Of a stretch of DNA of 64,000 nt, positions 1-64,000 are shown in pieces. The first letter of the stretch is position 1, and the number at the start of each line of letters is the position of its first letter. The notes under the pieces were generated by a model. The model made no database searches. It worked only from the letters and a program-made list of their open reading frames with translations, and was not told the origin of the DNA. This DNA comes from an uncultured Candidatus Saccharibacteria bacterium. GTDB lineage: Bacteria > Patescibacteriota > UBA1384 > XYA2-FULL-43-10 > 1-14-0-10-43-13. Position numbers and translations under genes: made by a program. The DNA is taken from the NCBI GenBank assembly GCA_964364265.1, contig CAYILA010000004.1, positions 9,126-73,125 of the forward strand. Direction: 5' to 3'.

Positions 1-12
1 AGAAAGAAACTG

Positions 13-1110
13 CTAAACCGTATCTTCGATTTTCTCTTCATTATCTCCTCCTTTGGCTGCCTCGATTATTTTTTCTTTAATTTTATCCGCTATCTTTTTG
101 TCTTTTTGTAGGAATACTCTAGCGCTGTCCTTGCCCTGACCCAGTTTCTCGCCCTCGTAGGAGACCCAGGAGCCGGCTTTCTCAATGATGTTGTATTTTA
201 TGCCAAGGTCCACCAATTCGCCCACATAATCGATTCCATCACCAAAGAGAAGGTCAAACTCGGCTGTTTTGAAGGGCGGGGCCACTTTGTTCTTGACCAC
301 TTTGACCATAACATGACTGCCGATGTCAACATCGCCTCTTTTCAAGGCCGCTTTCCTCCGGATATCAAGCCGAACCGAGGAGTAAAATTTTAAAGCGTTG
401 CCGCCGGTGGTTGTCTCCGGATTTCCGAACATGATACCGATCTTCATTCTAATCTGGTTAATGAAAATTAATATAGTTTTTGATTTTGAAACGATTCCGG
501 TTAATTTGCGCAGGGCTTGGCTCATCAACCTGGCTTGAACTCCCATCATGGAGTCGCCCATCTCTCCTTCAATCTCGGCGCGCGGCACCAGGGCGGCCAC
601 CGAATCGACGACGATTACATCGACGGCATTGGAACGCACCAATGTCTCGGTAATCTCCAAGGCCTGTTCGCCGGTATCCGGCTGGGAAATCAGGAGATTA
701 TTCAAATCCACTCCCAACTTAGCGGCGTGGTCCGGATCCAGAGCGTGCTCGGCGTCGATGAAAGCAACCGCTCCGCCCTTTTTTTGCGCCTGCGCAATCA
801 CATTCAAGGCCAAGGTCGTCTTGCCGGACGCCTCCGGTCCGTAAATCTCTACCACTCTTCCTCTCGGCAACCCGCCGACCCCCAGAGCCAAATCCAGGCC
901 CAATGACCCGGTCGGGACGACATCAACCTTCATCCTCGAGTTCTCGCCCATACTCATGATCGCGCCCTTGCCGAACTGTTTTTCAATCGACGACAGCGCC
1001 GCTTTCAGCGCTTCCTTTTTCCCCTCATTTGCCCGTTCGCGTGTTTCTGACCCCTCCTGAATTTCAGTTTTCTTTAGCATTTTTCTCCTACTAATATTGC
1101 TTAAACTCAT
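13..1110 (-). CDS. recA: Recombinase RecA
   Basis: 365-aa ORF with Walker [13 protein letters not shown] and full-length RecA-like sequence; RBS aggagggg upstream of the ATG at 1110; roughly 25-aa N-terminal extension. Confidence 0.95.
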
Positions 1111-1116
1111 TATAGC

Positions 1117-1207
1117 CTTCCCCTCCTAATGTAGGAGGGGGTGGGGAGGTATAATTGTTTTAAATTTATTCTACTCCCGCTTACTCCCCCTACTCTAGTG
1201 GGAGAAC
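1117..1207. repeat. Hairpin A (cccctcctaatgtaggagggg) plus hairpin B (cttactccccctactctagtgggag) pair; looks like the empty site of the DUF559 element at 44113-44548
   Basis: Both hairpins, 13 nt apart, match the two ends of the element at 44113-44548; related copies at 11836-11925 and 33355-33415. Confidence 0.5.
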
Positions 1208-1209
1208 CA

Positions 1210-1932
1210 TCAGAAACTATTTTCTGATGTTGTCGCCTCGGCCGTCTTCGGCCGATACTCGACGGTGTAAACCTCCGAGCTTTCCTTTTTGGCCTTATTG
1301 ATCGCCCTAACCTCGATTACATTCACCCCTTTATGCAATTTATAGGAAAGCGAGAAGTGGCCGTCGTTCGTAACCGGAATTTTTTCGGTGTTAACAGTTA
1401 CAAAGGAATCAATATCGGCCACACCGGTCAAGTCAATGGTATCATTCTCAACCGTAACATTGTTGTCCGGTGAGGTAATCCGTAAATTGGGACTGCCGGC
1501 AAAACCGAGCACCTGATAGAAGATATATGAAAACATTCCTAAAACGAAAACTCCCAGAGTGAAATAGGCCAAGGTCTTGGGAGTGACGCTCAATTTGTTT
1601 TCTTTAATCGGCCGACCGTATGAGAGTTCCGGCGATTCATCGTCCTTATATATACCGGCTTCCATATCAAACAGTTTTGAAATTTCCTCGATGTCCTGAT
1701 TCAAAAATCTGGCGTAGGCCAAGACAAAACCTCTGGCATAAGCCGTCGAGGGAAGGTCAGACCAAACCCCCTTTTCAATCGCAATCAGATATTTTGCCCG
1801 AACTTTTGTGGCAATCTCGGCGTCGTAGATCTTGATTTCCTTTTTGCGCCTGGCGGTCTTTAAAATCTCTCCCAGCGAGAGCCGTTTGGCCATTTTTTTT
1901 GTAGAAAAGACTGGATTCATAATTTTAATCAC
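1210..1932 (-). CDS. rodZ: RodZ-like cytoskeleton protein (XRE-type HTH, one TM, C-terminal domain)
   Basis: N-terminal HTH LSLGEILKTARRKKEIKIYDAEIATKVRAKYLIAIEKG, a single TM segment, and a C-terminal beta-rich domain: typical RodZ architecture. Confidence 0.6.
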   Translation of the reverse strand: MIKIMNPVFSTKKMAKRLSLGEILKTARRKKEIKIYDAEIATKVRAKYLIAIEKGVWSDLPSTAYARGFVLAYARFLNQDIEEISKLFDMEAGIYKDDESPELSYGRPIKENKLSVTPKTLAYFTLGVFVLGMFSYIFYQVLGFAGSPNLRITSPDNNVTVENDTIDLTGVADIDSFVTVNTEKIPVTNDGHFSLSYKLHKGVNVIEVRAINKAKKESSEVYTVEYRPKTAEATTSENSF

Positions 1933-2021
1933 TAGATATAAGATATAAGATACAAGACAAACGATAAACGATATATGCGAACCCCCACTTTTATCTTCTT
2001 AACTTTTATCTCATATCTATT

Positions 2022-4256
2022 TTAAAACCCGCCCTTATTGTATTGGTCCTCATTAAAATCATCTTCTCGCCGGTTGTTTCTGGGTTGGTAGCCGTCAGCG
2101 CTGATATTCGAGATTAAGACATCGCGAGGTTTTGCTCCGTCAGACGGTCCGATAACACCGTTCTCTTCTAATATATCGAGCAACCTTGCAGCTCTGGCAT
2201 AACCGACTCGAAGACGTCTCTGTAAGAGCGAGGCCGAGGCCTTGCCGGCCTGCATAACCGTCTCAACGGCGTCATCGTAAAGGTCATCATCGCCCGAACC
2301 CTCTCCGCTCGAAAAACCGCCGCCTGATTTTGCTGATCTGAATGTTAGAATTGATTCATCATATTGGGCCAGACTTTTTGACCGGAGAAAGTTATTGAGC
2401 TCTTCAATCTCCCCGTCCGAAACAAAACAACCCTGAATCCGTCTTGGTTTGTCGATACCGTTTGAAATGTAGAGCATGTCGCCGTTGCCCAGTAGTTTCT
2501 CGGCGCCGGACATATCCAATATGGTTCGGGAATCGACTTGAGAGGCAGTCGCGAAAGCGATCCTGGTTGAAATATTAGCTTTAATCAGGCCGGTCAAGAC
2601 ATCAACCGAGGGCCGCTGGGTGGCGACGATTAGGTGAATACCGGTCGCTCGCGCCATTTGGGCGATTCGAACAATTGAACTTTCAACATCTTTGGAAGAA
2701 GTGGCCATCAGGTCGGCCAACTCATCGATTATGATTACGATATATGGCAAAGATCCTTCCTCAGTCGGTTCGGCATTGTAGGCAAGAATATTTCTTTTGC
2801 CAGATTTTGAAAATATTTCATAGCGTCTTTCCATTTCGGAAACCGCCCATTTTAATGCCGAAACGATCTTATCCACCTCGGTTACGACGGGGGTGAGCAG
2901 ATGTGGAATACCGTTATAACCGGTCAGTTCGACTCTTTTCGGATCAACCAAAAGAAGTTTCAAATCTTCCGGAGAATTGTTGAATAGAAGAGCTATGATT
3001 ATTGAGTTGATGCAGACCGATTTGCCAGATCCGGTGGCGCCGGCTACAAGAGCGTGAGGCATCTTTTCTAGGTCGACCGAAATCGGATCGCCGGCCACAT
3101 CGCGGCCAAGAGCAATCGCTAATTTACTTTTGACAGATTTAAAATTGTTTGAATCCAAAACCTCTTTTAATGTCACTTTGGCGCCGATCTTGTTTGGAAT
3201 CTCCAAACCGACCAAGTCCTTGCCCGGAATCGGCGCCTCAACTCTTAAGCTCTTAGCTGAAAGCGCCAAGGCCAGATCGTTTTGGCGGGCAACGATCTGA
3301 TTTAATTTCACACCGGTATCCGGTTTCAAAGTATATTGAGTTACGGTCGGACCGACATTGACATCTTTCGTCGCCACTTTGATGCCGAAGTTCTCCAAGG
3401 TCTTTCTGATGATATCGGCGTTCTTCTCGATATTACCCGAGCTGGCAATGTCGTCCGACTCTTTCAAAATGTCGAGCGGCGGATACTCCCAAGCCATACC
3501 GCGGGTCGGTCGTTCCATTCGCTCCGGAGGCGCTACCTCAATGACCGGAGCGCGACCGCGGTTCGGGTTGCGACGCAAAAACTTTCTCTTCATCAGCTCA
3601 AAAACCGAAACCCTTTGGGGAACCGGATCGGAATTGCTGTTATTAATATTGACCTTGCTTCTTAGCTCTTCCTCCTCGTCACCGCCACGGAAGTACTTGG
3701 CCATTGAGACATTGAAAATCATTAATATTGAGACGAATATAGCCGCCACCACTGCCAGGAAGGACGGGAAGAGACCGATGCTATCTCGAAGCGGTGTGGT
3801 GATCATATAACCGACCGTTCCTCCGCCGCGGACAAGAGAGACGGCGTCTTTGGCGTCTTCTATCGGAATAAAAAGATGGAAGAAAGCCGGGAAAGAAGCC
3901 ATAAATAGGAATATTCCGATAAAGCGCGAGGGAGCGTATGCCTTTTCGCCCTTTTGAGTCACGAGTAAAATGTATCCGAAATAGAAAAAGGCAATTACAA
4001 AGAAGTAAACACCGAGCGGCCCAAAGATTTTAGCAGCCGCCTCCGAAATTGAGGAACCGATTTGTCCGGCACTGCCAAAAAATCCCAGCACTATAACTGT
4101 TGCTGTGATGATTGATATCAGACCAAAAATCGCTCTCCATACCTCTCCCGACATACCGAGCCCAATATCAAAGACAAAATCACCCCAATCGTTCTCCTTT
4201 TGGTACCACTTCGGCTTGGTTTGTTTGTGCTTCGGATGTTTTCTTTTTCTGCCCAC
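2022..4256 (-). CDS. ftsK: DNA translocase FtsK/SpoIIIE
   Basis: N-terminal TM segments, Walker A GATGSGKS in the motor domain, and a C-terminal gamma winged-helix (LLQRRLRVGYARAARLLDILEENGVIG). Confidence 0.9.
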   Translation of the reverse strand: MGRKRKHPKHKQTKPKWYQKENDWGDFVFDIGLGMSGEVWRAIFGLISIITATVIVLGFFGSAGQIGSSISEAAAKIFGPLGVYFFVIAFFYFGYILLVTQKGEKAYAPSRFIGIFLFMASFPAFFHLFIPIEDAKDAVSLVRGGGTVGYMITTPLRDSIGLFPSFLAVVAAIFVSILMIFNVSMAKYFRGGDEEEELRSKVNINNSNSDPVPQRVSVFELMKRKFLRRNPNRGRAPVIEVAPPERMERPTRGMAWEYPPLDILKESDDIASSGNIEKNADIIRKTLENFGIKVATKDVNVGPTVTQYTLKPDTGVKLNQIVARQNDLALALSAKSLRVEAPIPGKDLVGLEIPNKIGAKVTLKEVLDSNNFKSVKSKLAIALGRDVAGDPISVDLEKMPHALVAGATGSGKSVCINSIIIALLFNNSPEDLKLLLVDPKRVELTGYNGIPHLLTPVVTEVDKIVSALKWAVSEMERRYEIFSKSGKRNILAYNAEPTEEGSLPYIVIIIDELADLMATSSKDVESSIVRIAQMARATGIHLIVATQRPSVDVLTGLIKANISTRIAFATASQVDSRTILDMSGAEKLLGNGDMLYISNGIDKPRRIQGCFVSDGEIEELNNFLRSKSLAQYDESILTFRSAKSGGGFSSGEGSGDDDLYDDAVETVMQAGKASASLLQRRLRVGYARAARLLDILEENGVIGPSDGAKPRDVLISNISADGYQPRNNRREDDFNEDQYNKGGF

Positions 4257-4481
4257 CTACCCTCCAATGATAGTATTATGTATCAAGTATTATGTATTAT
4301 GGCTCGCAGCTGCCCCCTTCCAAACCCTTAATACTCAACACAAGATACTTGATACTTTTTAAGTTGGTTTATACACAAAAAAGTGCCCCTTTTGCTACAT
4401 TATAGAATATTAACTATCAAGAAGCAAATGCCCAAATAAAAGGAAGTCTGGTGCCGGGGCTTTTTTGTTTTATAAACACAG

Positions 4482-4520
4482 AAAGCGGCCTGAAATAATC
4501 GAGAGCCGCTTTCTGTTATA
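4482..4520. other. 12-bp perfect stem-loop (acagaaagcggc ... gccgctttctgt)
   Basis: Inverted repeat seen in the sequence downstream of the four-helix-bundle gene; no clear T-run on either side. Confidence 0.4.
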
Positions 4521-4635
4521 GAAGAGGGGGGGAAGAGGGGTGAAATGGGACGGGAGGGGAGTTAGAATGGGACGGGAGGGGTTAGATTGGAGGAATAAGT
4601 AAAGTGGGATAAATCTGTTCCCTCTTCTCACCCCT

Positions 4636-5157
4636 TTAACCCTTTTCTCCCTTTTGGATAATTTTGCCGTCATTTGATTTTTCCAACCCCGCTTCGGCAA
4701 GAAGTTTTTCAAAAATATCCCTGTCATCATCCTTCTGATTTTTAAGAATCAGAGATTTTTCGCGCGAAGGGAGCGTTCCCTCTCTTTCCATTTTCAAATA
4801 CAGGGATTTGCGCAGCTGATTTAGGAGAAAATCAAGCTCATTGCATTTATTTTCACAGAAGTCACGAGTAACTTCTGTGATTTTCTTGTCTAGGAAGAGA
4901 TCCTTAATATCTTCTTTAATCTCGGCCAGAGAACCGAGAGAGAAACTTAAAAAATCGAAGTACTCTTTGGTCGTGGTCCGCTTCCAACCCTCGACAATAT
5001 TTTGTTTAACGGAACGGGCGGAATCGATTAAGTGAACTTTACGCCGTCGCTCATCATAAGACAATTTGTCGGTCAACTTGACGATATTGAGTCTTAATTC
5101 ATCGGATCTTTTGTAGACAAGAAGTTCGCGAAAACCATCGGGTTTATGTTGTCTCAT
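4636..5157 (-). CDS. Four-helix-bundle protein (formerly the 23S rRNA intervening-sequence protein family)
   Basis: 173 aa; matches the family core (LLVYKRSDELRLNIVKLTDKL...RRRKVHLIDSARSVKQNIVEGWKR...FLSFSLGSLAEIKEDI). Confidence 0.75.
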   Translation of the reverse strand: MRQHKPDGFRELLVYKRSDELRLNIVKLTDKLSYDERRRKVHLIDSARSVKQNIVEGWKRTTTKEYFDFLSFSLGSLAEIKEDIKDLFLDKKITEVTRDFCENKCNELDFLLNQLRKSLYLKMEREGTLPSREKSLILKNQKDDDRDIFEKLLAEAGLEKSNDGKIIQKGEKG

Positions 5158-5320
5158 TAACCTCCTTATTACATAAAGGGTTAAATGGGCGAAAAGGGAT
5201 AGAGGGGAATCAAATATCCAGTTTTTATCAAGTCCTAACTAAACCGAGAAGATGGGTTAGATGGGTTAGATGGGTTAGATAAGCAGGGTGGGACAATTCC
5301 GTCCCCCTTTTCTCCCTTTT
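4640..5320. mobile_element. Candidate inserted element carrying the four-helix-bundle gene, bounded by perfect 16-bp direct repeats cccttttctccctttt (4640-4655 and 5305-5320)
   Basis: Perfect direct repeats counted in the sequence; internal tandem repeats atgggacgggagggg x2 (4545-4585) and gatgggtta x3 (5253-5282); sits between ftsK and rnj. Confidence 0.35.
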
Positions 5321-5334
5321 TGCCCCTCTCTCCC

Positions 5335-7227
5335 CTATACTTCTATAACTACCGGAATTACCATTGGTCTTCGTTCGGTTTCGGTATAGAGGAACTCGCC
5401 GACCTCATCGCGCAGTTTTTGCTTCAAGAGCGACCAGTCCACCTTCGGACCGTTCTTTTCCGGCGCGTGGTGAGAAAATATTTTTTTAATCTCGGCTCTG
5501 GCTTTGTGGACCAGCTCCTCGTTCTCGCGCATATAGATGAAACCGCGCGAAATGATATCGGGAGATGTTACAATATCGCCGTTCTCATGGTCGACCGTCA
5601 TAATGATGACGAAGATACCGTCTTGGGCCATCGCTTTTCGGTCGCGTAGAACGATATTTCCGACATCGCCCACGCCTAAGCCGTCAACCAAGACATATGA
5701 GGCGGGGACTCGTTTATTTGTAACCTCGCCTTTGCCGCTGTGGAATTCAATGACCTGGCCGTCATCGGCGACCAAACAGTGGGCTTCATCGGCAATTCCC
5801 ATATCTTGGGCAAATTGAGAGTGAAGCATCAGGCGGTGGCGTTCGCCGTGGATCGGGATGAAGTACTGCGGGCGGATCAGGGCCAGCATCAATTTCAAGT
5901 CCTCTTGGTTGGCGTGTCCGGAGGTGTGAACATCCATCAATTTTTGATAAACAACTTTGGCGCCTTCGCGGAACAGATTGTCCATCAAACCCGAAACTGA
6001 TCGTTCGTTGCCTGGAATCGGCGAAGAGGACAGGATGACCAAATCGCCGTGTTTGATCTTGATCTGGCGGTGCTCGCCGGCGGCGATTCGGGTCAGAGCC
6101 GCCTTGTCCTCGCCCTGCGAACCGGTACAGACGATTACGATTTTGTCATCGGCATAATGCCCCATATCCTTTACATCAACAATTGTGTTTGGCGGAACGA
6201 TTAGGGCATCCAATGAGATTGCAATCTCAACCGTGTTCAACATACTTCGTCCGACGAAGGTAACCTTGCGGCCCAATTTGTGGGAGACATTCAAAACCTG
6301 CTGGATTCGGGAAATGAGGGTCGAGAAAGTCGAGACGATAATTCTACCCTTGGCATATTCAACCAATTTGTGAAGCGAGTACTCGATTTCTCGTTCTGAT
6401 ATTGAGTTGCCCGGCTTCTCGACATTGGTTGAATCGGAGAATAAAGCTAGGGGTTTCTTGGCTCCAAGCATGGCCAAAGCCGAAAAATCAGCCGGGCGGC
6501 CGTCGGCTGGCGTATGGTCGAATTTCCAGTCAGTAGTGTAGACCAAGAGACCTTCCGGTGTCTCGATCGCAAAGCCCATCGCTTGAGGAATACTGTGAGT
6601 TAGACGAAATGTAGAAATCCTAAAAACGCCAAGTTGCAAAACATCCTCCCCGATCTTGATGCTTTCCAATTTCGCCTTGTCGGCCAAGCCGACTTCCTCC
6701 AACTTGCTTTTAATTAGTCCGATTGAGAGCGGCGCCGAATAGATTGTCGGCGAACCGATTTTTTCATAAACATAAGGTATGCCGCCAATGTGGTCCAAGT
6801 GGCCGTGGGTTACGATCAAACCTCGGATTTTGCTCTTGTTCTGCTCCAGATAAGTTACATCCGGGATAATGTAATCGACTCCCGGCATCGTTTCATCCGG
6901 AAAATCCAGACCCATATCAACGACAATAATATCGTTGCCGTATTCAATTACGGTCGTATTCTTGCCGCCGGTTTCCTCGACACCACCCAAAGGGATGATC
7001 CGAAGACGCGGACCGGTGAAGAACTTGCCGTTGTTGGGATCGACTCTTTGAGCCGTGAACCTCGGCTCCGATTTTGATTTTAAGGCAAGGGCGTCTTTCT
7101 GACGGTCGCCCTGGCGACGCTCGGCGTTTTTGATATCGCCGGCGGTTCTGGTCGCCTTGCCACTAGTAGAATAACTTCGTGTTGCCAAACTCGAAGTTCT
7201 AGGTATTCTTTTAGTTCTATTTTCCAT
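5335..7227 (-). CDS. rnj: Ribonuclease J (metallo-beta-lactamase / beta-CASP)
   Basis: HGHLDHIG motif and RNase J-like N-terminus (LRIIPLGGVEETGGKNTTVIEYGNDIIVVDMG); about 75-aa basic, Ser/Thr/Arg-rich N-terminal extension. Confidence 0.9.
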   Translation of the reverse strand: MENRTKRIPRTSSLATRSYSTSGKATRTAGDIKNAERRQGDRQKDALALKSKSEPRFTAQRVDPNNGKFFTGPRLRIIPLGGVEETGGKNTTVIEYGNDIIVVDMGLDFPDETMPGVDYIIPDVTYLEQNKSKIRGLIVTHGHLDHIGGIPYVYEKIGSPTIYSAPLSIGLIKSKLEEVGLADKAKLESIKIGEDVLQLGVFRISTFRLTHSIPQAMGFAIETPEGLLVYTTDWKFDHTPADGRPADFSALAMLGAKKPLALFSDSTNVEKPGNSISEREIEYSLHKLVEYAKGRIIVSTFSTLISRIQQVLNVSHKLGRKVTFVGRSMLNTVEIAISLDALIVPPNTIVDVKDMGHYADDKIVIVCTGSQGEDKAALTRIAAGEHRQIKIKHGDLVILSSSPIPGNERSVSGLMDNLFREGAKVVYQKLMDVHTSGHANQEDLKLMLALIRPQYFIPIHGERHRLMLHSQFAQDMGIADEAHCLVADDGQVIEFHSGKGEVTNKRVPASYVLVDGLGVGDVGNIVLRDRKAMAQDGIFVIIMTVDHENGDIVTSPDIISRGFIYMRENEELVHKARAEIKKIFSHHAPEKNGPKVDWSLLKQKLRDEVGEFLYTETERRPMVIPVVIEV

Positions 7228-7274
7228 TTCCTTCCTTTCTTAAAGGAGACTCTTAGTTCTATATCCCCTGTTTG

Positions 7275-7373
7275 TCATCTCGAGCTCCAAGAGGGGCACT
7301 TTGGGCTGATCCGAGAGATCTTTTAAAAGATTCCTCCGCTCCCCGACAAGTCGAGGTCGGTCAGAATGACATC
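7275..7373. repeat. PE-1 palindromic element (gtcatcYcga ... tcagaatgac), intergenic between rnj and pnp
   Basis: Inverted termini, internal ggatcttttaaaagattcctccgctcc core, nested ccaagaggggcactttggg GC hairpin. Confidence 0.7.
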
Positions 7374-7463
7374 AATCGTTAATATTAAAAAATTAGATTG
7401 CAGAGAACTATCGCTTATTAGTTAATTACACAATATCAGAGAATTTCCGATAAGTCAAGTTTT

Positions 7464-9590
7464 TTATTGCATTGCTTTAATTGAGAGACCGATCCGGCCC
7501 TTTTCCGGATCGACTTCCATAACTTTGGCGGTGACGACATCGCCAACCCGCAAGACATCGGATACCTTTTCAACTCTTTTCTCGGAAATCTGTGAGATGT
7601 GAACCATTCCATCCATTTTCGGTGTGATTTCAACGATGGCGCCGATCTCTTTGCCGGTCATCCGGTCTTTTTTGATTTCGATAATCTTTCCGGTGATAAT
7701 CTCGCCCGGAACGATATCTCTTGTCATCGACTTTACGGTCTGGATCGCCTTTTCGCCCGCCGCTGAATCGAGGGATGAAATCATAACGGTGCCGTCATCC
7801 TCGATATCGATCGAGACCAACTCCTTGCCGCCGCAATCCTCGATAATCTTTTTAATGTTTTTGCCGCCCGGCCCGATCAATTCACCGATTTTATCAGGAT
7901 TGATCTTAACCGCCTCGATTCTTGGGGCGTATTTAGATAAATCAGCCCGTGGTGTACTGATCGCTTCTTCGATCCGTCCCAAAATCTCCAAACGGCCTGT
8001 TTTGGCCTGCGTAAATGTATTTCTAATAATATCCATTGAAAGTCCGGCGATTTTGGTATCCATCTGAACCGCGGTCACACCGTCGCGGGTTCCGGCCACT
8101 TTGAAATCCATATCGCCGGCAAAATCTTCCACACCCTGAAGGTCGGAAAGAATTTTATAATCGCTTGCATCTTCATTCGTAACCAAGCCCATAGCAATTC
8201 CGGCCACCGGTTTTGTAATCGGAACACCGGCGTCCATTAAGGCCAAGGTCGCGCCGCAGGTGGCGGCCATCGAACTGGAACCGTTTGAGCTTAAAATCTC
8301 GGAAACCAATCTTATAGTATAGGGAAAATCTTCTTGTGAGGGGATAACCGGTTTTAGGGCCTTTTCGGCCAAATAACCGTGCCCGACCTCTCGGCGTCCG
8401 GCGCCGCGCATCGGTCGGACTTCACCGGTCGAAAATGGCGGGAAGTTGTAATGATGCATAAAACGCTTGGTCGATTCGCCCTCCATCGTGTCTATCAGCT
8501 GCTCCATTCCGGGCGAGGCCAAGGTGGCAACGGTCAGCGCCTGCGTCTGGCCGCGGGAAAAAAGGGCCGAGCCGTGGGTTCGAGGCAAGAGTCCGACTTC
8601 GATTCCGATCGGGCGAATTTCTTCGTTCTTTCGGCCGTCGGGGCGGACCCCCTCTTCTAGAATAATCCGTCTTACCTCTTTTTCAACTAATTTAGCAAAA
8701 GCGCCCCTGATATCGATTTGTTTATGGGTTCCCTCTAAACTTTGCAGAACTTCCGCTTCATAAGCGGCTAACTTGGCCTCTCTTGCCTCCTTGTCCATCT
8801 CGGCCAAGGCCTCTTTAATCTTGGAATCAGCCAAAGCTTTGACATCGGTATGAAGAGCCGAAACCTCATCCTCTTCGGTCGCGGCCGTTCTTTGGAAGTC
8901 CTCGGCGATTTTATGCTGGATATCGATAATCGGTTTGGCGATAGCGAAGGACTTTTCAATCGCTTCGACAATCTTTTCCTCCGAAACTTCCTTCGACTCG
9001 ACTTCCAGCATCATCATCCGGTCTTTGGTCATCGCAATCGAAAGATTGAGGTCGGATTTCTCCAATTCCTCTTCAGTCGGGTTAAATACCAGTTCTCCGT
9101 CAACCATTCCAACGCCAAGAGCGGCAATCGGCTCCTTGAACGGAGCGCAGGTCTGCATCAGGGCGGCCGATGAGGCGACAATGGCCATAATGTCGGGGTC
9201 AACCGTTCCGTCGTATGACAAAACAGTGATAATTATTTGAATATCATTGCGAAAGTTCTTTGGGAACAGCGGGCGAAGAGGCCGGTCAATCTTTCTGGCG
9301 GCCAAAACGGCGGCTTCGGAAGGTCGGCTTTCTCTTTTTATAAAACGGGAACCGGAGATTTTGCCGGAAGCGTAAAATCTTTCCTCAAAATCTACCATCA
9401 GGGGAAAGAAATCGACACCTTCGCGAGGCTCTTTTCCAATTACAACCGTAGCTAAAACAACCGTTTCATTGCATCTGGCGACCATCGAACCGGTCGCAAA
9501 CTCGGCCAATTTTCCGCTCTCCAAATAGAGAGTCTTGCCGGCAAAATCGACTTCGTACTTCTTGAGATCGAACTCTTTGTTCTTGATCAT
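7464..9590 (-). CDS. pnp: Polynucleotide phosphorylase
   Basis: 708 aa; two RNase PH domains plus KH and S1 domains; classic rpsO-pnp gene order. Confidence 0.95.
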   Translation of the reverse strand: MIKNKEFDLKKYEVDFAGKTLYLESGKLAEFATGSMVARCNETVVLATVVIGKEPREGVDFFPLMVDFEERFYASGKISGSRFIKRESRPSEAAVLAARKIDRPLRPLFPKNFRNDIQIIITVLSYDGTVDPDIMAIVASSAALMQTCAPFKEPIAALGVGMVDGELVFNPTEEELEKSDLNLSIAMTKDRMMMLEVESKEVSEEKIVEAIEKSFAIAKPIIDIQHKIAEDFQRTAATEEDEVSALHTDVKALADSKIKEALAEMDKEAREAKLAAYEAEVLQSLEGTHKQIDIRGAFAKLVEKEVRRIILEEGVRPDGRKNEEIRPIGIEVGLLPRTHGSALFSRGQTQALTVATLASPGMEQLIDTMEGESTKRFMHHYNFPPFSTGEVRPMRGAGRREVGHGYLAEKALKPVIPSQEDFPYTIRLVSEILSSNGSSSMAATCGATLALMDAGVPITKPVAGIAMGLVTNEDASDYKILSDLQGVEDFAGDMDFKVAGTRDGVTAVQMDTKIAGLSMDIIRNTFTQAKTGRLEILGRIEEAISTPRADLSKYAPRIEAVKINPDKIGELIGPGGKNIKKIIEDCGGKELVSIDIEDDGTVMISSLDSAAGEKAIQTVKSMTRDIVPGEIITGKIIEIKKDRMTGKEIGAIVEITPKMDGMVHISQISEKRVEKVSDVLRVGDVVTAKVMEVDPEKGRIGLSIKAMQ

Positions 9591-9603
9591 TAGTTTCCCA
9601 ATC

Positions 9604-9716
9604 TCCTACGAAATTACGAATCAAACGAAATTACTAAACTACTAAATTACGAATATTAAATGCGCTTTTCGTAATTTAGTATTTTTGTTGAATTCGTACT
9701 TTCGTAGGGTTATTAT
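9604..9716. promoter_or_regulatory. PE-3 palindromic leader element (cctacgaaattacgaat ... attcgtactttcgtagg) between rpsO and pnp
   Basis: Large imperfect inverted repeat with inner hairpin actaaattacgaa/ttcgtaatttagt; in the position of the rpsO-pnp intercistronic processing hairpin; family copies at 13905-14012, 38232-38380, 53909-53965. Confidence 0.5.
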
Positions 9717-10007
9717 TTATTTTCTTAAACCTAAATCAGTAATTAATTTACTGTACTTCTCTGCGTTTACTTTGTTCAGGTAATTTAGAAGTCGGCGTCT
9801 CTTGCCAACCATCATCAAAAGACCTCGGCGGGAATCAAAATCTTTCTTATGATTCTTCAAGTGTTTGGTCAAATCAGAGATCTTTTTAGTTAAAACCGCG
9901 ATTTGGACTTCGGTTGAACCGGTATCATCCTTGTGGGTCTGATATTTGGTAATCAAATCAACTCTGGCAGCTTTTCCTGTATTCTGCCCCTGTACTGTCT
10001 TTGGCAT
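9717..10007 (-). CDS. rpsO: 30S ribosomal protein S15
   Basis: 96 aa, full-length S15 similarity. Confidence 0.95.
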   Translation of the reverse strand: MPKTVQGQNTGKAARVDLITKYQTHKDDTGSTEVQIAVLTKKISDLTKHLKNHKKDFDSRRGLLMMVGKRRRLLNYLNKVNAEKYSKLITDLGLRK

Positions 10008-10258
10008 ATCTTCCTTTCGGCCGGCAATTCAAGAACAATTGTTCAATTGTTTCATTGTTTCATTGTTGAAACCGCAATGACAACTTACGCATCCCAACAA
10101 TTTAGCAATTTAGCAATTTAGCAATGAACCTGAAACTGGTCACTAATTTCTATTACGTTTTTTATGATACTATAATTTATTGATTTTTACAAGTCTAAAA
10201 TGAATTAGAGGCGCCCGATACAGGAGGGCGCCTCACGCTGTGCTGGAACAAACATGTT

Positions 10259-10474
10259 TCAGTCTGCTCCAAAAAATGGTCCCGGTCCATGGCTCCGGAT
10301 CACGTGGGCAACAAGAATGCCGTTGCCCAGAACCGGGTCGTTGACCTTGCGGGACAATTCACACGCCTGCAAAGCAGGCACGTCCCGAACCGGTCCCAGC
10401 CGCTCCAAAATCGCCAAACCATGAACTGTGGCGTGGCATTCCAGTACCTGACGTTCATACAATTCTCGTTTCAT
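10259..10474 (-). CDS. Hypothetical small protein, GC-rich (about 60% GC) relative to its surroundings
   Basis: 71-aa ORF; GC hairpin gaggcgccc...gggcgcctc (10209-10235) just downstream; no recognisable family. Confidence 0.3.
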   Translation of the reverse strand: MKRELYERQVLECHATVHGLAILERLGPVRDVPALQACELSRKVNDPVLGNGILVAHVIRSHGPGPFFGAD

Positions 10475-10584
10475 TATTTCCTCCCCATCGGCGCCGGATA
10501 TTTAATATTATTACCTTATATTGATAAAAAAACAACCGCTGGCGGGTTGTTTTTCTCAATACAAGAGAAACATTATTTACTATT

Positions 10585-11736
10585 TTAAATCCTATTGTTT
10601 TCTTTTAGATAGCTCTTAATTTTCCGGATGATTTCAATCGCCGCCGCCGAAAGGGTTTTGTCCGGCATCTGAAAAGCGGCCGCCATCATGTGACCGCCTC
10701 CGCCGAAGAGCTTGGCGATCTCGGCCACATCGATAGAGGGAACGGATGAACGCAAAGAACCGTGAACCTCACCGCTCTTTTCCGAAAGAAGGAGAGCAAA
10801 ATTGGCGCCGGAGGCGGTTTTCAAAAGCTCGTCAATCAGGCCGCCCGATTCGTCCTCAGTCGCGGAAACCTCGGCAAAATCGCGCTTTCTAAGCTCGGAC
10901 CAGACGAATTTGTAGGCCATTTCGTCGTGCAAGTTAGAAAGAGCCCGCCCCCACAGCCGCAAAGTGGAAAGGGTTTTGGTTTTATAGATATTTTTAATAA
11001 TATCCTGCTGGCGCCCGCCTGATGCCACTAATTGGGCCGCCACCGTCAGGGATTTTGGAGTCGTGTTGGCATTTTGGAATGAGTTCGTATCGGCGATAAT
11101 ACCGGTTAGGAGAGAGGTGGCGATCGGTTCGTCGATGAATTTCGGATCGCCGGTCATAGCTTCAAAGACCGAGACCAGTATTTCAGAGGTTGATGTGGCC
11201 GTCATATCGATCAGATTAATCTTTCCAAAGTGGGTGTTGCCCGAATGATGGTCGATGTTTACTAGCGGTAATGAATAAAAGAGTTCGGCATTTTTTTCAT
11301 AGACCTCGCCCAGTCGCTCCAAATCGGTCGAATCAAGACAGATCACGGCGTCGTAGCCAAATCCGCCCTCCGGAAAAGTGACCATATCCGGTTCAAACTG
11401 CCCCATTTTTGGTGAAATAATTATCTCGAGTTGGTTGTCTTTGACCTTATATAGAAGCTTGTCAGCTTTAATATCTGAAACATTCAAAGAGATCACAAAA
11501 TCTTTTGTCGCCTTGAACTGGTCCTTGATCTCGGTAATTTCTTTTAAATAATTGAAGACGGCCGGCATCGAATCGTTGCAGACGGCCGTCACCTCTTTGC
11601 CCAGCTTTTTCATAGCCAAAACCACGGCCAAAGTGCTTCCGATCGCATCGCCGTCCGGTGATTTGTGAGTAAAAATAATAAACTTCTGTTTATTTCGTAA
11701 AATGTCGACGACTTGTTGTTTGGGTGTAAGTTCCAT
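10585..11736 (-). CDS. nrnA: DHH/DHHA1 phosphoesterase, NrnA-like nanoRNase / pAp phosphatase
   Basis: DHH motif NIDHHSGN and DHHA1 GGGGH motif. Confidence 0.85.
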   Translation of the reverse strand: MELTPKQQVVDILRNKQKFIIFTHKSPDGDAIGSTLAVVLAMKKLGKEVTAVCNDSMPAVFNYLKEITEIKDQFKATKDFVISLNVSDIKADKLLYKVKDNQLEIIISPKMGQFEPDMVTFPEGGFGYDAVICLDSTDLERLGEVYEKNAELFYSLPLVNIDHHSGNTHFGKINLIDMTATSTSEILVSVFEAMTGDPKFIDEPIATSLLTGIIADTNSFQNANTTPKSLTVAAQLVASGGRQQDIIKNIYKTKTLSTLRLWGRALSNLHDEMAYKFVWSELRKRDFAEVSATEDESGGLIDELLKTASGANFALLLSEKSGEVHGSLRSSVPSIDVAEIAKLFGGGGHMMAAAFQMPDKTLSAAAIEIIRKIKSYLKENNRI

Positions 11737-11835
11737 GAGACTTGCCTCATGCCTCGGCCTCGTTTCACTAGGTGAGACGGAACGGGCAGAATATTTTTTG
11801 AACTGACAAATATAGTCCTTTCGTACACGAATGTC

Positions 11836-11925
11836 AAATAGTTCTCCTCCTAATGTAGGAGGAGTCAGAGGAGGTATAATCCACTATTTACAGAGGTATA
11901 ATCCACTATTTACATTGGAACGAGA
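11836..11925. repeat. Hairpin A copy (ctcctcctaatgtaggaggag) followed by tandem gaggtataatccactatttaca x2; possible promoter for rpsT
   Basis: Same hairpin A as 1121 and 44118; two TATAAT-like boxes. Confidence 0.4.
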
Positions 11926-12074
11926 ATATGTTAAAGTGTCTATTGTATTCCAAGCGCATCATTCCACTTCGTGTCATCCCGACCGAAGTGGAGGGATCTT
12001 TTAAAAGATTTCTCGACTCGATAGATTCACTCACTCGAAATGACAAACTAATTAGAAATATAGGAATTACTGTT

Positions 12075-12386
12075 ATGCCTCTAACAAAATCAGCAAAAAA
12101 GGCCCTTGCCGTCTCAAAACGAAGAAAATTGGAGAATGACAAGATTAGAGCCAGAGTAAAAGGCGCCACCAAAGGCGTTCGAATTGGTGTTAAATCCGGC
12201 GCAGCCGATAATGCCTTGAAGCTTCAGCTTGCCTACCGCGAGCTTGATATGGCCGCCAAGAAAAAAGTTATTCATAAGAACAAGGCCAGCCGGCTGAAAT
12301 CCCGCCTTGCCAAGGCTGTCGCCGCCACTCCGGTGGTCGCCGAAGCCAAGCCGAAGAAAGCCAAGGCAGTCAAAAAAGCTAAATAG
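12075..12386 (+). CDS. rpsT: 30S ribosomal protein S20
   Basis: MPLTKSAKKALAVSKRRKLENDKIRARVK... is S20-like; the upstream part of ORF 11928-12386 is a translated PE-1 fragment, so I place the start at the ATG at 12075 (agga 9 nt upstream). Confidence 0.85.
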   Translation: MPLTKSAKKALAVSKRRKLENDKIRARVKGATKGVRIGVKSGAADNALKLQLAYRELDMAAKKKVIHKNKASRLKSRLAKAVAATPVVAEAKPKKAKAVKKAK

Positions 12387-12409
12387 TTAGACACTGGACA
12401 ACAGACAAT

Positions 12410-12441
12410 AAAATGCCTCTCGGGAAACCGAAGGCATTTTT
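12410..12441 (+). terminator. Rho-independent terminator after rpsT
   Basis: aaaatgcct-loop-aggcatttt stem followed by a T-rich run. Confidence 0.7.
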
Positions 12442-12458
12442 ATTATTTACTTAATTGA

Positions 12459-12550
12459 TGTCATCCCGAGCCCCAAAGGGGGCCCTTTGGGCCGGGTCGA
12501 GGGATCTTTTAAAAGATTCCTCCGCTCCCTGCGGTTGGTCGGAATGACAG
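12459..12550. repeat. PE-1 palindromic element with nested GC hairpin (ccccaaagggggccctttggg)
   Basis: gtcatcccgag ... ggtcggaatgacag inverted termini with the family core. Confidence 0.7.
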
Positions 12551-12589
12551 CTACTATTAGTACTCAAATAGTATTGCAATATATCCTCA

Positions 12590-13237
12590 TTGTGCTATAA
12601 TTACTTTCGGCATCACACAAACACTTATCCAGGAAGGGGGGTGTTGGGTTTGAATTTTACATTGATGCTATCAGCAACCGGTTTAGCAATGTACCTGATT
12701 GTGTTCTGCTGGTACATGCGATTGGTTATTCGCGGAGGAATAAGCCCAAACGCCTCCACATGGCTGATATGGGCAGTTCTCGGCATACTGAATGCCGCAT
12801 CTTATCAGACTCTTTCGGGAGACTGGGTAAAAGCGGCGGCGGCCTATGGTGCCTGTCTAACGAACGCGGCAACTTTCATTATCGCGCTAAAACTCGGAAG
12901 ATTTTATCCTTTGAGTCGGCGTGATTGGTTGATCGCAATTGTCGGGCTAATTGCTGCGACACTCTGGGCATTGAACCCGAAGGCACCCTATGCCAATGGG
13001 TTAGTACTGAGCTGCATAGCCTTTTCGGCCATACCAACACTTGTAGGCGTTTGGATAGATCCCAGTAGAGAAAGACCTATCGTCTGGAATCTTCTCGCTG
13101 TGTCGTATATCTTTCAGCTGATTGTAATAGGGTTACGCTGGAAGAGTGGTTGGGACTTAATGTTCCCAATCACAGCAATGTCAGTGAACCTGAGTGTCGG
13201 TATCACCAGTGGCTTACGACGACGGTTTATTGGCTGA
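12590..13237 (+). CDS. Hypothetical polytopic membrane protein (about 6 TM)
   Basis: Hydrophobic segments throughout; true start may be the internal Met near 12665; no family recognised. Confidence 0.45.
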   Translation: MCYNYFRHHTNTYPGRGVLGLNFTLMLSATGLAMYLIVFCWYMRLVIRGGISPNASTWLIWAVLGILNAASYQTLSGDWVKAAAAYGACLTNAATFIIALKLGRFYPLSRRDWLIAIVGLIAATLWALNPKAPYANGLVLSCIAFSAIPTLVGVWIDPSRERPIVWNLLAVSYIFQLIVIGLRWKSGWDLMFPITAMSVNLSVGITSGLRRRFIG

Positions 13238-13312
13238 TGAGGTCTCTTCTCATCCCATATGACCGGGGCAGCTATTCAGAATCTGAAACCCCGGTAATGA
13301 CGAATAAGATGC

Positions 13313-13348
13313 TCAGAAAACCAAGCGCCTCCCTGTATTCAGGGAGGC
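13313..13348. terminator. Bidirectional rho-independent terminator (agcgcctccctg-tatt-cagggaggcgc)
   Basis: 11-bp GC stem with T/A runs on both sides, between convergent genes. Confidence 0.7.
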
Positions 13349-13357
13349 GCGATTTTA

Positions 13358-13900
13358 TTAAAGTGATAGCGACCGCATTCGGGGGTAGATGATGAAAAGG
13401 GCGTGGCCCAGGAAGAACCGCTTCTCAACCCCTCCGAAATAGCGGGAGTCATTTGAATTCGGCCGGTTGTCGCCCATCAGGAAGTATTCAACCGTCGAAA
13501 GGGTCCATTTGCCGTCCGGCTCACTGTTCACACCGTAGGGAATGTATAGTTCTTTCAATAATTTATTATTAATGTAGACCTTTCCACCCTTGGTCTCAAC
13601 CGTCTCGCCGGGAAGGCCGACCACTCTTTTCACATATCGTTTTTTGGCCGGGTCGCCTGGATACTGAACCACCACCACATCGCCTCGGATTGGATTTTTT
13701 TGCTTCGTATAGGCATTCTTTTGGAGCAACACCAGCTCCCGGTCGTGTAGATTCGGTTCCATCGAGAGTCCGTCCACCACAAATACCGTCATCCAGAAGG
13801 CGTTGACTAAAATTAAGACGATAATCAGCATAATCACGCCTCTGGCCAAATCAAAAACGATTCCTCCCCCGTAAACGATAGAACCAATAAATTTATTCAT
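13358..13900 (-). CDS. lepB: Signal peptidase I
   Basis: S26 motifs: GDSMEP-like box and GDNRPNSNDSRYFG. Confidence 0.9.
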   Translation of the reverse strand: MNKFIGSIVYGGGIVFDLARGVIMLIIVLILVNAFWMTVFVVDGLSMEPNLHDRELVLLQKNAYTKQKNPIRGDVVVVQYPGDPAKKRYVKRVVGLPGETVETKGGKVYINNKLLKELYIPYGVNSEPDGKWTLSTVEYFLMGDNRPNSNDSRYFGGVEKRFFLGHALFIIYPRMRSLSL

Positions 13901-13904
13901 AAAA

Positions 13905-14012
13905 TTACCTAACTCTTACCAAATTACAAATATGTCGAAAATACTAAATTACGAAAATACAAATGTTTTAGTAATTTCGTATTTTTGTTTAATTCGTACT
14001 TTCGTAGGGTTT
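13905..14012. promoter_or_regulatory. PE-3 leader element upstream of lepB
   Basis: tactaaattacgaaaatacaaatgttttagtaatttcgta ... attcgtactttcgtagggtt, near-identical to 9665-9716. Confidence 0.45.
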
Positions 14013-14018
14013 GCGTGA

Positions 14019-15542
14019 CTACTCAAACCCCGGTTCGCGTAAGGCGACAAAGCTGCGCGAGACATAAGAAATAATCGGAAAGAGCGACAAGCAAAAATCC
14101 TCCAAAGCCAAACCGCCCTTCTCGGTCAAGAACCAAGTCGGCATCTCAAAGTTGTGGTCCGAAAAGCGTTTTGCCCAGGCCGCCTCGCAGTCCATAACGA
14201 TGGCGTAGGGAAGGTAGTTTTGGAAAATGGCGGCCAGATTTTGGGAATAAACCATCGGTTCCGGACTGGAGAGAAACTTTTTGAAGGCAAGCCAGTTGGT
14301 CAGCTCTTCCTGGCCGAGCGGCGTCCGAATCGGGATGTAGGAGGCGGCTCCGGTGATTACCACCGCCGAAATCATCATCCCGATCCAGAAAAAGACGACA
14401 TAGGGCGGGTTCGGGAAGTAGGCGAAACTCAAACCGAAACCTGTTAACCCCAAAAGGAAAGCGAGTATTCCGAAAAATCGATATTTGGCATGGACGCTTT
14501 GGGGGTTCGTCTTAAAATATCCGAGCCGGGTGGTCAGGGCGTAAATGCCGGCTGAAACCAGCGAGATTTTCTTGCTGTAAAAATGGTTGTTAATCCGTTG
14601 TTCAATCTCAATTCGGTCGGCGCTTAAATTATTTCTAAATATTTTTGAAAGCAGTATCTTTTCGTATCCCAAGAGCCGTTTGTCAAATTTGCCCTTGCCG
14701 AAGGCAAATCCCCGCTCCCGGTCGATGATCAGAATGTCTCCCCGAATCGCCATATCAATCAGGGTGGCGGCTATCTCTCGCGAACGAACCTTCTGATGCA
14801 TTAAGACCCCGACCAGAGCCGGCGGGATCGCCATCGGCGGAGCGTTGATCGGTTTATCGGGAATCTCAATCTTCTGGCGTTTTGTTTGAATCAAAAGGAA
14901 AAAAACCATAAATACGAAGGTGAAGGAGGGCAAGGCGATGGCCGCAATCAGCCAGTAATTAAAACTTTTTGAAGCCAAATTGGTCTGTATCTGTTGAGTG
15001 ACATTCGCCTTAATCGTTCCTTTCGGCATCTTGGCCACAATTGAGACCGTGGCATAGCCGGAGACATCGTCGATTTCGTAGATTATTGTTTTTGAATCGG
15101 AGACATAGGAATTGGTAGCGCCGGCGCCGTGGATTGCCAAGACCTCATGACTTGTTTGGTAAGCGACATCGCCGGGTAAAGTCAGGGTAATCTTTAAACT
15201 CGGCATCGAAACACCCGATTGGTCGATTACCGGAGTTCTTAGTTCGTCTCCATCAGCCAAAAAGTTGATTTTCTTGTCCGATTCCTCCCCATCGATCGTC
15301 ACCGATCCTTCGGTTGATATACCGACTGCAATATCCTTGTCGCCGGTCGCGTCTCCGGATATTATCGGGGACTGATCCGCCTGCGAATTGTTGTTTGAAA
15401 CAAAGACATAAACAGCCCAACCGGCAAGTAAAAGCAACGAGAAAAAGAGGAATTTACGGCCGTAAAATCCCAAAATACTCCTTCGCGCTCTGGACCGCTT
15501 ATTCACAAGATCCCTCCGACAGTTACTAATCTGGAGTGTCAA
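14019..15542 (-). CDS. DUF2207-like membrane protein (N-terminal TM, extracellular domain, C-terminal multi-TM region)
   Basis: Topology and length consistent with DUF2207; assigned by architecture only. Confidence 0.5.
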   Translation of the reverse strand: MTLQISNCRRDLVNKRSRARRSILGFYGRKFLFFSLLLLAGWAVYVFVSNNNSQADQSPIISGDATGDKDIAVGISTEGSVTIDGEESDKKINFLADGDELRTPVIDQSGVSMPSLKITLTLPGDVAYQTSHEVLAIHGAGATNSYVSDSKTIIYEIDDVSGYATVSIVAKMPKGTIKANVTQQIQTNLASKSFNYWLIAAIALPSFTFVFMVFFLLIQTKRQKIEIPDKPINAPPMAIPPALVGVLMHQKVRSREIAATLIDMAIRGDILIIDRERGFAFGKGKFDKRLLGYEKILLSKIFRNNLSADRIEIEQRINNHFYSKKISLVSAGIYALTTRLGYFKTNPQSVHAKYRFFGILAFLLGLTGFGLSFAYFPNPPYVVFFWIGMMISAVVITGAASYIPIRTPLGQEELTNWLAFKKFLSSPEPMVYSQNLAAIFQNYLPYAIVMDCEAAWAKRFSDHNFEMPTWFLTEKGGLALEDFCLSLFPIISYVSRSFVALREPGFE

Positions 15543-15552
15543 AACTATTTTA

Positions 15553-16512
15553 TCATCTAAGACAAAATTCCGCCAGAACCAAATCGAGCGCTAGTCTTAC
15601 TTCAATCTGTCCGTTTTTTATCTCCTTATCAATATTTCCCAATCTTAAAAAAAAGTTTTGAATCTCTTTCTGGCCGCTGTTTTTCAGATTATTAATCGTT
15701 TTTGAAACGACAAAGGGATGCATTTTGACTATTTTGGCAATATTTCCTTGCGATTCTCCCCTTATGTAATAATCAAGGACTGAAAGCATCGTCCGGTATT
15801 GGTAAACGATCATTGAAAAAATCAGGTTTTCATTCACTCCTCCCTTAATTAGCTTGTCCATAACCATACAGGCTCTTTTTCCGTTCCTTGCCGCCACCGC
15901 ATCGATCAGGTCAAAATTAGTGCTGAAATTTTCCGGCGCCAGATTTTCCTCAATGTCTCCTATTGTAATGTTCTCACGCCCGTTTGCCATGGCATAAAGC
16001 GATAATTTTTCAATCTCGGAATTTATCCGCCAAAGGTCGGAGCCCGAAAATTCGGCAATTTTTTCAGCCTCTTTTTGACCAATCCTGATTCCCAAGCTCT
16101 TCCCCTTCCCGATAATCCAGCTGAATAATCTGGAACCGATAATCTGTTTGAATTCAAATGCTTGTTTTGGCTTATTTAATTTTTTGAATAGCGAACTTCT
16201 CTTGTCCGGCAGGCCTGATTCTCTAAATATTATCAATGTCGTATCTGGAATTTTTTCCAAATTTTTGCCAATATATTCGGCCAAAGTTTTATCCTTATTT
16301 TCAAGCAAAAAATTCCTGATTTCGACAATTTTTTTGGCCGAAAATATAGAGACGGCAAAAGCAACCTCATCAAATTGCGGTTTGGTCAGATCGTCTCCGT
16401 TTAGAACAAAAACCTCCGGCGGAAACTCCGCCTTCGCCAGAATCTGCTCTTTTAAGGAAACGATTTTTTCTTTGAGAGAGAATGTATCCTCTCCGTAAAA
16501 TAGATAAAACAT
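15553..16512 (-). CDS. holA: DNA polymerase III delta subunit
   Basis: N-terminus MFYLFYGEDTF and length typical of HolA. Confidence 0.75.
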   Translation of the reverse strand: MFYLFYGEDTFSLKEKIVSLKEQILAKAEFPPEVFVLNGDDLTKPQFDEVAFAVSIFSAKKIVEIRNFLLENKDKTLAEYIGKNLEKIPDTTLIIFRESGLPDKRSSLFKKLNKPKQAFEFKQIIGSRLFSWIIGKGKSLGIRIGQKEAEKIAEFSGSDLWRINSEIEKLSLYAMANGRENITIGDIEENLAPENFSTNFDLIDAVAARNGKRACMVMDKLIKGGVNENLIFSMIVYQYRTMLSVLDYYIRGESQGNIAKIVKMHPFVVSKTINNLKNSGQKEIQNFFLRLGNIDKEIKNGQIEVRLALDLVLAEFCLR

Positions 16513-16635
16513 AGTAAAAGTATTAAGTATCCAGTATTAAGTATCCAGTATCAAGGAATGTCATAGACACAATGTATTTTGTGGTTAACCCCCTAATACC
16601 AAATACCTGATACTTGATACTGCACTAAGCGAAGC

Positions 16636-17928
16636 TTAGTGCTTTGCTTCCAGCCAGTTCTTGCCGTAGGCGACCTCCACTTCAAGAGGAACACAAAGCT
16701 TAACCGCCCCTTCCATCACCTCTTTAATCATTTTCGATACCGATTCGGCATCTTCTTCCGGCGCTTCCGCCACCAGTTCGTCATGAACAGTCAGAATCAA
16801 TCTCGGTCGTCGGCCTGCCTCGCCGGTGGGCGGGTCGTCGGTCGTCGGTCGTCGGTTAATTTCTTTATCCAATTCGATCATTGCCAGTTTCAATATCTCC
16901 GCCGCCGTGCCCTGGACCGGCGTATTGATCGCCATTCGCTCTCCGGCATTGGCCGTCTGCCAATTTTCCGATTTCAATTCGGCGATGTTGCGGCGGAAGC
17001 CGAACAGCGTCTCAACATAGCCGTCCTTGTCCGCCTTGGCCCGCATATTTTTGACATACCGGGCGATGCCGGTGTGGACATCGAAATATTTATCGATATA
17101 ATTTTGGGCATCCTGCCGGTTGATTCCCAGCGCCTGTGACAAACCGTATGAGGTCTGGCCGTATAAAACCCCGAAGTTAACTGTTTTGGCCGCCCTGCGT
17201 TGTTCTTTGGTCACCTTGTCGGCCGGGACGCCGAAAATCTCCGATGCTGTTTTCGAGTGAATGTCGACTCCGCTCTCAAACGCCTTCAACATCACCTCGT
17301 CTTGCGCCAGACAGGCCACGATTCTAAGCTCAATCTGCGAATAATCGGCCGAGATCAAAACCATTCTCTCCGGCGCGATAAATGCTTTTCTGATCTCGTC
17401 GCCAAGCTCACCCTTGATCGGAATATTTTGCAGATTGGGATTTTTGGATGTCATTCGGCCGGTCGAAGTTTCCTGGCCGTAAGTGGTGTGAATCCGGCCG
17501 TCTTTAGTTACCAAGGCCGGCAGAGGTTTTAAATATGTCGAGACCAATTTTGAAAGTTCGCGGTATTCCAAAACCGGTTCGATAATTTTGTGTTTGCTTT
17601 TTAATTTAGACAGTTCCGGCGCCGCCGTAGAAATCCCCGACTTTGTTTTTTTAAGGTCAAAAATGGGAAGCTTGAGTTTTTTGAATAAAAGTTCCGCCAT
17701 TTGGCTCGGAGAATTGATATTAAACTTTTCTCCCGCCGCCTTGTATATTTCCTTTTCCAGTTTCGATATTCTGATTTCGAGTCTCCGCTGGAGCTCGCTC
17801 AAAACTTTTCTATCGATTAATATCCCGGCGTTCTCCATGGCGCGCAAAACCGGCTCGACTTGTCTGTCGATCTCTCCCGCACTGATATTCGGGATTTTGA
17901 CGCCCTTTTCACGTAGATGTGACCACAT
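16636..17928 (-). CDS. polA: DNA polymerase I, polymerase domain only
   Basis: Pol A motifs (ISADYSQIELRI, RRAAKTVNFGVLYG, HDELV); carries an in-frame PPTGEAGRRPR insertion from a GC palindrome at 16800-16860. Confidence 0.85.
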   Translation of the reverse strand: MWSHLREKGVKIPNISAGEIDRQVEPVLRAMENAGILIDRKVLSELQRRLEIRISKLEKEIYKAAGEKFNINSPSQMAELLFKKLKLPIFDLKKTKSGISTAAPELSKLKSKHKIIEPVLEYRELSKLVSTYLKPLPALVTKDGRIHTTYGQETSTGRMTSKNPNLQNIPIKGELGDEIRKAFIAPERMVLISADYSQIELRIVACLAQDEVMLKAFESGVDIHSKTASEIFGVPADKVTKEQRRAAKTVNFGVLYGQTSYGLSQALGINRQDAQNYIDKYFDVHTGIARYVKNMRAKADKDGYVETLFGFRRNIAELKSENWQTANAGERMAINTPVQGTAAEILKLAMIELDKEINRRPTTDDPPTGEAGRRPRLILTVHDELVAEAPEEDAESVSKMIKEVMEGAVKLCVPLEVEVAYGKNWLEAKH

Positions 17929-18049
17929 AATTTTAGAATATTGATTTCAGATTGTAGAAGTTAGAATGAGATTAGAGATTAGCAATTAGCAATTAGATTC
18001 TATATTATACATTCATTCTAAAATCTAATATCTATCCTCTAAATTCTAG

Positions 18050-19144
18050 TTATAGCTCCAATCTTAATTGACTATCCTTCTTCTTCTGTTCCTCGGTTAT
18101 TTTCCGTTGTTCTTCCGTCCGCCGGCCGGCGGATCCGTCCTTTCGTCTTTCAGTTTCCTTCGTAAATCTTTCAAGCAACGATTTAAACTGCAATTCCTCA
18201 AACAACTTCCGCAGTTCCCCCCTATCATACTGCCCCCATTTGGCATCTGCAAGAGAAAAATCAATCGGCACATTGCGTTCAATCGTGGCCAGCATTTGGG
18301 ATTGAAATGCCTGATCCTTGTGTTCGATCAACAACCTTAATATGCGAGGCTTTATATCCATTTGCTCGGCAAGCTTATCGATTGCTTCATTGTTCGATTG
18401 TTCGATTGTTAAATCAGCAATTGAGCAATTGAGCAATTGAGCAATCAGCCCATAAAGCTTCTCCAGCGTATCAAATTTAAGAATAAGATCAGTTGCAGTT
18501 TTGGGACCTATTGAAGGAACCCCGGGGATATTGTCCGAGGGATCCCCGGCAAGGGCTTTTAAGTCGACGAAATCCTCCGGATCGAGATTGTAAACCTCTT
18601 TCAAGTGTTTATGATCAAATATCTCCGCCTCCGAAAAGCCGCGCTTTAACATTAAAACTTTGACATGACCGTTTAGAAGTTGATAAACATCCTTGTCGCC
18701 CGAGGCGATGTAAATCATCAATTCTTCCTCTTGACTTTCGCCTTTCGCCTTTCGCCTTTCGCCTTTTAGGCATTTCTCTACTATTGTGCCGAGAATGTCG
18801 TCCGCCTCATATCCCTCTAGAGATAAAACCGGAATCCCGAAGGCCGCAAGCATCTCTTTTACCCGAGGAATCTGATCATAGAGTTCCTGATCGGCTTTAA
18901 CCCGCTTTGCTTTATATTCTTTATATTCGACATGCCGGAATGTCGGGCCGGCCAAATCAAAAGCGGCCGCGATGTAGTCGGGATGAAGTTCTTCGAGCAC
19001 CTTAATCAGCGCCAGAGCAAAACCGTAGGTTACATTAGTTAGTTCGCCCTTTGAATTCGATAAATTCTTAGGCAAAGCATGATAAGCCCGATGGATGATG
19101 GCGTTTGAATCGAGCAGGACTAAAGTTTTCATAACAAGATCCAA
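18050..19144 (-). CDS. 5'-3' exonuclease (Pol I N-terminal FEN-like domain) as a separate ORF
   Basis: 5'-nuclease domain with conserved acidic residues and H3TH; in-frame tandem-repeat insertions (caattgagcaat x3; cgcctttcgccttt x3). Confidence 0.85.
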   Translation of the reverse strand: MDLVMKTLVLLDSNAIIHRAYHALPKNLSNSKGELTNVTYGFALALIKVLEELHPDYIAAAFDLAGPTFRHVEYKEYKAKRVKADQELYDQIPRVKEMLAAFGIPVLSLEGYEADDILGTIVEKCLKGERRKAKGESQEEELMIYIASGDKDVYQLLNGHVKVLMLKRGFSEAEIFDHKHLKEVYNLDPEDFVDLKALAGDPSDNIPGVPSIGPKTATDLILKFDTLEKLYGLIAQLLNCSIADLTIEQSNNEAIDKLAEQMDIKPRILRLLIEHKDQAFQSQMLATIERNVPIDFSLADAKWGQYDRGELRKLFEELQFKSLLERFTKETERRKDGSAGRRTEEQRKITEEQKKKDSQLRLEL

Positions 19145-19208
19145 AGTAATGTTCTTGATACAGTGCGTTAAAAGAAGCGAAGCGCACTTATATTACGATT
19201 TTATCATA

Positions 19209-20570
19209 TTAACCTGCCGGGGCTTCGGCGGGAACATCGACCGGAGCATTCCGATGGTGTTCCAGATCGGCAAAGCGCATTTGCGAAGGATTGAAGAATA
19301 CCTGCAATTCGCCGGTCGGGCCGTTTCGGTGTTTCTTGATCAATACTTCGGTAATGCCCTTCTTCTCGGTATCAGGTTTGTAGTACTCCTCGCGATATAG
19401 GAACATCACGATGTCTGCATCCTGTTCGATCGAACCCGATTCTCTAAGGTCGGATAATTGCGGTCTTTTGTCGTCGCGGTGTTCCACCGCGCGAGAGAGC
19501 TGGGAGAGGGCGATCACCGGCACATTCAATTCCCGAGCCAAACCTTTTAACCCACGAGAAATCTCCGAAATTTCCTGGACTCTATTGTTGTCGCCCTTAC
19601 TGGAGTGCCCCTCCATCAACTGCAGATAATCAACCACAATCAAACCCAGGCCATGTTCCATCTGCAGGCGCCTTGCTTTGGCCCGAATCTCCATCACATT
19701 GGCTCCCGGCGAGTCGTCGATAAATATCGGCGCTTCGGATAAAACACCCATGGCATACCCGATTTTTGGAAAATCCTCATCGGAGAGGTTTCCGGTTCGA
19801 AGTTTCCAGGAATCGACTCCGGCCTGCGATGACAAAAGCCGATCGACAAGTTGTTCTTTACTCATTTCAAGTGAAAATACCCCGACCGGCACTTTCTCCT
19901 CGATCGCGGCGTGTTCGGCCAAGTTTAGAGCGAATGAAGTCTTACCCATCGAAGGACGCGCTGCGATAATTATCAAATCGGATTTCTGAAAACCGGCCGT
20001 TTTACTGTCCAGATCCTTAAATCCGGAGGGGATGCCACGGAGCGCTCCCTTATCCTTGTCGCGGTGGATTCTATCAATTCGGTCAAATGCTTCGGTCAGG
20101 ACATCACGAATCGGCTGGAATTTATCCTTTAGAAATTTTTGGGAAACGGCAAAGAGCGACTGTTCCGATTTATCAAGCGTCTGGGCGATCTCCTCATCCT
20201 CCTCGTAACCCATTTCGGCGATGCGGCTCCCGGCTGTAATCAAGCGGCGCAAAATCGCCTTGTCCCGAACAATTTGGGCGTAGTGGACAATGTTGGTGGC
20301 GGTCGGGGTTGAATTGACAATATCAGCTAGATAACCCGATCCGCCGGTTTCCTTGATCTTACCCTCCGCCTCCAGTATTTCTGAAAGTGTCACGATATCA
20401 ACCGGCATCCGCTTATCAAAAAGTTTCAGCATCGCTTCGAAGATGATAGAGTGGCGGCTCTCATAAAAATCATCGGCAATCAGAATATCAATCACTTTGA
20501 TAATGGCGTCTTTGTCCAGCAAAATAGCGCCCAAGACGCTTCGCTCCGCCTCCGGATTCTGCGGTGGCAT
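19209..20570 (-). CDS. dnaB: Replicative DNA helicase DnaB
   Basis: DnaB N-terminal domain plus Walker A/B RecA-like fold; start placed at MPPQNPEAERSVLGAIL rather than the ORF-track start at 20684. Confidence 0.9.
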   Translation of the reverse strand: MPPQNPEAERSVLGAILLDKDAIIKVIDILIADDFYESRHSIIFEAMLKLFDKRMPVDIVTLSEILEAEGKIKETGGSGYLADIVNSTPTATNIVHYAQIVRDKAILRRLITAGSRIAEMGYEEDEEIAQTLDKSEQSLFAVSQKFLKDKFQPIRDVLTEAFDRIDRIHRDKDKGALRGIPSGFKDLDSKTAGFQKSDLIIIAARPSMGKTSFALNLAEHAAIEEKVPVGVFSLEMSKEQLVDRLLSSQAGVDSWKLRTGNLSDEDFPKIGYAMGVLSEAPIFIDDSPGANVMEIRAKARRLQMEHGLGLIVVDYLQLMEGHSSKGDNNRVQEISEISRGLKGLARELNVPVIALSQLSRAVEHRDDKRPQLSDLRESGSIEQDADIVMFLYREEYYKPDTEKKGITEVLIKKHRNGPTGELQVFFNPSQMRFADLEHHRNAPVDVPAEAPAG

Positions 20571-20649
20571 CCGTAAACCACCGTATTTCGTGTTTCTCTC
20601 TGAATTTTGTTCTTTTCCTCGAGCCACAACTCTCCTTATCTGGACAAAA

Positions 20650-20785
20650 TAAATCCTAAGTACTAAATCCGAAATCCTAAACAAATTCCAATGTTCGAAT
20701 TACTAAATCAAAACAACTTTATTTTTGAATATTATTATTATTTTGAATTTTTTTAGGATTTAGAAATTAGAATTTAGAGTTTGTT
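20650..20785. repeat. PE-2 element (aaatcctaa ... tttaggattt family)
   Basis: Shared arms with 22560-22670, 38655-38745, 39336-39428, 58598-58716. Confidence 0.6.
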
Positions 20786-20793
20786 CTTTGATA

Positions 20794-22533
20794 CTATATA
20801 ACCTCGAACACTTCCCCTACCGCTTTCTGTAATTCGTCATCGCTGGCCGGCTTCGCATCAATCTTTTTCCCGTCCATAAGTTCGCACCCTATTATACACT
20901 TTAAACCGGTAACATCATTCCAAATTTTTTCTAAAATCTGGCGATTTTTCACCTCCGATATCCGATCCTTGTGGAATTTGAATTTCACGCCCAAAACAAT
21001 TTTTTCGTTGCTGACCGTCAATGGTTTGGCGTCGCGGAGCAGTGCCGCCAGCGAGTTATTTTCCTTTTTGGTGGCATCGATTACCTTCTGCCAAAGATCG
21101 CCTGTCATCTCAAAAACCGGCGCCGGTGCTAGATCAGAATTGTTCAATTGCCCCAAAGGGGACTCTTCGGGTCTCATTGCTGAATTGTTGTCAGTAACAT
21201 CAGATTGTTTGGCTCCCGATTTCTTTTCGCTGTCATTGCGAGCCGTAGGCGCGGCAATCTTTTCTTCAGTTATGATAGATTGCTTCGTCGTTTCACTTCT
21301 CGCAATGACATCTTCTTTTAGCTTCTCCTTCTTTGGTTCTTCGGTTCCTCGGTTCTTCGGTTCTTCGATTTTTGAATCTTCCTCTTTTTGTTTTTCCTTC
21401 CTGGGCTGTTCCGCGTCCTTGGAATCCTCCCTTGATACTTGATACTTGATACTTGATACTTCTATGTTCGTCAACTCCACCACCGCCATCTCCAACGGCA
21501 AAATCGGGTTTGAGAGATCGCGGAGCAATCTCCCGCTTCCGATGAAGGTATCAATTGCTTTTTTGACCGTCTCATAATCGCAGTCAGAGGCCAATTTTTT
21601 GATTCTCTCGGTCCGCTCTTTCGTTTCCTCGAACAAGACACTGCCTGAAATTTGGTAAAGAAGTATTTTTCGCAGTGCTTCAATTACTTCGCGGATAAAC
21701 TGACTCGGATCGACTCCCTGTTCGTACAATTTTGAAATGATCGAAAGTCCTTTTTTCTGCTCTTTTGAAATTATCGCCTCGATCAGATCGAGGGCGCTCT
21801 CGCCGAATGATAGTCCCAGGAGGTTTTCGGCATCCTCTTTACTGATCTTACCGCCAAAACCGGCGACCTGCTCGAACAAGACGACTGAATCGCGAAAACC
21901 GCCCGCCGCCGCCGTGGCGATAGCGTCAAGCGCTCCGTCGTCTATGCTGATTTTCTCGGCCCTGGCTATCATTTTCAAATTTTTTATAATGTCCTCCTTG
22001 CCGACCCGCTTAAAATCGTAGCGCTGGGTCCGGGAGATGATAGTCGAAGGCAGTTTATGAATTTCGGTCGTCGCCAGGATGAAGACGACATGATCCGGCG
22101 GCTCCTCCAGCGTTTTGAGCAAGGCATTGAATGCCCCCTTCGAGAGCATATGAACTTCGTCGATGATATAAATCTTTTTGGAGGCCGAGGTCGGCGCCAA
22201 GCGGGCTTTGTCGATGATATCGCGGATATTGTCGACTCCCGTATGGGAGGCGGCGTCAATTTCGATTACATCAAGGGCGCTTCCGACCGCAATGGCCAGG
22301 CATTGATCGCACTTGTCGCAGGGTTCTCCGACCGCCAAATCCAAATTTTGGCAGTTGATCGCCTTAGCCAGAAGTCGGGCAGTGGTCGTCTTGCCGGTTC
22401 CGCGCGGACCGGTTAAGAGAAAGGCATGGGAAAGCCGGCCTAACTTGATTGCCGCCAGCAGGGTTTTACTGATGTGATCCTGGCCGATCAGGTCGGAGAA
22501 CTTTTGAGGACGGTATTTTTGATAAAAAGCCAT
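20794..22533 (-). CDS. dnaX: DNA polymerase III gamma/tau subunit
   Basis: AAA+ clamp-loader N-terminus (LLTGPRGTGKTT); in-frame tandem repeats ggttcttcggttcctcgg and atacttgat x3. Confidence 0.9.
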   Translation of the reverse strand: MAFYQKYRPQKFSDLIGQDHISKTLLAAIKLGRLSHAFLLTGPRGTGKTTTARLLAKAINCQNLDLAVGEPCDKCDQCLAIAVGSALDVIEIDAASHTGVDNIRDIIDKARLAPTSASKKIYIIDEVHMLSKGAFNALLKTLEEPPDHVVFILATTEIHKLPSTIISRTQRYDFKRVGKEDIIKNLKMIARAEKISIDDGALDAIATAAAGGFRDSVVLFEQVAGFGGKISKEDAENLLGLSFGESALDLIEAIISKEQKKGLSIISKLYEQGVDPSQFIREVIEALRKILLYQISGSVLFEETKERTERIKKLASDCDYETVKKAIDTFIGSGRLLRDLSNPILPLEMAVVELTNIEVSSIKYQVSREDSKDAEQPRKEKQKEEDSKIEEPKNRGTEEPKKEKLKEDVIARSETTKQSIITEEKIAAPTARNDSEKKSGAKQSDVTDNNSAMRPEESPLGQLNNSDLAPAPVFEMTGDLWQKVIDATKKENNSLAALLRDAKPLTVSNEKIVLGVKFKFHKDRISEVKNRQILEKIWNDVTGLKCIIGCELMDGKKIDAKPASDDELQKAVGEVFEVI

Positions 22534-22559
22534 ATTGAAATTTCCAGTAAATTCTAAGC

Positions 22560-22670
22560 ACTAAATCCTAAGCTCTAAACAAATTAACAATTATTCAAAT
22601 TACAATAAACAATAAATATTTTGGATTTAATTAGGATTTAGAAATTAGGATTTAGGATTTGTTCACCTGT
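22560..22670. repeat. PE-2 element upstream of dnaX
   Basis: ctaaatcctaagc ... ttaggatttagaaattaggatttaggattt. Confidence 0.6.
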
Positions 22671-22909
22671 TCAATTGTTAGACATTAGTCAGTGTCCTAA
22701 CACTACCACAAACTTATATATTATTTTACGACTTTATATCAACAAAGAATCCACAGGGTTATAAACACTAGCGAATAAGCTACTATCAATAACCTTCTGC
22801 TCTTTGCTTACCTGGCCCGGGCCAAAGGCCTCCCTTCGGGAAAGGGCACCCTTTGGGTCTTACATGCTTACCTGCTTACTATATTTCCCCTTTTTTCCAC
22901 ACAAAACAA

Positions 22910-22939
22910 TTGTTATATTATTGCTTTTAATGCTACAAT
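22910..22939 (+). promoter_or_regulatory. Sigma-70-like promoter (TTGTTA, 18-nt spacer, TACAAT) with RBS ggagggg
   Basis: Seen in the sequence 19 to 48 nt upstream of the ATG at 22958. Confidence 0.5.
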
Positions 22940-22957
22940 ACTTTTGGAGGGGAAGTA

Positions 22958-25375
22958 ATGACAAGAAAAGAGCTGGCGCGAGAAATCGCCCAAAAAAGCG
23001 GACTAAGCTACAACCAGGCCGAAAGTTTGGTTGTCGCTTTAGGCGATGTAATCAGAGAGTGCTTGGCCAAAGGCGACCGAGTCGTCTATTCTAATTTTGG
23101 CACTTTTTACACCGTCCACTACCCCTCAAAAGTGATCAACCACCCCAAATACGGGGCCCAAAAGAAGATAATAATGCTGCCGACCAATGTCGCTAAGTGG
23201 ATGCCCTCGGGAAACATCAAAAGCATGGTCGGTCAAGGCGAAGAAAGGGAGTCTGTGACTGCCCACGGTTTGAAGGGCGTCAAAAAGGCCGAACCGATTT
23301 CAAGCCCGAATCAGGAGTCAAATTTCAGTCAAAATTACTTCCGCAACGACCCGGAAAACTCAAATGATGAAAATAATAATCCCGACCTATCAAATACTGG
23401 CCGGATGACACCGGCATCCGAAGAACAACCAAAAACCAATGCCAATGTTTATGAAGAACTGATGAATGACGGCGGCCGCGAGGAAGCGACCTTTGACGGC
23501 GTAATCCGTCTACATGAGAGAAAACCGTTTTGGAAAAGAATCTTCCAAAAGGATTCCGAAACGACAGCCGACTCGGAGAGCCAGGGAATGGTCGGCTCCG
23601 GCATCTTCAATAAGGAAAACACCGAACTTCCCGATCACAATCCCTCCGCGCAACATCCGCCCGAACAACATACTTCAGCTTTTGCCAACCAACCTCATGA
23701 AGCGAAAGCTTACATCCAGCAACCGGCTTCCGGGCATACCGGGTTTGAATTTAGTCCCAAACCGGTTGATCCAACCGCTACAGCGGAACCAAAAGAACGA
23801 GATATGACTCCGTTCAAAGCGCCGGCCGGCCAGATTACCTATACCGATCTTTCCAGAAAAGTGGTGCCCAAAGAACTTCTCGCCAAAATTCCCGAGAAAA
23901 TCGCCCGCCAGTTTATGGCGGTGCCGGTCGAGGAAACTCCGACCGAGATGATTGTCGGCATGATCGATCCGGAGGATATTGAAGCGCGCGAATTAATAAA
24001 GAAATTAGTCCAAAAGACGGTTGTCCCGAAGCTGGCGACCGAGGAAGATGTCAACCACATTCTGGATCAATATCAGGGGCTGGAGTCCGAGGTCAAAGAG
24101 GCAATCGAGGAGGCGAAAGAAGAAGACGATCTGGTGATCAAGAAATCGGAGAATAGTAAAACCCTCTTTGATATCGCCGCCGACGACGCTCCGGCCGCCC
24201 GAATTGTCGGTTCGCTTCTGAAGCGGGCGATTCGCGATAAGGCCTCTGACATCCACATCGAACCGCTTGAAACCGAGATTCAGGTCCGGTTTCGAATTGA
24301 CGGCGTTTTGCAGAAGAAAATCACTCTGCCCAAGGATATCCTCTCGGCAGTCGTGTCGCGGGTCAAGATTATGTCAAACCTAAAAATCGACGAGCAACGG
24401 CTTCCCCAGGACGGTCGATTTTCAATCCATATGGATGAAAGGAAGGTTGATTTCCGTGTTTCAAGTATGCCGACCGCTTTCGGCGAAAAAGTTGTTATGA
24501 GAATATTGGATAAGATGACCGGTATTCTGACCGTCGAACAGCTCGGTCTGGAGGGCTCCGGCTTGGAGAAATTAAAAAACAATCTGGAGAAATCCCATGG
24601 CATGATTCTGGTGACCGGACCGACCGGTTCAGGCAAAACCACAACACTCTACGCCCTCATCGACCGACTCTTTGCCGAGGGAGTAAATATCGTAACCTTA
24701 GAGGATCCGATCGAATACCAGATTCCGGGTATCAATCAAAGCCAGGTCAATCCCGATATTAAATACACTTTTGCCAACGGCCTGCGCTCCATCGTCCGCC
24801 AGGACCCGGATATCATTATGATTGGCGAAATCCGCGACGGCGAGACGGCCGAGATGGCGGTCCAGTCGGCTCTGACCGGCCACATCGTCCTTTCTACGCT
24901 TCATACGAACGACGCCGCCGGCGCCTCCCCCCGACTGATCGATATGGGAGTCGAGCCGTTCCTGCTAACTTCATCCGCCAATGTGATTATCGGCCAAAGA
25001 TTGGCTCGAAAAATCTGTCCTGATTGTAAAGAACAGGTTACTTTGCCTGTGTCTGAAATTGAAAAGATTAAAGAGATTGTCAATAAAATGCCTGAAAAAG
25101 AGCGGACCGCAGTTTTAAGCAAGCCCCCCGTTTTCTATCACGGCAAGGGATGCAAAAGCTGTAACGATTCCGGCTATACCGGCCGGCTCGGTATCTTTGA
25201 GGCTCTGGAGATGACTGAAAAAGTCAAGGAGTCGATCTTAAAAAAAATATCATCCAGCCAAATCCAGGAACTGGCCATTTCGGAGGGAATGGTCACTATG
25301 ATCCAGGATGGCATAATCAAAGCCCTAAAGGGTATGACCTCAATCGATGAGGTCTGGAGAGTAACCAAGGACTAG
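22958..25375 (+). CDS. pilB: HU/IHF-like DNA-binding domain fused through a ~200-aa disordered linker to a type IV pilus assembly ATPase PilB/GspE
   Basis: Residues 1-92 resemble HU; the C-terminal part has a T2SSE N-domain, Walker A GPTGSGKTTT and a tetracysteine motif; one uninterrupted 805-aa frame. Confidence 0.8.
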   Translation: MTRKELAREIAQKSGLSYNQAESLVVALGDVIRECLAKGDRVVYSNFGTFYTVHYPSKVINHPKYGAQKKIIMLPTNVAKWMPSGNIKSMVGQGEERESVTAHGLKGVKKAEPISSPNQESNFSQNYFRNDPENSNDENNNPDLSNTGRMTPASEEQPKTNANVYEELMNDGGREEATFDGVIRLHERKPFWKRIFQKDSETTADSESQGMVGSGIFNKENTELPDHNPSAQHPPEQHTSAFANQPHEAKAYIQQPASGHTGFEFSPKPVDPTATAEPKERDMTPFKAPAGQITYTDLSRKVVPKELLAKIPEKIARQFMAVPVEETPTEMIVGMIDPEDIEARELIKKLVQKTVVPKLATEEDVNHILDQYQGLESEVKEAIEEAKEEDDLVIKKSENSKTLFDIAADDAPAARIVGSLLKRAIRDKASDIHIEPLETEIQVRFRIDGVLQKKITLPKDILSAVVSRVKIMSNLKIDEQRLPQDGRFSIHMDERKVDFRVSSMPTAFGEKVVMRILDKMTGILTVEQLGLEGSGLEKLKNNLEKSHGMILVTGPTGSGKTTTLYALIDRLFAEGVNIVTLEDPIEYQIPGINQSQVNPDIKYTFANGLRSIVRQDPDIIMIGEIRDGETAEMAVQSALTGHIVLSTLHTNDAAGASPRLIDMGVEPFLLTSSANVIIGQRLARKICPDCKEQVTLPVSEIEKIKEIVNKMPEKERTAVLSKPPVFYHGKGCKSCNDSGYTGRLGIFEALEMTEKVKESILKKISSSQIQELAISEGMVTMIQDGIIKALKGMTSIDEVWRVTKD

Positions 25376-25376
25376 G

Positions 25377-26567
25377 ATGCAATTCACATATTCCGCCAGA
25401 GACAATTTAAGCCAGATTAAAAAAGGCGCGATTGAGGCAACCGATCAAAACGCCGCTATTTCGGTTCTCCGCAGCCGGGGTCTTTATCCGATTGAAGTCA
25501 AGGCAACAAATGCGGGAAGAAAATGGTTTCACCGCAAAGTCGGTCTCAAAGACAAGATCATCTTCACCGATCAGCTTGAGATTATGATCCGGTCAGGCCT
25601 TTCAATCATTGAGGCCCTAAAATCAATGCGGGAGGAGACCGAAAATAAATACTTTGCCGGCCAGATTAACCAGATCGTCTCCGATGTCGAAGGCGGCGAG
25701 CCTCTCTCCGAAGCCCTCTCCAAACACCCCGACACCTTCAACGAAATCTATATCAATTTGGTAAAGTCCGGCGAACGCTCCGGCAAAGTCGATATCGTTT
25801 TAAAGAGATTGTCGGGACAACTGGAAAAGGATTACGAGCTAAACAGAAAAATCCGGGGAGCGATGGCTTATCCGGCCTTCGTCATGCTTGCCCTGGCAGC
25901 GGTTATGGTTTTAGTCCTTGTAGTTATCATTCCCCAACTGAAAGTTATTTTCGATGACGCCGGCGTCGAACTTCCGATTTTGACCCGCGCCATTATCAAA
26001 GCCAGCCAATTGATTGTTGACTATGGCCTTTATCTTCTGGTTATCGTAATTCTGTCGGTAATCGGTTTGTCGCGCTGGAGAAAGACCGATTCCGGCCGCC
26101 ATTTCTTTGATTCAATGGTCACGAAGATTCCAGTTATCGGCACGCTTTTAAAAAAATCATATATGGCTCGGTTCACCCGCACCTTTGCTTCGCTTGCCTC
26201 CTCCGGTTTACCTCTCTTGGAGATATTCAAGGTTACAAGCGGGGTAGTCGGAAATGTAATCTATAAAAAAGAGATCGATGAAATGGCCGTCAAAATTAAA
26301 AATGGCGTCAGCATCTCCAGGTCGCTCAAAGAAAGCAAACTGTTCCCGGGGGTGATTGCCCAGCTGGCCTCGGTTGGAGAAAAGTCCGGAAGTTTGGATG
26401 ATGTCTTTGATTCACTGGCCAACTTCTTCGACCGCGATGTCGATTCAATCACTTCCAATCTTTCAACGCTTCTTGAACCGGTTTTGTTGGTGATTATGGG
26501 CATCGGAATCGGCGCGATTATTATTTCCGTTCTTCAACCGATTTACGGCCTCGTCAATGCGATATAA
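25377..26567 (+). CDS. pilC: Type IV pilus assembly protein PilC (GspF family)
   Basis: Two GspF repeats and 3 TM segments. Confidence 0.9.
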   Translation: MQFTYSARDNLSQIKKGAIEATDQNAAISVLRSRGLYPIEVKATNAGRKWFHRKVGLKDKIIFTDQLEIMIRSGLSIIEALKSMREETENKYFAGQINQIVSDVEGGEPLSEALSKHPDTFNEIYINLVKSGERSGKVDIVLKRLSGQLEKDYELNRKIRGAMAYPAFVMLALAAVMVLVLVVIIPQLKVIFDDAGVELPILTRAIIKASQLIVDYGLYLLVIVILSVIGLSRWRKTDSGRHFFDSMVTKIPVIGTLLKKSYMARFTRTFASLASSGLPLLEIFKVTSGVVGNVIYKKEIDEMAVKIKNGVSISRSLKESKLFPGVIAQLASVGEKSGSLDDVFDSLANFFDRDVDSITSNLSTLLEPVLLVIMGIGIGAIIISVLQPIYGLVNAI

Positions 26568-26591
26568 TAAGTCAAAAGGTAAAAGTCACGA

Positions 26592-26657
26592 ATGTCATCC
26601 CGAGCGAGTATAACGAGCCGAGGGATCCCTCCGTTCGCTCCGCTCAGTCGGGATGAC
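26592..26657. repeat. PE-1 palindromic element
   Basis: gtcatcccgagcgag ... ctcagtcgggatgacac. Confidence 0.65.
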
Positions 26658-26748
26658 ACTAATGTATTACTTTAAGGACTTTATAGACTTTCGACTATAA
26701 TTTCATTAATGTTATAATTACCAATAGAAATGAATTGCTAGGAGGGTA

Positions 26749-27726
26749 ATGGGTATGTTTGGAGGCGAGGCTAGTTTCGGGCTTGATATCGGATTCGAAA
26801 CCCTAAAACTGGTCCAACTTAATAGAGGCAGAAACATCGCGCTTCGAGGAGCGGTTGATTTTCCGATTACCGCTCGCCTTTTGGAAAAAGACCGTTTCCG
26901 CGATAAGCAGGTTACCGCCGATATGATTAAAAAGGCCTGCGCCGCCGCAAAACCGCATCAGATCACAGCCAAAAAAATCATTTCAGCCCTTCCGGAAACC
27001 TTTGTTTTTTCAAAGACAATCCAAATGCCGAAAATGTCAGACAAAGAGTATCAAACCGCCGTTCCTTCGGAAGCGACCAAGTATCTGCCGATACCGATTG
27101 ACGAGGTCTATATTGATTACCAAAAGTTAATCGTCCACCCCGACGAACCTCTGATCGACCTTCTGCTTGTTGCCGCTCCAAAAAGATTGGTAGACGACTA
27201 TGTCGAGGTCGCCAAGATGGCCGGATGCGAACTGGCCGCTCTTGAAACAAAACCTCTCGCCGTCGGACGCGCCCTGATACCAGCCAGGAATAACCGCGGA
27301 ATCTTAATCTTGGAAATTGGAACCGAGGTTTCCCGCATTTCAATCTGGGATTCAGGCAAGATCCGCCTTGCCACCACCGTCGGTGTCGGTAAAAATCAGA
27401 TTGCCAATGCGGTCGGTATATCGCCCAATCAAGGGCTGAACGACGGCAGTTTTGAGGAGCCAATCCGAAAGAGCGGCGTCTTAAAGCCGATCATCGATGA
27501 GATCACTGTTACCATCCGCTATCACCAAAACCGCGACTATCATCCCAAACCGATTGAGGAGATTATGCTTTGCGGATCGGGATCAAAGTTCTTGGGCATC
27601 GACAAATTTATCCAATCCGAAACAAAAATCAAAACCAATATCATATCGCCCCATCTCTCGGGCGACAGTAAATTGGACACCAGTTTTACCACCGCTTATG
27701 GTTTGGCCTTAAGAAAAGAGATCTGA
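26749..27726 (+). CDS. pilM: Type IV pilus assembly protein PilM (actin-like)
   Basis: Actin/HSP70-fold, PilM-like N-terminus FGLDIGFETLKLVQL. Confidence 0.85.
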   Translation: MGMFGGEASFGLDIGFETLKLVQLNRGRNIALRGAVDFPITARLLEKDRFRDKQVTADMIKKACAAAKPHQITAKKIISALPETFVFSKTIQMPKMSDKEYQTAVPSEATKYLPIPIDEVYIDYQKLIVHPDEPLIDLLLVAAPKRLVDDYVEVAKMAGCELAALETKPLAVGRALIPARNNRGILILEIGTEVSRISIWDSGKIRLATTVGVGKNQIANAVGISPNQGLNDGSFEEPIRKSGVLKPIIDEITVTIRYHQNRDYHPKPIEEIMLCGSGSKFLGIDKFIQSETKIKTNIISPHLSGDSKLDTSFTTAYGLALRKEI

Positions 27727-28265
27727 TGTCAGTCAACATCCTGCCGCCACAAATTAAACAGGAGAAAGAAACCGGCAAAAAAATCCGCCGCTCGATTTTC
27801 TACGTTTTTTTATTGACTATTTTGCTCCTGGTGATTGGAGGCGGACTATACTTATACAATCTGGAGCTCGGTCTGAAAATCCAAAACTTAAACAGCCGTC
27901 AAGACCAATTAGCCAAGGACGCTAAACAATACGAACAGGTCGCCACCCAAATCGCTACTATCAATAAAAAACTGACCAAGATTGACGATATCAATAAAAA
28001 CCGTATCATCTGGAGTCTGATTCTTTCCAATATGGCCCGCTCCACCCCCACCCAGGTCAAACTTTCTACGCTTTCTCTTGATAAGAGTACTAAAAAAGTT
28101 ACCATGACCGGAGAGGCGGAATCTCGCATGGAAATAGCCAGATTTAAGGAGAAATTAGAAAGTTCCGATTATTTTAAAAATGTGATCTTCTCTTCATCGT
28201 CACACAATCAACAGGAAGATAATTTTACATTCAATCTAACCGCCGAATTGGAGAAAACAAACTGA
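27726..28265 (+). CDS. pilN: PilN-like pilus assembly protein
   Basis: Single N-terminal TM plus coiled coil; gene order M-N-O. Confidence 0.7.
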   Translation: MSVNILPPQIKQEKETGKKIRRSIFYVFLLTILLLVIGGGLYLYNLELGLKIQNLNSRQDQLAKDAKQYEQVATQIATINKKLTKIDDINKNRIIWSLILSNMARSTPTQVKLSTLSLDKSTKKVTMTGEAESRMEIARFKEKLESSDYFKNVIFSSSSHNQQEDNFTFNLTAELEKTN

Positions 28266-28861
28266 TGAAAGTATTCGGTTTTACAAAAAAATATTTTATC
28301 TTTGTCGCTTTGCTTTCGCTTTTTTTGGGCGGAGTGGTTTGGTTTGGTGTCGTCGCCCAGATCCAGACCATTATTTCGAACAATACTCTTATCAAGCAAA
28401 AAATCAGCGACAACACAAAGACCGAGGAGCGGATCGCCAAGTTGAAAGAGGCAAGTTCTAATTCTGCCGAGGTTACAAAAGCTTTTGACACAGTCAACAA
28501 TCTTTGGCCGGACAAAGAAGATGTCAGCAAGTTCATCGTTCAATCGGAGGGTTTGGCCTCGGAGAAACAAATCGTATTAGATAGTATCACTGTCGCCGAA
28601 ATGGTTGTCAAAGATACCAAAAGCACTGCTAAAACCAGTAAGGACGCCGAATCAATCGACAGCTCTGTTTCTAAAAAAGTTACCAAGGAAACCGGTATTA
28701 AATTTTCTTTTCAAACCGTAGCTCCCTACAACCAACTATTTGATTTTATCGTCGGCATGGAACGGCTAGCCAGATTTAACTCCGAAAGCCAGATCAGCAT
28801 TTCAGGGGCGGCTGGTAATGAATTAACCTTGCGATTAACCGGCTATATCTATGCAAAATAA
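28265..28861 (+). CDS. pilO: PilO-like pilus assembly protein
   Basis: N-terminal TM plus coiled coil, operon position. Confidence 0.55.
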   Translation: MKVFGFTKKYFIFVALLSLFLGGVVWFGVVAQIQTIISNNTLIKQKISDNTKTEERIAKLKEASSNSAEVTKAFDTVNNLWPDKEDVSKFIVQSEGLASEKQIVLDSITVAEMVVKDTKSTAKTSKDAESIDSSVSKKVTKETGIKFSFQTVAPYNQLFDFIVGMERLARFNSESQISISGAAGNELTLRLTGYIYAK

Positions 28862-29099
28862 GTTACCAAAAAACATATTGGCGGTTGTCCTGATTTTGGC
28901 GCTTTTAGGAAGCGTTTATTTCGCCTACACCAAAATGTATCCCAAGAAGAAAACCGCCACGGGGAGCACCGATACCTCCAGCTATCAAATCAACAACAAC
29001 ATCTATAAAAGCATCGCCAACCCGAAGGACTTTGGCGGCGCAATCTCGACTGATGCCGCCGGATTCGGACGGGAAAATCCCTTCGCCGATTACAAATAA
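28851..29099 (+). CDS. Small membrane protein (PilP-like position)
   Basis: 82 aa, one TM; operon position only. Confidence 0.35.
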   Translation: MQNKLPKNILAVVLILALLGSVYFAYTKMYPKKKTATGSTDTSSYQINNNIYKSIANPKDFGGAISTDAAGFGRENPFADYK

Positions 29100-29177
29100 T
29101 AAATACGGATGACGAATCATAAGGATAACTAATAACAAATCTGTTATTCGTCATCCCAATAATCTGTTATCCGTATT

Positions 29178-29621
29178 TTATGAATCCTTTACTTCTTCAG
29201 CCGGATATTCCTCTCTCGTCTCCTCTTTTGCGGGTTCTGCGGCTGCACCGCCGGCCTTGCCAAGTGATTCCTCTATCTTCTTGACTACATCGCCGGGCAT
29301 AATATCGCTTTTGATAAGGTAGTCATCCCCCGGCTTCATCATCTCCTTTACCTTGTCAATCTCGCGGACCAGGGCGGTCAGAAGAATTATCGGGATATGG
29401 GCGATCTCGTGATTGGCTCTGACCTTTTTCATAACATCGATGCCGTTCATCTTCGGCATCATAATGTCGAGCAGGATCAGATCGGGTTTTTCTTTTTCGA
29501 TCTTTTCGTATGTTTCTTCGCCGTCGGCGGCCGAAACCACGGTGTAACCGCCCTCCTTTAATCGGGTCTCATACATTTCTTTTAAGATCATATCATCATC
29601 CGCAATCAATATTTTAGCCAT
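29178..29621 (-). CDS. Single-domain response regulator (CheY-like receiver)
   Basis: Receiver-domain acidic pocket DDD...D and conserved Lys; no output domain. Confidence 0.8.
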   Translation of the reverse strand: MAKILIADDDMILKEMYETRLKEGGYTVVSAADGEETYEKIEKEKPDLILLDIMMPKMNGIDVMKKVRANHEIAHIPIILLTALVREIDKVKEMMKPGDDYLIKSDIMPGDVVKKIEESLGKAGGAAAEPAKEETREEYPAEEVKDS

Positions 29622-29665
29622 ATTCCTCCCAAAAGTTTAATTGCCTTCATTATACACCAAAACAA

Positions 29666-30706
29666 TTACTCCGCTTTATAAAGCACATAATCAAACAAAT
29701 CATACAAGCTTCCCGACTGGCGGTCAACTTTTGCCACCAACCCTCGCCTAATTCCCATATAATATCCGTTGGCGGTAATAACATTGCCGGAGCCAAGCAT
29801 GCCCTGATCGTCGCCATCCGGAGTATACCCGATGGCAAACCTGACATCGGCCCCGATCGGTTTGATAAATATCTCCGCGTCTTTACTTAAATTCTCCGAC
29901 CCCCAAATACTGCTTTTTAGACCGAGAATAGTGTAATAGCTGTTGCCGGACATCGGATAATAATTTCCGTAGCTTTCGCGCGGCGCGCGAAGATCGATGA
30001 CATCGTTGGCGGAGTACTTGGTCTGGCAGTCGGATGAACCGTTGAAAAAAAGTTTTTTCTTCTCCCGCAAGGGATATATGTTCGCGCCGCCGGACGCGAC
30101 ATAGCTATTATTGCCCACGATTTTTATTTCCAGGACAACACATTTTGAATCGGAAAAGATGGCGCTCGAACCGCCTTCGGAACCGAGAACCGGCTTGAAA
30201 TAGAGGTCGTAAAATATATTGGTTTTGGAAAAATCCAAATCAAACTTTTTTGATTCGTCTCTTCTAATTGAAAATTCAGGAGATGTCGAGGTTGTTATAC
30301 CCTCGCTCGGACTCGCCCCTTCGCCGATAAAGCGGACTCTCGGGTTCATCCGAAGATCGTAAATCTGATCGAAAATATTGCTGACCGGCTCGTTTGCCGA
30401 GATGCCGTTGCCGGAAACACCGGTCGATATCACCGAGACTTGAGTCAGATTGTTTCTAAAAGCGTAATCATTTTTATATGAGAATTCATCGCCGTAGGGG
30501 AGATTGGCGCCTTGATTGTAGCGGTAGCGCAAGAAACCCTCCTCGATTCCCGATTCGGCCGCGTAATAGGCGTAAACGCCTTTTTCGTAGGCGTTGGCCG
30601 AACCGATTTGGAGGTAAATTAATCTTCCGATACCAAGAGCGACGCTGCCAACAGCGCTAATGATAAAAACGGCAATAATCAGGGCCGATCCCATCTGGTG
30701 CTTCAT
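29666..30706 (-). CDS. PilX-like minor pilin / pilus-associated protein
   Basis: N-terminus MKHQMGSALIIAVFIISAVGSVALGI resembles the PilX N-domain; remainder is Gly/Ser/Asn-rich and beta-rich. Confidence 0.5.
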   Translation of the reverse strand: MKHQMGSALIIAVFIISAVGSVALGIGRLIYLQIGSANAYEKGVYAYYAAESGIEEGFLRYRYNQGANLPYGDEFSYKNDYAFRNNLTQVSVISTGVSGNGISANEPVSNIFDQIYDLRMNPRVRFIGEGASPSEGITTSTSPEFSIRRDESKKFDLDFSKTNIFYDLYFKPVLGSEGGSSAIFSDSKCVVLEIKIVGNNSYVASGGANIYPLREKKKLFFNGSSDCQTKYSANDVIDLRAPRESYGNYYPMSGNSYYTILGLKSSIWGSENLSKDAEIFIKPIGADVRFAIGYTPDGDDQGMLGSGNVITANGYYMGIRRGLVAKVDRQSGSLYDLFDYVLYKAE

Positions 30707-30802
30707 AATTGCTTCTTGCCTTAATTATAACAAAATCCTGAATACAATAAAATATTTCCGAACAATTGTAGTATAATTGGTTTGACTTGAAAAAGGAGGC
30801 AA

Positions 30803-31321
30803 ATGGAATCAGAGAACAATATCTTAATAGTGTTGGCTAACAAGGATTTCCGCGACGAGGAATACAACATCCCGGAGGCGATCTATAAGGAAAATGGCAT
30901 TGGCATCAAGGTGGCGGCAGCCGACCCGAACGATTGTATCGGCACAGGCGGGACAATAATTTCTCCCGACCTAACCTTTGATCAGGTCAACGAGGATCAA
31001 TTTGACGCCATAATGTTTGTGGGAGGGTTGGGAGTCGAACGATATTTTGCCGATGAGTCGGCAATCGGCTTAGCCAAGCAATTCTATCAAGACAAAAGAA
31101 TCGTCTCGGCCATCTGTTGGGCTCCAGTGATACTGGCCAAGGCAGGGATAGTTTCCGGAAAAAGGGTTACCGGGTCGAGCGACTCGAAAAACGATTTGGT
31201 GGCGGCCGGCGGAAATTACACCGGCGCGGAAGTCGAAATCGATAGCAACATCATCACCGGCAACGGACCGGAAGCATCGGAAAAATTTGCCCAAACCGTA
31301 ACAGACGCGATTATCAAATAA
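30803..31321 (+). CDS. DJ-1/PfpI family protein
   Basis: Class I glutamine amidotransferase-like fold with a nucleophile-elbow Cys (SAICWAP). Confidence 0.8.
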   Translation: MESENNILIVLANKDFRDEEYNIPEAIYKENGIGIKVAAADPNDCIGTGGTIISPDLTFDQVNEDQFDAIMFVGGLGVERYFADESAIGLAKQFYQDKRIVSAICWAPVILAKAGIVSGKRVTGSSDSKNDLVAAGGNYTGAEVEIDSNIITGNGPEASEKFAQTVTDAIIK

Positions 31322-31370
31322 CGATTGAAAATCACTCGAGTTTGTGTTAAAATCACATGGTATTTTTTAT

Positions 31371-31447
31371 GCCGCGTTCGTCTAGTGGTCCAGGACATCG
31401 CCCTCTCACGGCGAAGATCATGGGTTCGACTCCCATACGCGGTACCA
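31371..31447 (+). tRNA. tRNA-Glu (anticodon CTC), CCA encoded
   Basis: Cloverleaf folded by hand: acceptor gccgcgt/acgcggt, anticodon loop cuCUCac, T-arm atggg-ttcgact-cccat; resembles E. coli tRNA-Glu. Confidence 0.85.
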
Positions 31448-31454
31448 AAATTAT

Positions 31455-31528
31455 TCCGAGATCGTCTAGCGGCAGGACAGCGGATTCTGGCTCCGCCAAC
31501 CTAGGTTCGAATCCTAGTCTCGGAACCA
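31455..31528 (+). tRNA. tRNA-Gln (anticodon CTG), CCA encoded
   Basis: Acceptor tccgaga/tctcgga with U1:A72, anticodon stem gcgga/tccgc with loop ttCTGgc, T-arm ctagg-ttcgaat-cctag. Confidence 0.85.
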
Positions 31529-31542
31529 TACATTCTTTACTT

Positions 31543-31661
31543 TCTAATATCCTTTGATGCAGTCTAGCGGTCCGCCTGCCCTCCGGGCAGAGCGAGATCT
31601 CGCCCGAAGGGCGGACAGGACAGCGGATTCTGGCTCCGCCAACCTAGGTTCGAATCCTAGT
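31543..31661 (+). pseudogene. tRNA-Gln duplicate with a 43-nt palindromic insertion in the D-loop and a degenerate 5' acceptor strand
   Basis: From gtctagcgg onward identical to tRNA-Gln (31455-31528) except for the insert tccgcctgccctccgggcagagcgagatctcgcccgaagggcgg at 31561-31603; 5' strand tttgatg pairs poorly. Confidence 0.4.
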
Positions 31662-31698
31662 CTCGGAACCAAAAAAAACGAATACCCTCTCGGTAGTC
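31661..31698 (+). terminator. Rho-independent terminator after the tRNA cluster
   Basis: aaaaaaaacgaatacc-ctctc-ggtagtcgtttttt. Confidence 0.75.
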
Positions 31699-31856
31699 GT
31701 TTTTTAAATGAAGAGAAACTGTTTTCGCTTATCGCTAAAGTAAATTCAATCGGGGAGCGTCAAAGTCGCCCAACATTAAAAGGATGGTCGGCCTCGGGCC
31801 AAGACTTGCTTACTAGCTAATTTGCTGATGCGCTGACTAGCTGATAAGCTAATCTT

Positions 31857-32414
31857 ATGAACACCCCGATTTTTGTCATTTCCGGACCCTCCGGATCGGG
31901 CAAGGACTCTGTCATTGCCCCCTATAAAAATAATCCGGCTTTTTCGATTTTGGTGACCTGCACCACTCGTCCTATCCGCGAGGGTGAGATCGCCGACAGG
32001 GATTACCATTTCCTGTCAGACGATGAGTTCGAAAAAGAAATCCAAAACGACCACTTTCTCGAATGGGAACCGGTTTTTAATGACAAATACGGCAGTCGGA
32101 AAAACGATCTGGAGAATTTATTAAAATTAGGCCGTCCGGTAATCGCAAAACTCGATGTCAAGGGGGCGATGAACATAAAAAAGCGCTATCCCGATGCTGC
32201 GACCGTTTTCATAATGCCGCCCGATATCAAAGACGCTGAAAAACGGCTCGAAAAGCGTTCGACCGAGAGCGAAGAAGCGATCTGCGTCCGCAAATCCCGC
32301 TATCGACTCGAGCTCGGTTACAAGGATAAATTTGATTTTGTAATCATCAACGACGATCTTAAAAAAGCGCAAGAGGAGTTTGCGTCAATAATCCAGCGCT
32401 TTATCAACATTTGA
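31857..32414 (+). CDS. gmk: Guanylate kinase
   Basis: P-loop ISGPSGSGKDS and GMP-binding region. Confidence 0.85.
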   Translation: MNTPIFVISGPSGSGKDSVIAPYKNNPAFSILVTCTTRPIREGEIADRDYHFLSDDEFEKEIQNDHFLEWEPVFNDKYGSRKNDLENLLKLGRPVIAKLDVKGAMNIKKRYPDAATVFIMPPDIKDAEKRLEKRSTESEEAICVRKSRYRLELGYKDKFDFVIINDDLKKAQEEFASIIQRFINI

Positions 32415-32445
32415 CGAAAACTATTTCCGACAGTAAGATAAACAT

Positions 32446-32871
32446 ATGAATAATACTGATAAAAATGATATGACCGTTTCCGAGCTTGCCCGGATAATGG
32501 ACAAAAAGTTTGACGGATTGACCGAGATTATGATCTCCGGTTTTGACCGTTTGGAAAAACGATCGGACGATATAGAGAGCGATGTAGAGATCATCAAATC
32601 CGATGTCGGAGTACTCAAGTCTGATGTTGGCACGCTCAAGTCTGATGTTGGCACGCTCAAGTCTGATGTTGGCACGCTCAAGTCTGATGTTGGCACGCTC
32701 AAGTCTAGTATGATAGATGTTCAATTAACTCAGAGAAAACATACTGAAACGCTTGCCGAACATTCAAAAATCCTTCACCGGATAGAAGGCGATGTAGAGA
32801 TGCTGATCGACCGCGACCTCAATCATGAAACGCGTATCGGAAGATTGGAAAAAATCGCCAAACCGATTTAA
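32446..32871 (+). CDS. Coiled-coil protein with 4 tandem 7-aa repeats (KSDVGTL) from a 21-nt DNA repeat
   Basis: caagtctgatgttggcacgct x4 at 32618-32701; heptad periodicity. Confidence 0.5.
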   Translation: MNNTDKNDMTVSELARIMDKKFDGLTEIMISGFDRLEKRSDDIESDVEIIKSDVGVLKSDVGTLKSDVGTLKSDVGTLKSDVGTLKSSMIDVQLTQRKHTETLAEHSKILHRIEGDVEMLIDRDLNHETRIGRLEKIAKPI

Positions 32872-32879
32872 TTATTGTT

Positions 32880-32925
32880 CGAGCGAGGTCGCCACGGCGA
32901 CCGAATCGAGAACTCCTCGTCCACT
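32880..32925. repeat. ttgttcgagc-hairpin-tcgagaac element (family copies at 52140-52200 and 53950-54005)
   Basis: gttcgagcgaggtcgccacggcgaccgaatcgagaac. Confidence 0.5.
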
Positions 32926-33059
32926 GTCATTTCGAGTGATCCGCCAGCTGGCGGAGAACCGAGAAATCTTCTGATTAATGTGATCAAACAAAAAAGACCC
33001 CGTCATTCGACAGGGTCCTTTTGCTTCTTCCGTATAGCTTAACAAATTAAGCAATTCGG

Positions 33060-33340
33060 GGAAGCGGCCGCCCACGGGGGGCGGCACGCTGTTCTGCTAG
33101 GTTTGAACGACGGCCCTAGCAAGCCTAAGACCAGAAGGATCAAATATTGATCACTTTGGTCTTGCCTCAATCCGGATTAGATTAAGGCAGGTGACGAGCG
33201 GGACGCGCCCCGACCCCATATAGGGGATGGCAAGCGGGGGCAATACCCACGGCGCTCCATAGAGCGTGTCCGCACTCGGAGACAAAGCTTGCTTTCGCAT
33301 GGTTCCTTGCCTCGAGGGTCCTCCTCCTGGATCAGGAGGA
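33060..33340. ncRNA. Candidate structured ncRNA of unknown class inside a 780-bp gene-free region
   Basis: Five or more consecutive stable hairpins (gccgccc-acgg-gggcggc, gctagg...cctagc, aagaccagaagg...cactttggtctt, cccc-atat-agggg, gcgctc-cata-gagcgt); no ORF; RNase P, tmRNA and SRP signature motifs not convincingly found. Confidence 0.25.
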
Positions 33341-33354
33341 GTTAGAGGAGGTAG

Positions 33355-33415
33355 TTAAATAGATTTTTCTATCTTACTACCCTCACTAACTCTCCCTAAT
33401 CTAGGGAGAGAACAT
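33355..33415. repeat. Hairpin B copy (ctccctaatctagggagag) of the DUF559-element family
   Basis: cttactaccctcactaactctccctaatctagggagag. Confidence 0.4.
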
Positions 33416-33626
33416 ATCGAGACAAAGCGACTTGGCGCGAATGTGCGCCAGATCAGCATGCTACGCGTCTATGCTTACTTGCCCCAAAGGGGACCCCTTG
33501 GGTCTTACCAGCTTACGCGCTTACAAGCTTTATTATGTTGTTAAAGAACTGATTGAACCCTGGAGGGCCCAATCCCACTCTCATCATTGATGCAGATATT
33601 ACCACATATCGCATCATTTGTCAACC

Positions 33627-33655
33627 ATAAAAATAGCCCTTTGGGGGCTATTTAT
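33627..33655 (-). terminator. Rho-independent terminator of the GT4 gene
   Basis: On the minus strand, atagcccccaaagggctat followed by ttttt. Confidence 0.7.
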
Positions 33656-33665
33656 CTTCACGCTC

Positions 33666-34793
33666 TTACTTACCTATTAGATTCGTAAAAACTGGCTCGT
33701 ACTCTCGGCTGATATCGCTCCAGAGGAACTCATTTGCCCGTTTTAGGCCATTTTTTGCATATTTTTCGTATTTTCGCTTGTCATTTAACACACTCACAAT
33801 AGCCTCGGCGAGTGCCTTCGTATCGGCCGGTTTTATGAGCTCTCCAGACTCATTATTTTCAATAATATCCTTGAGGCCGCCCACACTCGAGGCGATCACC
33901 GGAATGCCCGCCGAAAGCCCCTCCAGGGCAACGATTCCAAATGGCTCGTTTAGAGAGGGAACTATGAGTAAATCCCACTCTTTCAAGTACTTATCTGCCT
34001 CTGTTTTTCTTCCCAGCAGCTTCACCTGCCCTTCCAGCTTCAGTTTACGAATGATTGATTCCAATCGCTTACGATCCCCCCCCTCGCCGATAATCTCCAG
34101 TTTGACTGATGGGATCTTTTCCAATATCGCCGGCATTGCCTCTACTAGATATCTAAATCCTTTGCGCTCATTCAGCTGTCCGATTGCGCCGATAACCGGC
34201 TTTTGGTTAGCTTCAGTTTTAGCCTTGTCTGATATCAATTTTTCAATTCCGTTTGGAATCACCGTAGTCCGCTCCGGATCGGCCATTTTGTTCTCAACTA
34301 AATATTCCTTGACCGAATTGGAGACGGCGATAATCAGGTCGGTTTTCTGATTCAGGCGTGACAACAACATTTTTTGTAAATAATGATTGATAGGATTTCT
34401 TATTCTGTACCCATAATCAAAGATATGTTCGGTATAAATATACTTAGCCCCGTGAACTTTGAGTATCCGGCCCAGAAACCCGGCCCGCGGCCCGTGAAGA
34501 TGGATGATTACCGGTCCAAAGGGATCTTTTGACTCGGCTCTTATCTTATCGATCAATCGATGCAGGGCATAGGCGGAAATGAGATCGTATTTTGATTTAA
34601 ATTCAAGGTTTTTGATATCAAGACGGGTCAGCTTCCGCGCTTCATCATTCAAATACCCTTCGGGACAGATCAAGGTACACTCGAATGATTCTCTGTTGAT
34701 GCCGGATAGCAAACCCAGAATATGCTTCGGACCCCCGCCCAAAGCAGAATCACCGATTACCTCAATCAGTTTTATCTTCCTCTTTGTTTTCAT
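33666..34793 (-). CDS. Glycosyltransferase family 4 (GT-B fold)
   Basis: C-terminal GT1/GT4 EX7E-type motif region (EPFGIVALEGLSAGIPVIAS). Confidence 0.85.
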   Translation of the reverse strand: MKTKRKIKLIEVIGDSALGGGPKHILGLLSGINRESFECTLICPEGYLNDEARKLTRLDIKNLEFKSKYDLISAYALHRLIDKIRAESKDPFGPVIIHLHGPRAGFLGRILKVHGAKYIYTEHIFDYGYRIRNPINHYLQKMLLSRLNQKTDLIIAVSNSVKEYLVENKMADPERTTVIPNGIEKLISDKAKTEANQKPVIGAIGQLNERKGFRYLVEAMPAILEKIPSVKLEIIGEGGDRKRLESIIRKLKLEGQVKLLGRKTEADKYLKEWDLLIVPSLNEPFGIVALEGLSAGIPVIASSVGGLKDIIENNESGELIKPADTKALAEAIVSVLNDKRKYEKYAKNGLKRANEFLWSDISREYEPVFTNLIGK

Positions 34794-34796
34794 AGA

Positions 34797-36176
34797 TTAT
34801 AAGAGCTTCGCGATTGCGTAGTCGATTCTTTTCAATGATTCGGTTCGGTCGAGTGCGATTAACAGCTCGACCGGAGAAGGCGATTTTTCCTTGCCCGAAA
34901 GCGCCACGCGCACCGGCCAGAAGACATCGCCGTTCGTCATTTCGCTTCCAGCCACAGTTTCCGATAATAGATTTTGCAGCTCTTCTTCGCTCCAGACGCT
35001 GGCGGTTGCCAATTTCTGGCGGGCGACATTTAACCCTTTTTGTGTTGTTGGCGCATCTGATTTATTGAATATTAATAACTCTCTCTGATAGTCGGGCTCG
35101 GCGCGCAGTTTTTTTAGATAATCGGCAATTTCAACAAGGGTCTTGAACCCGCCCCGTTTTGCCAAGGCAATCTCCCCGTCGGTTAAATCATTGATATTCG
35201 CCGCCTCTTGCAATTCATTTTTCAACTGGCCGAAATCGCGCCCGCGGATATAGCTTTCGTTGATATGGTTTAATTTATCGATATCGAAGATAGCGGGGGA
35301 TTTATTTACATTTTCGAGCCTAAAATCGCTGATTAGCCGCTCGGCCGAGAACTCCTCGCACTCATCGCCCGGATTCCAGCCCAGAAGAGCCAAGAAATTG
35401 ACGACTGCGTCCGGCAGATACCCTATTGTCTTGTACTCGAGAACCGCTGTCGCGCCATGGCGCTTGGAAAGCTTCTTCTTGTCCGTGCCCAGAATCATCG
35501 GTAGATGGGCAAAGGCCGGCGCCTGCCAATCGAAAGCTTGATACAAGGTAATATGTTTGGGCGTGGACGAAAGCCACTCTTCGGCTCGGATCACATGGCT
35601 GATTTCCATTTCGTGATCATCGACGACAGAAGCTAGGTGGTATGTTGGAAATCCGTCTGATTTTAATATCACCGGGTCGTCCACGAGTTTGCCGTCAAAC
35701 TTGACTTTGCCTCGGATCAGATCGTCGACCACGATATCATTCGTTGGCATCTTGAGCCGGATTACACAACCCTCTTTATATTCTAAATTTTTATCGACAC
35801 AGGCACGATCATACATCGGCGCCTGTTTATTGGCGTTTTGCGTATTGCGCAAAGCCAGAAGCCGTTCTTTGGAGCATTCGCAGACATAGGCGGCGCCTTT
35901 CTCGACTAATGTAAGGGCGTGTTTTTTATAAATCTCGGTGCGCTCGGACTGAACCAGGATATCGTCGTAGTTGTCCGGCCGGATTCCCAGCCATTGAAGC
36001 GATTCTTTGATTCCGTCGACCGAGCCCTCCACATACCTCTCGCGGTCGGTGTCCTCAATCCGAAGATAGAATTGGCCATTTTCGTGCTTGGCAAAAAGAT
36101 AAGAGAATAGGGCGGTTCTGACTCCGCCGATATGAAGCTCGCCTGTGGGACTTGGAGCAAATCGTGTTCGTATCAT
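34797..36176 (-). CDS. gltX: Glutamyl-tRNA synthetase
   Basis: HIGH-class motif PSPTGELHIGG, KMSK-like KLSKR. Confidence 0.95.
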   Translation of the reverse strand: MIRTRFAPSPTGELHIGGVRTALFSYLFAKHENGQFYLRIEDTDRERYVEGSVDGIKESLQWLGIRPDNYDDILVQSERTEIYKKHALTLVEKGAAYVCECSKERLLALRNTQNANKQAPMYDRACVDKNLEYKEGCVIRLKMPTNDIVVDDLIRGKVKFDGKLVDDPVILKSDGFPTYHLASVVDDHEMEISHVIRAEEWLSSTPKHITLYQAFDWQAPAFAHLPMILGTDKKKLSKRHGATAVLEYKTIGYLPDAVVNFLALLGWNPGDECEEFSAERLISDFRLENVNKSPAIFDIDKLNHINESYIRGRDFGQLKNELQEAANINDLTDGEIALAKRGGFKTLVEIADYLKKLRAEPDYQRELLIFNKSDAPTTQKGLNVARQKLATASVWSEEELQNLLSETVAGSEMTNGDVFWPVRVALSGKEKSPSPVELLIALDRTESLKRIDYAIAKLL

Positions 36177-36223
36177 AGTTTAACAATATCAAATTATTCT
36201 ATCCCTGTCATCAAACCCCCCTT

Positions 36224-36304
36224 CTGTCATTCCGACCGAAGTGGAGGGATCTCTTTGATTCTATCACAAAGGGATTCTCACGTCGCTTCGCTCCTCAGAA
36301 TGAC
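36224..36304. repeat. PE-1 palindromic element
   Basis: ctgtcattccgaccgaagtggagggatc ... cagaatgacgc. Confidence 0.65.
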
Positions 36305-36385
36305 GCATTGAGAGAGGATATAGCGCTTACTTGCTTACTTGCCCTGAAAGGGCCCCTTTCCCAAAGGGAAGCCTTCGGCTTGGGG

Positions 36386-36766
36386 TTAATATACTGCGTT
36401 AATCAGGTGATCAATCACTTCCTGGCCCTCAAAATCGTACTCAACCCCGACAACATCAATCCTCACAGTTCTGTCTGGATATTTCTGTTCAATCGCCCGA
36501 GCCAATAATTTCAGTTTATTTTGCTTTTTATAACGCACCAACTCTTGCGCCGATCCAAAACCGGTTCCTCGCACCGATTTCACTTCGACAATTACAATTG
36601 CCTTTTTATCCTGCGCCAAAATATCAATCTCGCCGCAAAACAATTTATAGTTCCGTTTTAATATTTTATAGCCGAGGCCTTTTAAATAAATTTCCGCCTC
36701 ATTTTCCCCGGCCTCTCCCGTTTTTTTATTTCTTGTTTTATCCATAAACAAAATACCTCTTGACAA
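36386..36766 (-). CDS. yraN: YraN family (UPF0102) endonuclease-like protein
   Basis: GEIDILAQD...VIVEVK core typical of YraN. Confidence 0.75.
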   Translation of the reverse strand: MSRGILFMDKTRNKKTGEAGENEAEIYLKGLGYKILKRNYKLFCGEIDILAQDKKAIVIVEVKSVRGTGFGSAQELVRYKKQNKLKLLARAIEQKYPDRTVRIDVVGVEYDFEGQEVIDHLINAVY

Positions 36767-36923
36767 CTGCCGCGCCTTCAGGAATGCCCCCTATCGACCT
36801 GGCCAAGCCGCAATGATGGTTTGCCAATGTAAATTGTTCGGGAACCTACCCTCCATTACTCTGTAATGACTGCATTATACACTTTGTTATCAATTGCCTG
36901 CAAATTACCTGACTCTTGCGTCT

Positions 36924-37463
36924 TCACTTTTTGCGTTTTTTAGCACATTCTAAAATCATCTGCTTCGTTATAAGCACGGTCTCTGAACAATTTGCCTTCA
37001 GGGCTCTGCTAATTGATTTATCAAAACCAACATAAATTATTTTCTTGCCTGCTTTTTGAGCGTCAAGTATAGCAGGAATAATGTCTGTATCTGATGAAAC
37101 CAGAAAACACCGGCTGTATTCGTTCTTTAGCGCGCCGCGGACAATATCAATCGCAATCTGGACATCTACGCCTTTTTCGTGGTATTGCAAATGGCGCAAC
37201 ATATAGCCCTTCTTGACAACTACACCCTGTTGCTCGAGATGATAAAAGAGCGACTGCTGGTTGGCGTAAAGGGTTTGAGATTTTATATCTCTTTTATTCT
37301 GCCTAATTTCTCCAACACAATATTCAATGCTACAATTGTCTCCTCCCGCAATAAGCTTGACCAATTTTTCGTAATCAAAATCAATCAAGTGCGTCCGCAA
37401 AGATAATTGCTTAGCACCATGATAAAAGTTACTTCCATCAAAAATTACAAGATCTTTCTTCAC
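36924..37463 (-). CDS. NYN domain (LabA/DUF88-like) protein
   Basis: LVIFDGSNFYH N-terminus with SSDTD acidic motif. Confidence 0.7.
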   Translation of the reverse strand: MKKDLVIFDGSNFYHGAKQLSLRTHLIDFDYEKLVKLIAGGDNCSIEYCVGEIRQNKRDIKSQTLYANQQSLFYHLEQQGVVVKKGYMLRHLQYHEKGVDVQIAIDIVRGALKNEYSRCFLVSSDTDIIPAILDAQKAGKKIIYVGFDKSISRALKANCSETVLITKQMILECAKKRKK

Positions 37464-37489
37464 CTTTTCAGTTTACAATTTCATTGGCA

Positions 37490-37530
37490 AAAATAAAACC
37501 CCCAGCTCCTTGTGAGAACTGGGGGGATTT
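37490..37530 (-). terminator. Rho-independent terminator after rplS
   Basis: cccccagctc...gaactggggg stem with a T-run on the minus strand. Confidence 0.65.
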
Positions 37531-37731
37531 AGCATATTGACGGTGAAATCACCATCTTAATAGTATCAAAGTCGCCCATTTGTTGTCAATAGTACAAAAA
37601 TGCCCCGGCTTTTTGCTAACCAGAATATCTTGTGATATCTGGCTTCGCGCAAGCTAGGGCATTTGTTGTTTGCTTAAATGTATATTGTTCGAGCTTGCCT
37701 GCGGCAGGCAGGTTATCCGTCTTTGGTTTGG

Positions 37732-38229
37732 TTACTCCTTGACTCGGTCGCCGGCGGCAGCTTTTGCTTTTCTTTCCAGTTCCTCTTCCTCGGCTTTCTT
37801 TTTGGCTTCGGCTATCTCTGCCTCTTTCGCCTTTTCTTCGGCGATCTTAGCCAATTCTTCTTCGGCGTCTTTTTCCTCCCAAACTTTGTGGTCGCGGTTG
37901 GTTTCCTTTAGGCGGGCATTCTTGCCGGAAAGCTCGCGGATGAAGTAAAGTTTGCTCCTGCGAACCCTGGACTGTTTGATTCTTTCAATCTTAACAATTC
38001 TTGGGCTGTGAATCGGGAAGACCCGCTCAACTCCGATTCCGAACGATTCTTTTCTGACTGTAAAAGTGCCGTCAAGCGTAGTGCCGTGTCTGGCGCCAAT
38101 CACAAGACCTTCAAAGATCTGGATTCTTTCCTTGCCGCCCTCGCGGACCTTGATATGAACTTTGACCGTGTCACCGGTCGAAATCTGGGGAATATTTTTT
38201 TTATTATATTTTTCTAAAATCTTTTGCAT
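37732..38229 (-). CDS. rplS: 50S ribosomal protein L19 with a Lys/Glu/Ala-rich C-terminal extension
   Basis: L19 core over residues 1-115; the extension is encoded by low-complexity gaagc/ggc repeats. Confidence 0.9.
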
Positions 38230-38231
38230 AA

Positions 38232-38380
38232 ATTTCCTAACTCCTACGAAATTACGAATCTACCGAAAGTACGAATCTTACAAATACTGCAATAGGATCT
38301 TAATCATTCGTAATATTTGTAATTTCGAGCAATTCGTAGATTGGTAGTAGCGAATCTACGAAGTAGATTCGACGTGAACA
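38232..38380. promoter_or_regulatory. PE-3 leader element upstream of rplS
   Basis: cctaactcctacgaaattacgaat ... gaatctacgaagtagattcg. Confidence 0.45.
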
Positions 38381-38637
38381 TACATTCTTTTCTGTCTGTT
38401 GCCGGAAAAACCGGTAACTCTTTTTTCCTGGAATTTGACTGTGCCGGCCGCTAACGCAAAAAGAGTGTCATCGCCCGATCGGCTGACATTTTCACCCGGA
38501 TGATATTTTGTTCCACGCTGGCGAACGATGATTCCACCGGCATTAATCTGCTGGTCTCCAAAGACCTTCACGCCCAATCTTTTGGAAACGGAATCTCGTC
38601 CTAATCTGGTACTGCCAGCCGCTTTCTTATGAGCCAT
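38356..38637 (-). CDS. rpmA: 50S ribosomal protein L27
   Basis: [24 protein letters not shown] matches the L27 N-terminus. Confidence 0.9.
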
Positions 38638-38654
38638 TACAAACTCCGTTTGAA

Positions 38655-38745
38655 AATTCTAATATCGAATATCTAAATCCGAAACAATTTTCAAAATTCG
38701 AATTTCTAATTTGTTTCGATATTCGGATTTCGAGTTTCGTATTTA
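38655..38745. repeat. PE-2 element; also encodes the C-terminus (ETRNPNIETN) of the methyltransferase ORF
   Basis: atctaaatccgaaacaattttcaaaattcgaatttctaatttgtttcgatattcggatttcg. Confidence 0.6.
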
Positions 38746-40250
38746 AGAAATACAATCTCTCTTTTTACGACTTGATAATCTCTGCCATAAATCAATGGCG
38801 GACGCTCTTCAATATATCCTAAACTTTTAATTTCGTCAACACTCTCCCAATACAAACTGTAGCGTTTATTTTCCGTTGTCTCGATGAGTGGAAATACGAT
38901 ACAGACCGCCTCAATCTTTTTATCCAACTTTTTGATATTTTTCAAGAAATTGATGTAAGTATCCTTCACTTTCCGGTACTCACCTGCGGCGGCGCTCTGT
39001 GAAGGCATAAACTTCTTTGGCTCACCCAAGTAAGGTTCCGTAACCAGAACCATATTAGAATCTAGATTTTTGCCATGCCTGCCGGCAGGCAGGATTTTAG
39101 AATTTAGAATATTAATAAGTTCAGATGAAGTTGCATCTTCCTTAAAAAATCCTAAATTCGTACTTCTAGAATCTAGCATCTTCTCTTTTAGCCATTCCAA
39201 ATTCTTTTTTGTGTCTGATACCGCCTTCTCACTGATATCAGAGCCGATTACATCGCACCACAGCATCGCGGCTTCCATTAAAATATTACCGGAACCGCAG
39301 AAGGGATCTACCACCGCACAACGGTGGAAATCCAAATCCCTAATATCTAAATCCGAAACAATTTTTGAATTTTCAAAATTCGAATTTTTGATTTCTTTAG
39401 GATTTAGGATTTCGGATTTCGGATTTGCGTATGCGAGTGCAATGTTAACCATTGCACGAGCTAATTTATGTGGCATCATTCCCGAATATTTGTCAAAAGC
39501 CGGTTTTTCGTAGTCTCGCTCTGACCATTCTTCCGCATCGCTCAAACCGACGAGAACCCCCGCTGCCACCCCCGGTGTGGCAGCGGGGGTGTCGAACAAT
39601 CCTATCTCGATGCCTTTCCCGACAAGGTCGTTTTTAAGGGAAACGATGGATGAAAGAGCGTCCTCTTGACGAGATTCAATAAATCTTGCGGGGTGAGCGC
39701 CTTTTAACAAACGTTTTACCTCCAACCCCAAAGTATATATTTCACTCTTTTTAGCTGCGCCGAAATATTGGGAGATTCCAAAATTAATCTTACCGGTCCG
39801 CCCCATCTTCTCACGCTTAATTATGTCAGCTATTGCTATAGCCAATCCATGACTTGTCATCCCGACCGTTCCTCCTGTCATCCCGACCGAAGTGGAGGGA
39901 TCTTTTGATAGGAGACGTCGTCCCGAGCTTGCCGAGGGATTCCTCGGCTTCTTTTCATTTCGCTCGGAATGACAATTAATGAGACGGAATATTTTTATAG
40001 TGCCGCCAAGTATTTCGGAGAGCTTCGCCACTTCATCAGCTTCAATATTTTCTATGTTGATGACGGCAACATTTCCCGTTACTATGGGTTTATCAAAACA
40101 AAAACCAAGACGGCCCAAAGTCGCCTCCAACTCGACGAGCGCAATCTCTTTTTCTCGTCCCAAAACAAAAGCATATGTTCTATAGGTTTGGCTATTGTCC
40201 ATAATCGTATAATCATACCAGAAACACTTTATCCTGTCACGAGTAATCAA
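38706..40250 (-). CDS. Putative THUMP-type RNA (guanine-N2/adenine-N6) methyltransferase carrying four in-frame repeat-element insertions
   Basis: SAM motif VVDPFCGSGN; PE-1 x2 (39855-39974), PE-2 (39336-39428), GC palindrome (39068-39100) and a terminal PE-2 all read through in frame. Confidence 0.55.
   Translation of the reverse strand: MITRDRIKCFWYDYTIMDNSQTYRTYAFVLGREKEIALVELEATLGRLGFCFDKPIVTGNVAVINIENIEADEVAKLSEILGGTIKIFRLINCHSERNEKKPRNPSASSGRRLLSKDPSTSVGMTGGTVGMTSHGLAIAIADIIKREKMGRTGKINFGISQYFGAAKKSEIYTLGLEVKRLLKGAHPARFIESRQEDALSSIVSLKNDLVGKGIEIGLFDTPAATPGVAAGVLVGLSDAEEWSERDYEKPAFDKYSGMMPHKLARAMVNIALAYANPKSEILNPKEIKNSNFENSKIVSDLDIRDLDFHRCAVVDPFCGSGNILMEAAMLWCDVIGSDISEKAVSDTKKNLEWLKEKMLDSRSTNLGFFKEDATSSELINILNSKILPAGRHGKNLDSNMVLVTEPYLGEPKKFMPSQSAAAGEYRKVKDTYINFLKNIKKLDKKIEAVCIVFPLIETTENKRYSLYWESVDEIKSLGYIEERPPLIYGRDYQVVKREIVFLKYETRNPNIETN
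39336..39428. repeat. PE-2 element inside the methyltransferase CDS, in frame
   Basis: Encodes NPKSEILNPKEIKNSNFENSKIVSDL. Confidence 0.7.
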
Positions 40251-40395
40251 TAGAGACTAATTACAAATTTCTAATTCCTCATCAAATCTCAATTGTAAAA
40301 TTAAATAATTGGTGTTTGGTCATTATTTAGAAATTAGAAATTCTGATTTAGAAATTTAAGGGATCCCTCCGCTTCGGTCGGGATGACAGCAATTT

Positions 40396-43300
40396 ATGCC
40401 AGATGAATCTAAAACTGAAGAGTTCAAGCCTTCTCCCTTCGTCCACCTCCATGTGCACAGTCATTATTCGATGCTGGACGGTATGGGCAAGATCCCCGAT
40501 CTGGTCGCTAAGGCCAAAGCCGACGGTCAAACCGCCCTTGCTATTACCGACCACGGCGTCATGCATGGGGCGATTGAGTTCTATGAAGAATGTGAAAAAG
40601 AGGGCATTTTGCCCCTGATCGGGGTCGAGATATATATGGCGCCCCGGACACTCAAGGACAAAACCCCCCGGATCGACGCCAACCCCTATCACCTCGTTCT
40701 GATCGCCAAGAACGAAGAGGGTTATAAGAATCTATTAAAAATCACGACAATCGCCCATCTGGAGGGATATTATTACAAACCGAGAATCGATAAGGCCACG
40801 CTCAAGAAACACTCCGCCGGTTTGATTGCCCTTTCCGCCTGTTTGCAGGGCGAAATCCCGCGCAAAGCGCTTGAAAATATGGACAGAGCAAGAGGAGCAA
40901 TCTTGGAATACAAGGAGATATTTCCAAACGGCGATTTTTATCTCGAAGTCCAAAAACACCCCTCGATCCAGATTCAAGACCGGGTCAATAAATTGATATT
41001 ACAACTTGCCAAAGAAACTGGTCTCAAAGTAGTCGCCACCTGCGACACCCATTATGTCAATCCGGACGACGCCATTGCCCAAGACGCTCTCATCTGCCTC
41101 CAGACCGGCCGTATTCTCTCCGATACCAACCGTATGTCGATGAAGGGGGATGATTACTCCTTAAAGACCACCGCCGAGATGATGGCCAATTTCCCCGATA
41201 ATCCCGAGACAATCACTAACACCCAAGAGATCGCGGAGAAGTGCAACCTTCACCTCGAGCTCGGCGGAATGATCTTTCCGGTCTTTCCTGTCCCGGAGAA
41301 CTATAGCATTGAATCTTATTTTATGGAGAAGGCCTATCTCGGGCTGAACTGGCGCTACGGAAGCGAGAAGATCAATAAAGATGATCTATATGCCGCTATT
41401 GATGTCATTCCCACCTCCTCTCCTGTCATCCCGACCGAAGCGGAGGGATCCCTCGACTCGCAAACCACACTCTCTCGGGATGACATTTTTAATGTTCAAT
41501 TCAAGAAAATAACGGCAGATATATTAAAAATATCACCTGAAATCTGGGAACGAGCCGAATACGAACTGGGCGTGATTAATAAAATGGGCTATCAGGGCTA
41601 TTTCTTAATTGTGGCCGACTATGTCAACTGGGCCAAGGAGCAGGGAATAGCCGTCGGTCCGGGCCGCGGCTCGGCCGCCGGTTCAATCATCGCTTTCGGC
41701 ATGAATATCACCAATCTTGACCCGTTGCAGTTCGATCTCCTCTTTGAACGATTTTTGAACCCCGATCGAATAAGCATGCCGGATGTTGATATGGATTTTG
41801 CCGATTCCAGACGGGGTGAGGTAATTGAATATGTTTGTTCCAAATATGGCCGCGATCATGTCGCCCAGATTATCACCTTTGGCACCATGGCTGCCAGGAT
41901 GGCGATACGCGATGTCGGGCGGGTTTTGGGCATGAGCTATGCCGAGGTTGACCTGATAGCCAAGCTAATTCCCCTTGGCATGCATCTGCAGGAGTCGATC
42001 GATTTCGTCTCCGAGCTCAAGGATCTCTACTCGGCTAATGCTCAAGTCAAGGAGTGTCTCGATATCGCCAAGAAGCTGGAGGGTGTTGTCCGCCACGCCT
42101 CCGTTCACGCCGCAGGCGTGGTCATTTCAAAGGAAAGATTGACCGAATATGTCCCCCTCCAGGAAGCTGCCAAAGGTGATATTTCAGTCGTAACCCAGTA
42201 CTCGATGAACCCGATCGAACACCTCGGCCTTTTGAAAATGGACTTTCTCGGCCTTTCCAACCTCACCATCATCCAAAATGCTCTTCGTATCATTCGCAAA
42301 ACTAAAAATACCGAGCTCGATATTGATAGTATCCCCTTGGATGATAAAGAAAGTTACAAGCTCCTCTCCCGCGCCGAAACGATCGGCATCTTCCAATTGG
42401 AATCGGAGGGCATGCGCCGCTACCTGAAAGAACTCAAACCGAATGTCTTTGAAGATATTATCGCTATGGTCGCTCTCTATCGTCCCGGCCCGATGCAATG
42501 GATTGACTCCTTCATCGCCCGCAAACACGGCAAAGAGCCGATCAGCTACGCTCACGAAAAAGCCAAGGCCTCGCTTGAAAATACCTACGGAATCATTGTC
42601 TATCAGGAACAGTTGATGCAGATGGCCAAGGATATGGCCAATTTCAGCGGCGGCCAGGCCGACACTCTCCGCAAAGCGACCGGCAAGAAAATCAAGGAAT
42701 TGATGGTTAAGGTCGGCAAAGAGTTTGTCGAAGGTTGTATTAATAACGAGATTGATAAGAAAATCGCCGAAGAGCTTTACCACGCTATGCAGGATTTCGC
42801 CCAATACTCCTTCAACAAATCCCATGCCGCCTGCTACGCCCTAATCTCTTATCAGACCGCCTATCTTAAAGCCCACTATCCCTCCGAATTTATGGCTTCT
42901 TTAATGACCTCGAACCAGGGCGATCTCGATAAGCTGGCGATTGACATTTCCGAATGCGAGCGGATGGACATTAAAGTCCTCCCCCCTTCGGTTAATGAAT
43001 CCTTCGTCGAGTTCGGTGTGGTCAAGGAAACCGGTAATGTCCGCTTCGGCCTTTCGGCTATCAAGAATGTCGGTGCGGCCGTGGCCGAAGAGATCGTCGA
43101 GGAGAGGAAGAATAATGGAATCTATGCCGACCTCAAAAGTTTGATAACGCGGCTTGATGCCAAAGTAATAAACAAGAAATCACTCGAAGCCCTGATTATG
43201 GCCGGCGCTTTGGATGACCTGGGGGAGAGAGCCGAATTGATATACAATCTGGAACGGATTTTGAGCTTTGCCAATTCTTTTTCAAAAAACAAGACCTCGG

Positions 43301-44124
43301 GCCAGAATTCGCTCTTCGGTGAATCGGAGATTCAAATCGGCGATATTGAATTGGAAAAAACCAAACCGGCGGACCGCAAACAACGGCTGACCTGGGAGCG
43401 TGAACTTTTGGGAATGTATGTCTCGGAACACCCCCTGCAGGGAATCGCCCACACTCTTGAACCAAACCGAAACAAGAAGATGAACGAGATCACAGAAGAT
43501 ATTGAAGGCGAATTCATCCGCGTCGCCGGCATCATTACCACAATCCAAAAGATTCTAACCCGCTCCAACCAAAACATGGTCTTTGCCAAACTGGAGGATT
43601 TAAACGGCAATGTTGAAATTCTGGCTTTTCCCAAAGTTCTGGAAGCTAATCCGCTTCTCTGGCTGGCTGATAAGATCGTGGCTGTTGACGGTTATGTCTC
43701 GTTTAAGGACGGCGCGCCCAAGATTTTGGCCGAAGCGATCCATGAAATATCAGAAACTAAGAATGCCCCCGCTTTTGAACCCAGGGCTAAGAAAAAAAGG
43801 GAATTTGGTTCTCCTCCTAGGGTAGGGGGAGTTAGTAGGGGTACGAATGCACCTGATGGCCCCCAAAATGCCGTTAGTGTAGCTTCTATCACCTCCCGGA
43901 CCCCCAAATTAATAACTATTACCGTTCCGGCCGGTTCCCACATGGATATCCTGCAGGATATTAAAGAGATTTTGCAAAAGCACCCGGGCGAAACTGCCGT
44001 AACATTAAAAATCCCCAACAACGGATCGGGTTATAAAGAGATTAAAATCAAAACTAAAGTCGAGCGCAATCCGGTGCTTCTGCGCCAGTTAAAAGAATTG
44101 GTCGGCAAAGAAAATGTTGTTTAA
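40396..44124 (+). CDS. dnaE: DNA polymerase III alpha subunit
   Basis: PHP domain (HLHVHSHYSMLDG), polymerase core and OB domain; about 110-aa C-terminal extension; in-frame PE-1 insertion at 41423-41484 (PVIPTEAEGSLD...LSRDD). Confidence 0.95.
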   Translation: MPDESKTEEFKPSPFVHLHVHSHYSMLDGMGKIPDLVAKAKADGQTALAITDHGVMHGAIEFYEECEKEGILPLIGVEIYMAPRTLKDKTPRIDANPYHLVLIAKNEEGYKNLLKITTIAHLEGYYYKPRIDKATLKKHSAGLIALSACLQGEIPRKALENMDRARGAILEYKEIFPNGDFYLEVQKHPSIQIQDRVNKLILQLAKETGLKVVATCDTHYVNPDDAIAQDALICLQTGRILSDTNRMSMKGDDYSLKTTAEMMANFPDNPETITNTQEIAEKCNLHLELGGMIFPVFPVPENYSIESYFMEKAYLGLNWRYGSEKINKDDLYAAIDVIPTSSPVIPTEAEGSLDSQTTLSRDDIFNVQFKKITADILKISPEIWERAEYELGVINKMGYQGYFLIVADYVNWAKEQGIAVGPGRGSAAGSIIAFGMNITNLDPLQFDLLFERFLNPDRISMPDVDMDFADSRRGEVIEYVCSKYGRDHVAQIITFGTMAARMAIRDVGRVLGMSYAEVDLIAKLIPLGMHLQESIDFVSELKDLYSANAQVKECLDIAKKLEGVVRHASVHAAGVVISKERLTEYVPLQEAAKGDISVVTQYSMNPIEHLGLLKMDFLGLSNLTIIQNALRIIRKTKNTELDIDSIPLDDKESYKLLSRAETIGIFQLESEGMRRYLKELKPNVFEDIIAMVALYRPGPMQWIDSFIARKHGKEPISYAHEKAKASLENTYGIIVYQEQLMQMAKDMANFSGGQADTLRKATGKKIKELMVKVGKEFVEGCINNEIDKKIAEELYHAMQDFAQYSFNKSHAACYALISYQTAYLKAHYPSEFMASLMTSNQGDLDKLAIDISECERMDIKVLPPSVNESFVEFGVVKETGNVRFGLSAIKNVGAAVAEEIVEERKNNGIYADLKSLITRLDAKVINKKSLEALIMAGALDDLGERAELIYNLERILSFANSFSKNKTSGQNSLFGESEIQIGDIELEKTKPADRKQRLTWERELLGMYVSEHPLQGIAHTLEPNRNKKMNEITEDIEGEFIRVAGIITTIQKILTRSNQNMVFAKLEDLNGNVEILAFPKVLEANPLLWLADKIVAVDGYVSFKDGAPKILAEAIHEISETKNAPAFEPRAKKKREFGSPPRVGGVSRGTNAPDGPQNAVSVASITSRTPKLITITVPAGSHMDILQDIKEILQKHPGETAVTLKIPNNGSGYKEIKIKTKVERNPVLLRQLKELVGKENVV

Positions 44125-44548
44125 TTCCCTCCCCTAAATTAGGGGAGGATAGGTGGGGTACTATGAATAAATATCATTTTAATAACTCAGACATTAAAAT
44201 AATTAGACAAGTATTACGAAGAAATATGCCTCAACCGGAGGTGATCCTCTGGAATAGGATACGGGGCAAACAGTTGGGATATAAATTCAGAAGACAGTTT
44301 AGCATTATTAATTACATAATCGATTTTTATTGCCCGGAAAAACATCTTGCAATTGAAATTGATGGAGAATCTCATTTCCGACCAAGAAATATTGAATGCG
44401 ATAATATTAGAGACAATAACCTGAGAACAATTGGGATTAAAGTTTTAAGATTTACAAACATTGAGATTAAAGACAACATGGATGGGGTGATAACAGCTAT
44501 ACTTTCAGAGCTCAATACCCCCTCTTACTCCCCCTAATCTAGGGGAAG
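44113..44548. mobile_element. Hairpin A / hairpin B bounded element carrying a DUF559 gene
   Basis: Hairpin A cctcccctaaattaggggagg at 44118-44140 and hairpin B cttactccccctaatctaggggaag at 44520-44545 match the empty pair at 1117-1207. Confidence 0.5.
44163..44537 (+). CDS. DUF559 endonuclease-like protein (Vsr / restriction-endonuclease-like fold)
   Basis: QLGYKFRRQFSIINYIIDFYCPEKHLAIEIDGESH ... GIKVLRFTNIEI is the canonical DUF559 core. Confidence 0.8.
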   Translation: MNKYHFNNSDIKIIRQVLRRNMPQPEVILWNRIRGKQLGYKFRRQFSIINYIIDFYCPEKHLAIEIDGESHFRPRNIECDNIRDNNLRTIGIKVLRFTNIEIKDNMDGVITAILSELNTPSYSP

Positions 44549-44588
44549 CAAACTATTATAATTAATTAATGATTGTTATAATGTTTTT

Positions 44589-45125
44589 ATGAGCGAAAAC
44601 CAATTTGATAAAATCAAGGAGAAAGACGAGATCCTTTTGTCGGTTTACCGCAAGAGCATTCTTCCCTATTACAGCCAGTTGATACTGGGCCTGATCTGCG
44701 GTCTCGGCTCGATTATACTGACCTCCTTTTTTCCCGACCTGGCTTACGCCGCTTGGATCTTCGGCATCGGCTTCACCCTGATGGCCTATTTCATTCTACG
44801 CGCCTGGTACTGCTGGAACAAAAGCCTGTTCTTTATCACCAACTTGCGGGTGATCGCCCTGACACAGGAGGGGATTTTCTCACAGAAAAAGGAGGAATCA
44901 TATCTCGAGGACATCTGCCAGACCGCCGCCAAGGTGAAGGGCTTCAGACAGTCAATATTCCACTACGGCCGCGTCCTGGTCCAAACCGAAGCCGAACTCT
45001 GGCTTGAAGATATCGAGAGGCCGCATGAGGTTAATGACGCTATTTTCGACGCCGTCCGCAAGCATGTCCATCAACACACAAATACGCTTCCAAACAAATT
45101 CTGGAAGATGAAGGACAAGAAATAA
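44589..45125 (+). CDS. Hypothetical membrane protein (2 TM plus cytoplasmic domain)
   Basis: Architecture similar to ORF 48489-48992; no motif recognised. Confidence 0.4.
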   Translation: MSENQFDKIKEKDEILLSVYRKSILPYYSQLILGLICGLGSIILTSFFPDLAYAAWIFGIGFTLMAYFILRAWYCWNKSLFFITNLRVIALTQEGIFSQKKEESYLEDICQTAAKVKGFRQSIFHYGRVLVQTEAELWLEDIERPHEVNDAIFDAVRKHVHQHTNTLPNKFWKMKDKK

Positions 45126-45180
45126 AACAAAGCCTATCAGCATATCAGCCCCAACGGGGACCTTTCGGGTCTGGTCAGCT

Positions 45181-45209
45181 AATCAGCCTAATTACAGGCT
45201 GATTTTTTT
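45181..45209. terminator. Bidirectional rho-independent terminator (aatcagcct-aattac-aggctgatt plus T7) overlapping the 3' end of the GT4 phospho-sugar transferase gene
   Basis: Seen in the sequence. Confidence 0.7.
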
Positions 45210-46283
45210 AGTTCTGATATTAAGAAATTTAATCAGGACCACAAGCGCGACTAGGAGCACAAAAGCAAAAATTACTTTGTCCAGAGTTTTTAGTTCCAGG
45301 GCGGCGTAGCCGAAGCCGGCCGAGATTAAATATAAAAATACGATTGACTGCCGGGCCGAAAAGCCGGCCGAGAGAAACCGATGATGAAGATGGGTCTTGT
45401 CGGGGGTGGTAAATGGATTTTTATGTCGCAGAATCCGCCCGCCTGCCACCAAGACGCCGTCCAGTATCGGAAATCCCAGGACTAAAAATGCCGTTGCCAG
45501 CTTCCCGCCGGAGATGATTGCCAAAATCGCCAAGATGTAGCCCAGGAACATACTGCCGGAGTCGCCCATAAAGATTTTGGCCGGCGGAAAGTTCCAGACC
45601 AGGAACCCGGCCGCCACGCCGGCGACAATTATTGAAAGCATTGCCGTAGCCGGTTGGTTTACTCCCAAACTTATTGATAAGAAAAATATCGTCAAAGCCG
45701 AAATGCCGGCGATTCCGCCCGCCAGTCCATCCACCCCATCGACAAAATTGATCACATTCATCATCCCGACCAGCCAGATTAGAGTCAAAAGGTCGGATAT
45801 GAGCGAAAAGTGATAAGTGATGCCATGATAGGTCAATATTGGAATGTACACAGTGTTCAGATTAATCGGATTGCCGAAGGGATTTGAGAGCAGATCAATC
45901 CCGACGCCGGAGGCGATTACCATCAGCGCGGCTAATATCTGAAATGACAATTTCTGCCAGGCCCTAAGGCCGCGGATATCATCGATTAGCATCGAAAGGA
46001 CAATTATCGTCGCTCCAAACCAGATGCCGACCAAGTGTTTATCTAAAGTTAGCCAATTGCCATTTCCAAACCTCGCTTCGGTCAAATAAAGATAGGCGAT
46101 CAAGGAGGTGATCAGGAAGGACAGGAATATGGCCACACCCCCGACTCTGGGAACCGGTATTATATGAACATCCCGTTTGCGCGGTCTTCTGACTATGCCA
46201 AAACGAGCGCCCGCATTGCGCGCTAACCATGTGAGTGTAAGAGATAAACCGAAAGCTATGACAAATGCTACAAAATAATTCAT
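45192..46283 (-). CDS. Glycosyltransferase family 4 phospho-N-acetylhexosamine-1-phosphate transferase (MraY/WecA family)
   Basis: NVINFVDGVDGLAGG, IFMGDSGS and HLHHRF motifs; about 10 TM. Confidence 0.75.
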   Translation of the reverse strand: MNYFVAFVIAFGLSLTLTWLARNAGARFGIVRRPRKRDVHIIPVPRVGGVAIFLSFLITSLIAYLYLTEARFGNGNWLTLDKHLVGIWFGATIIVLSMLIDDIRGLRAWQKLSFQILAALMVIASGVGIDLLSNPFGNPINLNTVYIPILTYHGITYHFSLISDLLTLIWLVGMMNVINFVDGVDGLAGGIAGISALTIFFLSISLGVNQPATAMLSIIVAGVAAGFLVWNFPPAKIFMGDSGSMFLGYILAILAIISGGKLATAFLVLGFPILDGVLVAGGRILRHKNPFTTPDKTHLHHRFLSAGFSARQSIVFLYLISAGFGYAALELKTLDKVIFAFVLLVALVVLIKFLNIRTKKISL

Positions 46284-46336
46284 AATTTCTAATGACTAAT
46301 TTCTAATCAAACCCCAATGAACAAATAACCACTCAT

Positions 46337-46420
46337 CCATCTTGTCATTCCGGCCTAGAAGCTTGAGAGCCGGAATCTTTCTCAAGATTCCCGATCAGGT
46401 CGGGAATGACATCACTTGAT
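46337..46420. repeat. PE-1 palindromic element
   Basis: cttgtcattccggcctag ... ggtcgggaatgacatc. Confidence 0.65.
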
Positions 46421-46497
46421 TGAATTGCTAATTTGGTAATTGGTTGTTGATTAGTAATTAGAAATTCTTAATTCGACATTTGCAATGTTTAGTTCTA

Positions 46498-47100
46498 CTA
46501 AAACATTGCGGAGTGGTCTGCGCGCTCGTAATCGTATATTTCCTCTTCCGAGAACCAATGGGCAATTTCGTGCTTGGCTTCCTCTTTGTTTTCAGAAGCG
46601 TGAATCAAATTTTTGATAGCTCGACCGGATAAATTTGCAGCGGCTGGAGAGTCAATCGAGTAATCACCGCGGATTGTGCCGATCTCCGCATTGTGCGGCA
46701 AAGTAGCGCCGACGATCTTTCTAACCATGTCTACGGCGTGCACTCCCTCAACCACCATCGCCACCACCGGGGCGTCGGCAATGAAATTGACCAGCCACTC
46801 CCGAACCATCCTGCCGGCTTCCTTTTTGTCGTCGGTTCCCATTACATCCTTTGGGTTCATTCCATATTCGGCAAAAGTATTGAAACCCTTTTCTCCCAAA
46901 CGCTCAATCCAGGTCTCGTCCTTGGGATAGTGTGCGTCAACATGCTCGATCGAGGGCTTCATCATCTTCATGGCCGCAATCTTTAATCCGCGGCGCTCGA
47001 ACCTGGAAACGATATCTCCGATTAATCCTCGCTCGACACCGTCTGGTTTAACCATCACAAAAGTTCTATCCAACACGATTTCAGGTATTCGCTTATCCAT
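46498..47100 (-). CDS. ndk: Nucleoside diphosphate kinase with a ~45-aa C-terminal extension
   Basis: NDK active-site region NAEIGTIRGDY... and overall fold. Confidence 0.9.
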   Translation of the reverse strand: MDKRIPEIVLDRTFVMVKPDGVERGLIGDIVSRFERRGLKIAAMKMMKPSIEHVDAHYPKDETWIERLGEKGFNTFAEYGMNPKDVMGTDDKKEAGRMVREWLVNFIADAPVVAMVVEGVHAVDMVRKIVGATLPHNAEIGTIRGDYSIDSPAAANLSGRAIKNLIHASENKEEAKHEIAHWFSEEEIYDYERADHSAMF

Positions 47101-47107
47101 GCATCTC

Positions 47108-48394
47108 CTATAACATAAATAGATTTGTAATATCTTTCTCTTCGAGTGCCGGTCCGATGTACGCCAAAGACATTCGGTTGTCCACCAAATATTTCTTCGC
47201 TATTTTCAATATATCACTCGGTCTGACTTTTTCATACTCTTTCAAAATTTCCTCCGGTGATTTCGTAACACCGGCGATTGTCTCGTATCGGGCGTAGTGG
47301 TCGGCTACCTCGAATGAGTCCTCAAGGTCAATCATGGTCTGACCGTTTAAAATCTCCTTTACTCTGCTTAATTCTGACTCTGTTACCTCTTTTTCAGTCA
47401 CTTTCCGGTATTCATCCAATATCGCTTTGATCGTTTCTTTAACTTTTGAATGCGGCACCCCCGCCTGCGTTTCAATCGATCCCGCCTCGCGGTAACAGCC
47501 GAACGATGTCCGGACGGCGTAGGCCAACCCTCTTTTCTCCCGCACCTCGACGAACATTCTCGAACTCATCGATCCGCCCAAAATCACGCCAAGTAATTTC
47601 AAGGCGCTTCTGTCTTCGGAGACAAACGGAGGACCGAAGAAGCCAATCATCAAGTGGGACTGTTCCGTCTTTTTGGGAACGATAATTACAGATTTACTCT
47701 GATTAAGGACAATCTGTTCCGGATTCTCCGGACTGCCTGCCTTGGAGACAGCCTTTGTGCCGGTAAAAACAAATTTTTCCTCAATCAATTTTTCAATTTG
47801 CGCCTCGGTCGTCTCGCCGAAATTTCCGGCCATCGCCACAACGCAGTTCTCGGCCGTGTAGTGGTGTTTGCGATACTCCAATAAGTCATCCCTCTCCAAG
47901 CCCGACACGCTCTCCTTCGTTCCGATAATGTCGCGGCCGAGGGCGTTTTTACCAAATAGAGCTTCCTCGAATTTGTTATCGATATTCTCCATCGGTTGGT
48001 CTTCGTACATATTGATCTCTTCGATAATGACTCCTTTTTCCTTTTTCAGTTCCTCCGAGTCGTATGTCGAGTGTAAGACATTGTCGGAAACGAAATCGAC
48101 CCCCTTCTCCAAATGCTTGGGCGTGACCTTTGTGTAATAGGCGGTGTACTCCTTGCCGGTGAAGGCGTTGTGTTCGCCCCCGATCGACTCGATAAATTCC
48201 GCCACTTCCAGAAATGTCGGGCGTTTCAAGGTCCCCTTGTAGTTCATATGCTCGAGCAGATGCGAGATTCCGGCCAGTTTATCTGATTCGTGTCTGCTTC
48301 CGACTCCGAACATCGTCATAATCGTGACCACGCCGGTGGATTTATTCGGCATCAGCATCAGCCGAACCCCGTTCTTCAGAACAATCTTTTTCAT
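47108..48394 (-). CDS. M16 family zinc peptidase (insulinase-like)
   Basis: Inverted zinc motif HLLEHM at the N-terminus. Confidence 0.8.
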   Translation of the reverse strand: MKKIVLKNGVRLMLMPNKSTGVVTIMTMFGVGSRHESDKLAGISHLLEHMNYKGTLKRPTFLEVAEFIESIGGEHNAFTGKEYTAYYTKVTPKHLEKGVDFVSDNVLHSTYDSEELKKEKGVIIEEINMYEDQPMENIDNKFEEALFGKNALGRDIIGTKESVSGLERDDLLEYRKHHYTAENCVVAMAGNFGETTEAQIEKLIEEKFVFTGTKAVSKAGSPENPEQIVLNQSKSVIIVPKKTEQSHLMIGFFGPPFVSEDRSALKLLGVILGGSMSSRMFVEVREKRGLAYAVRTSFGCYREAGSIETQAGVPHSKVKETIKAILDEYRKVTEKEVTESELSRVKEILNGQTMIDLEDSFEVADHYARYETIAGVTKSPEEILKEYEKVRPSDILKIAKKYLVDNRMSLAYIGPALEEKDITNLFML

Positions 48395-48410
48395 TTATGC
48401 TCCATTCTGG

Positions 48411-48483
48411 TATGCCTGGGAGGACTTGAACCTCCGACCCCCAGCTCCGCAAGCTGGTGCTCTATCCGCTGAGCTACAGGCAC
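48411..48483 (-). tRNA. tRNA-Arg (anticodon GCG as read; unusual)
   Basis: Minus-strand cloverleaf: acceptor gtgcctg/caggcat, D-arm gctc-agcggat-agagc, anticodon stem ccagc/gctgg with loop ttGCGga, T-arm ggagg-ttcaagt-cctcc. Confidence 0.75.
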
Positions 48484-48488
48484 ATATC

Positions 48489-48992
48489 TTAAAATCTCAA
48501 GAAGCGATTAAAGAAATCTCCGACATCTTCGCCTCTCGGTTCCTCTTCCGGAAGATGTTTGACGAGCAACTCTCGAACCTTATCGATATCTATCTTTTCA
48601 AGAGGCATCGTGATCTCGCCGGATAATCTGCCCAGGAGTTTGAATTTAATCTTCGGGATTTCGCCGGTTGTCAGCCAGAATGATTTGAACTGCTCATACT
48701 TGTACGGCTTTGATTCGATAATGACTCCCTGCTGGAATATCTCGCAATGAATTTCTTTAGGTTTGACTACCGACATAATGGCGAAAACGGCCGTGGCCGC
48801 AACGACTACAATCGAACCGCTCAATTGGCCGAAATAGTAAAGTCCGGCCGCAATGACGATGCCGGCCAGAGAAACCAACACATACCAATTATTGCTCTTG
48901 CTGTAATGAACATACTCTGCCGAATCCCATGAGAGAATTGGTTTCTGCATCTGCTCGTTCAATTTCTTGTCTTCAATCTTTTCTTCAGCCAT
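48489..48992 (-). CDS. Hypothetical membrane protein (2 TM)
   Basis: 167 aa; hydrophobic pair followed by a soluble domain. Confidence 0.4.
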   Translation of the reverse strand: MAEEKIEDKKLNEQMQKPILSWDSAEYVHYSKSNNWYVLVSLAGIVIAAGLYYFGQLSGSIVVVAATAVFAIMSVVKPKEIHCEIFQQGVIIESKPYKYEQFKSFWLTTGEIPKIKFKLLGRLSGEITMPLEKIDIDKVRELLVKHLPEEEPRGEDVGDFFNRFLRF

Positions 48993-49014
48993 ATTTCCTC
49001 CTTTTATGTGAATG

Positions 49015-49050
49015 GCGGGACGCTAAGCGTCCCTTTCGCCACGCTTAGCG
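49015..49050. other. Two adjacent perfect palindromes (gggacgc-taa-gcgtccc and cgccacgc-tta-gcgtggcg) immediately 3' of tRNA-Ser
   Basis: Seen in the sequence; likely transcript 3' structure. Confidence 0.5.
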
Positions 49051-49143
49051 TGGCGGAGAGAATGGGATTCGAACCCATGTGGCGGCTTTTAGACCACCGA
49101 CGGTTTAGCAAACCGTTCCCTTAAGCCTCTCGGGCATCTCTCC
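49051..49143 (-). tRNA. tRNA-Ser (anticodon GCT), long variable arm, CCA encoded
   Basis: Acceptor ggagaga/tctctcc, anticodon stem acggt/accgt with loop ttGCTaa, variable arm cggtggtctaaaagccgccac, T-arm atggg-ttcgaat-cccat. Confidence 0.85.
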
Positions 49144-49147
49144 ATAA

Positions 49148-49399
49148 TTATTTCATTAATCTTTTGAAAGCTTCACCGCCTTTATAAGATTTGATTTGTT
49201 TTTCCCGTCTCATCGCTTCTGACCTTGTTTCAAAGATCTCCGTGTATTTGACTATCCAAGGAATGCCGTTCTTAGTAGACCGAGTCATGCCATCGTTGTG
49301 TCTCTCTAATCTGACTGTCATATCCTCGCACGATCCGATATAAAATCTTCCGTGTTTTTTACTTTGAATCACATAAGCATAAAACGACATATAATCCAC
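49148..49399 (-). CDS. GIY-YIG nuclease family small protein
   Basis: YAYVIQSKKHGRFYIGSCEDMTVRLERHN...REKQIK matches the GIY-YIG core; likely start is the ATG at 49390, since the GTG at 49399 lies inside the tRNA-fragment repeat. Confidence 0.8.
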   Translation of the reverse strand: MDYMSFYAYVIQSKKHGRFYIGSCEDMTVRLERHNDGMTRSTKNGIPWIVKYTEIFETRSEAMRREKQIKSYKGGEAFKRLMK

Positions 49400-49442
49400 C
49401 GACGGTTTAGTCCCGCCAACGGCGGGATTCCCTTATCCGCAT
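49391..49442. repeat. Diverged duplicate of the 5' half of tRNA-Ser flanking the GIY-YIG gene
   Basis: ggagagatgc ... aagggaa ... ctaaaccgtcggtgg is shared with the 5' part of tRNA-Ser at 49099-49143. Confidence 0.5.
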
Positions 49443-49594
49443 CTCTCCATTTGTAACACTAAACAAGAGAACTTTGCTATGTTCCCGGTTGCTTGGCTCT
49501 TGTTTTCAGTAACCAAATTACCACAAGTTGACATAATTGTATACTGCAGATGCGTAGTAGTGAGTGCGTACCAAAATATTTCACTTATCTAATT

Positions 49595-49625
49595 CTTGAC
49601 GGCAGTACTACGGAATAGTATATAA
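49595..49625 (+). promoter_or_regulatory. Strong sigma-70-like promoter (TTGACG, 17-nt spacer, TATATAAT) giving a leaderless or near-leaderless transcript for ORF 49634
   Basis: Consensus boxes read directly; ATG 9 nt after the -10 with no RBS. Confidence 0.55.
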
Positions 49626-49633
49626 TCAAACCC

Positions 49634-50158
49634 ATGAAGAAATTACTCCTAATTGCATTATTGAGTTCTGGTTTTGTACCGCTCTCTGCAGGTCAAGCTT
49701 ACGCCCAATGTCCTGTCTGCACCGCCGCCGCGCTGGGCGGCGTCGGCCTGGCCAGGTGGCTGAAAATTGATGATCTGGTGACCGGACTCTGGGTCGGCGG
49801 GGCTCTTGCCTCAACCACAGCCTGGACAATCAACTGGCTAAACAAGAAGAATATCAAATTTGTAGGCAGGAAGATTCTTATAGCTCTCATCACTTACGGA
49901 TTCGTCCTTGTTCCTTTCCACTACAAGGGGATTATCACTCACCCGCGCAATAAATACATCGGCGATTTTTACCTCGGAATCGATAAACTGGTCCTTGGGA
50001 TAATTATCGGCACTATTTTTCTGGCCGTAGCTGTCATGGCTTACGAAACGGTCAAGAGAAAGAACGCCGGCCACGCCCATTTCCCATTCGAAAAAGTTGC
50101 TTTCCCGATCGGCGCTTTGGCAATAATGAGCGTCATATTTTATTTCATAACCAAATAG
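49634..50158 (+). CDS. Hypothetical secreted/membrane protein (signal peptide plus about 4 TM)
   Basis: N-terminal signal-like MKKLLLIALLSSGFVPLSAGQAYA; no family recognised. Confidence 0.45.
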   Translation: MKKLLLIALLSSGFVPLSAGQAYAQCPVCTAAALGGVGLARWLKIDDLVTGLWVGGALASTTAWTINWLNKKNIKFVGRKILIALITYGFVLVPFHYKGIITHPRNKYIGDFYLGIDKLVLGIIIGTIFLAVAVMAYETVKRKNAGHAHFPFEKVAFPIGALAIMSVIFYFITK

Positions 50159-50165
50159 GAACAAG

Positions 50166-50687
50166 ATGGCGATATCCAATCCAGACGACCTGCTCAAAAA
50201 AATCAAATTAAGCAAAGAGAACAAGCTCGACCTTTCGGCCGATGAAGACCTTTCAATTGCTATCATGAACTTGATCTCAATCGAGGAGCACTTCTTCTTC
50301 ACCGCCAAGAAAACCGGCAAAGCCAAGTATTTTGATCTGCTCAAAGAAGTTCGCGAGATGCGGAAAGACCTGCTAAAAAGAATTGTGAAGGACTCCGAAG
50401 GCGAGGTCTGGTGCATCTCCAAGCACCTTTTAGCTTCATCGATGCGCCTGATGGAGGTCGGGACTAAGGAGCTAGGTCGCGGCCGCAAAAAAGAAGCCGA
50501 GGATTTATTCGAAAAGGCCTATAATCTTTATTCCCTGTTCTGGGGCATCAACTTGAATGCTATCGACATTGGAGATGTCAAAAAGATCGACGACGATAAA
50601 ATTGATAAAAACGATACTAAAAAGAACTCCGTAATGAGTAAATTGGGAAGTTTAGTAAAGCGCGCGATAGACTGTTGCATAGAATAA
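50166..50687 (+). CDS. Hypothetical helical cytoplasmic protein
   Basis: Adjacent to the preceding ORF on the same strand (8-nt gap); no family recognised. Confidence 0.45.
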   Translation: MAISNPDDLLKKIKLSKENKLDLSADEDLSIAIMNLISIEEHFFFTAKKTGKAKYFDLLKEVREMRKDLLKRIVKDSEGEVWCISKHLLASSMRLMEVGTKELGRGRKKEAEDLFEKAYNLYSLFWGINLNAIDIGDVKKIDDDKIDKNDTKKNSVMSKLGSLVKRAIDCCIE

Positions 50688-50739
50688 ATCTGTCTTGCCC
50701 TGCGTAGCTCGAAGAGCGAAGTGGGGTTGCATAGAATAA

Positions 50740-51717
50740 CTAATATGGAGCTGGGATCAAGTTGGCGATTATTTTGATGATCGTGTCCTTATCTTTTGGG
50801 TTGCTGATAGCCACCAGTAATGCCAAAGCGACCAAAGTATCTTTGTCGATGCGCAGGAAACCATTTTGATCTAAATAATAGACGAATAGAAGCGAGGCAA
50901 TCCGTTTGTTGCCGTCAAAGAACGGGTGGTCTTTGACCACAAAGTAGAGCAGATGAGATGCTTTCTCGGCTGCAGTCGGATAAAGATCCACCCCATCAAA
51001 ACTTTGATATAAGTTGCCGATAATGCCAGGCAAGCGGTCACCATTATCGCGGCCAAAAAGATCGCCGGCCTCTTTTTTTGATGTGAGGTCATTTTTCAGT
51101 TCCGCTATGATTTTCTGGCAATCTTCATATTCAAGGTGATATTTGCCTTTCGTTCCCTTCGGAAGTTTAAGATTCCCTTCGTCATATTTGTACAACAAAG
51201 AAAACGAATCGGTGTAGTTGTCGATAATTTGAATCAGATCACCCTTTTTGCCTTCCAGCAAATCCGAATCGGCTGAATTCCGGATGAATTTGATAGCGTT
51301 TTGCAGTTCCAGGAATGCTTGCCTTTGCTCAAGCAGACGCTTCTCGTTGACGGCATAGCCCTTCACCAGATAATCCCGCAGTATTTTATTCGCCCAGATA
51401 CGGAATTGCGTCCCTTGTTTTGATTTGACGCGAAAACCGACCGAAATGATGACATCGAGATTGTAATACGCCACCTCGTATGTTTTCCCGTCCGCAGCAG
51501 TTGTTGCAAATTTTGCAACAACTGAATTCTTGGATAGTTCTTTCTCGCGAAAGATATTGCTGATGTGCCGTGAAATTACCGACTTATCACGACAGAAAAG
51601 TTCGGCCATCTGGTCTAAACTTAGCCAAACCGTTTCACCGAGTAATCTAACTTCAATCTTCGCTTTGCCTAAAGCATAGATTTTAACTTCACCCTTTTTG
51701 AGTTCTTCCTTTTTCAT
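50740..51717 (-). CDS. Fic/Doc family protein with an N-terminal RhuM-like domain
   Basis: RhuM-like N-terminus (TVWLSLDQMAELFCRDKSVISRHISNIF ... YNLDVIISVGFRVKS ... GTQFRIWA) and Fic motif HPFFDGNKRIASLLF. Confidence 0.85.
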   Translation of the reverse strand: MKKEELKKGEVKIYALGKAKIEVRLLGETVWLSLDQMAELFCRDKSVISRHISNIFREKELSKNSVVAKFATTAADGKTYEVAYYNLDVIISVGFRVKSKQGTQFRIWANKILRDYLVKGYAVNEKRLLEQRQAFLELQNAIKFIRNSADSDLLEGKKGDLIQIIDNYTDSFSLLYKYDEGNLKLPKGTKGKYHLEYEDCQKIIAELKNDLTSKKEAGDLFGRDNGDRLPGIIGNLYQSFDGVDLYPTAAEKASHLLYFVVKDHPFFDGNKRIASLLFVYYLDQNGFLRIDKDTLVALALLVAISNPKDKDTIIKIIANLIPAPY

Positions 51718-51837
51718 AACACCCCTCCTTAAATATTAAGACGATCATACCGAACATATACCAAACATGTCAACACATAGTTATAGAAAAGGCGGCTGGC
51801 TGGAGATAAGCTCCAACACAGCCGCCTGAATTGCGGT

Positions 51838-52047
51838 TCACCCGCCGCGTTTTGCCGCCGCCCGTTTGAACGAGCGGCGCACTCGCAAGGGAACAAATGT
51901 TTCCGGGTTGCTTCTGCAAGTCCCCGGGCAAGGACAGAGTGTTTTAACCTGATAACCCGAGGCATTGGGCATATACCGAACATGAATATGCCCGTCGCAA
52001 TATACGGCAGACAAGCCGTATGCTGCTCGCTCAATCATCTGAACCAT
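51838..52047 (-). CDS. Hypothetical small Cys-rich protein in a GC-rich patch (about 58% GC)
   Basis: 69-aa ORF with RBS gagagg; its own terminator hairpin ggcggctg...cagccgcc plus T-run at 51792-51830 on the minus strand. Confidence 0.3.
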   Translation of the reverse strand: MVQMIERAAYGLSAVYCDGHIHVRYMPNASGYQVKTLCPCPGTCRSNPETFVPLRVRRSFKRAAAKRGG

Positions 52048-52270
52048 CGAGACCTCCTCTCAAGGGCGCGTCCAGTCGAAATGATAGTACATTATGGCTC
52101 TCAAATTAGTCAACAAAAAAGCTGGGTGACCGCAAGGTTAAAAGGCTCTTTTCCTATTGATAGTTCTCGACCCCGCCTTGGCGGGGCTCGAACAATAATG
52201 AAGCTGGATTCCCGCTGGAGTTTATCCCGTACTCCGATACGGGGCGGGAATGACTCGACAAAATATCGCC

Positions 52271-53521
52271 TTAAATTTTCCCTCGTAACTTGGCGGCGGA
52301 GAGGATGCGTTTCATAGCTATAATGTAGGCCGCGGTGCGGTAGTCGGTTTTTGATTCCTTCGCCTGATCGGAAACCCGCTTCCAGGCGTCTTTCATCATT
52401 AGTTCAAGCTTCTTCTTCAGGTACTCCGGATCAAGGATATTTCCGGTCCGATTCTGCGCCCACTCAAAGTAGGAGACAACCACGCCTCCGGCGTTGGCTA
52501 GGATATCAGGAACGATCGCCACACCTTTTTCAAACAATATCTTGTCCGCTTCAGGCGTAATTGGCCCGTTTGCAAGTTCAATTATGTACTTGGCTTTAAT
52601 CTTGCCGGCGTTCTCCTTCGTAATCTGATTTTCAAGCGCCGCCAATATCAGGACATCAACATCCAATTCCAATAATTCATCATTGGAAATCTGCCGGCCC
52701 ATTGGACATTCACAGCTTTTGACGGTACCCTCTTTTTCCTTCAAAGCCGTTAGTTTATCAAAGCAGATCTTTTTTTGGCAGTTCATCCCCCCTCGGCTGT
52801 CCGAAACGCCGACTATCCGGTATCCGGCATCAAGGAGCATCTTGGCAAAGTTATGCCCGGCGTTGCCGAACCCTTGAATTGCGATTTTTAAGTCCTTTTT
52901 ATTCGTAAGATCCCTCGACTTCGCTCGGGATGACAGGGAGGAGATAAGCTCCTCGAATATTAGATAGGCACCGCGCGCAGTTGAATCCGATCGCAAAGCG
53001 ATTCCGCCAAGGTCGATTGGCTTGCCGGTTATCATCCCCGGCTCATGATGCCCGACTTTCTTCTCGTATTCATCCAAAATCCAAGCCATAATCTGGCCGT
53101 CGGTATAAACATCTGGCGCCGGTATATCGGTGTCCTGTCCCAAGACCTTGTAGAAGGCGCGAGAATAGCTTCTGGAAACTTTTTCTAGGTATTTTTGGCT
53201 CTTGCCCTTCGGATTAAATTTCACTCCGCCTTTTGCGCCGCCGTACGGGAGACCAAGCAAAGAATTTTTCATACTCATCCAAAATGAGAGCGATTTGACC
53301 TCGTCTTCCGATACTTCGGGGTGAAATCTGATCCCGCCCTTGCCCGGTCCCAAATCATTGTTGTGAACAATTCGCCAACTCGGCAGCTTATCGCCTTCAA
53401 TATTCAATATCGATTTGCTGACCTGATGGTGCTTTAATAAATATTTGATCTCGTTGTCATTAAATCCGGCAATATCTTTAATTTTATCTAATCTATCAAT
53501 AATCGAGTTGAATGTGGACAT
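52271..53521 (-). CDS. gdhA: Glutamate dehydrogenase (Glu/Leu/Phe/Val dehydrogenase family)
   Basis: GGIRFHP ... GGAKGG catalytic region and NAD(P)-binding Rossmann motif GFGNAG; in-frame PE-1 half-insertion (LSSRAKSRDL). Confidence 0.9.
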   Translation of the reverse strand: MSTFNSIIDRLDKIKDIAGFNDNEIKYLLKHHQVSKSILNIEGDKLPSWRIVHNNDLGPGKGGIRFHPEVSEDEVKSLSFWMSMKNSLLGLPYGGAKGGVKFNPKGKSQKYLEKVSRSYSRAFYKVLGQDTDIPAPDVYTDGQIMAWILDEYEKKVGHHEPGMITGKPIDLGGIALRSDSTARGAYLIFEELISSLSSRAKSRDLTNKKDLKIAIQGFGNAGHNFAKMLLDAGYRIVGVSDSRGGMNCQKKICFDKLTALKEKEGTVKSCECPMGRQISNDELLELDVDVLILAALENQITKENAGKIKAKYIIELANGPITPEADKILFEKGVAIVPDILANAGGVVVSYFEWAQNRTGNILDPEYLKKKLELMMKDAWKRVSDQAKESKTDYRTAAYIIAMKRILSAAKLRGKI

Positions 53522-53570
53522 AAAACCTTATTTATAGTTAATCAGCTTACCTGCTTACCAGCTGTTACGC

Positions 53571-53903
53571 TTATTTCACTGCCTCCAATATTTTTTCTTT
53601 CAGATCGGCAGCCGGGCGGGCGCCGGTAATTTCCGATACTACTTTGCCTCCCTTGAAAACCCGCAAATTTGGCACGCTCATTATCCGTAATTCGTTCGCC
53701 AAATCCATATTCTCGTCTTTGTCTATTTGCAACTTGGCAATCTTCACAACACCCTCTAGTCCCTTGTCCTTCGCAAGTTCGTCGATAATCGGGTTCATCA
53801 TCTGGCAGGGCTGGCACCAGCTCGCCCAAAAGTCTACAAAAACAGGCGCTTCTGAATCAAGCACCTCTGTCTTAAAGTTTTTTGCATCCAGTTCTATTGG
53901 CAT
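53571..53903 (-). CDS. trxA: Thioredoxin
   Basis: WCQPC active site (variant of WCGPC). Confidence 0.9.
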   Translation of the reverse strand: MPIELDAKNFKTEVLDSEAPVFVDFWASWCQPCQMMNPIIDELAKDKGLEGVVKIAKLQIDKDENMDLANELRIMSVPNLRVFKGGKVVSEITGARPAADLKEKILEAVK

Positions 53904-53908
53904 ATAGT

Positions 53909-53965
53909 CTCCTAACTCCTACTAAATTACGAATTTATTCAAAATTACGAAATTACGAATTATTT
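53909..53965. promoter_or_regulatory. PE-3 leader element upstream of trxA
   Basis: cctaactcctactaaattacgaatttattcaaaattacgaaattacgaat. Confidence 0.45.
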
Positions 53966-54247
53966 ATTGTTCGAGCCCCGCCAAGGCGGGGTCGAGAACT
54001 ATCTCTAATATGATCTCGACATTACATGCCTACCGATAGGCAGACCTGCCTGCGGCAGGCAGGTTCGAAGAATAAGTAATAGATATTTTAACAATAGATT
54101 GGAAACAATACAATACAAAAAGTTATCAACAACAAAACTTAAACCAACATGTAAAATAAATTTATATCCTCTAAAATTGGCTTCTGCTCTAATCAATTAA
54201 AAAACTATCTTTTGTGTTTGCAAAAACAAGTTGTCGCGGTAATAACT

Positions 54248-54448
54248 TTATGCCTCTTTTTCTTTGCTCCAGAAGGCAACTGCGACATAGATTGCCGCTA
54301 GGCCGACAAGCGTGTAAACGACTCTAGTCACCGTTGACAGATCACCAAATATTGCCGCGACCAAATCATACTTGAACAAGCCGACAAGTCCCCAGTTCAA
54401 CCCGCCGATTATCAAAAGAACGATTGATGTTACGTACATTTTTTTCAC
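54248..54448 (-). CDS. DUF378 family small membrane protein
   Basis: GGLNWGLVGLF motif. Confidence 0.7.
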   Translation of the reverse strand: MKKMYVTSIVLLIIGGLNWGLVGLFKYDLVAAIFGDLSTVTRVVYTLVGLAAIYVAVAFWSKEKEA

Positions 54449-54544
54449 CTCCCTTCGTAACTTAATGATTTAATTATATCACTACCTGCAATAATTAAAA
54501 CAATATCTGGTAATTTATGCCGTTTTATTGTAGAATCATTCGAC

Positions 54545-55840
54545 ATGAAGAAAGTATTTATTGCAATGAGCGGTGGGGTAGACAGTTCTGTGGCCGCGGC
54601 TCTCCTCAAAGATCAGGGATACGATGTTACCGGCGTATTCATGAAGTTCTGGAGCCCCAACTTCGCTTCCGCCTCCGGCGGAGCTTCGCTGGGCGAGCCC
54701 GACGACAATCAGAGCTCTTTTTGCCTATGGAAGAAGGAGCGCGAAGATGCCCTGCGCGTCGCCGCCATCATAGATATTCCACTTTTAACTTGGGATTTCA
54801 CTAAGGAATACGAGAGTAAGGTTGTTGATTATATGATTGATGCCTACAAACAGGGTATAACTCCCAATCCCGATCTGATGTGTAACAAAGAGATCAAGTT
54901 CGGAATGTTCTTTAATAAAGCTCTTGCCGAAGGCGCCGATTTAATCGCGACCGGACATTACGCGCAAATTAGAATTAAGAATCAAGAATTAAGAATCAAG
55001 GGTAGTTGTCATTCCTGCGAAAGCAGGAATCTTAAGATCCCTGATCTAGTCAGGGATGACAGTCATAACGGATACGAACTGTTAAAGGCGAAAGATCTCA
55101 ATAAAGATCAAAGCTATTTCCTATACACGCTTAACCAGAAACATCTAAGCAAGACCTTGTTCCCAATCGGAAAATACACCAAACCACAAGTGCGTGAACT
55201 TGCAAAGAAGTTCGGTCTCCCGACAGCCGAGAAGAAGGATAGCCAGGGCGTCTGCTTTATCGGACCACTCAAAGTCAGGGAATTTCTGAAGGAGAGAATC
55301 AAACCGAAAAAAGGCAGCATAGTCAAAATTAGTAAATCAGCCCCGAAGGGGAGCCTTCGGCTCCATCAGCTAATCAGTAAATCAGTTATAAAATCTGATC
55401 CGCTTGTTTTTGGTACTCACGACGGAGTTTATTACTACACTATCGGCCAGCGGCACGGTATGGACATTAAAAACGGCGGCGGTCCATACTTTGTGACCAG
55501 AAAAGATGTTAAGAAAAATATTCTCTATGTCGGAGAAGAGAAAGATCTCTATTCCGATACGGCCATTGTGCCTAATGTAACTTGGGTTGGGGCAATGCCA
55601 ATACTACCCGCCGAAATTGGAGTTAAGATTAGGTATAGAAGCGAGTCCATTCCGTGTGTGCTGGAAAACAATGAAGCAATTGAACAATTGAACAATGACG
55701 GGCTTTGTACTGCTGAATCAGAGAGATATAATCATTCACTAAAACTACGATTTCATAAAAGAGCAAGAGCCATCACACCCGGACAGGCTGCTGTCTTCTA
55801 TGACGATGATAAAGTCCTCGGAGGCGGGACAATTATTTAA
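54545..55840 (+). CDS. mnmA: tRNA-specific 2-thiouridylase MnmA
   Basis: PP-loop SGGVDSS; in-frame inserts: aattaagaatcaag tandem, PE-1 (55006-55062, CHSCESRNLKIPDLVRDDS), and a caattgaacaat tandem (NNEAIEQLNN). Confidence 0.9.
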   Translation: MKKVFIAMSGGVDSSVAAALLKDQGYDVTGVFMKFWSPNFASASGGASLGEPDDNQSSFCLWKKEREDALRVAAIIDIPLLTWDFTKEYESKVVDYMIDAYKQGITPNPDLMCNKEIKFGMFFNKALAEGADLIATGHYAQIRIKNQELRIKGSCHSCESRNLKIPDLVRDDSHNGYELLKAKDLNKDQSYFLYTLNQKHLSKTLFPIGKYTKPQVRELAKKFGLPTAEKKDSQGVCFIGPLKVREFLKERIKPKKGSIVKISKSAPKGSLRLHQLISKSVIKSDPLVFGTHDGVYYYTIGQRHGMDIKNGGGPYFVTRKDVKKNILYVGEEKDLYSDTAIVPNVTWVGAMPILPAEIGVKIRYRSESIPCVLENNEAIEQLNNDGLCTAESERYNHSLKLRFHKRARAITPGQAAVFYDDDKVLGGGTII

Positions 55841-57401
55841 TCGGCAGGGAGAAGGCGAAGGTGCTGCCTTTGCCCTTTTCCGACTTCAGCCAGATATCAC
55901 CGCCGTGTAATTTAATGATGCTTTTGCAGATGTATAAGCTCAAACCGGTGCCCTGCTGTTCCTGCGGATGATCTTCGTCAAACCTTCCTGGCTGGTAGAA
56001 TTTCTCAAAGAGATGCTCTTGGTCGGTCTCGGAAATCCCGACGCCGCTGTCCGAGATGGAAATAACTACGCGGTCGTCCTCTAAGCGAGAGTTGATGATG
56101 ATTTTGCCTTTGGATGTGAACTTGTTGGCATTGCTGATTAAATTCTCCAGAACCTGCTTAATCTTGTCCCGATCAAAAGCAATTTTAACATTTAAATCTT
56201 TGAGACCGTAAAATTCCAGGACATTGTTATTCTTGACAATCTCGCGCTCAAAACCGGATGCGATATCCCTGACAAAACTATTAATATCCGTCTCAACCGG
56301 ACGAAGCTCAATCTTTTTCTGGTCAAGTTGTATTACATCAAGCGTGTCTTTCACCATCTTAGCCAGACGACCAGAATCGGCTAAAACGGGCAAAAGAAAC
56401 CTGCTCTGGTCGGGAGTCAAATGTGAAAGATTCTCGTGTATCGCCATATCGAGCCGACCGCGGATCGCCGTAATCGGCGTATTCAATTCGTGCGTCGCCA
56501 TATCGATAAACTCGTCTTTCATCTTGTCAAGCTTCTCCAGCTCCTCTTTATCCTTTTCGAGTTGGATATTTTTCTGCCGCAAAGCGGCGTTTGCCTTTGA
56601 TTCGGAAAGAACGGAGTTCACCAGCAAGGCGCTGCCAATCGCAATCATGCCCAATATCACAAATTCCAGCGTGCCGTGACTGATTGAAACCGATGCGATC
56701 GCCGCCAATATCAAAAGCAATGCCCAAACCTCGGAAAGCACGACGCGCGGTTCCCAAATGTGATGCTTGGTCGCCATATAGGCAGTCGCCATGCTCCAGG
56801 GTAAAATGGTGAGGGGGCCGTAGCCGGTGTAGTCGTAGATTTTCATCATCGGCAGAATCATATTAGTCAAAGTTGTAATTCCCAATGTAAAAGCAAATCC
56901 GGCCGAGAGATAATTCAATTGAACCCGTTTTATGCCGGTTAGGGTCTTATAACCGATATAAATTACCTTGATCAGCCAAGCAACATAAAAGAAATAAAGA
57001 ATTTCAAAAATCAGCAGGAGCGGTCCGGCTCCCTCGGTCACAATGCTCCCCTGTATTATCTCCATTTTAGGAAAGAGCATCCCCTCTGTCGGCGCCAGCA
57101 ATGCCACAACGAACGGCGGGGCGAATAAAAGCGTCGCCTGCCACTTTGCAATAATTCGACCGGCCAGCAGCTTCAAAAAGACAATGCAACTCGGTATCGC
57201 AAAAATGCCGAACGAGAAAGTCAGCCGGCCGAAGAAAGTGCTTTGATAGATTGAGGTCAAAACGATGCTGCCGGCCCAAAAAGCAAGCAGAAGCAAGGCC
57301 AAACATATCAGTTTATTCATAACCGACTTGCGGTTGGAAAATAACACCAAAAGGGCGATGACAAAAGTCGTGCCCACGCTGATTATTTCAATTATGGTCA
57401 A
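55833..57401 (-). CDS. Sensor histidine kinase (polytopic N-terminus, HisKA, HATPase_c)
   Basis: H-box HELNTPITAI; G-boxes in the C-terminus. Confidence 0.85.
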   Translation of the reverse strand: MTIIEIISVGTTFVIALLVLFSNRKSVMNKLICLALLLLAFWAGSIVLTSIYQSTFFGRLTFSFGIFAIPSCIVFLKLLAGRIIAKWQATLLFAPPFVVALLAPTEGMLFPKMEIIQGSIVTEGAGPLLLIFEILYFFYVAWLIKVIYIGYKTLTGIKRVQLNYLSAGFAFTLGITTLTNMILPMMKIYDYTGYGPLTILPWSMATAYMATKHHIWEPRVVLSEVWALLLILAAIASVSISHGTLEFVILGMIAIGSALLVNSVLSESKANAALRQKNIQLEKDKEELEKLDKMKDEFIDMATHELNTPITAIRGRLDMAIHENLSHLTPDQSRFLLPVLADSGRLAKMVKDTLDVIQLDQKKIELRPVETDINSFVRDIASGFEREIVKNNNVLEFYGLKDLNVKIAFDRDKIKQVLENLISNANKFTSKGKIIINSRLEDDRVVISISDSGVGISETDQEHLFEKFYQPGRFDEDHPQEQQGTGLSLYICKSIIKLHGGDIWLKSEKGKGSTFAFSLPIK

Positions 57402-57430
57402 AATATTTTCGATACACCCCTCCTAGGCCT

Positions 57431-60076
57431 TTATTTCGGCCACTTTGCGATCATAATCGATTCCGATAGTTTCGGATAAATCTGGCGCAAATCCTGCCAG
57501 ACAGCTTCGGTTACAAACGGCATGAATGGGTGAAGCATAATTAGAGTTTCTGAAAGAACTTTCATTAAGATTTTCTTCGTATTTGTGATCACCTCAATAG
57601 ATTCATTGTCATTCGGTTTTCGGTTTTCGGTTACGAGACCCGTTTCGGTTACGTCGGACGTTTTACGTGACCGCTCGACGATACGGACTTCGCCTGCCTC
57701 GCCGGTAGGCGGGTTACCGTTACCGCATGACGGTTGTAGCTGTGCCTTCGATGCTTCGATGTAAACATCGGCAAAGCTGTGCCAGAAGTACTCGTACAGC
57801 TTCTCACCCGCAAGCGAAAATTTATATTCATCGAGTAAGCGTGTTACTTCATTTTTGATCTCTTCATGCTCTTTCAAGATTGCTTTGTCGGCATCTGTCA
57901 ACCCGGGGACAGTCCCCGAGGGGGACAGTCCCCTTGCAATCCTTGATTCTCCAATGTCACCGCTCTGTAAGTCACCGTCTGAAACTCGCAGGATCACATA
58001 GCGCGAGGCGTTCCATATTTTATTCGAGAAATTTCGATATCCCTTGATTTTCGCCTCGCCAATGGGAATATCCTGGCCGGGCGTTGAGCCCACCACAAGT
58101 GCCATACGCATGGCGTCCGTACCGTATTTGGGTATTAAATCAAGAGGATCAAGGACATTGCCCAAAGATTTGCTCATCTTGCGGTTCTGCTCATCGCGCA
58201 CTAAACCATGGAGATAAACAGTCTCAAAGGGCGCTTTACCTGTAAATTCCAGTCCAAACATTATCATTCTAGCTACCCAGAAGAAGAGGATGTCGTAGCC
58301 GGTCTCCATCACACTCGTCGGATAGAAATATTGATAATCGCAATTAGTTATTCCCGACGCATAGGAGAATGGATGACTATTGCAATTTTCTTCGCTGTCA
58401 TCCTCGGGCTTGACCCGGGGATCTTTCGAAAGATTCCCGATCTGGTCGGGAATGACATCGCTGGACTGAGGCCAGCCAAGAGTTGAGAACGGCCAAAGAG
58501 CAGAGGAGAACCAGGTATCAAGCACATCCTCGTCCTGAACCCAGCCATCGCCTTCCGGCGGTTCAACGCCGACATAGATCTCGCTGTCGCTCGACAAATC
58601 CGAATCTCTAATATCTAAACCTACCTGTCCGGTAGGCAGGTCCGAAACAATTTTTGAATTTTCAAAATTCGAATTTCTAATTTCTTTAGGATTTAGGATT
58701 TCGGATTTCGGATTTCCTGCCTGTCTGTACCAAACCGGTATCTGATGTCCCCACCAGAGCTGACGCGAAACACACCAGTCGCGGATATTATCCATCCACT
58801 GGTAATACACTTTATCGAACCTGTTTGGAATTATTTTAATCTCACCGCTCTCAACCGCTTCTTTCGCCTTGTCGGCCAACGGCCGCATCTTTACAAACCA
58901 CTGTTTGGATGGAATCGGCTCAATCGATCCCCCACACCTATAACACTTGGATAAGTTATTCGTAATCTCCTGCTCCTTTTCAAGCAGTCCCTGGCTCTTC
59001 AAGTATTCAACCAATTTCTCGCGTGCCTCCGACACTTTTATACCGGTATATTTCCCGGCTTCATCCGTCATCTTGCCGTATTCATCAATAACTTTGATGA
59101 CAGGCAAACCGTTATCCTCGGCCATTTTCCAATCGGCGAATGAGTGCGCCGGCGTCAAACCGACCGCGCCTGTTCCGAATTCCTTATCTATCGATCGATT
59201 GGCGATAATTTTAATAGTCCTTTTGACTCCATCAATATCAACTTCATATGATTTACCCACAAATTCCTGATATCGCCGGTCATCCGGGTTTACGGCCACG
59301 CCGGTGTCGCCCAATTTTGTTTCGGGACGGGTGGTGGCGATGGTTACGGGAAAATTTTTATCGTATTTGAAGTAATATAATTTAGCGTTTTGTTCCTCGT
59401 ATTCCACCTCATCATCGGAAATTGCCGTCTGGCAACGCGAACACCAATTCACTACCCGCAACCCTCGATAGATGAGGCCTTTTTCGTATAGCTGGACGAA
59501 AGCTTCGCGCACGGCGCGGTTTAAGCCCTCATCCAATGTAAAGCGCTCTCTTGACCAATCGCAAGACGCTCCGAGGCGCTTTATCTGCTCGGTGATGATA
59601 CCTCCGTACCGCTCCTTCCACTCCCAAACTTTTTCGACAAATTTCTCCCGCCCAAGATCGTGCCTATTGATCCCCTGTTTCCGTAATTCTTTATCAACCA
59701 CTGTTTGAGTGGCAATACCGGCATGATCCGTGCCTGGCAGCCACAGAGTCGGCTCGCCTTTCAAACGATGATATCGAGTCAAAATATCTTCCAAGGTGAC
59801 AAACATGGCGTGACCCATATGCAATTTACCTGTAACATTCGGCGGCGGCATTGAAATCACAAAGGGCTTGCCGTCTTTGTCTCGATCATAGCTGAAGGAA
59901 CAACCACCAACCTTGTCATCCTCGGGCTTGACCCGGGGATCTTTTGCAACAAGATTCCCGCTTTCGCGGGAATGACAATAAGAAGTCTCCGGTTTAAAAT
60001 AACCTTTTTCTTCCCATTGTTTATAGAGTTCGGTTTCAAAATTTTGCGGTTCATATGCCTTTGGTATGTTTTTCAT
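57431..60076 (-). CDS. valS: Valyl-tRNA synthetase with three in-frame repeat-element insertions
   Basis: HIGH-class motif PPPNVTGKLHMGHA and KMSKS; PE-1 at 59914-59977 and 58405-58470; PE-2 with a nested GC palindrome at 58598-58716. Confidence 0.95.
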   Translation of the reverse strand: MKNIPKAYEPQNFETELYKQWEEKGYFKPETSYCHSRESGNLVAKDPRVKPEDDKVGGCSFSYDRDKDGKPFVISMPPPNVTGKLHMGHAMFVTLEDILTRYHRLKGEPTLWLPGTDHAGIATQTVVDKELRKQGINRHDLGREKFVEKVWEWKERYGGIITEQIKRLGASCDWSRERFTLDEGLNRAVREAFVQLYEKGLIYRGLRVVNWCSRCQTAISDDEVEYEEQNAKLYYFKYDKNFPVTIATTRPETKLGDTGVAVNPDDRRYQEFVGKSYEVDIDGVKRTIKIIANRSIDKEFGTGAVGLTPAHSFADWKMAEDNGLPVIKVIDEYGKMTDEAGKYTGIKVSEAREKLVEYLKSQGLLEKEQEITNNLSKCYRCGGSIEPIPSKQWFVKMRPLADKAKEAVESGEIKIIPNRFDKVYYQWMDNIRDWCVSRQLWWGHQIPVWYRQAGNPKSEILNPKEIRNSNFENSKIVSDLPTGQVGLDIRDSDLSSDSEIYVGVEPPEGDGWVQDEDVLDTWFSSALWPFSTLGWPQSSDVIPDQIGNLSKDPRVKPEDDSEENCNSHPFSYASGITNCDYQYFYPTSVMETGYDILFFWVARMIMFGLEFTGKAPFETVYLHGLVRDEQNRKMSKSLGNVLDPLDLIPKYGTDAMRMALVVGSTPGQDIPIGEAKIKGYRNFSNKIWNASRYVILRVSDGDLQSGDIGESRIARGLSPSGTVPGLTDADKAILKEHEEIKNEVTRLLDEYKFSLAGEKLYEYFWHSFADVYIEASKAQLQPSCGNGNPPTGEAGEVRIVERSRKTSDVTETGLVTENRKPNDNESIEVITNTKKILMKVLSETLIMLHPFMPFVTEAVWQDLRQIYPKLSESIMIAKWPK
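58598..58716. repeat. PE-2 element inside valS, in frame, with a nested GC palindrome
   Basis: Encodes NPKSEILNPKEIRNSNFENSKIVSDL then PTGQVG. Confidence 0.7.
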
Positions 60077-60178
60077 AAGATTAGTATTATGTATTATGTA
60101 TTATGTAAAACACTATCATATTAAATAATGATTTTCTATATCTTGCTTGATACTTACTACATTAATACTAAATACCGG

Positions 60179-61480
60179 CTAAAGCTCGGCGTTTGAATCA
60201 ATATTTATCTCGTTCCACTTGGCAATATCGTCTCTTTTGATATGGTAATAGGCCGCGATTCCAATCATGGCGGCATTGTCGCCGCAGAGGGAAAGCGGGG
60301 GAATCAAGAGTCTTTTTCCTGATTGTTTGAAAACCGCCTCATCAAGCGTTTTACGCAATTTCTCGTTTGCCGACACACCGCCGGCCAATACAAAGGTATT
60401 TGGCTTCAATTTATCATACGCCTTCATACTTTTAGACACCAGGACATCGACGACCGCGTCTTCAAAAGCGGCCGAGATCTCTTGTTTTTTATCCTCATCT
60501 AAATATTTTGAATCAATCACTTCCCGAAGCACCGCTGTTTTAAGACCGGAGAAGGAGAAATTAAAGTTGTTCTCCTTTAATAATGGCCGTGGGAAAATGA
60601 TTGTGCCTGAAATGTTTTTCTGTCTGAATATCATCGCTTTCTTAGATATTTTCGGTCCGCCCGGATAGCCCAATTTCAGCAGCTTTGCCACTTTATCAAA
60701 TGCCTCGCCGGCGGCATCATCAAGAGTTTCCCCGATTACTTGGTACTTTCCCTCACTTTTTGCGTATATCAAAGATGTATGTCCACCCGATACCACCAAT
60801 GCAAGTAGCGGATATTGATAATTTTCCATACATTCATATATTTGCCTTTCGACTTTTGCCTTTTGTCTTTCGGCACAAAGTGCCGAAAAGATGTGTCCCT
60901 CAATGTGATTTATCGGAATAACCGGTAAATCTTTCGCGTAGGCGAGTGACTTTGCCGCATTGAAACCGACTAATAATGATCCGATCAGCCCCGGACCGTT
61001 TGTTACAGCAATGTGGGTTAAATCACTAAATAAATCCATGGCAGACGGCTTACGGTTCACGGTAACGATGCCCGTATCGGTCGCCGTTATTCGTTTTCCG
61101 GCCTGCCTGTCGGCAGACATGGCCGTATACCGCTCACCGCTAGACGATACGGGTTTCGTAACCCTTAAACGATTACCGAGTTCCTGTGTTTCTCTGGCTG
61201 TTTCTAGGGCTTCTTGTATCACCGGCATTATTGCCTCCATATGAGCTCTGCTGGCCACTTCCGGTACAACCCCGCCGGTTTTGGCATGCAGATCGATTTG
61301 TGAGGATACTATGTTCGATAGAATAACCGGACGATTGCCTACCGACGACAGACTACCGCTTGATTTTCGTTCTTGTCCTGTTGTCTGTCGTCCGTCGACT
61401 GTTGTCTCTGTAATCACGGCCGCCGCCGTTTCATCGCAAGAACTTTCGATCGCAAGAATTTTTATTGTTTGTTCCTTCAT
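60179..61480 (-). CDS. tsaD: tRNA N6-adenosine threonylcarbamoyltransferase TsaD (Kae1/Gcp family) with low-complexity insertions
   Basis: ASKHD/ACTIN fold with metal-binding His pair (HIEGH); about 90 extra residues versus typical TsaD, including a palindrome-derived segment at 61090-61120. Confidence 0.9.
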   Translation of the reverse strand: MKEQTIKILAIESSCDETAAAVITETTVDGRQTTGQERKSSGSLSSVGNRPVILSNIVSSQIDLHAKTGGVVPEVASRAHMEAIMPVIQEALETARETQELGNRLRVTKPVSSSGERYTAMSADRQAGKRITATDTGIVTVNRKPSAMDLFSDLTHIAVTNGPGLIGSLLVGFNAAKSLAYAKDLPVIPINHIEGHIFSALCAERQKAKVERQIYECMENYQYPLLALVVSGGHTSLIYAKSEGKYQVIGETLDDAAGEAFDKVAKLLKLGYPGGPKISKKAMIFRQKNISGTIIFPRPLLKENNFNFSFSGLKTAVLREVIDSKYLDEDKKQEISAAFEDAVVDVLVSKSMKAYDKLKPNTFVLAGGVSANEKLRKTLDEAVFKQSGKRLLIPPLSLCGDNAAMIGIAAYYHIKRDDIAKWNEINIDSNAEL

Positions 61481-61532
61481 TCGTTAGGTGATACTACCAT
61501 TTTTTCTTGTTTTTCTCAAGCTCAACATATGC

Positions 61533-61650
61533 GATATATTGTTTTGTCATCCCGAGTGAAACGAAGTGTAACCGAGGGATCTTTGTATAGTAAACTCGAT
61601 TTATTTATAAGATTCCTCCGCTCTCGCGACACACCGGTCGGAATGACAAT
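61533..61650. repeat. PE-1 palindromic element
   Basis: gtcatcccgagtgaaacg ... gattcctccgctctcg ... ggtcggaatgacaat. Confidence 0.65.
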
Positions 61651-61662
61651 TCGGATATATCT

Positions 61663-62628
61663 GTGATAGAATATACCTACATGGAAAACATATTCCAATC
61701 CGATGAGTGGGCTGATTTTAAGTTGGCAACCGGATATCAGGAGAGCTTCCGGATCAATAGCATTTTAATATTAAAAAAAATCCTCCCGTTCGGCCGCTCG
61801 ATGCTCTACTCGCCGATGGTGTCCGGTTCGCAGGTTGCGGGACTTAGGGCGCAGACATTCATTGACCAAGTAAATTCTATCGTTTTGAAATCTAAATCAA
61901 TTTTTTTTCGTCTGGAGTTAGATGTGCCTAGCGACAATGAAGCAATTAAACAATTTAACAATTTGCGAAAGCCGGGCTTTCGCAAGGCATTTGAGGAAAT
62001 GCAGCCCGAAAACTCACTTGTAATTGACCTCGCAAAGACCGAAGAAGAGATTTTATCCGGTATGAAGCAAAAGGGTCGCTATAATATCAAAATCGCCCGG
62101 AACGCCGGCCTTCTTATTTCATCGGACAATAAGAAAGGGGAGATGCTTGACAATTTTTACTGGCTTTATACCGAGACCGCCAAACGGCAGAAGATCACCT
62201 TTAGAGCCAAGGCATATTTTGAAAAGCTACTTGATAATTTAGGTGGAAAGGATTATGCTCGCCTGTACAATGTTTACGCCAGAAATCCGGACGATGGGAA
62301 AGTCTTGTCAGCCGCAATCGTCGTCTATTCGGGGGAGAAAGCGATATATCTTTTCGGCGCTTCCTCCGACGAACACCGGAATCTGATGGCGCCATACCTG
62401 ATGCAATGGCAGATGATTAGAGACGCCAAAGAGAAGGGTTATAAAACATACGATTTCTTCGGGATTGCTCCCAACGACGACGAAAATCACCCTTGGGCCG
62501 GCATAACCAGATTCAAAAAGCAATTCGGAGGCGAAGAGATAAAGATTTTGGGCAGTTACGACCTTGTCTTTAAACCATTTGAGTACAAAGTGTTTAAAAT
62601 GGCTGAAAAACTTAGGAGAAAGAGCTAA
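61663..62628 (+). CDS. FemAB family peptidoglycan interpeptide-bridge aminoacyltransferase (likely start at the MEN Met near 61681)
   Basis: FemAB-type GNAT-like halves; in-frame caattaaacaatttaacaat repeat (DNEAIKQFNN). Confidence 0.7.
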   Translation: MIEYTYMENIFQSDEWADFKLATGYQESFRINSILILKKILPFGRSMLYSPMVSGSQVAGLRAQTFIDQVNSIVLKSKSIFFRLELDVPSDNEAIKQFNNLRKPGFRKAFEEMQPENSLVIDLAKTEEEILSGMKQKGRYNIKIARNAGLLISSDNKKGEMLDNFYWLYTETAKRQKITFRAKAYFEKLLDNLGGKDYARLYNVYARNPDDGKVLSAAIVVYSGEKAIYLFGASSDEHRNLMAPYLMQWQMIRDAKEKGYKTYDFFGIAPNDDENHPWAGITRFKKQFGGEEIKILGSYDLVFKPFEYKVFKMAEKLRRKS

Positions 62629-62666
62629 TTGCTCAATGGCTCGATTGCTCGATTGTTAGGATAACA

Positions 62667-64000
62667 ATGGAACAGTCGAACAATAGAACAATGGAGCTTA
62701 TGAAGCGTTTTTTATCCAACATTCTTCCCCAGTCTACAAAAAACAAGTATCACAAAGCCCAAGCCAAATGGGCTCGTATTAGGTATGGAAACCCGAGTCG
62801 CGACCTAACAATTATCGGCGTCACCGGCACCAAAGGCAAAACAACCGTCTGCTCGATGATCTCGGCAATTTTAGACGCCGCCGGGCTTCATAACGCCATG
62901 GAGACCACAATCTCCACCAAGATCGGCAACTTGGTTACTCCACACAGGGTCAAAGACAAGTGGGTGACCACCCCGCCGGCTTCGGTGATCAATAAATTCT
63001 TTAGGCAAGCACTCGACGCAGGTTGCAAGTATCTGATTATGGAAGTAACCTCACAAGCGATTGACCAATACCGCGTCTTCGGGATTGAATTTGATGTTTT
63101 GGTCTATACCAATCTTTCTCACGACCACCTTGACTACCACAAAACCAAGGAGAACTATCTTGCCGCCAAAATGAAAGTGTTTGAAGACAATCCGAACGCT
63201 ATATTCGTAATTAATCGTGACGACGCTCACTGGAATAAGTTTTACGATCTTCCAGCCAAGGAGAAATTTCTTTATTCGGTGAAGACCCCGATTGAGCACG
63301 GTGCAGTAGCCAGAAAGATATTGAAGACATCCGACACCGCTACCTTTACCGCCGCCTATGATGACGGTCAATTTGCCGGTCAAATCACAGTTGCCCTAAA
63401 CCTCCCGGGAGTGTTCAATGTTCAAAACGCTCTTTCCGCTTTCTGTGTCGGCCGTGCCTTGGCCATCGAACCGGAAATAATCAAGAAGGGACTGGAAAGT
63501 ATTGAAACAGTTACCGGCCGGATGGAATCAATCAGAGTCTCCCAAAAGCAGGATTTTACAGTCCTGGTTGACTACGCTCACAACCCGGATTCGCTCAAAA
63601 ATGTCTACGAAACGGTCCGCGAGAGCATCGACAAGACAGGCGGACGGATAATTGCCGTCTTGGGCGCTACCGGCCGCCGCGACCGGACAAAACGGCCGAT
63701 TATGGGTGCCTTGGCCGGTTGTTATGCCGATTATGTTATTTTTACGAATGAGGATCCTTACGATGAGGCACCCGAAGCTATTATGGAAGAGGTAGCCGAG
63801 GGTATTCACAGGGGAAGCAAAAAGCATCAATGGTACCTAAACCGCAATTATTGGAAGGTACTTGACAGAGGCCAGGCGATTCACAAGGCGATTAAAGAGG
63901 CAAAGAAGAATGATGTCGTCATTATAACCGGCAAGGGTGCTGAAGAGGTGATGGCTGTCGGCCGTGACAAGTTTGTGCCTTTTTCCGACCGCAAGATCGC
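62667..64000 (+). CDS. Mur ligase family (MurE/MurF-like UDP-MurNAc-peptide ligase), 3'-truncated by the window end
   Basis: Translated by hand: IGVTGTKGKTT P-loop and DYAHNPDS motif; absent from the ORF track only because there is no stop before position 64000. Confidence 0.75.
   Translation, partial: MEQSNNRTMELMKRFLSNILPQSTKNKYHKAQAKWARIRYGNPSRDLTIIGVTGTKGKTTVCSMISAILDAAGLHNAMETTISTKIGNLVTPHRVKDKWVTTPPASVINKFFRQALDAGCKYLIMEVTSQAIDQYRVFGIEFDVLVYTNLSHDHLDYHKTKENYLAAKMKVFEDNPNAIFVINRDDAHWNKFYDLPAKEKFLYSVKTPIEHGAVARKILKTSDTATFTAAYDDGQFAGQITVALNLPGVFNVQNALSAFCVGRALAIEPEIIKKGLESIETVTGRMESIRVSQKQDFTVLVDYAHNPDSLKNVYETVRESIDKTGGRIIAVLGATGRRDRTKRPIMGALAGCYADYVIFTNEDPYDEAPEAIMEEVAEGIHRGSKKHQWYLNRNYWKVLDRGQAIHKAIKEAKKNDVVIITGKGAEEVMAVGRDKFVPFSDRKI

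Follow-up and report, generated by a model that had tools for sequence, protein, structure and literature searches.

Peptides of the type NNEAI(E/D)QLNN occur in three unrelated proteins encoded on a Patescibacteria (CPR) contig from Hainich groundwater, and tandem repeats of similar sequence lie between its genes. The question raised by this locus is whether such peptides form a protein motif or derive from a single translated DNA repeat, and whether this repeat changes in copy number among strains as a hypermutable microsatellite would do. All the sites on which the original prediction was based were located in the stretch analysed here (64,000 nucleotides, hereafter the window), confirming the basic observation.

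One octamer family between and within genes

The coding repeat is indeed a tandem, but its real unit measures 8 nt and not the 12 nt initially proposed. The family is made of 8-nt tandem arrays with a CAAT/ATTG core, (ATTGCTNN)n and (AACAATNN)n, which occur in the window well above chance: CAATTGARCAAT was found 7 times for 0.04 matches expected, CAATN4CAATN4CAAT 13 times for 0.01, and the two-arm pattern 5 times for 0. A complete element consists of (ATTGCTNN)3-4, a short spacer and (AACAATNN)3-4, which together make an imperfect inverted repeat of ~70-100 nt. This full hairpin form is present 5' of rpsO, 5' of a Mur ligase gene and within the gene of a 5'-3' exonuclease, while mnmA, a FemAB-family gene and dnaX contain one-arm copies (Table 1); no hairpin-forming inverted repeat exists in the single-arm copies of mnmA (folding z +1.0) and FemAB (folding z +1.65). 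The rpsO-upstream copy ends 29 nt 5' of the ATG (10007), and the one preceding the Mur ligase begins within the FemAB stop codon and ends 5 nt 5' of the next ATG (62700), its final unit overlapping the GGAG that precedes this start. Of the three intergenic sites initially grouped together, these two belong to the octamer family; the third one (17971-17997) is a period-7 array of TAGCAAT/ATTAGAA that has the core in common with the family but not the period, and falls outside it.

Table 1. Repeat-bearing features of the window, in order of position
Feature	Position	Strand	Units, translation and context
Two-arm copy 5' of rpsO	10036..10125	-	ATTGCTAA x3.5, 30-nt spacer, AACAATGA/AACAATTG x4 (- strand)
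Hairpin between exonuclease and polA genes	17934..18048		Heptamer-periodic arms, including TAGCAAT x2
5'-3' exonuclease gene	18050..19132	-	Pfam domains 5_3_exonuc_N and 5_3_exonuc
Exonuclease hairpin, two arms and loop	18374..18450	-	With immediate flanks, a 28-residue insertion
Exonuclease 3' arm (gene sense)	18378..18410	-	ACAATCGA/ACAATGAA/GCAATCGA x4, giving LTIEQSNNEAID; as TCGATTGT x4.1
Exonuclease 5' arm (gene sense)	18416..18445	-	CTCAATTG x3.75, giving IAQLLNCSIA; as AGCAATTG x3.75, 100% matches
Exonuclease heptamer array	18735..18766	-	GCGAAAG x4.6, giving GERRKAKGE; second variable site
dnaX two-unit fragment	21139..21150	-	CAATTGAACAAT, giving GQLNNS; interdomain linker
dnaX octamer array	21329..21367	-	CGAAGAAC x4.9 (sense strand); linker, domain III to DnaX_C
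dnaX heptamer array	21431..21461	-	GTATCAA x4.4; linker, domain III to DnaX_C
mnmA heptamer array	54971..55000	+	AGAATYA x4.3, giving RIKNQELRIK; start of ~26-residue insertion
mnmA single-arm array	55667..55696	+	AACAATGA AGCAATTG AACAATTG AACAATGA, giving NNEAIEQLNN
FemAB-family single-arm array	61934..61963	+	ACAATGAA GCAATTAA ACAATTTA ACAATTT, giving DNEAIKQFNN
Two-arm copy 5' of Mur ligase	62628..62695	+	ATTGCTCN x4, GAT, AACAATNG x4

The octamer is part of a wider panorama of short-period repeats. Exact tandems of at least three copies are nearly all of period 7 (n=6) or period 8 (n=2), with none in shuffled sequences, and 25 of the 45 period-7/8 arrays are found in non-coding DNA (~14% of the window), many of them 2-30 nt 5' of a start codon. 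Moreover, nearly all the intergenic leaders of this genome contain a hairpin whose arms are made of 7-/8-nt tandem units. Arrays are also hosted by the genes of dnaX, the 5'-3' exonuclease, mnmA, a class I aminoacyl-tRNA synthetase and TsaD, among them the additional in-frame tandems that had been listed for dnaX, the exonuclease and mnmA. An Rfam 15 scan of the window at the gathering threshold gave no family match to the element and returned four tRNAs only, and in a window-wide scan with 90-nt folds the signal was lost in noise at the chosen threshold.

Since 8 nt do not make up a whole number of codons, the frame changes from unit to unit, and three units in a row, one per frame, encode a cycle of eight residues, LNCSIAQL or TIEQ[L/S]NN*. 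The CTCAATTG unit of the exonuclease 5' arm has no stop in any frame, and the coding copies, all of them in frame, deviate from the perfect repeat just where the TGA or TAA of the unit would become an in-frame stop. The copies of the exonuclease (TIEQSNNEAIDKL), mnmA (ENNEAIEQLNNDG) and FemAB (SDNEAIKQFNNL) have in common an identical sense-strand 13-mer, ACAATGAAGCAAT, which is translated as NNEAI in each of them, so that the proposal of a single DNA repeat, intergenic as well as in frame, behind similar peptides of three unrelated proteins was borne out.

The CAAT-family copies occupy permissive loops and linkers of housekeeping proteins. Compared with its solved homologues, MnmA shows three discrete insertions and a longer C-terminal stretch, poorly aligned. 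The FemAB array sits in a variable loop and is not a clean insertion. The mnmA and FemAB copies are missing in most orthologues, and the loops that contain them vary between distant relatives, which indicates turnover over long times instead of slippage of units. The same variable sites of CPR orthologues are filled by differing repeat-derived peptides. The MnmA proteins of P0123 and P0127 have CAAT peptides at other sites, and at site 1 the exonuclease P0018 carries a CAAT-type octamer array (TTTAACAA x4.1) that encodes LAIEQFNNLTI. In two other CPR genomes (L027 and L096) RsmA also contains the two-arm element in frame, and two-arm copies were found elsewhere at 21 loci of several phyla, in mixed orientation to the neighbouring ORFs.

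Conservation and length of the exonuclease element

The in-frame tandem initially noticed in the exonuclease is present, although it corresponds to two arrays, each one the inverted repeat of the other. The 28 residues of the insert (228-255) fall between positions equivalent to residues 218 and 219 of Taq polymerase in a PDB alignment, and distant orthologues lack them; this copy is thus an insertion relative to its homologues at a site tolerated by the fold. In the AlphaFold2 model the fold of the enzyme is intact and the insert appears as helices flanking a short loop (pLDDT 84-95, means of 10-residue blocks), which suggests that the added peptide is a tolerated surface helix-loop-helix. 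In comparison with the Pol I chain 6vde, the heptamer array of the second variable site falls within an insertion of 12 residues, in a region of low pLDDT.

Exonuclease orthologues with 60-76% identity outside the element contain it at the same site, and in eight of them the octamer is preserved as DNA, with the same boundary and frame in 8/8. At conserved residues, codon identity is 0.75 within the element against 0.41 outside it, a difference for which 0 of 20000 permutations reached so high a value, and third-codon-position identity is 0.58-0.90 against 0.34-0.45 in all 28 pairs of sequences. Across the orthologues, 92.5% of the cells of the hairpin are paired, the U.G columns are conserved and four compensatory pairs occur, in a covariation analysis that comprised 8 related sequences and whose score was equalled in 2/500 shuffles. 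Synonymous sites of the exonuclease element are therefore nearly frozen, with a few compensatory changes from arm to arm.

Folding of this element (18374-18450) is markedly asymmetric. The + strand, antisense to the gene, reaches -39.3 kcal/mol (z -8.9), in comparison with -19.6 kcal/mol (z -2.8) for the sense strand, and the same bias was observed in 7/7 orthologues. Against a null of synonymous recoding, moreover, the antisense fold lies 2.1-4.1 SD lower in 6/7 orthologues, whereas the sense fold stays at the null. We discarded the replication strand as the cause of the G.U asymmetry, since the + strand is favoured at 10030 and 18380 but the - strand at 62625, with a negative GC skew in 30 of 32 2-kb bins of the window. 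A universal antisense orientation was also refuted, as orientations are mixed in other genomes and the better-folding strand in RsmA of L096 is the sense one; with both the favoured strand and the orientation to ORFs mixed in this way, there is no single strand-specific function.

The expectation of length polymorphism did not survive the comparison of assemblies. One of them aligns with the window over 9439 bp, covering at least six arrays, with 99.84% identity, 15 SNPs and 0 gaps; the replicates R1 and R2 differ from the window by 1-2 mismatches without gaps, and altogether 0 indels were found among three replicate assemblies, which are consensus assemblies from one site. A difference of 57 nt in dnaX between the window and R1 turned out to be a run of N in a scaffold gap, and another Patescibacteria MAG from the same well (L075) belongs to a different organism and gave no BLAST match to the window. 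On a longer scale, exonuclease orthologues differ by +1 or +3 codons (3 or 9 nt) and never by 8-nt steps. The arrays are therefore fixed in length, and the exonuclease copy joins this constancy to conservation in orthologues down to ~60% identity, the combination that was anticipated to refute its hypervariability.

The element-bearing exonuclease orthologues are paraphyletic in a quick NJ tree, in which an ancient origin with losses and a recurrent gain are inseparable. A recent recurrent gain would produce frozen synonymous sites without selection.

A probable translated palindromic repeat and its rivals

Taking the explanation as a whole, we consider it probable that the family is an in-frame palindromic repeat similar to the Rickettsia palindromic elements (RPE) and of the 7-8-nt long-SSR kind, that the NNEAI(E/D)QLNN-like peptides are the translation of this one DNA repeat family and not a protein motif, and that the exonuclease DNA hairpin has been retained far longer than protein coding alone accounts for. 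Slippage or template switching at hairpins could have generated the units, or these could have spread as a small non-autonomous element. Within genes, presumably only in-frame and stop-free copies survive, which would account for the orientation of the coding copies, for the imperfections of those in mnmA and FemAB and for the common 13-mer. At the nucleic-acid level the repeat is probably maintained by selection, homogenisation or re-insertion; in the case of the exonuclease, persistence of the hairpin may come from selection on nucleic-acid structure, concerted evolution between the arms or repeated re-insertion at a hotspot.

A rather unlikely alternative is that a mobile miniature element inserted recently and repeatedly at hairpin-prone or permissive sites, in which case the conservation in the exonuclease would reflect parallel gain or segmental recombination. 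Such an element would fit with the many unrelated repeat families found at the same variable sites across orthologues, with the changing position of the CAAT array between them, with the paraphyly just mentioned, with the 13-mer of the three coding copies of this genome, which is missing from the orthologous ones, and with an element common, flanks included, to P0012 and P0015, which are non-sisters in the tree. Recent insertion agrees poorly, however, with the invariant boundary and frame of the eight sequenced copies, or with variants that cluster by lineage (the window with P0002, and P0013 with L132, the latter pair with CAATACAA units). Moreover, the locus of a relative (L003) keeps a perfect 3-copy exonuclease arm in 21 kb with hardly any other 7-8-nt arrays. 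In an unsystematic look confined to the window, neither terminal inverted repeats nor target-site duplications were noticed at the element borders and no transposase was recognised among the scanned proteins, so that we can only infer mobility.

It is also unlikely that we are facing a functional module present across phyla, a long helix in which a G.U (or C.A) position recurs every 8 bp and which would be under purifying selection even over CPR housekeeping coding sequences (5'-3' exonuclease, RsmA), possibly as an RNA or single-stranded DNA structure with a regulatory or protein-binding role, for example in antisense or translational control, with the insertions as by-products. More doubtful is the narrower proposal of a functional structured RNA or single-stranded DNA overlapping the coding sequence, such as a protein-binding antisense or cis-regulatory hairpin with phased G.U pairs, whose intergenic copies would act on downstream translation. 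The strand asymmetry of the exonuclease fold and its position relative to the recoding null, together with the conserved U.G columns and the compensatory pairs, argue for it, as do the intergenic copies that end 5-29 nt 5' of start codons, like the TAACTGA repeats for which a role as sites of translational regulators has been proposed (PMC4679880). However, composition alone makes a G+U-rich strand fold better than its complement, the favoured strand is reversed in RsmA of L096 and gene orientation is mixed elsewhere, the element is without Rfam match, the single-arm copies of mnmA and FemAB are unfolded, and a promoter and terminator scan around the exonuclease gave nothing above shuffles and no convincing antisense promoter or terminator.

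A true protein motif or small domain (NNEAIEQLNN / LLNCSI), independently recruited for a common function, for example as a helical interaction module, is improbable. The ordered model of the exonuclease insert and the conservation of its peptide among orthologues would agree with it, but the identical 13-nt string and the 8-nt units read in three frames account in full for the similarity, the same units remain untranslated in intergenic DNA, codon choice is conserved beyond the residues, the loops involved are not homologous and belong to unrelated folds, and most orthologues do without the mnmA and FemAB copies. Least credible of all are hypermutable coding microsatellites, contingency loci whose slippage would alter copy number to switch or vary proteins, since the perfect short-unit tandems within ORFs and the variable loops of distant orthologues that invite this reading are opposed by 0 indels in 9.4 kb with at least six arrays between strains 15 SNPs apart and none among the three replicate assemblies, by orthologue lengths that differ by 3 or 9 nt and not by units, by synonymous sites slower in the element than in the rest of the gene, and by the frameshift that any 7-/8-nt step would cause in essential dnaX, mnmA, exonuclease and aminoacyl-tRNA synthetase genes.

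Under the preferred explanation of a translated palindromic repeat, the resemblance between peptides of unrelated proteins in uncultivated bacteria can have its origin in the translation of a DNA repeat, with consequences for domain annotation, homology searches and the features of language models trained on such proteomes. Small CPR genomes appear to tolerate, and sometimes to retain for long, hairpin repeats in the essential dnaX, Pol I 5' nuclease, MnmA and RsmA, and defined loops of CPR proteins behave as insertion hotspots. The frozen synonymous sites and the compensation between arms of the exonuclease may reflect selection; if so, this gene would be under overlapping protein and nucleic-acid-structure constraints, and would offer a handle on the 7-8-nt repeat hairpins that fill the intergenic leaders of several phyla.

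Comparison with known repeat systems

Nothing directly relevant to CPR hairpins built of octamers or heptamers, or to repeats inserted in frame in CPR, came out of our literature search, and the closest parallels come from other organisms. The RPEs, reportedly described by Ogata et al. in 2000 as palindromic elements inserted in frame within protein-coding genes of Rickettsia, are ~100-150 bp long and lack an internal 8-nt periodicity. As in their case, we find one family of short hairpin repeats both in intergenic DNA and in frame in conserved genes (in the window, and also in RsmA of L027 and L096), at fold-tolerated sites, with a passenger peptide and some insertions common to related species. 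Sequence and host phylum are unrelated, however, and the comparison is therefore one of mode of existence only; moreover, the arms consist here of octamers in tandem and can also be found singly.

Small and abundant hairpin repeats of bacteria such as REP/BIME, Correia or ERIC are mainly intergenic too, with possible effects on mRNA. In contrast to them, no terminal inverted repeats, target-site duplication or RAYT/transposase were recognised in the window, and octamer periodicity and in-frame coding copies are atypical of those families. TIGR arrays were set aside, as no variable spacers separate the identical octamers found here and a Tas gene was not seen. The phase-variable contingency loci of pathogens, with short SSRs in ORFs or promoters, resemble our arrays in having short tandems within reading frames. 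No copy-number variation was found here among consensus assemblies, however, and the hosts are essential housekeeping genes in which a unit step would mean a lethal frameshift, not the toggling of a dispensable gene.

Among coding palindromes, those of Nematomorpha mitochondria (PMC6649704) are likewise inverted repeats in coding sequence with both arms translated, but they are long and perfect, up to 284 bp, belong to animal mitochondria and have no phased tandem units. A nearer relative is the class of long SSRs, with units of 5-11 nt (Mrazek 2007, as reported in MacGregor 2015, PMC4679880), which includes the TAACTGA heptamer repeats of Beggiatoaceae, Cyanobacteria and Bacteroidetes (MacGregor 2015, PMC4679880). 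The arrays of the window, above chance for such unit lengths and mostly non-coding, share with them the tandems of 7-8 nt that exceed chance and are mainly intergenic, the frequent end of arrays a few nt 5' of a start codon, including those of ribosomal-protein genes, the limits that unit-encoded stop codons impose on orientation within ORFs, and a patchy, cross-phylum distribution (PMC4679880). What sets the present family apart is its CAAT-core 8-nt unit, the inverted pairs of arrays that form a long hairpin, and the location of copies in the middle of essential enzymes and not just at protein ends, one of them with frozen synonymous sites.

The octamer repeat and its hairpins

On the forward strand, positions 18378-18445 read (TCGATTGT)x4.1, AAATC, (AGCAATTG)x3.75, the second array being perfect; on the sense strand of the exonuclease gene the element appears as (ATTGCTCA)x3.75, GATTTA, ACAATCGA ACAATCGA ACAATGAA GCAATCGA. 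Where a unit is repeated exactly three or more times in the window, the period is almost always 7 (six cases) or 8 (two cases); shuffled sequences have no such tandems, the window has none with periods 5, 6, 10, 11 or 12, and the same two periods dominate the 83 rows of Tandem Repeats Finder. Because both analyses concentrate at periods 7 and 8, the unit is an octamer and not the 12-mer of the original prediction. The window contains seven matches to CAATTGARCAAT (0.04 expected), 13 to CAATN4CAATN4CAAT (0.01 expected) and five to the two-arm pattern (0 expected).

The order ATTGCTNN array, spacer, AACAATNN array is repeated in two intergenic copies, and the one following FemAB terminates in GGAG, five bases before the Mur-ligase start codon. 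These are two of the three intergenic arrays initially proposed; the third, at 17971-17997, is a heptamer relative, a different repeat. The mnmA, FemAB and dnaX copies keep only AACAATNN-type units, and computation gave no fold for them. The arms are complementary except at a recurrent position, where ATTGCT faces AACAAT; one strand has C.A there and its complement G.U, so that the exonuclease element folds better on the forward strand (-39.3 kcal/mol, z -8.9) than on the sense strand (-19.6 kcal/mol, z -2.8).

Non-coding DNA, about 14% of the sequence, holds 25 of the 45 period-7/8 arrays of the window, and many arrays end 2-30 nt before a start codon. Most intergenic regions are, by folding, long hairpins with arms built of these arrays, including the one between rpsO and pnp, where E. 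coli has an RNase III-processed hairpin; similar TACGAAAT arrays precede two further genes, with starts at 38229 and 53903. Other repeats were observed in the window too. A 15-bp palindrome, GATCTTTTAAAAGAT, has three exact copies, each inside a longer GGGATCTTTTAAAAGATYCCTC-like dyad, and six matches on both strands at one mismatch or fewer (0.04 expected). A perfect 21-nt tandem, CTCAAGTCTGATGTTGGCACG x4.4, nested in a 42-nt higher-order repeat, lies in a small ORF, where its predicted product is a repeat of seven residues.

Genes and repeats of the window
Feature	Coordinates	Strand	Remark
Pol I-type 5'-3' exonuclease, stand-alone	18050-19132	-	Pfam
dnaX	20794-22533	-	Pfam
mnmA	54545-55840	+	Pfam
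FemAB-family transferase	61663-62628	+	Pfam
Two-arm intergenic copy	10125-10036	-	end 29 nt before rpsO start codon
Two-arm intergenic copy	62628-62695	+	begins in FemAB stop codon
rpsO-pnp intergenic hairpin	9591-9719		folds at about -39 kcal/mol, whichever the strand; TACGAAAT-type octamers form the arms
TTTCGGA / TTTAGGA array	58660-58716		class I aminoacyl-tRNA synthetase gene, 57431-60076
TTTCGGA / TTTAGGA array	39396-39426		ORF 38706-40250
Palindrome GATCTTTTAAAAGAT	7317-7331, 11995-12009, 12503-12517		exact copies
Tandem CTCAAGTCTGATGTTGGCACG	32594-32706		ORF 32446-32871
Second hairpin type, GTCATTGCGAG...CTCGCAATGAC, GTCATTCCTGCGAAAGCAGGAATC...GGGATGAC, TGTCATCCCGAGCGAG...TCGGGATGACA	21240-21306, 55007-55062, 26593-26658		dnaX linker, mnmA, intergenic
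mnmA insertion with GC hairpins	55310-55400		residues about 261-286

Coding copies and their host proteins

The gene names first assigned to the four hosts were all confirmed by Pfam. Contigs carrying the gene for the exonuclease protein come from the 0.1 µm fraction of Hainich groundwater well H51, and relatives of the protein carry the annotations Patescibacteria/CPR and Berkelbacteria. An 8-nt unit shifts the reading frame at each repetition, so three successive units pass through all three frames, giving an 8-residue cycle: CTCAATTG yields LNCSIAQL, ACAATCGA TIEQSNNR, AACAATTG TIEQLNN* and AACAATTT QFNNLTI*. Units with TGA or TAA cannot stand in three perfect copies in any frame, which explains why the mnmA and FemAB arrays have imperfections precisely where a stop would fall; the exonuclease arm, without stops, is perfect. 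The proposal that one DNA repeat underlies look-alike peptides in three proteins holds, as ACAATGAAGCAAT, encoding NNEAI, is identical on the sense strand of exonuclease, mnmA and FemAB. Judged from these sequences, the peptide resemblance is a property of the DNA and does not come from protein homology. This 13-mer is absent from the orthologous copies, a hint of within-genome homogenisation or recent spread. A second case of likeness by DNA repeat is that of the TTTCGGA / TTTAGGA heptamer arrays, which give the same peptide NPKSEILNPKEI in two unrelated proteins.

In the exonuclease, residues 228-255 have no counterpart in Taq polymerase, where they would fall between residues 218 and 219; AlphaFold2 models this insertion as a helix, a short loop and a helix (10-residue block mean pLDDT 84-95), and the heptamer array of the gene lies inside a 12-residue insertion relative to Pol I chain 6vde. 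The first exonuclease site is empty (LYKQIDSAEIREKVKELL) in more distant CPR-type orthologues; every orthologue in the clade around the window has 10-60 additional residues there, from source repeats that are quite different among orthologues. Relative to S. pneumoniae MnmA, the protein of the window has three discrete insertions and, at the C-terminus, a longer stretch that aligns poorly. CPR orthologues (345-448 residues) differ greatly at all four sites, and the DNA of the other insertions is hairpin-forming too. The loop occupied by the FemAB array varies in sequence and is longer by just about 4 residues.

Other repeats were seen at such sites. One mnmA insertion consists of two small GC hairpins, CCCCGAAGGGG and GAGCCTTCGGCTC, flanked by a direct repeat, ATTAGTAAATCAG / TAATCAGTAAATCAG, that looks like a target-site duplication. 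A second hairpin type is translated in frame as VIARSETTKQS...ARNDS in DnaX and SCHSCESRNL...VRDDS in MnmA; related peptides (VIASEAKQS..LAMT, ..YARDDN, ..QDDK) are common in metagenomic proteins and occupy the exonuclease hotspot in other orthologues. At its first variable site (locus L009, 10363-10482), the orthologue P0018 has TCAAAAA x8 together with TTTAACAA x4, a CAAT-type octamer array translated as LAIEQFNNLTI; the conserved element is at another variable site. In related CPR loci, small 23S_rRNA_IVP / bAvd-domain genes adjoin polA (L005 6148-6495, L010 13494-13817); proteins of this type accompany diversity-generating retroelements, and no counterpart was noticed in the window.

Length stability and conservation in the exonuclease gene

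The arrays do not behave as the hypervariable microsatellites formerly implied. Compared with the window, two of three replicate assemblies differed by 1-2 mismatches without gaps other than a scaffold gap of Ns, and the third, from a slightly different strain, showed 99.84% identity over 9439 bp, with 15 SNPs, no gap and no SNP in any of the at least six arrays of that stretch. Among orthologues the exonuclease insert is equal in length or longer by one or three codons, never by 8-nt steps, so the expected length polymorphism was not found there either. Ten of the 15 SNPs fall within 79 bp of the exonuclease gene (18545-18623), a cluster that suggests a recombination tract more than point mutation.

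Eight orthologues, 60-76% identical in amino acids outside the element, keep the octamer periodicity in their DNA. Over residues conserved in six or more of these sequences, the pairwise identity of codons is 0.75 within the element, compared with 0.41 in the rest of the gene, a contrast matched by none of 20000 permutations; Leu, for example, is TTG in all eight, and third-position identity is higher in the element (0.58-0.90) than elsewhere (0.34-0.45) in 28 of 28 pairs. On the antisense strand the consensus hairpin comprises 25 pairs, and 92.5% of cells are paired, against 27-54% in slid controls. Three of its columns are conserved as U.G, and four pairs have changed in a compensatory way at the unit's variable dinucleotide; its covariation score was reached in 2 of 500 shuffles. 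In six of seven orthologues the stability of the antisense fold exceeds a synonymous-recoding null by 2.1-4.1 SD; the sense fold is at that null. Rfam gave no family match for the element, and no antisense promoter stands out there.

Altogether, these alignments offer the intriguing picture of a hairpin inside an essential exonuclease gene that appears conserved beyond coding constraint. Its retention may reflect selection on a nucleic-acid structure, concerted evolution of each arm and between the two, or a hotspot where the element re-inserts repeatedly or segments are exchanged. In a quick NJ tree the orthologues that carry the element form a paraphyletic group. The 21 kb of the related locus L003 have almost no further arrays with 7-8-nt units, yet a perfect arm of three copies persists in the exonuclease gene there.

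Distribution and known repeat systems

A scan of species-representative genomes for ATTGCTNNATTGCTNNATTGCT gave at least 119 stretches in many phyla, where our uniform-composition estimate expects tens of chance matches at that collection size; many of those listed are plain single arrays. Among the matches listed, the two-arm form accounts for 24 elements in 21 loci, mostly with ACAAT and not GCAAT in the second arm, carried by CPR lineages, Bacteroidota, Gammaproteobacteria MAGs, Caldilineaceae and others. RsmA/KsgA has an in-frame two-arm element at the same site in two CPR genomes, a Patescibacteria and a Saccharibacteria MAG (LLNCSIAQLL...TIQQFNNE and LLNCTIVKLL...AIQQFSNS); one of the two has a slightly more stable fold on the sense strand. 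In other phyla, orientation relative to neighbouring ORFs is mixed, by crude ORF calling.

The evidence is consistent with a repeat family that would reside mainly in intergenic leaders and occasionally join a gene at a permissive loop, its coding copies being filtered for frame and stop codons. Rickettsia palindromic elements have the same mode of existence, as intergenic repeats sometimes found in a gene at a permissive loop. Our literature search found no paper describing a CAAT-octamer hairpin element. As a type of repeat, it corresponds to long SSRs with 7-8-nt units and to the TAACTGA repeats, which are likewise placed just upstream of start codons and whose stops limit their orientation inside ORFs (PMC4679880). 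The element is thus a variant of repeats already known, both long SSRs and palindromic repeats inserted in frame, and is unusual in its arms of tandem octamers and in the long retention of a DNA-level hairpin in the exonuclease.

Follow-up and report, generated by a model that had tools for sequence, protein, structure and literature searches.

The window, by which we mean the whole 64-kb stretch of DNA analysed here, comes from a groundwater Patescibacteria (CPR) bacterium. Two of its genes, one for an RNA methyltransferase and one for valyl-tRNA synthetase (ValRS), each hold a copy of the same palindromic DNA element within the coding sequence, and the window carries six copies in total: two inside genes, one over a gene's 3' end and three intergenic. 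The host genes, the copies and a smaller palindrome nested in one of them are listed here, with the evidence for each in brackets.

38706..40202, minus strand: host gene 1, a Trm11-like (THUMP-type fold) SAM-dependent RNA methyltransferase, from its likely start (ORF, homologs, AF2 model)
57431..60076, minus strand: host gene 2, valyl-tRNA synthetase, valS (ORF, Pfam, homologs)
39326..39428, minus strand: element copy inside the methyltransferase gene (profile E 6e-27 for the hit 39317-39431, pairwise alignment, translation)
58594..58716, minus strand: element copy inside valS (profile E 6e-24 for the hit 58590-58723, alignment, translation)
38647..38751, minus strand: third element copy, across the 3' end of the methyltransferase gene (profile E 7e-23)
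22542..22670, plus strand: diverged intergenic member with T-type arms and a different core, in the divergent spacer upstream of dnaX (E 4e-17)
20639..20790, plus strand: diverged intergenic member in the dnaX-dnaB spacer, with two partial profile hits and a longer core (E 7e-10)
40252..40366, plus strand: weakest member of the family, in the spacer from which the methyltransferase gene and dnaE diverge (profile E 3e-7)
58620..58640, no strand: GC-rich 21-nt mini-palindrome (CCTACCTGTCCGGTAGGCAGG), nested in the valS copy only (alignment)

The element copies and their two host genes

The copies were detected with a profile HMM that was trained solely on family members from other genomes and then run on the window; on ten block-shuffled windows the same profile gave zero hits. 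Exact matches to 26- and 27-nt stretches of the element are confined to two window sites, one in the methyltransferase gene and one in valS; shuffles expect 0.00. A preliminary description of this DNA had reported one palindrome in both genes, and pairwise alignment confirms it: the alignment spans about 100 nt, interrupted by a 21-nt block found only in valS, and with that insert removed 95 of 99 positions match (96%). The methyltransferase copy had been placed from 39336, and it is indeed there, but the element begins about 8-10 nt before that position; its 99-nt core is 39327-39425 and encodes NPKSEILNPKEIKNSNFENSKIVSDLDIRDLDF. The valS copy encodes NPKSEILNPKEIRNSNFENSKIVSDL-PTGQVGL-DIRDSDL, in which PTGQVGL is the product of the seven extra codons of the mini-palindrome at 58620-58640, whose relatives lie at 57693-57713 (in valS) and 16814-16834 (in polA). 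The three other copies described earlier, at 20650, 22560 and 38655, were all recovered by the profile, but those at 20650 and 22560 are just 60-65% identical and have another core; these two and the copy at 40250 have their arms in common with the main copies and differ from them in the core. The five sites listed earlier were not the full set, as the copy at 40252-40366 had been missed, and the family name PE-2 was that description's own label rather than the name of a known family. The RNA folds of the window copies beat those of shuffled sequences, with z from -1.8 to -4.5.

Nearly all intergenic spacers in the window are AT-rich palindromes built of tandem 7-8-nt units, the sequence of which varies by spacer and is mirrored on the opposite arm, and the window's genes also contain other repeat families. 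The translated element copies are one clear case of this genome-wide habit.

The methyltransferase ORF runs from 38706 to 40250 on the minus strand (514 aa). Judging from the N-termini of its orthologs, the true start is likely the ATG at 40202, which is Met17 of the ORF. The ORF has weak Pfam methyltransferase hits and the SAM motif I, DPFCGSG, and its translation contains NPKSEILNPKEIKNSNFENSKIVSDL. The insert sits in the loop between a helix (...KLARAMVNIAL) and motif I, and mapped onto structure this is the loop preceding motif I in archaeal Trm11. The best structural matches of the AF2 model are Trm11, Trm14 and RlmL/K, so by this predicted structure the earlier name, THUMP-type methyltransferase, is correct at the level of fold, and the host enzymes are unrelated, as had been claimed. 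The nearest ortholog among 5.8 billion proteins is 49% identical. Residues modelled with low confidence are 81-112, 261-290 (the element, with pLDDT 48-52), about 371-380 and the C-terminal tail. That tail comes from the third copy, again as described earlier: the stop codon at 38706-38708 lies inside 38647-38751, and the element supplies roughly the last 11 residues (about YETRNPNIETN), while orthologs that have no such tail terminate near ...VKREIVLL. The rest of the third copy is spacer before rpmA.

The window ValRS is 881 aa long and has four inserts of repeat origin; the core in related CPR genomes is 717-720 aa, and the closest orthologs are 62-65% identical. The element lies in the variable loop after WWGHQIPVWY, between residues 418 and 448 of Thermus thermophilus ValRS. 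This is the unaligned segment 419-447 of the T. thermophilus structure (1GAX), where that enzyme has 29 unrelated residues, and the insertion site is a naturally length-variable loop. The valS copy directly adjoins an 'RQAG' (GACAGGCAGG) remnant of another repeat. In the AF2 model, residues 41-57, 455-496, 541-572 and 784-820 are of low confidence; 455-496 is the element, with pLDDT 31-53.

Both AF2 models have confident cores (pTM 0.87 for the methyltransferase and 0.82 for ValRS), and the segments with pLDDT below about 50-60 are essentially all repeat-derived inserts, though low pLDDT may in part reflect empty alignment columns. Based on these models, the element probably forms an unstructured surface loop of 33 residues.

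The same sites were examined across homologs. A minimal loop, defined as 18 residues between PVWY and QDEDVLDTWF for ValRS and as 8-13 residues between NIAL and DPFCGSG for the methyltransferase, is present in 28 of the 88 homologs of ValRS and in 17 of the 69 of the methyltransferase. The other homologs have low-complexity inserts of all lengths, up to 111 residues in ValRS and 51 in the methyltransferase, some of them related to the element and some unrelated. The search for empty sites thus gave many minimal loops but no true pre-insertion allele, since the databases hold no close relative (the nearest methyltransferase being the one at 49% identity). Over 99 nt, the copies in the genes for the methyltransferase, ValRS and UvrB share 95-97% of positions, and DNA identity of 96% in unrelated genes whose orthologs are themselves 49-65% identical cannot result from ordinary descent. 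A conserved domain, the reading that the preliminary description had set against a repeat, is ruled out by the empty ortholog sites, the intergenic copies and the low pLDDT; the evidence supports the shared peptide being the product of a dispersed DNA repeat.

Anatomy, reading frame and spread of the family

The consensus of the family reads AAATYC-GAAGCAC-GAAATCC-GAAATCC-GAAAC, then an AT-rich core, then GTTTC-GGATTTC-GATATTC-GGATTTC-GAATTT. Each arm is made of four tandem heptamers, the modal length is 99 nt and the inverted arms are 28-33 nt long. One unit per arm, GAAGCAC in the first and GATATTC in the second, breaks the symmetry in a conserved fashion. Elements are uniform throughout, being either G-type (…CCG/CGG…) or T-type (…CCT/AGG…), and the switch between the types is a coordinated compensatory change, with GC<->UA covariation at 5 of 21 consensus pairs in RNAalifold.

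These types differ in how they can be read. In T-type elements a TAA or TAG every 7 nt closes all three frames, leaving none open, and none of the 10 lies in a gene; a G-type element has roughly two open frames on average, and 11 of the 21 lie in genes (Fisher p 0.005, with a few unverified ORFs among the genic counts and a weaker contrast for Pfam-verified hosts alone). The methyltransferase and valS copies had been described as read in the same frame to give the same peptide, and translation of the ORFs agrees: both give NPKSEILNPKEI(K/R)NSNFENSKIVSDL. This shared frame is less remarkable than was implied, because the window copy has one stop-free frame per strand. The frame that is used gives a hydrophilic peptide (GRAVY -0.89, with 70% polar or charged residues), and the other open frame a hydrophobic one rich in Phe, Leu and Ile (GRAVY +0.24). 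The element's 99 nt are 33 codons, and the 21 nt of the nested mini-palindrome are 7 codons. Constraints of this kind on frame and stop codons are expected if the element is translated, and argue against its removal at the RNA level.

The peptide N(P/S)K(S/H)E...NSNFENSK(I/L)VSD(L/F)DIR... recurs in the methyltransferase, ValRS, UvrB, RNase HII and TsaD. An exhaustive peptide search found the RNase HII of another genome to carry NSKHEIRSPKQIQNSNFENSKLVSDFDIRISDL; the DNA of this copy is 81% identical to the window copy, and the peptide of RNase HII P0243 is 69% conserved. In-frame elements with Pfam matches on both sides of the insert were found in UvrB, LepA, TsaD, LigA, YchF and a GT1 glycosyltransferase. 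The UvrB copy probably comes from the same population as the window, because both were sequenced from one sample to much the same depth (8x against 7x). On the contig of the ValRS homolog P0126 the element occurs in ValRS at the same loop and twice more in the neighbouring TsaD. In the relative L033, TsaD has two element inserts; of the corresponding sites in the window's TsaD, one carries another insert and the second is nearly empty.

A 20-nt core fragment served as the seed for scanning 185,579 species genomes together with the JGI metagenomes. About 45 of the 114 hits have the element's architecture on both flanks of the seed, and they come from Microgenomates, Levy-, Davies-, Roizman-, Lipton-, Zambryskii- and Saccharibacteria. 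The element is also on MAG contigs labelled Gammaproteobacteria, Omnitrophota and Planctomycetota, labels which may reflect mis-binned CPR DNA. Between about a quarter and a third of the sampled copies are genic, a substantial number although far below the roughly 86% expected from coding density, and the further copies on the seed-selected contigs that were not themselves selected by the seed are all intergenic (10 of 10). Other searches returned less. A 47-nt exact pattern had no match across genome contigs, being too strict; a word-indexed protein search with the 43-aa valS peptide had no match; and an exhaustive phmmer search with a 33-aa query against 1.8 billion proteins gave 3 hits, the short query having low power. 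Rfam has no family for the element, and its only matches in the window are four tRNAs, with no intron ribozyme.

How the enzymes may have come to share a loop

We consider it very likely that the element behaves like the Rickettsia palindromic elements (RPEs), as a dispersed palindromic repeat which occasionally lands in coding sequence, where a filter keeps the tolerated copies, so that unrelated enzymes come to share a loop. A hairpin-forming repeat that normally resides in spacers, here as in many other CPR lineages, would be copied to new places, and some copies would enter genes, where selection would decide whether they persist. A surviving genic copy would keep the frame (99 nt being 33 codons), would have no stop in the frame used (which only the G-type allows), and would encode a hydrophilic peptide rich in N, K, S, E and D in a surface loop tolerant of length change. 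The outcome would be the same translated 33-residue loop in unrelated housekeeping enzymes. On this RPE-like account the peptide would be retained in the mature protein, the element would be neutral or nearly neutral 'selfish' DNA, and near-identical copies would reflect recent copying.

Against this account, no trace of a copying machinery or of its footprint was seen. Direct repeats at the flanks average 2.19 nt against 1.81 +/- 0.25 nt in permuted data, which is not a significant excess, as 44 of 500 permutations reach the observed value, and there is no target-site duplication at the genic copies. Pfam finds no transposase domain among the 42 window ORFs scanned. A role as an intrinsic terminator was rejected: the stems are AT-rich and lack a T-tail, a consensus scan placed no terminator-like site within any element copy, and two members (22542-22670 and 40252-40366) lie in divergent spacers, where a terminator is needless. 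The elements bear no promoter signature either: an uninformative consensus scan gave a single weak -35/-10-like match, inside the 22542-22670 copy.

The account that competes most directly with recent copying is that the inserts are old and were inherited with their genes, their near-identity being due to gene conversion or to homology-driven replacement of remnants. We hold this to be a tentative possibility. In its favour, elements of the same family occupy the same loop in orthologs that are just 43-62% identical (P0013, P0005 and P0006 for the methyltransferase, P0126 for ValRS): the P0013 methyltransferase loop is NSNLENSKIVSDFEISASNL, and the P0126 ValRS loop is AGNPKS...DIRASDF. Copies within one genome are also closer to each other than are same-site copies between genomes, as the window ValRS and methyltransferase copies are 96% identical and those of L033 ValRS and L033 TsaD 87%, against 73-75% between window ValRS and L033 ValRS. 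The GACAGGCAGG remnant beside the valS copy, together with loops of every intermediate length, looks like birth and decay at one site. However, at this site the five closest ValRS relatives are empty, nearly empty or have a different element, which fits repeated gain and loss too. The sole tract of clustered substitutions is also against conversion. Between L033 and L034, 14 of 16 differences over 7.8 kb fall within 61 nt at an element arm, but the tract reaches into unique tsaD codons with synonymous changes, and thus is a segment of an imported allele rather than the result of conversion between copies. Given that the same loops are occupied in orthologs 43-62% identical, recent independent insertion is not the sole reading, and targeted re-insertion fits as well; the loops are either hot spots that are hit repeatedly, possibly by way of the remnants of older repeats, or the homes of old inserts homogenised by gene conversion. 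A further and rather doubtful idea goes beyond both: the hairpin may be a maintained CPR-wide module, in which GAAGCAC and GATATTC are recognised by a putative hairpin-specific enzyme that repeatedly targets the same loops or remnants. Such an enzyme could move DNA, as transposases and recombinases do, or could be a nuclease that processes RNA between cistrons. If this were true, the element would be more than occasional selfish DNA: throughout the lineage it would generate surface loops in proteins and homogenise them.

It is quite unlikely that selection recruited the shared peptide into several enzymes as a functional module, for instance as a motif for binding or localisation. The peptide is found repeatedly at the same loops, and its conservation is somewhat suggestive, as the loop peptides of P0013 and the window are about 48% identical by hand count against 43% for the whole protein, and RNase HII P0243 is at the 69% given above. 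Yet identical DNA lies in non-coding spacers, compensatory changes in the arms account for conservation at the level of DNA or hairpin, the peptide is absent from many orthologs and has low predicted order, and a nested 21-nt insertion is tolerated in the middle of the segment. Removal of the element before the mature protein, whether by RNA splicing, by translational bypass of the hairpin or by protein splicing, seems highly improbable, even though the element is predicted to fold as a stable hairpin in mRNA and CPR rRNA and tRNA genes are known to contain insertions and introns (PMC9297842; bioRxiv 10.1101/2025.07.03.662931). A self-splicing intron or intein was rejected because Rfam matches only tRNAs and no intron ribozyme in the window, because 99 nt is far below the size of a ribozyme or intein, and because every genic copy is stop-free and in the host's frame while the stop-bearing T-type is never genic, a constraint that a removed sequence would escape. 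That the inserts are an assembly chimera, from repeat collapse or a mis-join in a metagenome assembly, is hardly credible. In metagenomes of low coverage (7-8x), misassembly is classically due to short dispersed repeats, but on both sides of every copy one and the same conserved gene goes on in frame, and hundreds of orthologs, each assembled independently, have comparable inserts. Both host genes with their inserts were also recovered in separate assemblies of the replicate samples Hain_H51_01um R1 and R2, and an NCBI MAG contig likewise carries them, which excludes a one-off chimera and disposes of the doubt on this point that the preliminary description had raised.

Comparison with known elements and what it means for CPR

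RPEs were described by Ogata et al. (2000 Science, 2002 Genome Res) and are summarised in PMC10969869 and PMC1166351. RPEs and the CPR element are alike in being short multi-copy palindromes that are found between genes and in frame in unrelated housekeeping genes, in having a conserved peptide per family in a fixed frame and fold-compatible insertion sites, and in living in host-dependent bacteria with small genomes, with no known transposase in either. All four traits of RPEs as a functional class were found here: a dispersed palindrome, in-frame genic copies, a conserved peptide and, by predicted structures, fold-compatible sites. The element is nevertheless excluded from the literal Rickettsia RPE families 1-10, as the host is a member of the Patescibacteria, an unrelated superphylum, and no sequence relation is expected; the likeness is functional. 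The CPR element also differs from RPEs in its length (about 99 nt against about 100-150 bp), in its arms of tandem heptamers with coordinated G- and T-type variants and the asymmetric GAAGCAC and GATATTC, and in its spread across many lineages rather than one genus. In different orthologs, moreover, its copies re-occupy the same protein loops, and it can itself host a second, nested repeat.

Other known classes fit less closely. MITEs (Correia, ERIC, BOX, RUP) are likewise small, present in many copies with TIR-like arms, and occasionally fused in frame with genes (PMC10969869). The CPR element has the inverted arms and the small size but no demonstrable target-site duplication, and the Pfam scan of 42 window ORFs gave no parent IS or transposase; it is also entirely hairpin, whereas a MITE consists of two inverted-repeat ends around unrelated DNA. 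REP and BIME elements are extragenic palindromes whose stems, like those of the CPR element, have conserved imperfections. REP stems are recognised as hairpins by Y1 transposases (RAYT, IS200/IS605-like), and by analogy, recognition of the Y1 type could plausibly explain the copying of an imperfect hairpin such as this one. REPs are 20-40 nt long and essentially always extragenic, whereas the CPR element is about 99 nt and also lies inside genes; membership in the REP/RAYT class was rejected on size and location, and the search of the window gave no match to a RAYT-like gene or Y1 transposase. Finally, lineage-specific insertions in aminoacyl-tRNA synthetases and other core enzymes are a fair parallel in so far as the ValRS site is length-variable by nature, but the CPR insert has an identifiable DNA source, common to spacers and unrelated enzymes.

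A literature search, with subscription journals outside its coverage, returned no description of such elements for CPR. The colonisation of essential genes by in-frame repeats has so far been treated as a peculiarity of Rickettsia, and the same process is now seen in unrelated, host-dependent bacteria with small genomes, across many core enzymes. This also poses the problem of how a conserved imperfect hairpin is copied and maintained across an entire superphylum. Repeats account for much of the extra length and low-complexity content of CPR proteins, of which the window's ValRS is an example, and this is a practical warning for the annotation, alignment, phylogenomics and structure prediction of these proteins. 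The element also offers a natural experiment, on a large scale, for learning which loops of a protein can accept 33 extra residues.

Palindromic spacers and gene architecture

The AT-rich palindromes found in almost every intergenic spacer of the window are made up of tandem 7-8-nt units. The unit differs from spacer to spacer (TACGAAAT, AGTATTA, GCAATTGA, AGAAATT and others), and its complement is mirrored on the opposite arm. The AT-rich element, present between genes and in frame within the methyltransferase gene and valS, is one sequence subfamily within this larger structural class.

Examples of palindromic spacers in the window
1933-2021
9591-9716
13901-14018
16513-16635
17929-18049
38230-38355
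46284-46497
60077-60178

DNA polymerase I is encoded by two genes (16636-17928 and 18050-19144), with the polymerase domain and the 5'-3' exonuclease separate and a palindromic spacer between them. The ORF of a type IV pilus ATPase (PilB/T2SSE) at 22958-25375 opens with an HU-type Bac_DNA_binding domain, complete and spanning residues 1-91. Either the protein is an unusual fusion or the ORF runs through two genes. An exact 56-nt repeat is found at 31473-31528 and, 143 nt downstream, at 31616-31671. The first copy makes up the 3' portion of the tRNA encoded at 31455-31525, the downstream copy comes without a second full tRNA, and the duplication may be an integration scar.

Other repeats within genes

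A second repeat family, GC-rich (TGTCATCCCGACCGAAGTGGAGGGATC), has copies between genes and also in frame within genes of the window. Further repeats are carried by valS, the polA ORF and a 141-aa ORF.

Other repeat families in the window
39855-39909: TGTCATCCCGACCGAAGTGGAGGGATC family, methyltransferase
41403-41453: TGTCATCCCGACCGAAGTGGAGGGATC family, dnaE
52907-52937: TGTCATCCCGACCGAAGTGGAGGGATC family, glutamate dehydrogenase ORF
11951-12005, 36204-36259, 40355-40389, 26593-26658: TGTCATCCCGACCGAAGTGGAGGGATC family, intergenic
58396-58469, 59914-59977: further repeat, valS
46375-46423: related copy of the valS repeat, intergenic
16814-16834: 21-nt GC-rich mini-palindrome (CCTGCCTCGCCGGTGGGCGGG-like), polA ORF
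57693-57713, 58620-58640: the same mini-palindrome family, valS
32581-32706: in-frame tandem repeat of a 21-nt unit, present about 6 times, within a 141-aa ORF without a Pfam match

The TGTCATCCCGACCGAAGTGGAGGGATC-family copy is translated to KDPSTSVGMT in the methyltransferase, where pLDDT is low over this segment (residues 81-112 of the model), and to VIPTEAEGSL in DnaE. The further repeat encodes ...KDPRVKPEDD... twice in valS, once within the N-terminal insert and once within the insert following STLGWP, and both fall in low-pLDDT loops of ValRS (41-57 and 541-572). All three window copies of the mini-palindrome are genic and read as PTGEAG/PTGQVG, with one nested in the AT-rich element.

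The methyltransferase may also hold a decayed older copy of the element at 39093-39173 (region ...DSRSTNLGFFKED...). The element profile matches this region weakly (E ~0.4), the region shows a 75% inverted match to the arm at 22632-22663, and other methyltransferase orthologs bear element-like inserts at the same site, after NLEWL.

Element copies on contigs classed as viral or non-CPR

Contigs classified as viral in IMG/VR carry copies of the element family, either full or half, and clear members are found on MAG contigs bearing non-CPR labels. The viral-classed contigs could be a route of spread among CPR lineages or misclassified CPR contigs; the non-CPR labels reflect either mis-binning or an element range wider than CPR.

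Contigs with element-family copies, and their assigned labels
L139 9813-9932, viral
L141 5024-5192, viral
L146 2459-2627, viral
L144 3658-3776, viral
L008, L024, L027, L029: Gammaproteobacteria
L018: Omnitrophota
L016, L021: Planctomycetota/Pirellulales

Repeats and recombination in tsaD

The window TsaD (60179-61480) is 433 aa long. At residues ~95-150 it carries a different insert (…RETQELGNRLRVTKPVSSSGERYTAMSADRQAGKRITATDTGIVTVNRKP…), some 50 residues in length, which occupies the site of the AT-rich element in the ortholog on L033, a contig with the element family in its ValRS and TsaD genes. Different repeats have made use of this one TsaD loop.

L033 was compared with L034/L035, both strains belonging to a related CPR population, and 16 positions differed between the two strains across 7.8 kb. 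Fourteen of them are packed into 61 nt (L033 8705-8765). This stretch covers the right arm of an element copy lying within tsaD and extends into neighbouring codons of the gene, in which only synonymous changes occur. This cluster is a short imported recombination tract. Because one end of the tract lies inside the AT-rich element, the repeats may be recombination break points.

Follow-up and report, generated by a model that had tools for sequence, protein, structure and literature searches.

A DUF559 nuclease gene between inverted BoxC/PIT/TM-type repeats: an inserted cassette and a candidate gene-repeat partnership

Why the gene of a small nuclease should lie between two hairpins, and whether gene and hairpins belong together, is the question raised by one locus in the 64-kb stretch of DNA analysed here (hereafter the window). 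The first-pass annotation had read this locus as the filled site of a homing-type or otherwise mobile cassette, whose empty site would also be found in the window. We have therefore examined the layout of the locus, the identity of its repeats, its history in related lineages and the recurrence of the same arrangement in other bacteria.

Layout of the cassette and its encoded protein

The cassette (44128-44548, plus strand, 421 bp) consists of a repeat in plus orientation, TM(+), a DUF559 gene and a repeat in minus orientation, TM(-), and is located between dnaE (stop at 44124) and a 178-aa gene (start at 44589), within a string of co-directional genes and apparently without a promoter of its own. 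The two hairpins initially described on either side of the gene are indeed present, at 44128-44148 and 44528-44548 around an ORF at 44163-44537. The upstream repeat TM(+) (44128-44160, plus strand, 33 nt) is built of the hairpin 44128-44148, CCTCCCCTAA-A-TTAGGGGAGG, a loop ATA and a mirror purine block GGTGGGGTA (44152-44160), which ends 2 nt before the ATG of the DUF559 gene; its triplets are triplex-compatible at 8/8 positions in the mirror register. The downstream repeat TM(-) (44516-44548, minus strand, 33 nt) reads on the plus strand as a pyrimidine block TACCCCCTC (44516-44524), a loop TTA and the hairpin CTCCCCCTA-ATC-TAGGGGAAG (44528-44548), and reaches 8/8 triplets on the minus strand. 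TM(-) codes for the last residues of the DUF559 protein (..TPSYSP) and contains the stop codon, which lies inside the second hairpin as had been proposed, the TAA at 44535-44537 taking its T and first A from the end of the 5' arm and its final A from the start of the loop. The ends of the cassette are thus inverted repeats, about 74% alike as judged by eye, and the purine/pyrimidine tails of both point toward the DUF559 gene.

The gene (44163-44537, plus strand) encodes a protein of 124 aa that matches Pfam PF04480 (E 4e-28, 97.8 bits for a gathering cut-off of 20.6) and carries all the residues that are invariant in the family (E26, W30, K41-Q45, D54, E65, D67, H71, D80, and R96). Five of them, D54, E65, D67, H71, and D80, are invariant in an alignment of 30 sequences and are putative catalytic residues. 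By sequence the protein matches PDB 3HRL (E 3.6e-14), and with its AF2 model (pLDDT 92) Foldseek retrieves 3HRL (E 1e-6), I-Bth0305I (E 5e-4), and Vsr (E 0.02), the homing endonuclease I-Bth0305I being the nearest neighbour in structure that is biochemically characterised. On the strength of this model the protein has a Vsr-like alpha/beta fold of the PD-(D/E)XK type and is a predicted endonuclease; no transposase domain was found in the cassette by Pfam search. DUF559 is a large family whose small single-domain members include E. coli YcjD. Like YcjD (b1289) and N. gonorrhoeae NGO0050 (PDB 3HRL), the window protein is a single-domain DUF559 protein of about 117-124 aa. Nevertheless, it scores 61.6 bits with the YcjD model NF007294 of NCBIfam, whose equivalog cut-off is 218, and is therefore a relative and not an orthologue. 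The best matches to the window protein, with identities of about 45-55%, are spread over several phyla, and the DUF559 tree is without host coherence. No published substrate of a small DUF559 protein of this type was found in searchable papers.

A family of triplex-type repeats

The window holds eight copies of the repeat, with stems of 8-10 bp and loops of 1-3 nt, and all eight share the same build: a pyrimidine arm, a loop, a purine arm, a 3-nt loop (often TTA) and a mirror purine block. The third block of each hairpin, like the copy in dnaE (43811-43843), is absent from the first-pass annotation. Besides the two copies of the cassette, a gene-less inverted pair is made of a left repeat CCCCTCCTA-ATG-TAGGAGGGG-GT-GGGGAGGTA (1120-1151, plus strand) and a right repeat TACTCCCGC-TTA-CTCCCCCTA-CTC-TAGTGGGAG (1172-1204, minus strand), separated by an AT-rich spacer of 20 nt (1152-1171). 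A gene-less pair had been reported at 1117-1207 as the same two hairpins as in the cassette, set 13 bp apart; a related pair does exist there, at 1120-1204, but its copies are about 70-75% alike and not the same hairpins, and its stems are 43 nt and its complete motifs 20 nt apart. A single hairpin announced near 11836 corresponds to one solo copy, CTCCTCCTA-ATG-TAGGAGGAG-TCA-GAGGAGGTA (11844-11876, plus strand), in a divergent intergenic region. What had been taken for another single hairpin at 33355 is actually a second gene-less inverted pair, formed by CTCCTCCTG-GAT-CAGGAGGAG-TTA-GAGGAGGTA (33321-33353, plus strand) and TACCCTCAC-TAA-CTCTCCCTA-ATC-TAGGGAGAG (33378-33410, minus strand) around a spacer of 24 nt (33354-33377). 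The last copy, CTCCTCCTA-GGG-TAGGGGGAG-TTA-GTAGGGGTA (43811-43843, plus strand, 7/8 triplets), stands in frame within dnaE and encodes ..SPPRVGGVSRG.., within a hypervariable C-terminal linker. Throughout the window the copies are about 70-75% alike with compensating changes in the arms, and none of them has a visible target-site duplication.

These hairpins exceed by far the background of palindromes, a level at which the first-pass reading would have been refuted. Our detector found 8 pyrimidine/purine hairpins in the window, 7 of them complete motifs, while 30 dinucleotide shuffles of the window averaged 1.0 hairpin and yielded no complete motif; likewise, the pattern CTTACTCCCCCTANTCTAG occurs 4 times for 0.01 expected. 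The triplet score is 7-8 of 8 in every copy scored by the detector, and the copy at 1184, which escapes it, was read by eye. The shuffles, together with the absence of a T-run, rule out chance palindromes and generic terminators. Rfam at gathering score returned 4 tRNAs only and, around the locus, just matches with E > 1, and no described RNA family was found for the repeat.

By their architecture the repeats belong to the known BoxC/PIT/"TM" family of intrastrand-triplex motifs, since the third block, the purine tail, mirrors the purine arm; triplex folding is predicted. Across loci, a complete set of 8/8 triplets was obtained in 152 cases in the mirror register, in 33 in the direct register and in 6 with the offset control, so that the mirror register fits far better than a tail that would be a direct repeat or an SD duplicate of the arm. 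BoxC was studied in the 1990s and PIT elements were described by Hoyne, Maher and colleagues in 2000 (both summarised in PMC4666352), and the triplex of TMECO was examined biophysically, by means such as CD or NMR spectroscopy or footprinting, by Holder et al. 2015 (PMC4666352), who reported the E. coli-type motif from 262 genomes of proteobacteria and, for some cyanobacteria, G/C-rich copies numbering in the hundreds. The window repeats share with BoxC/PIT/TMECO (PMC4666352) an approximately 9-nt C-rich arm, a loop of 3-6 nt, a G-rich arm, a 3-nt loop, for which many copies have TTA, and another G-rich block whose bases can take part in G*G:C, A*A:T and T*A:T triplets, as well as a dispersed, mostly intergenic distribution in both orientations and in many phyla, with frequent inverted pairs of two non-identical copies. 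Two differences are to be mentioned. The arms here read CYCCYCCTA / TAGGRGGRG and do not match the TMECO consensus CCCTCNCCC-N3-6-GGGNGAGGG-N3-GGGNGAGGG, and the window repeats are therefore not TMECO in the strict sense; moreover, one window copy is located within a coding region, whereas TMECO is reported to be always intergenic (PMC4666352). The G-runs of the purine arm and tail would also permit a G-quadruplex, but the published biophysics of TMECO favours a triplex (PMC4666352).

Could the repeats be mere signals for the expression or packaging of a horizontally acquired gene, whose nuclease has an unrelated job such as Vsr-like mismatch or methylation-linked repair? The purine tail would then be an SD-like GGAGG/GGTGG before the ATG, and the 5' and 3' hairpins would stabilise or insulate the mRNA. 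The purine block placed 2 nt before the ATG here, the median of 29 nt from hairpin end to ATG at other DUF559 loci, the motif GGTATAAT standing directly after two of the window repeats, and the position of the cassette in a co-directional gene string without its own promoter all agree with such a role, and the DUF559 protein VsrA of Caulobacter behaves like a repair nuclease linked to methylation (PMC12907096). Several observations are nevertheless difficult to reconcile with it. The third block follows the mirror (triplex) rule and not a direct-repeat or SD rule, while purine-motif triplexes are not formed in RNA, and PIT elements showed neither promoter nor terminator activity in E. coli, as summarised there (PMC4666352). 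The repeats are mostly gene-less, are strand-symmetric as pairs and occur even inside dnaE, and their distances to start codons vary widely. Finally, the motif is retained in Bacteroidota, a group that relies little on SD sequences. Altogether, we consider a purely signalling function of the repeats unlikely.

Insertion of the cassette and its stability

In four related lineages (L083; L084/L085; L086-L088; L221) a homologue of the 178-aa gene comes 19-105 nt after dnaE, and these orthologous junctions contain neither DUF559 nor repeats. Comparison of these sequences shows that the 421-bp unit, repeats included, was inserted between dnaE and the gene that follows it in the lineage of the window; the repeats are assigned to the insertion because the orthologous empty sites hold no hairpins. 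The view of the hairpin-bounded unit as an inserted cassette is hence borne out, and that of 1117-1207 as its empty site is not, as the true orthologous empty sites are devoid of hairpins. In the relatives with empty sites, the adjacent C-terminal segment of DnaE has 38-72% protein identity, and no repeat or shared target was seen. The alignment of the gene-less pairs with the cassette likewise speaks against the former as empty sites, because their spacers lack similarity to the cassette ends and the repeats differ at about one quarter of positions and are therefore too diverged to act as homology arms. The same lack of similarity led us to reject the gene-less pairs as deletion derivatives of the cassette, and they are better read as non-autonomous, MITE- or REPIN-like members of the BoxC/PIT/TM family.

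The insertion gives no sign of recent mobility. All contigs of the same species carry an identical cassette, and no filled/empty polymorphism within the species was seen among the contigs compared. Two DUF559 proteins that are each present on many contigs (P0077 and P0063) have one genomic context apiece, which speaks against recent transposition, and the divergence of about 25% between the window repeats points to copies that have long been in place under a structural constraint and not to recent copying. Vehicles of other kinds were also considered. DUF559 relatives are found in 38 of 72,556 plasmid records, for the most part those of very large replicons, and in 2 of 50,697 phage records, so that a plasmid or a phage was rejected as the vehicle, and a defence system was set aside because PADLOC gave weak partial matches to nuclease domains only.

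These data bear directly on the proposal that the DUF559 protein is a homing endonuclease, the gene-less pairs being its empty targets and the repeats serving as homology arms for copying by break repair. In its favour, comparison with related lineages shows the gene to be an insertion, the gene-less pairs share the tails-inward layout of the cassette, and the nearest biochemically characterised neighbour of the fold is a homing endonuclease. Indeed, the Vsr-like (EDxHD) homing endonucleases such as I-Bth0305I (PMC3239194) resemble the window protein in catalytic fold (Foldseek E 5e-4, TM 0.62-0.77) and are likewise small nuclease genes inserted relative to related genomes, and free-standing genes of the EDxHD family have been described (PMC2677866). 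The window protein, however, belongs to Pfam DUF559 and not to EDxHD and is without an extra DNA-binding domain, and its gene, for which no cognate empty target was identified, is bounded by repeats outside any intron, intein or phage gene. The repeat-free orthologous empty sites, the repeat difference and unrelated spacers between cassette and gene-less pairs of the window, and the fact that no filled/empty polymorphism was seen all run counter to homing. Furthermore, pairs are common and yet the gene is present on only about 6% of repeats (see below), unlike what an efficient homing drive would produce, and it is almost absent from phages, its place being intergenic in a bacterial chromosome. 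Homing through the repeats is consequently improbable in our view.

Association of DUF559 genes with the repeats and a possible partnership

In a DUF559-centred sample of 80 loci from many phyla, such a hairpin accompanies the gene upstream in 61 of 77 cases and downstream in 62 of 78 (about 79% each), for an expectation of 0.03 hairpin per flank taken from the remainder of the same loci, which amounts to an enrichment of about 25-fold on either side. The tails mostly face the gene, with the geometry "> gene <" in 21 loci versus "< gene >" in 3. Of 67 loci, 42 have a DUF559 ORF that runs into the downstream repeat or past it before it stops, and the homologues have C-terminal tails of the type TPSPSP..GGE. 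At about 20% of the loci the detector found no repeat. The only other cargo between repeat pairs of these loci was a second DUF559 gene, in L061. DUF559 proteins adjoining nearly identical repeats have only 44-52% identity to one another, so that no co-variation of protein and repeat is evident. A repeat-centred sample (550 kb, 66 usable contexts) gave the converse picture: the repeat stood alone in 32 contexts and in a gene-less pair in 28, 4 contexts were DUF559 cassettes, and 2 held a non-coding, promoter-like insert of roughly 200 nt; about 6% of the sampled repeats thus flank DUF559, the sole protein-coding cargo in this sample, and all 6 DUF559 matches in the 550 kb are adjacent to a repeat. 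In the same groundwater metagenome, pairs that have a conserved spacer and no gene were seen in no fewer than 6 separate contexts.

The association is also found in E. coli, where BoxC/TMECO repeats lie 3' of ycjD and its stop codon is inside one of them, as in the window, although the upstream element is there another, 15-bp hairpin. In ycjD of the ST69 type the 3' end is an intact repeat whose loop contains the stop codon, and TMECO no. 9 follows downstream. The TMECO loci of E. coli number 23, and REL606 combines ycjD-type loci with 20 repeats. Sampled E. coli genomes with ycjD have 12-26 query matches and those without it 1-12. However, ycjD-free lineages still hold repeats (about 12 in O157), and ST69-type genomes, which bear ycjD independently, have 12-14 matches, not above their ycjD-free relatives. 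The correlation of ycjD with repeat number is weak support, because it is confounded by phylogroup and not reproduced in the ST69-type genomes. Published repeat counts also show a correlation between ycjD and the number of repeats.

Might repeats and small selfish genes simply gather in the same permissive intergenic spots? The sapF-fabI site of E. coli, a variable hotspot at which ycjD and eefRABCD alternate, is just such a place. Chance company of this sort would hardly account for an enrichment of this size on both sides of the gene, with a preferred orientation and an overlap of ORF end and repeat in many phyla, nor for the contact of every DUF559 match of the repeat-centred sample with a repeat; a small GIY-YIG gene in the window, besides, has no such repeat nearby. 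We hold it to be highly improbable. The recurrence of the repeats around DUF559 genes in many phyla, E. coli ycjD included, is an observation, and the association of gene and repeat is its new part. Other DUF559 copies had been expected beside such hairpins if the link was real, and they are there. In the study of Holder et al. 2015, neither mobile elements nor the functions of the genes on either side showed a connection with the repeats (PMC4666352); a link with DUF559 is missing from that paper, in which ycjD is named solely as a flanking gene in Table S2 and "endonuclease" does not occur in the main text. Our search, with the subscription-only original BoxC and PIT reports outside it, found no paper that links DUF559 or ycjD to BoxC/PIT/TM.

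The best explanation, which we hold with roughly even confidence, is a compact nuclease cassette in which DUF559 and the repeats are partners, in the manner of RAYT with REP/REPIN or of an IS with its MITEs, although built from other parts. The nuclease would recognise the repeat as a duplex or in a folded form, whether hairpin, cruciform or triplex, that single-stranded or supercoiled DNA adopts, and would nick or cut at or beside it, and host break repair or template switching would then copy, delete or move repeat units and, rarely, the gene. In the window, the DUF559 gene is probably expressed by read-through from dnaE, and the element would now be stable and not actively jumping. Cutting at the repeats is inferred. 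A PD-(D/E)XK nuclease cuts DNA and cannot rejoin it, which counts against this partnership. Repeat turnover driven by repair would explain the local instability reported at E. coli repeats.

The same reports allow another reading. As the repeats are described as raising local genome instability and, in vitro, as places where polymerases stall (PMC4666352), a host DUF559 nuclease could process or remove triplex-repeat structures at replication and thereby limit damage, its linkage to them arising through local selection; the stable, single-context DUF559 loci and the relationship of the protein to the repair nuclease Vsr would suit such a guardian. A repair enzyme acting in trans, however, needs neither a fixed place between repeats nor a stop codon inside one, the gene came to this locus along with its repeats, and the DUF559 tree lacks host coherence, with best matches at about 45-55% identity in several phyla. 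We give this reading little credence.

Coming back to the partnership, its resemblance to RAYT/REP-REPIN lies in a nuclease-type gene placed between inverted copies of a short palindromic repeat, in repeats that are far more numerous than the gene and mostly stand without it, singly or as inverted doublets, and in a gene that is stable at one locus. The enzyme, in contrast, is a Vsr-like PD-(D/E)XK protein and not an HUH/Y1 (IS200/IS605-like) transposase, and the repeats lack a GTAG head but possess a triplex-type block as their third part. The DUF559-repeat system is thus not a member of RAYT/REPIN and may work in a similar way. Compared with IS/MITE couples, the cassette has inverted-repeat ends but neither target-site duplication nor transposase domain.

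For annotation, DUF559 ORF calls are inflated by the tails that the repeats encode (..TPSPSP..GGE), and repeats may sit in frame within essential genes such as dnaE. For the biology of both families, the link offers the repeats and DUF559 each a candidate partner, with E. coli YcjD/TMECO as a ready experimental model. If the nuclease acts on the repeats, a second and independent partnership of repeat and enzyme would exist beside RAYT/REPIN. It is conceivable, and we suggest it tentatively, that small DUF559 nucleases are the missing enzyme of BoxC/PIT/TM repeats throughout bacteria, making, spreading or maintaining them via host repair and reading their hairpin/triplex fold; if true, this would be a rare protein that reads a non-B DNA fold.

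A DUF559 cassette inserted downstream of dnaE

An exact protein match places the window on a contig of a Hainich groundwater metagenome (ENA ERZ1292623). The DUF559 gene (44163-44537, + strand) encodes a 124-aa protein with a Pfam DUF559 match at E 4e-28 and stands on one strand between dnaE (40396-44124) and a gene for a 178-aa protein, at distances of 39 and 51 nt, respectively; no promoter-like site was found upstream of it. The NCBIfam YcjD model covers the whole protein with a score below the equivalog cut-off, and among solved structures only 3HRL, from a Neisseria DUF559 protein with no function assigned, is related in sequence. The AlphaFold model (30 homologues in the alignment) is confident (pLDDT 92), its closest solved folds being 3HRL, the catalytic domain of the homing endonuclease I-Bth0305I, and Vsr. 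Because every residue invariant in the family alignment is kept, and given the confident model and these fold matches, the gene looks intact. A second small stand-alone nuclease of the window, an 80-aa GIY-YIG protein by Pfam match (49148-49390, - strand), adjoins a 90-nt tRNA gene (49054-49143) and has unrelated hairpins on both sides (49017-49057 and 49409-49429), without a triplex-motif repeat.

Two repeats, at 44128-44160 (+) and 44516-44548 (-), enclose the DUF559 gene in a 421-bp unit. Homologues of the 178-aa protein led to four related lineages, in all of which dnaE is directly followed by the homologous gene. The spacer measures 54 nt in locus L083, 19 nt in L084/L085 and 105 nt in L086-L088, each devoid of DUF559 gene and repeat, and 37 nt in L221, where no DUF559 gene was called (the repeat scan covered the first three lineages). 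Without the 421-bp unit, the window spacer would come to ~44 nt, close in length to that of L083. An orthologous empty site lacking hairpins means that the arriving unit was repeat-gene-repeat; a compact cassette was thus inserted as one unit, and it is identical on every contig from the species of the window. The first-pass annotation had read the gene-less pair at 1117-1207 as a likely empty site, which the hairpin-free orthologous dnaE junctions of L083, L084/L085 and L086-L088 do not support.

A further complete triplex-motif repeat (43811-43843, +) lies in frame within dnaE (..GSPPRVGGVSRG..), an essential gene, and occupies a C-terminal linker whose sequence is hypervariable across the related lineages. 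Elsewhere in dnaE, a 108-nt in-frame insertion relative to the 79%-identical L083 DnaE (41389-41496; 36 aa, YAAIDVIPTSSPVIPTEAEGSLDSQTTLSRDDIFNV) includes a pyrimidine run as well as an inverted repeat of 11 bp, TGTCATCCCGA...TCGGGATGACA. This insertion is no triplex-motif repeat, and the energy of its fold is unremarkable (z -0.9).

A variant of the BoxC/PIT/TM repeats

A palindrome scan of the window yielded one distinctive family, CYCCYCCTA-NNN-TAGGRGGRG, whose copies, set in a common orientation, align as TTC-[pyrimidine arm]-NNN-[purine arm]-TWA-[purine block ending GGTA]. The third block, or tail, mirrors the purine arm, so that antiparallel pairing with the arm is possible through G*G:C, A*A:T and T*A:T triplets. 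Seven complete motifs were retrieved by a strict detector, which skips an eighth at 1184 because of a T within its arm, as against none in 30 dinucleotide-preserving shuffles; 7-8 of 8 triplets are compatible in every detector-scored copy, the one at 1184 being judged by eye. Besides the cassette ends and the dnaE copy, the repeats form two gene-less pairs, 1120-1151 (+) with 1172-1204 (-) across a 20-nt spacer and 33321-33353 (+) with 33378-33410 (-) across 24 nt, and a single copy at 11844-11876 (+); all eight coordinates were verified against the sequence. In the window together with 80 further loci, the full triplet score was reached in 152/501 hairpin-strand cases in the mirror register, compared with 33/501 in the direct register and 6/501 for a control segment 40 nt further downstream. 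The window repeats are ~25% diverged and nonetheless preserve the pairing and triplet rules, which fits long residence under structural constraint.

These repeats belong to the known BoxC family, also described as PIT (potential intrastrand triplex) or TM/TMECO elements, whose E. coli consensus is CCCTCNCCC-N3-6-GGGNGAGGG-N3-GGGNGAGGG with a second loop that is most often TTA (Holder et al. 2015, PMC4666352). For MG1655 the same study counted 23 copies, five of which occur as inverted pairs joining two dissimilar types; it obtained the triplex of the E. coli repeat in vitro, detected the motif in its E. coli form across 262 genomes of proteobacteria, with G/C-rich copies numbering in the hundreds in certain cyanobacteria, noted raised local genome variability, and described the repeats as without known function and without link to mobile elements or flanking gene classes (PMC4666352). 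The architecture and often the TTA loop are common to TMECO and the window repeats, whereas the arm sequences differ; judged by sequence, the latter are a variant of the family rather than TMECO itself, and no Rfam family corresponds to them. Moreover, the published E. coli repeats were reported to be always intergenic (PMC4666352), in contrast to the window copy inside dnaE.

At the single copy, the final bases and flank are tandemly duplicated (11871-11910: GAGGTATAATCCACTATT, TACA, GAGGTATAATCCACTATT), and both copies contain TATAAT ~20-50 nt upstream of an ORF starting at 11928. Separately, a 13-bp palindrome between convergent ORFs (13325-13350, GCGCCTCCCTGTA/TTCAGGGAGGCGC), unrelated to the family and without purine tail, is probably a terminator-type hairpin.

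Pairing of DUF559 genes with the repeats across phyla

Scanning one genome per species gave 80 DUF559 loci from Patescibacteria, Nitrospirota, Cyanobacteria, Bacteroidota, Planctomycetota, Gammaproteobacteria, Chlorobi, Chloroflexota and others. Upstream of the gene, 61/77 loci have a pyrimidine/purine hairpin at a distance of 130 nt or less, and downstream 62/78 do, against 0.03 expected per flank from the 0.21 per kb found in the remainder of the same loci. Among loci typed on both sides, the tails point toward the gene in 21 and away in 3, and the arms vary by lineage with compensating changes across all three blocks. In 42/67 loci the stop codon falls within the pyrimidine tail, within the hairpin or past it, which explains the TPSPSP..GGE tails of many DUF559 proteins in databases. 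The association of small DUF559 genes with BoxC/PIT/TM repeats is strong, oriented and cross-phylum, and was not found in the searchable literature; part of the evidence contradicts the idea that the co-location is incidental. No repeat was detected in ~1/5 of the loci, a fraction that is an upper bound since E. coli TMECO, too, escapes the detector. The geometry is reversed, with tails away from the gene, in one DUF559 subfamily that comes mainly from Paceibacteria-like genomes (L011, L016, L021, L025, L030, L036, L037, L046), as if the gene lay within a full tail-hairpin-tail module whose hairpin was duplicated. In loci L157 and L139, the upstream repeat carries a ~30-nt segment in its second loop that splits the purine arm from the mirror block, and in L157 this segment forms its own hairpin (ATCCCGC...GCGGGA).

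E. coli fits this pairing. Its DUF559 gene, ycjD (b1289), ends in ST69-type genomes with CCCTCACCC-CAA-CCCTCTCCC-TGAAAG-GGCGAGGGG, the stop codon being in the loop; in K-12 the 12-nt pyrimidine tail, retained by ST69-type genomes, has been lost, a difference noted as a '12-nt insertion' in PMC12817139. Past ycjD come a duplicate of its 3' part, which bears a decayed repeat of its own (sapF-ycjD-fabI loci L089, 4240-4420, and L225, 1860-2000) and then TMECO no. 9, and at the sapF-fabI site ycjD alternates with the eefRABCD efflux operon (PMC12817139). With a composite ycjD+TMECO query, ycjD was present in 3,377/5,426 complete genomes, and the sampled rows gave 12-26 matches per genome with ycjD and 1-12 without. 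We take the counted strains to be of phylogroups A/B1 and B2. Published repeat counts, 19-30 in the former and 1-2 in the latter (PMC4666352), agree with the sampled rows. The correlation between ycjD and repeat number tracks phylogroups and fails in the sole independent contrast, ST69-type ycjD-positive genomes having 12-14 matches like their ycjD-free relatives, and we thus treat it as weak support.

Spread of the repeats and a possible role for the nuclease

Metagenome contigs scanned for the repeat variant itself (550 kb, 66 usable distinct contexts) held 28 gene-less inverted pairs (median gap 31.5 nt), 32 single repeats, 4 DUF559 cassettes and 2 non-coding inserts of about 200 nt with a consensus-like promoter; all six DUF559 matches in these loci adjoin a repeat, tails inward. 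Gene-less pairs of 125-130 nt with a conserved inner spacer recur in six or more distinct genomic contexts of the same groundwater metagenome, which indicates that pairs spread or multiply as units, and part of the evidence contradicts the view that the repeats are expression signals only. These composite pairs (L121, L146, L153, L158, L165, L170, L181) contain an inner inverted repeat, GGGTGAGGG...CCCTCACCC, and the conserved spacer. The conserved non-coding insert follows the repeat in opposite orientations in groundwater loci L158 (reverse, ~60-330) and L159 (reverse, ~690-1000), with a near-consensus TTGACA-17-TATAAT promoter; it is closed by a partner repeat after ~245 nt in L158, and in L159 a hairpin of another kind comes next, after ~250 nt.

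A mobile reading of the cassette is tempered by several observations: P0077 and P0063, DUF559 proteins with many contigs each, have one genomic context apiece; no target-site duplication was seen; DUF559 proteins beside near-identical repeats share 44-52% identity, and the repeats themselves have diverged; plasmids and phages almost entirely lack the DUF559 family; and at most about one fifth of DUF559 loci show no repeat with the detector. The homing-type model proposed at first survives only in a weakened form, in that the gene is an insertion and its fold is near that of a homing endonuclease; the window's gene-less pairs do not appear to be its empty site. A rival explanation makes the Vsr-like protein a guardian repair enzyme. 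We infer instead that the nuclease would act on the repeats and that host repair would then copy or remove repeat units. This gene-repeat partnership would resemble that of RAYT with REPINs, or of IS with MITEs, with the difference that the enzyme here would be a Vsr-like protein that only cuts.
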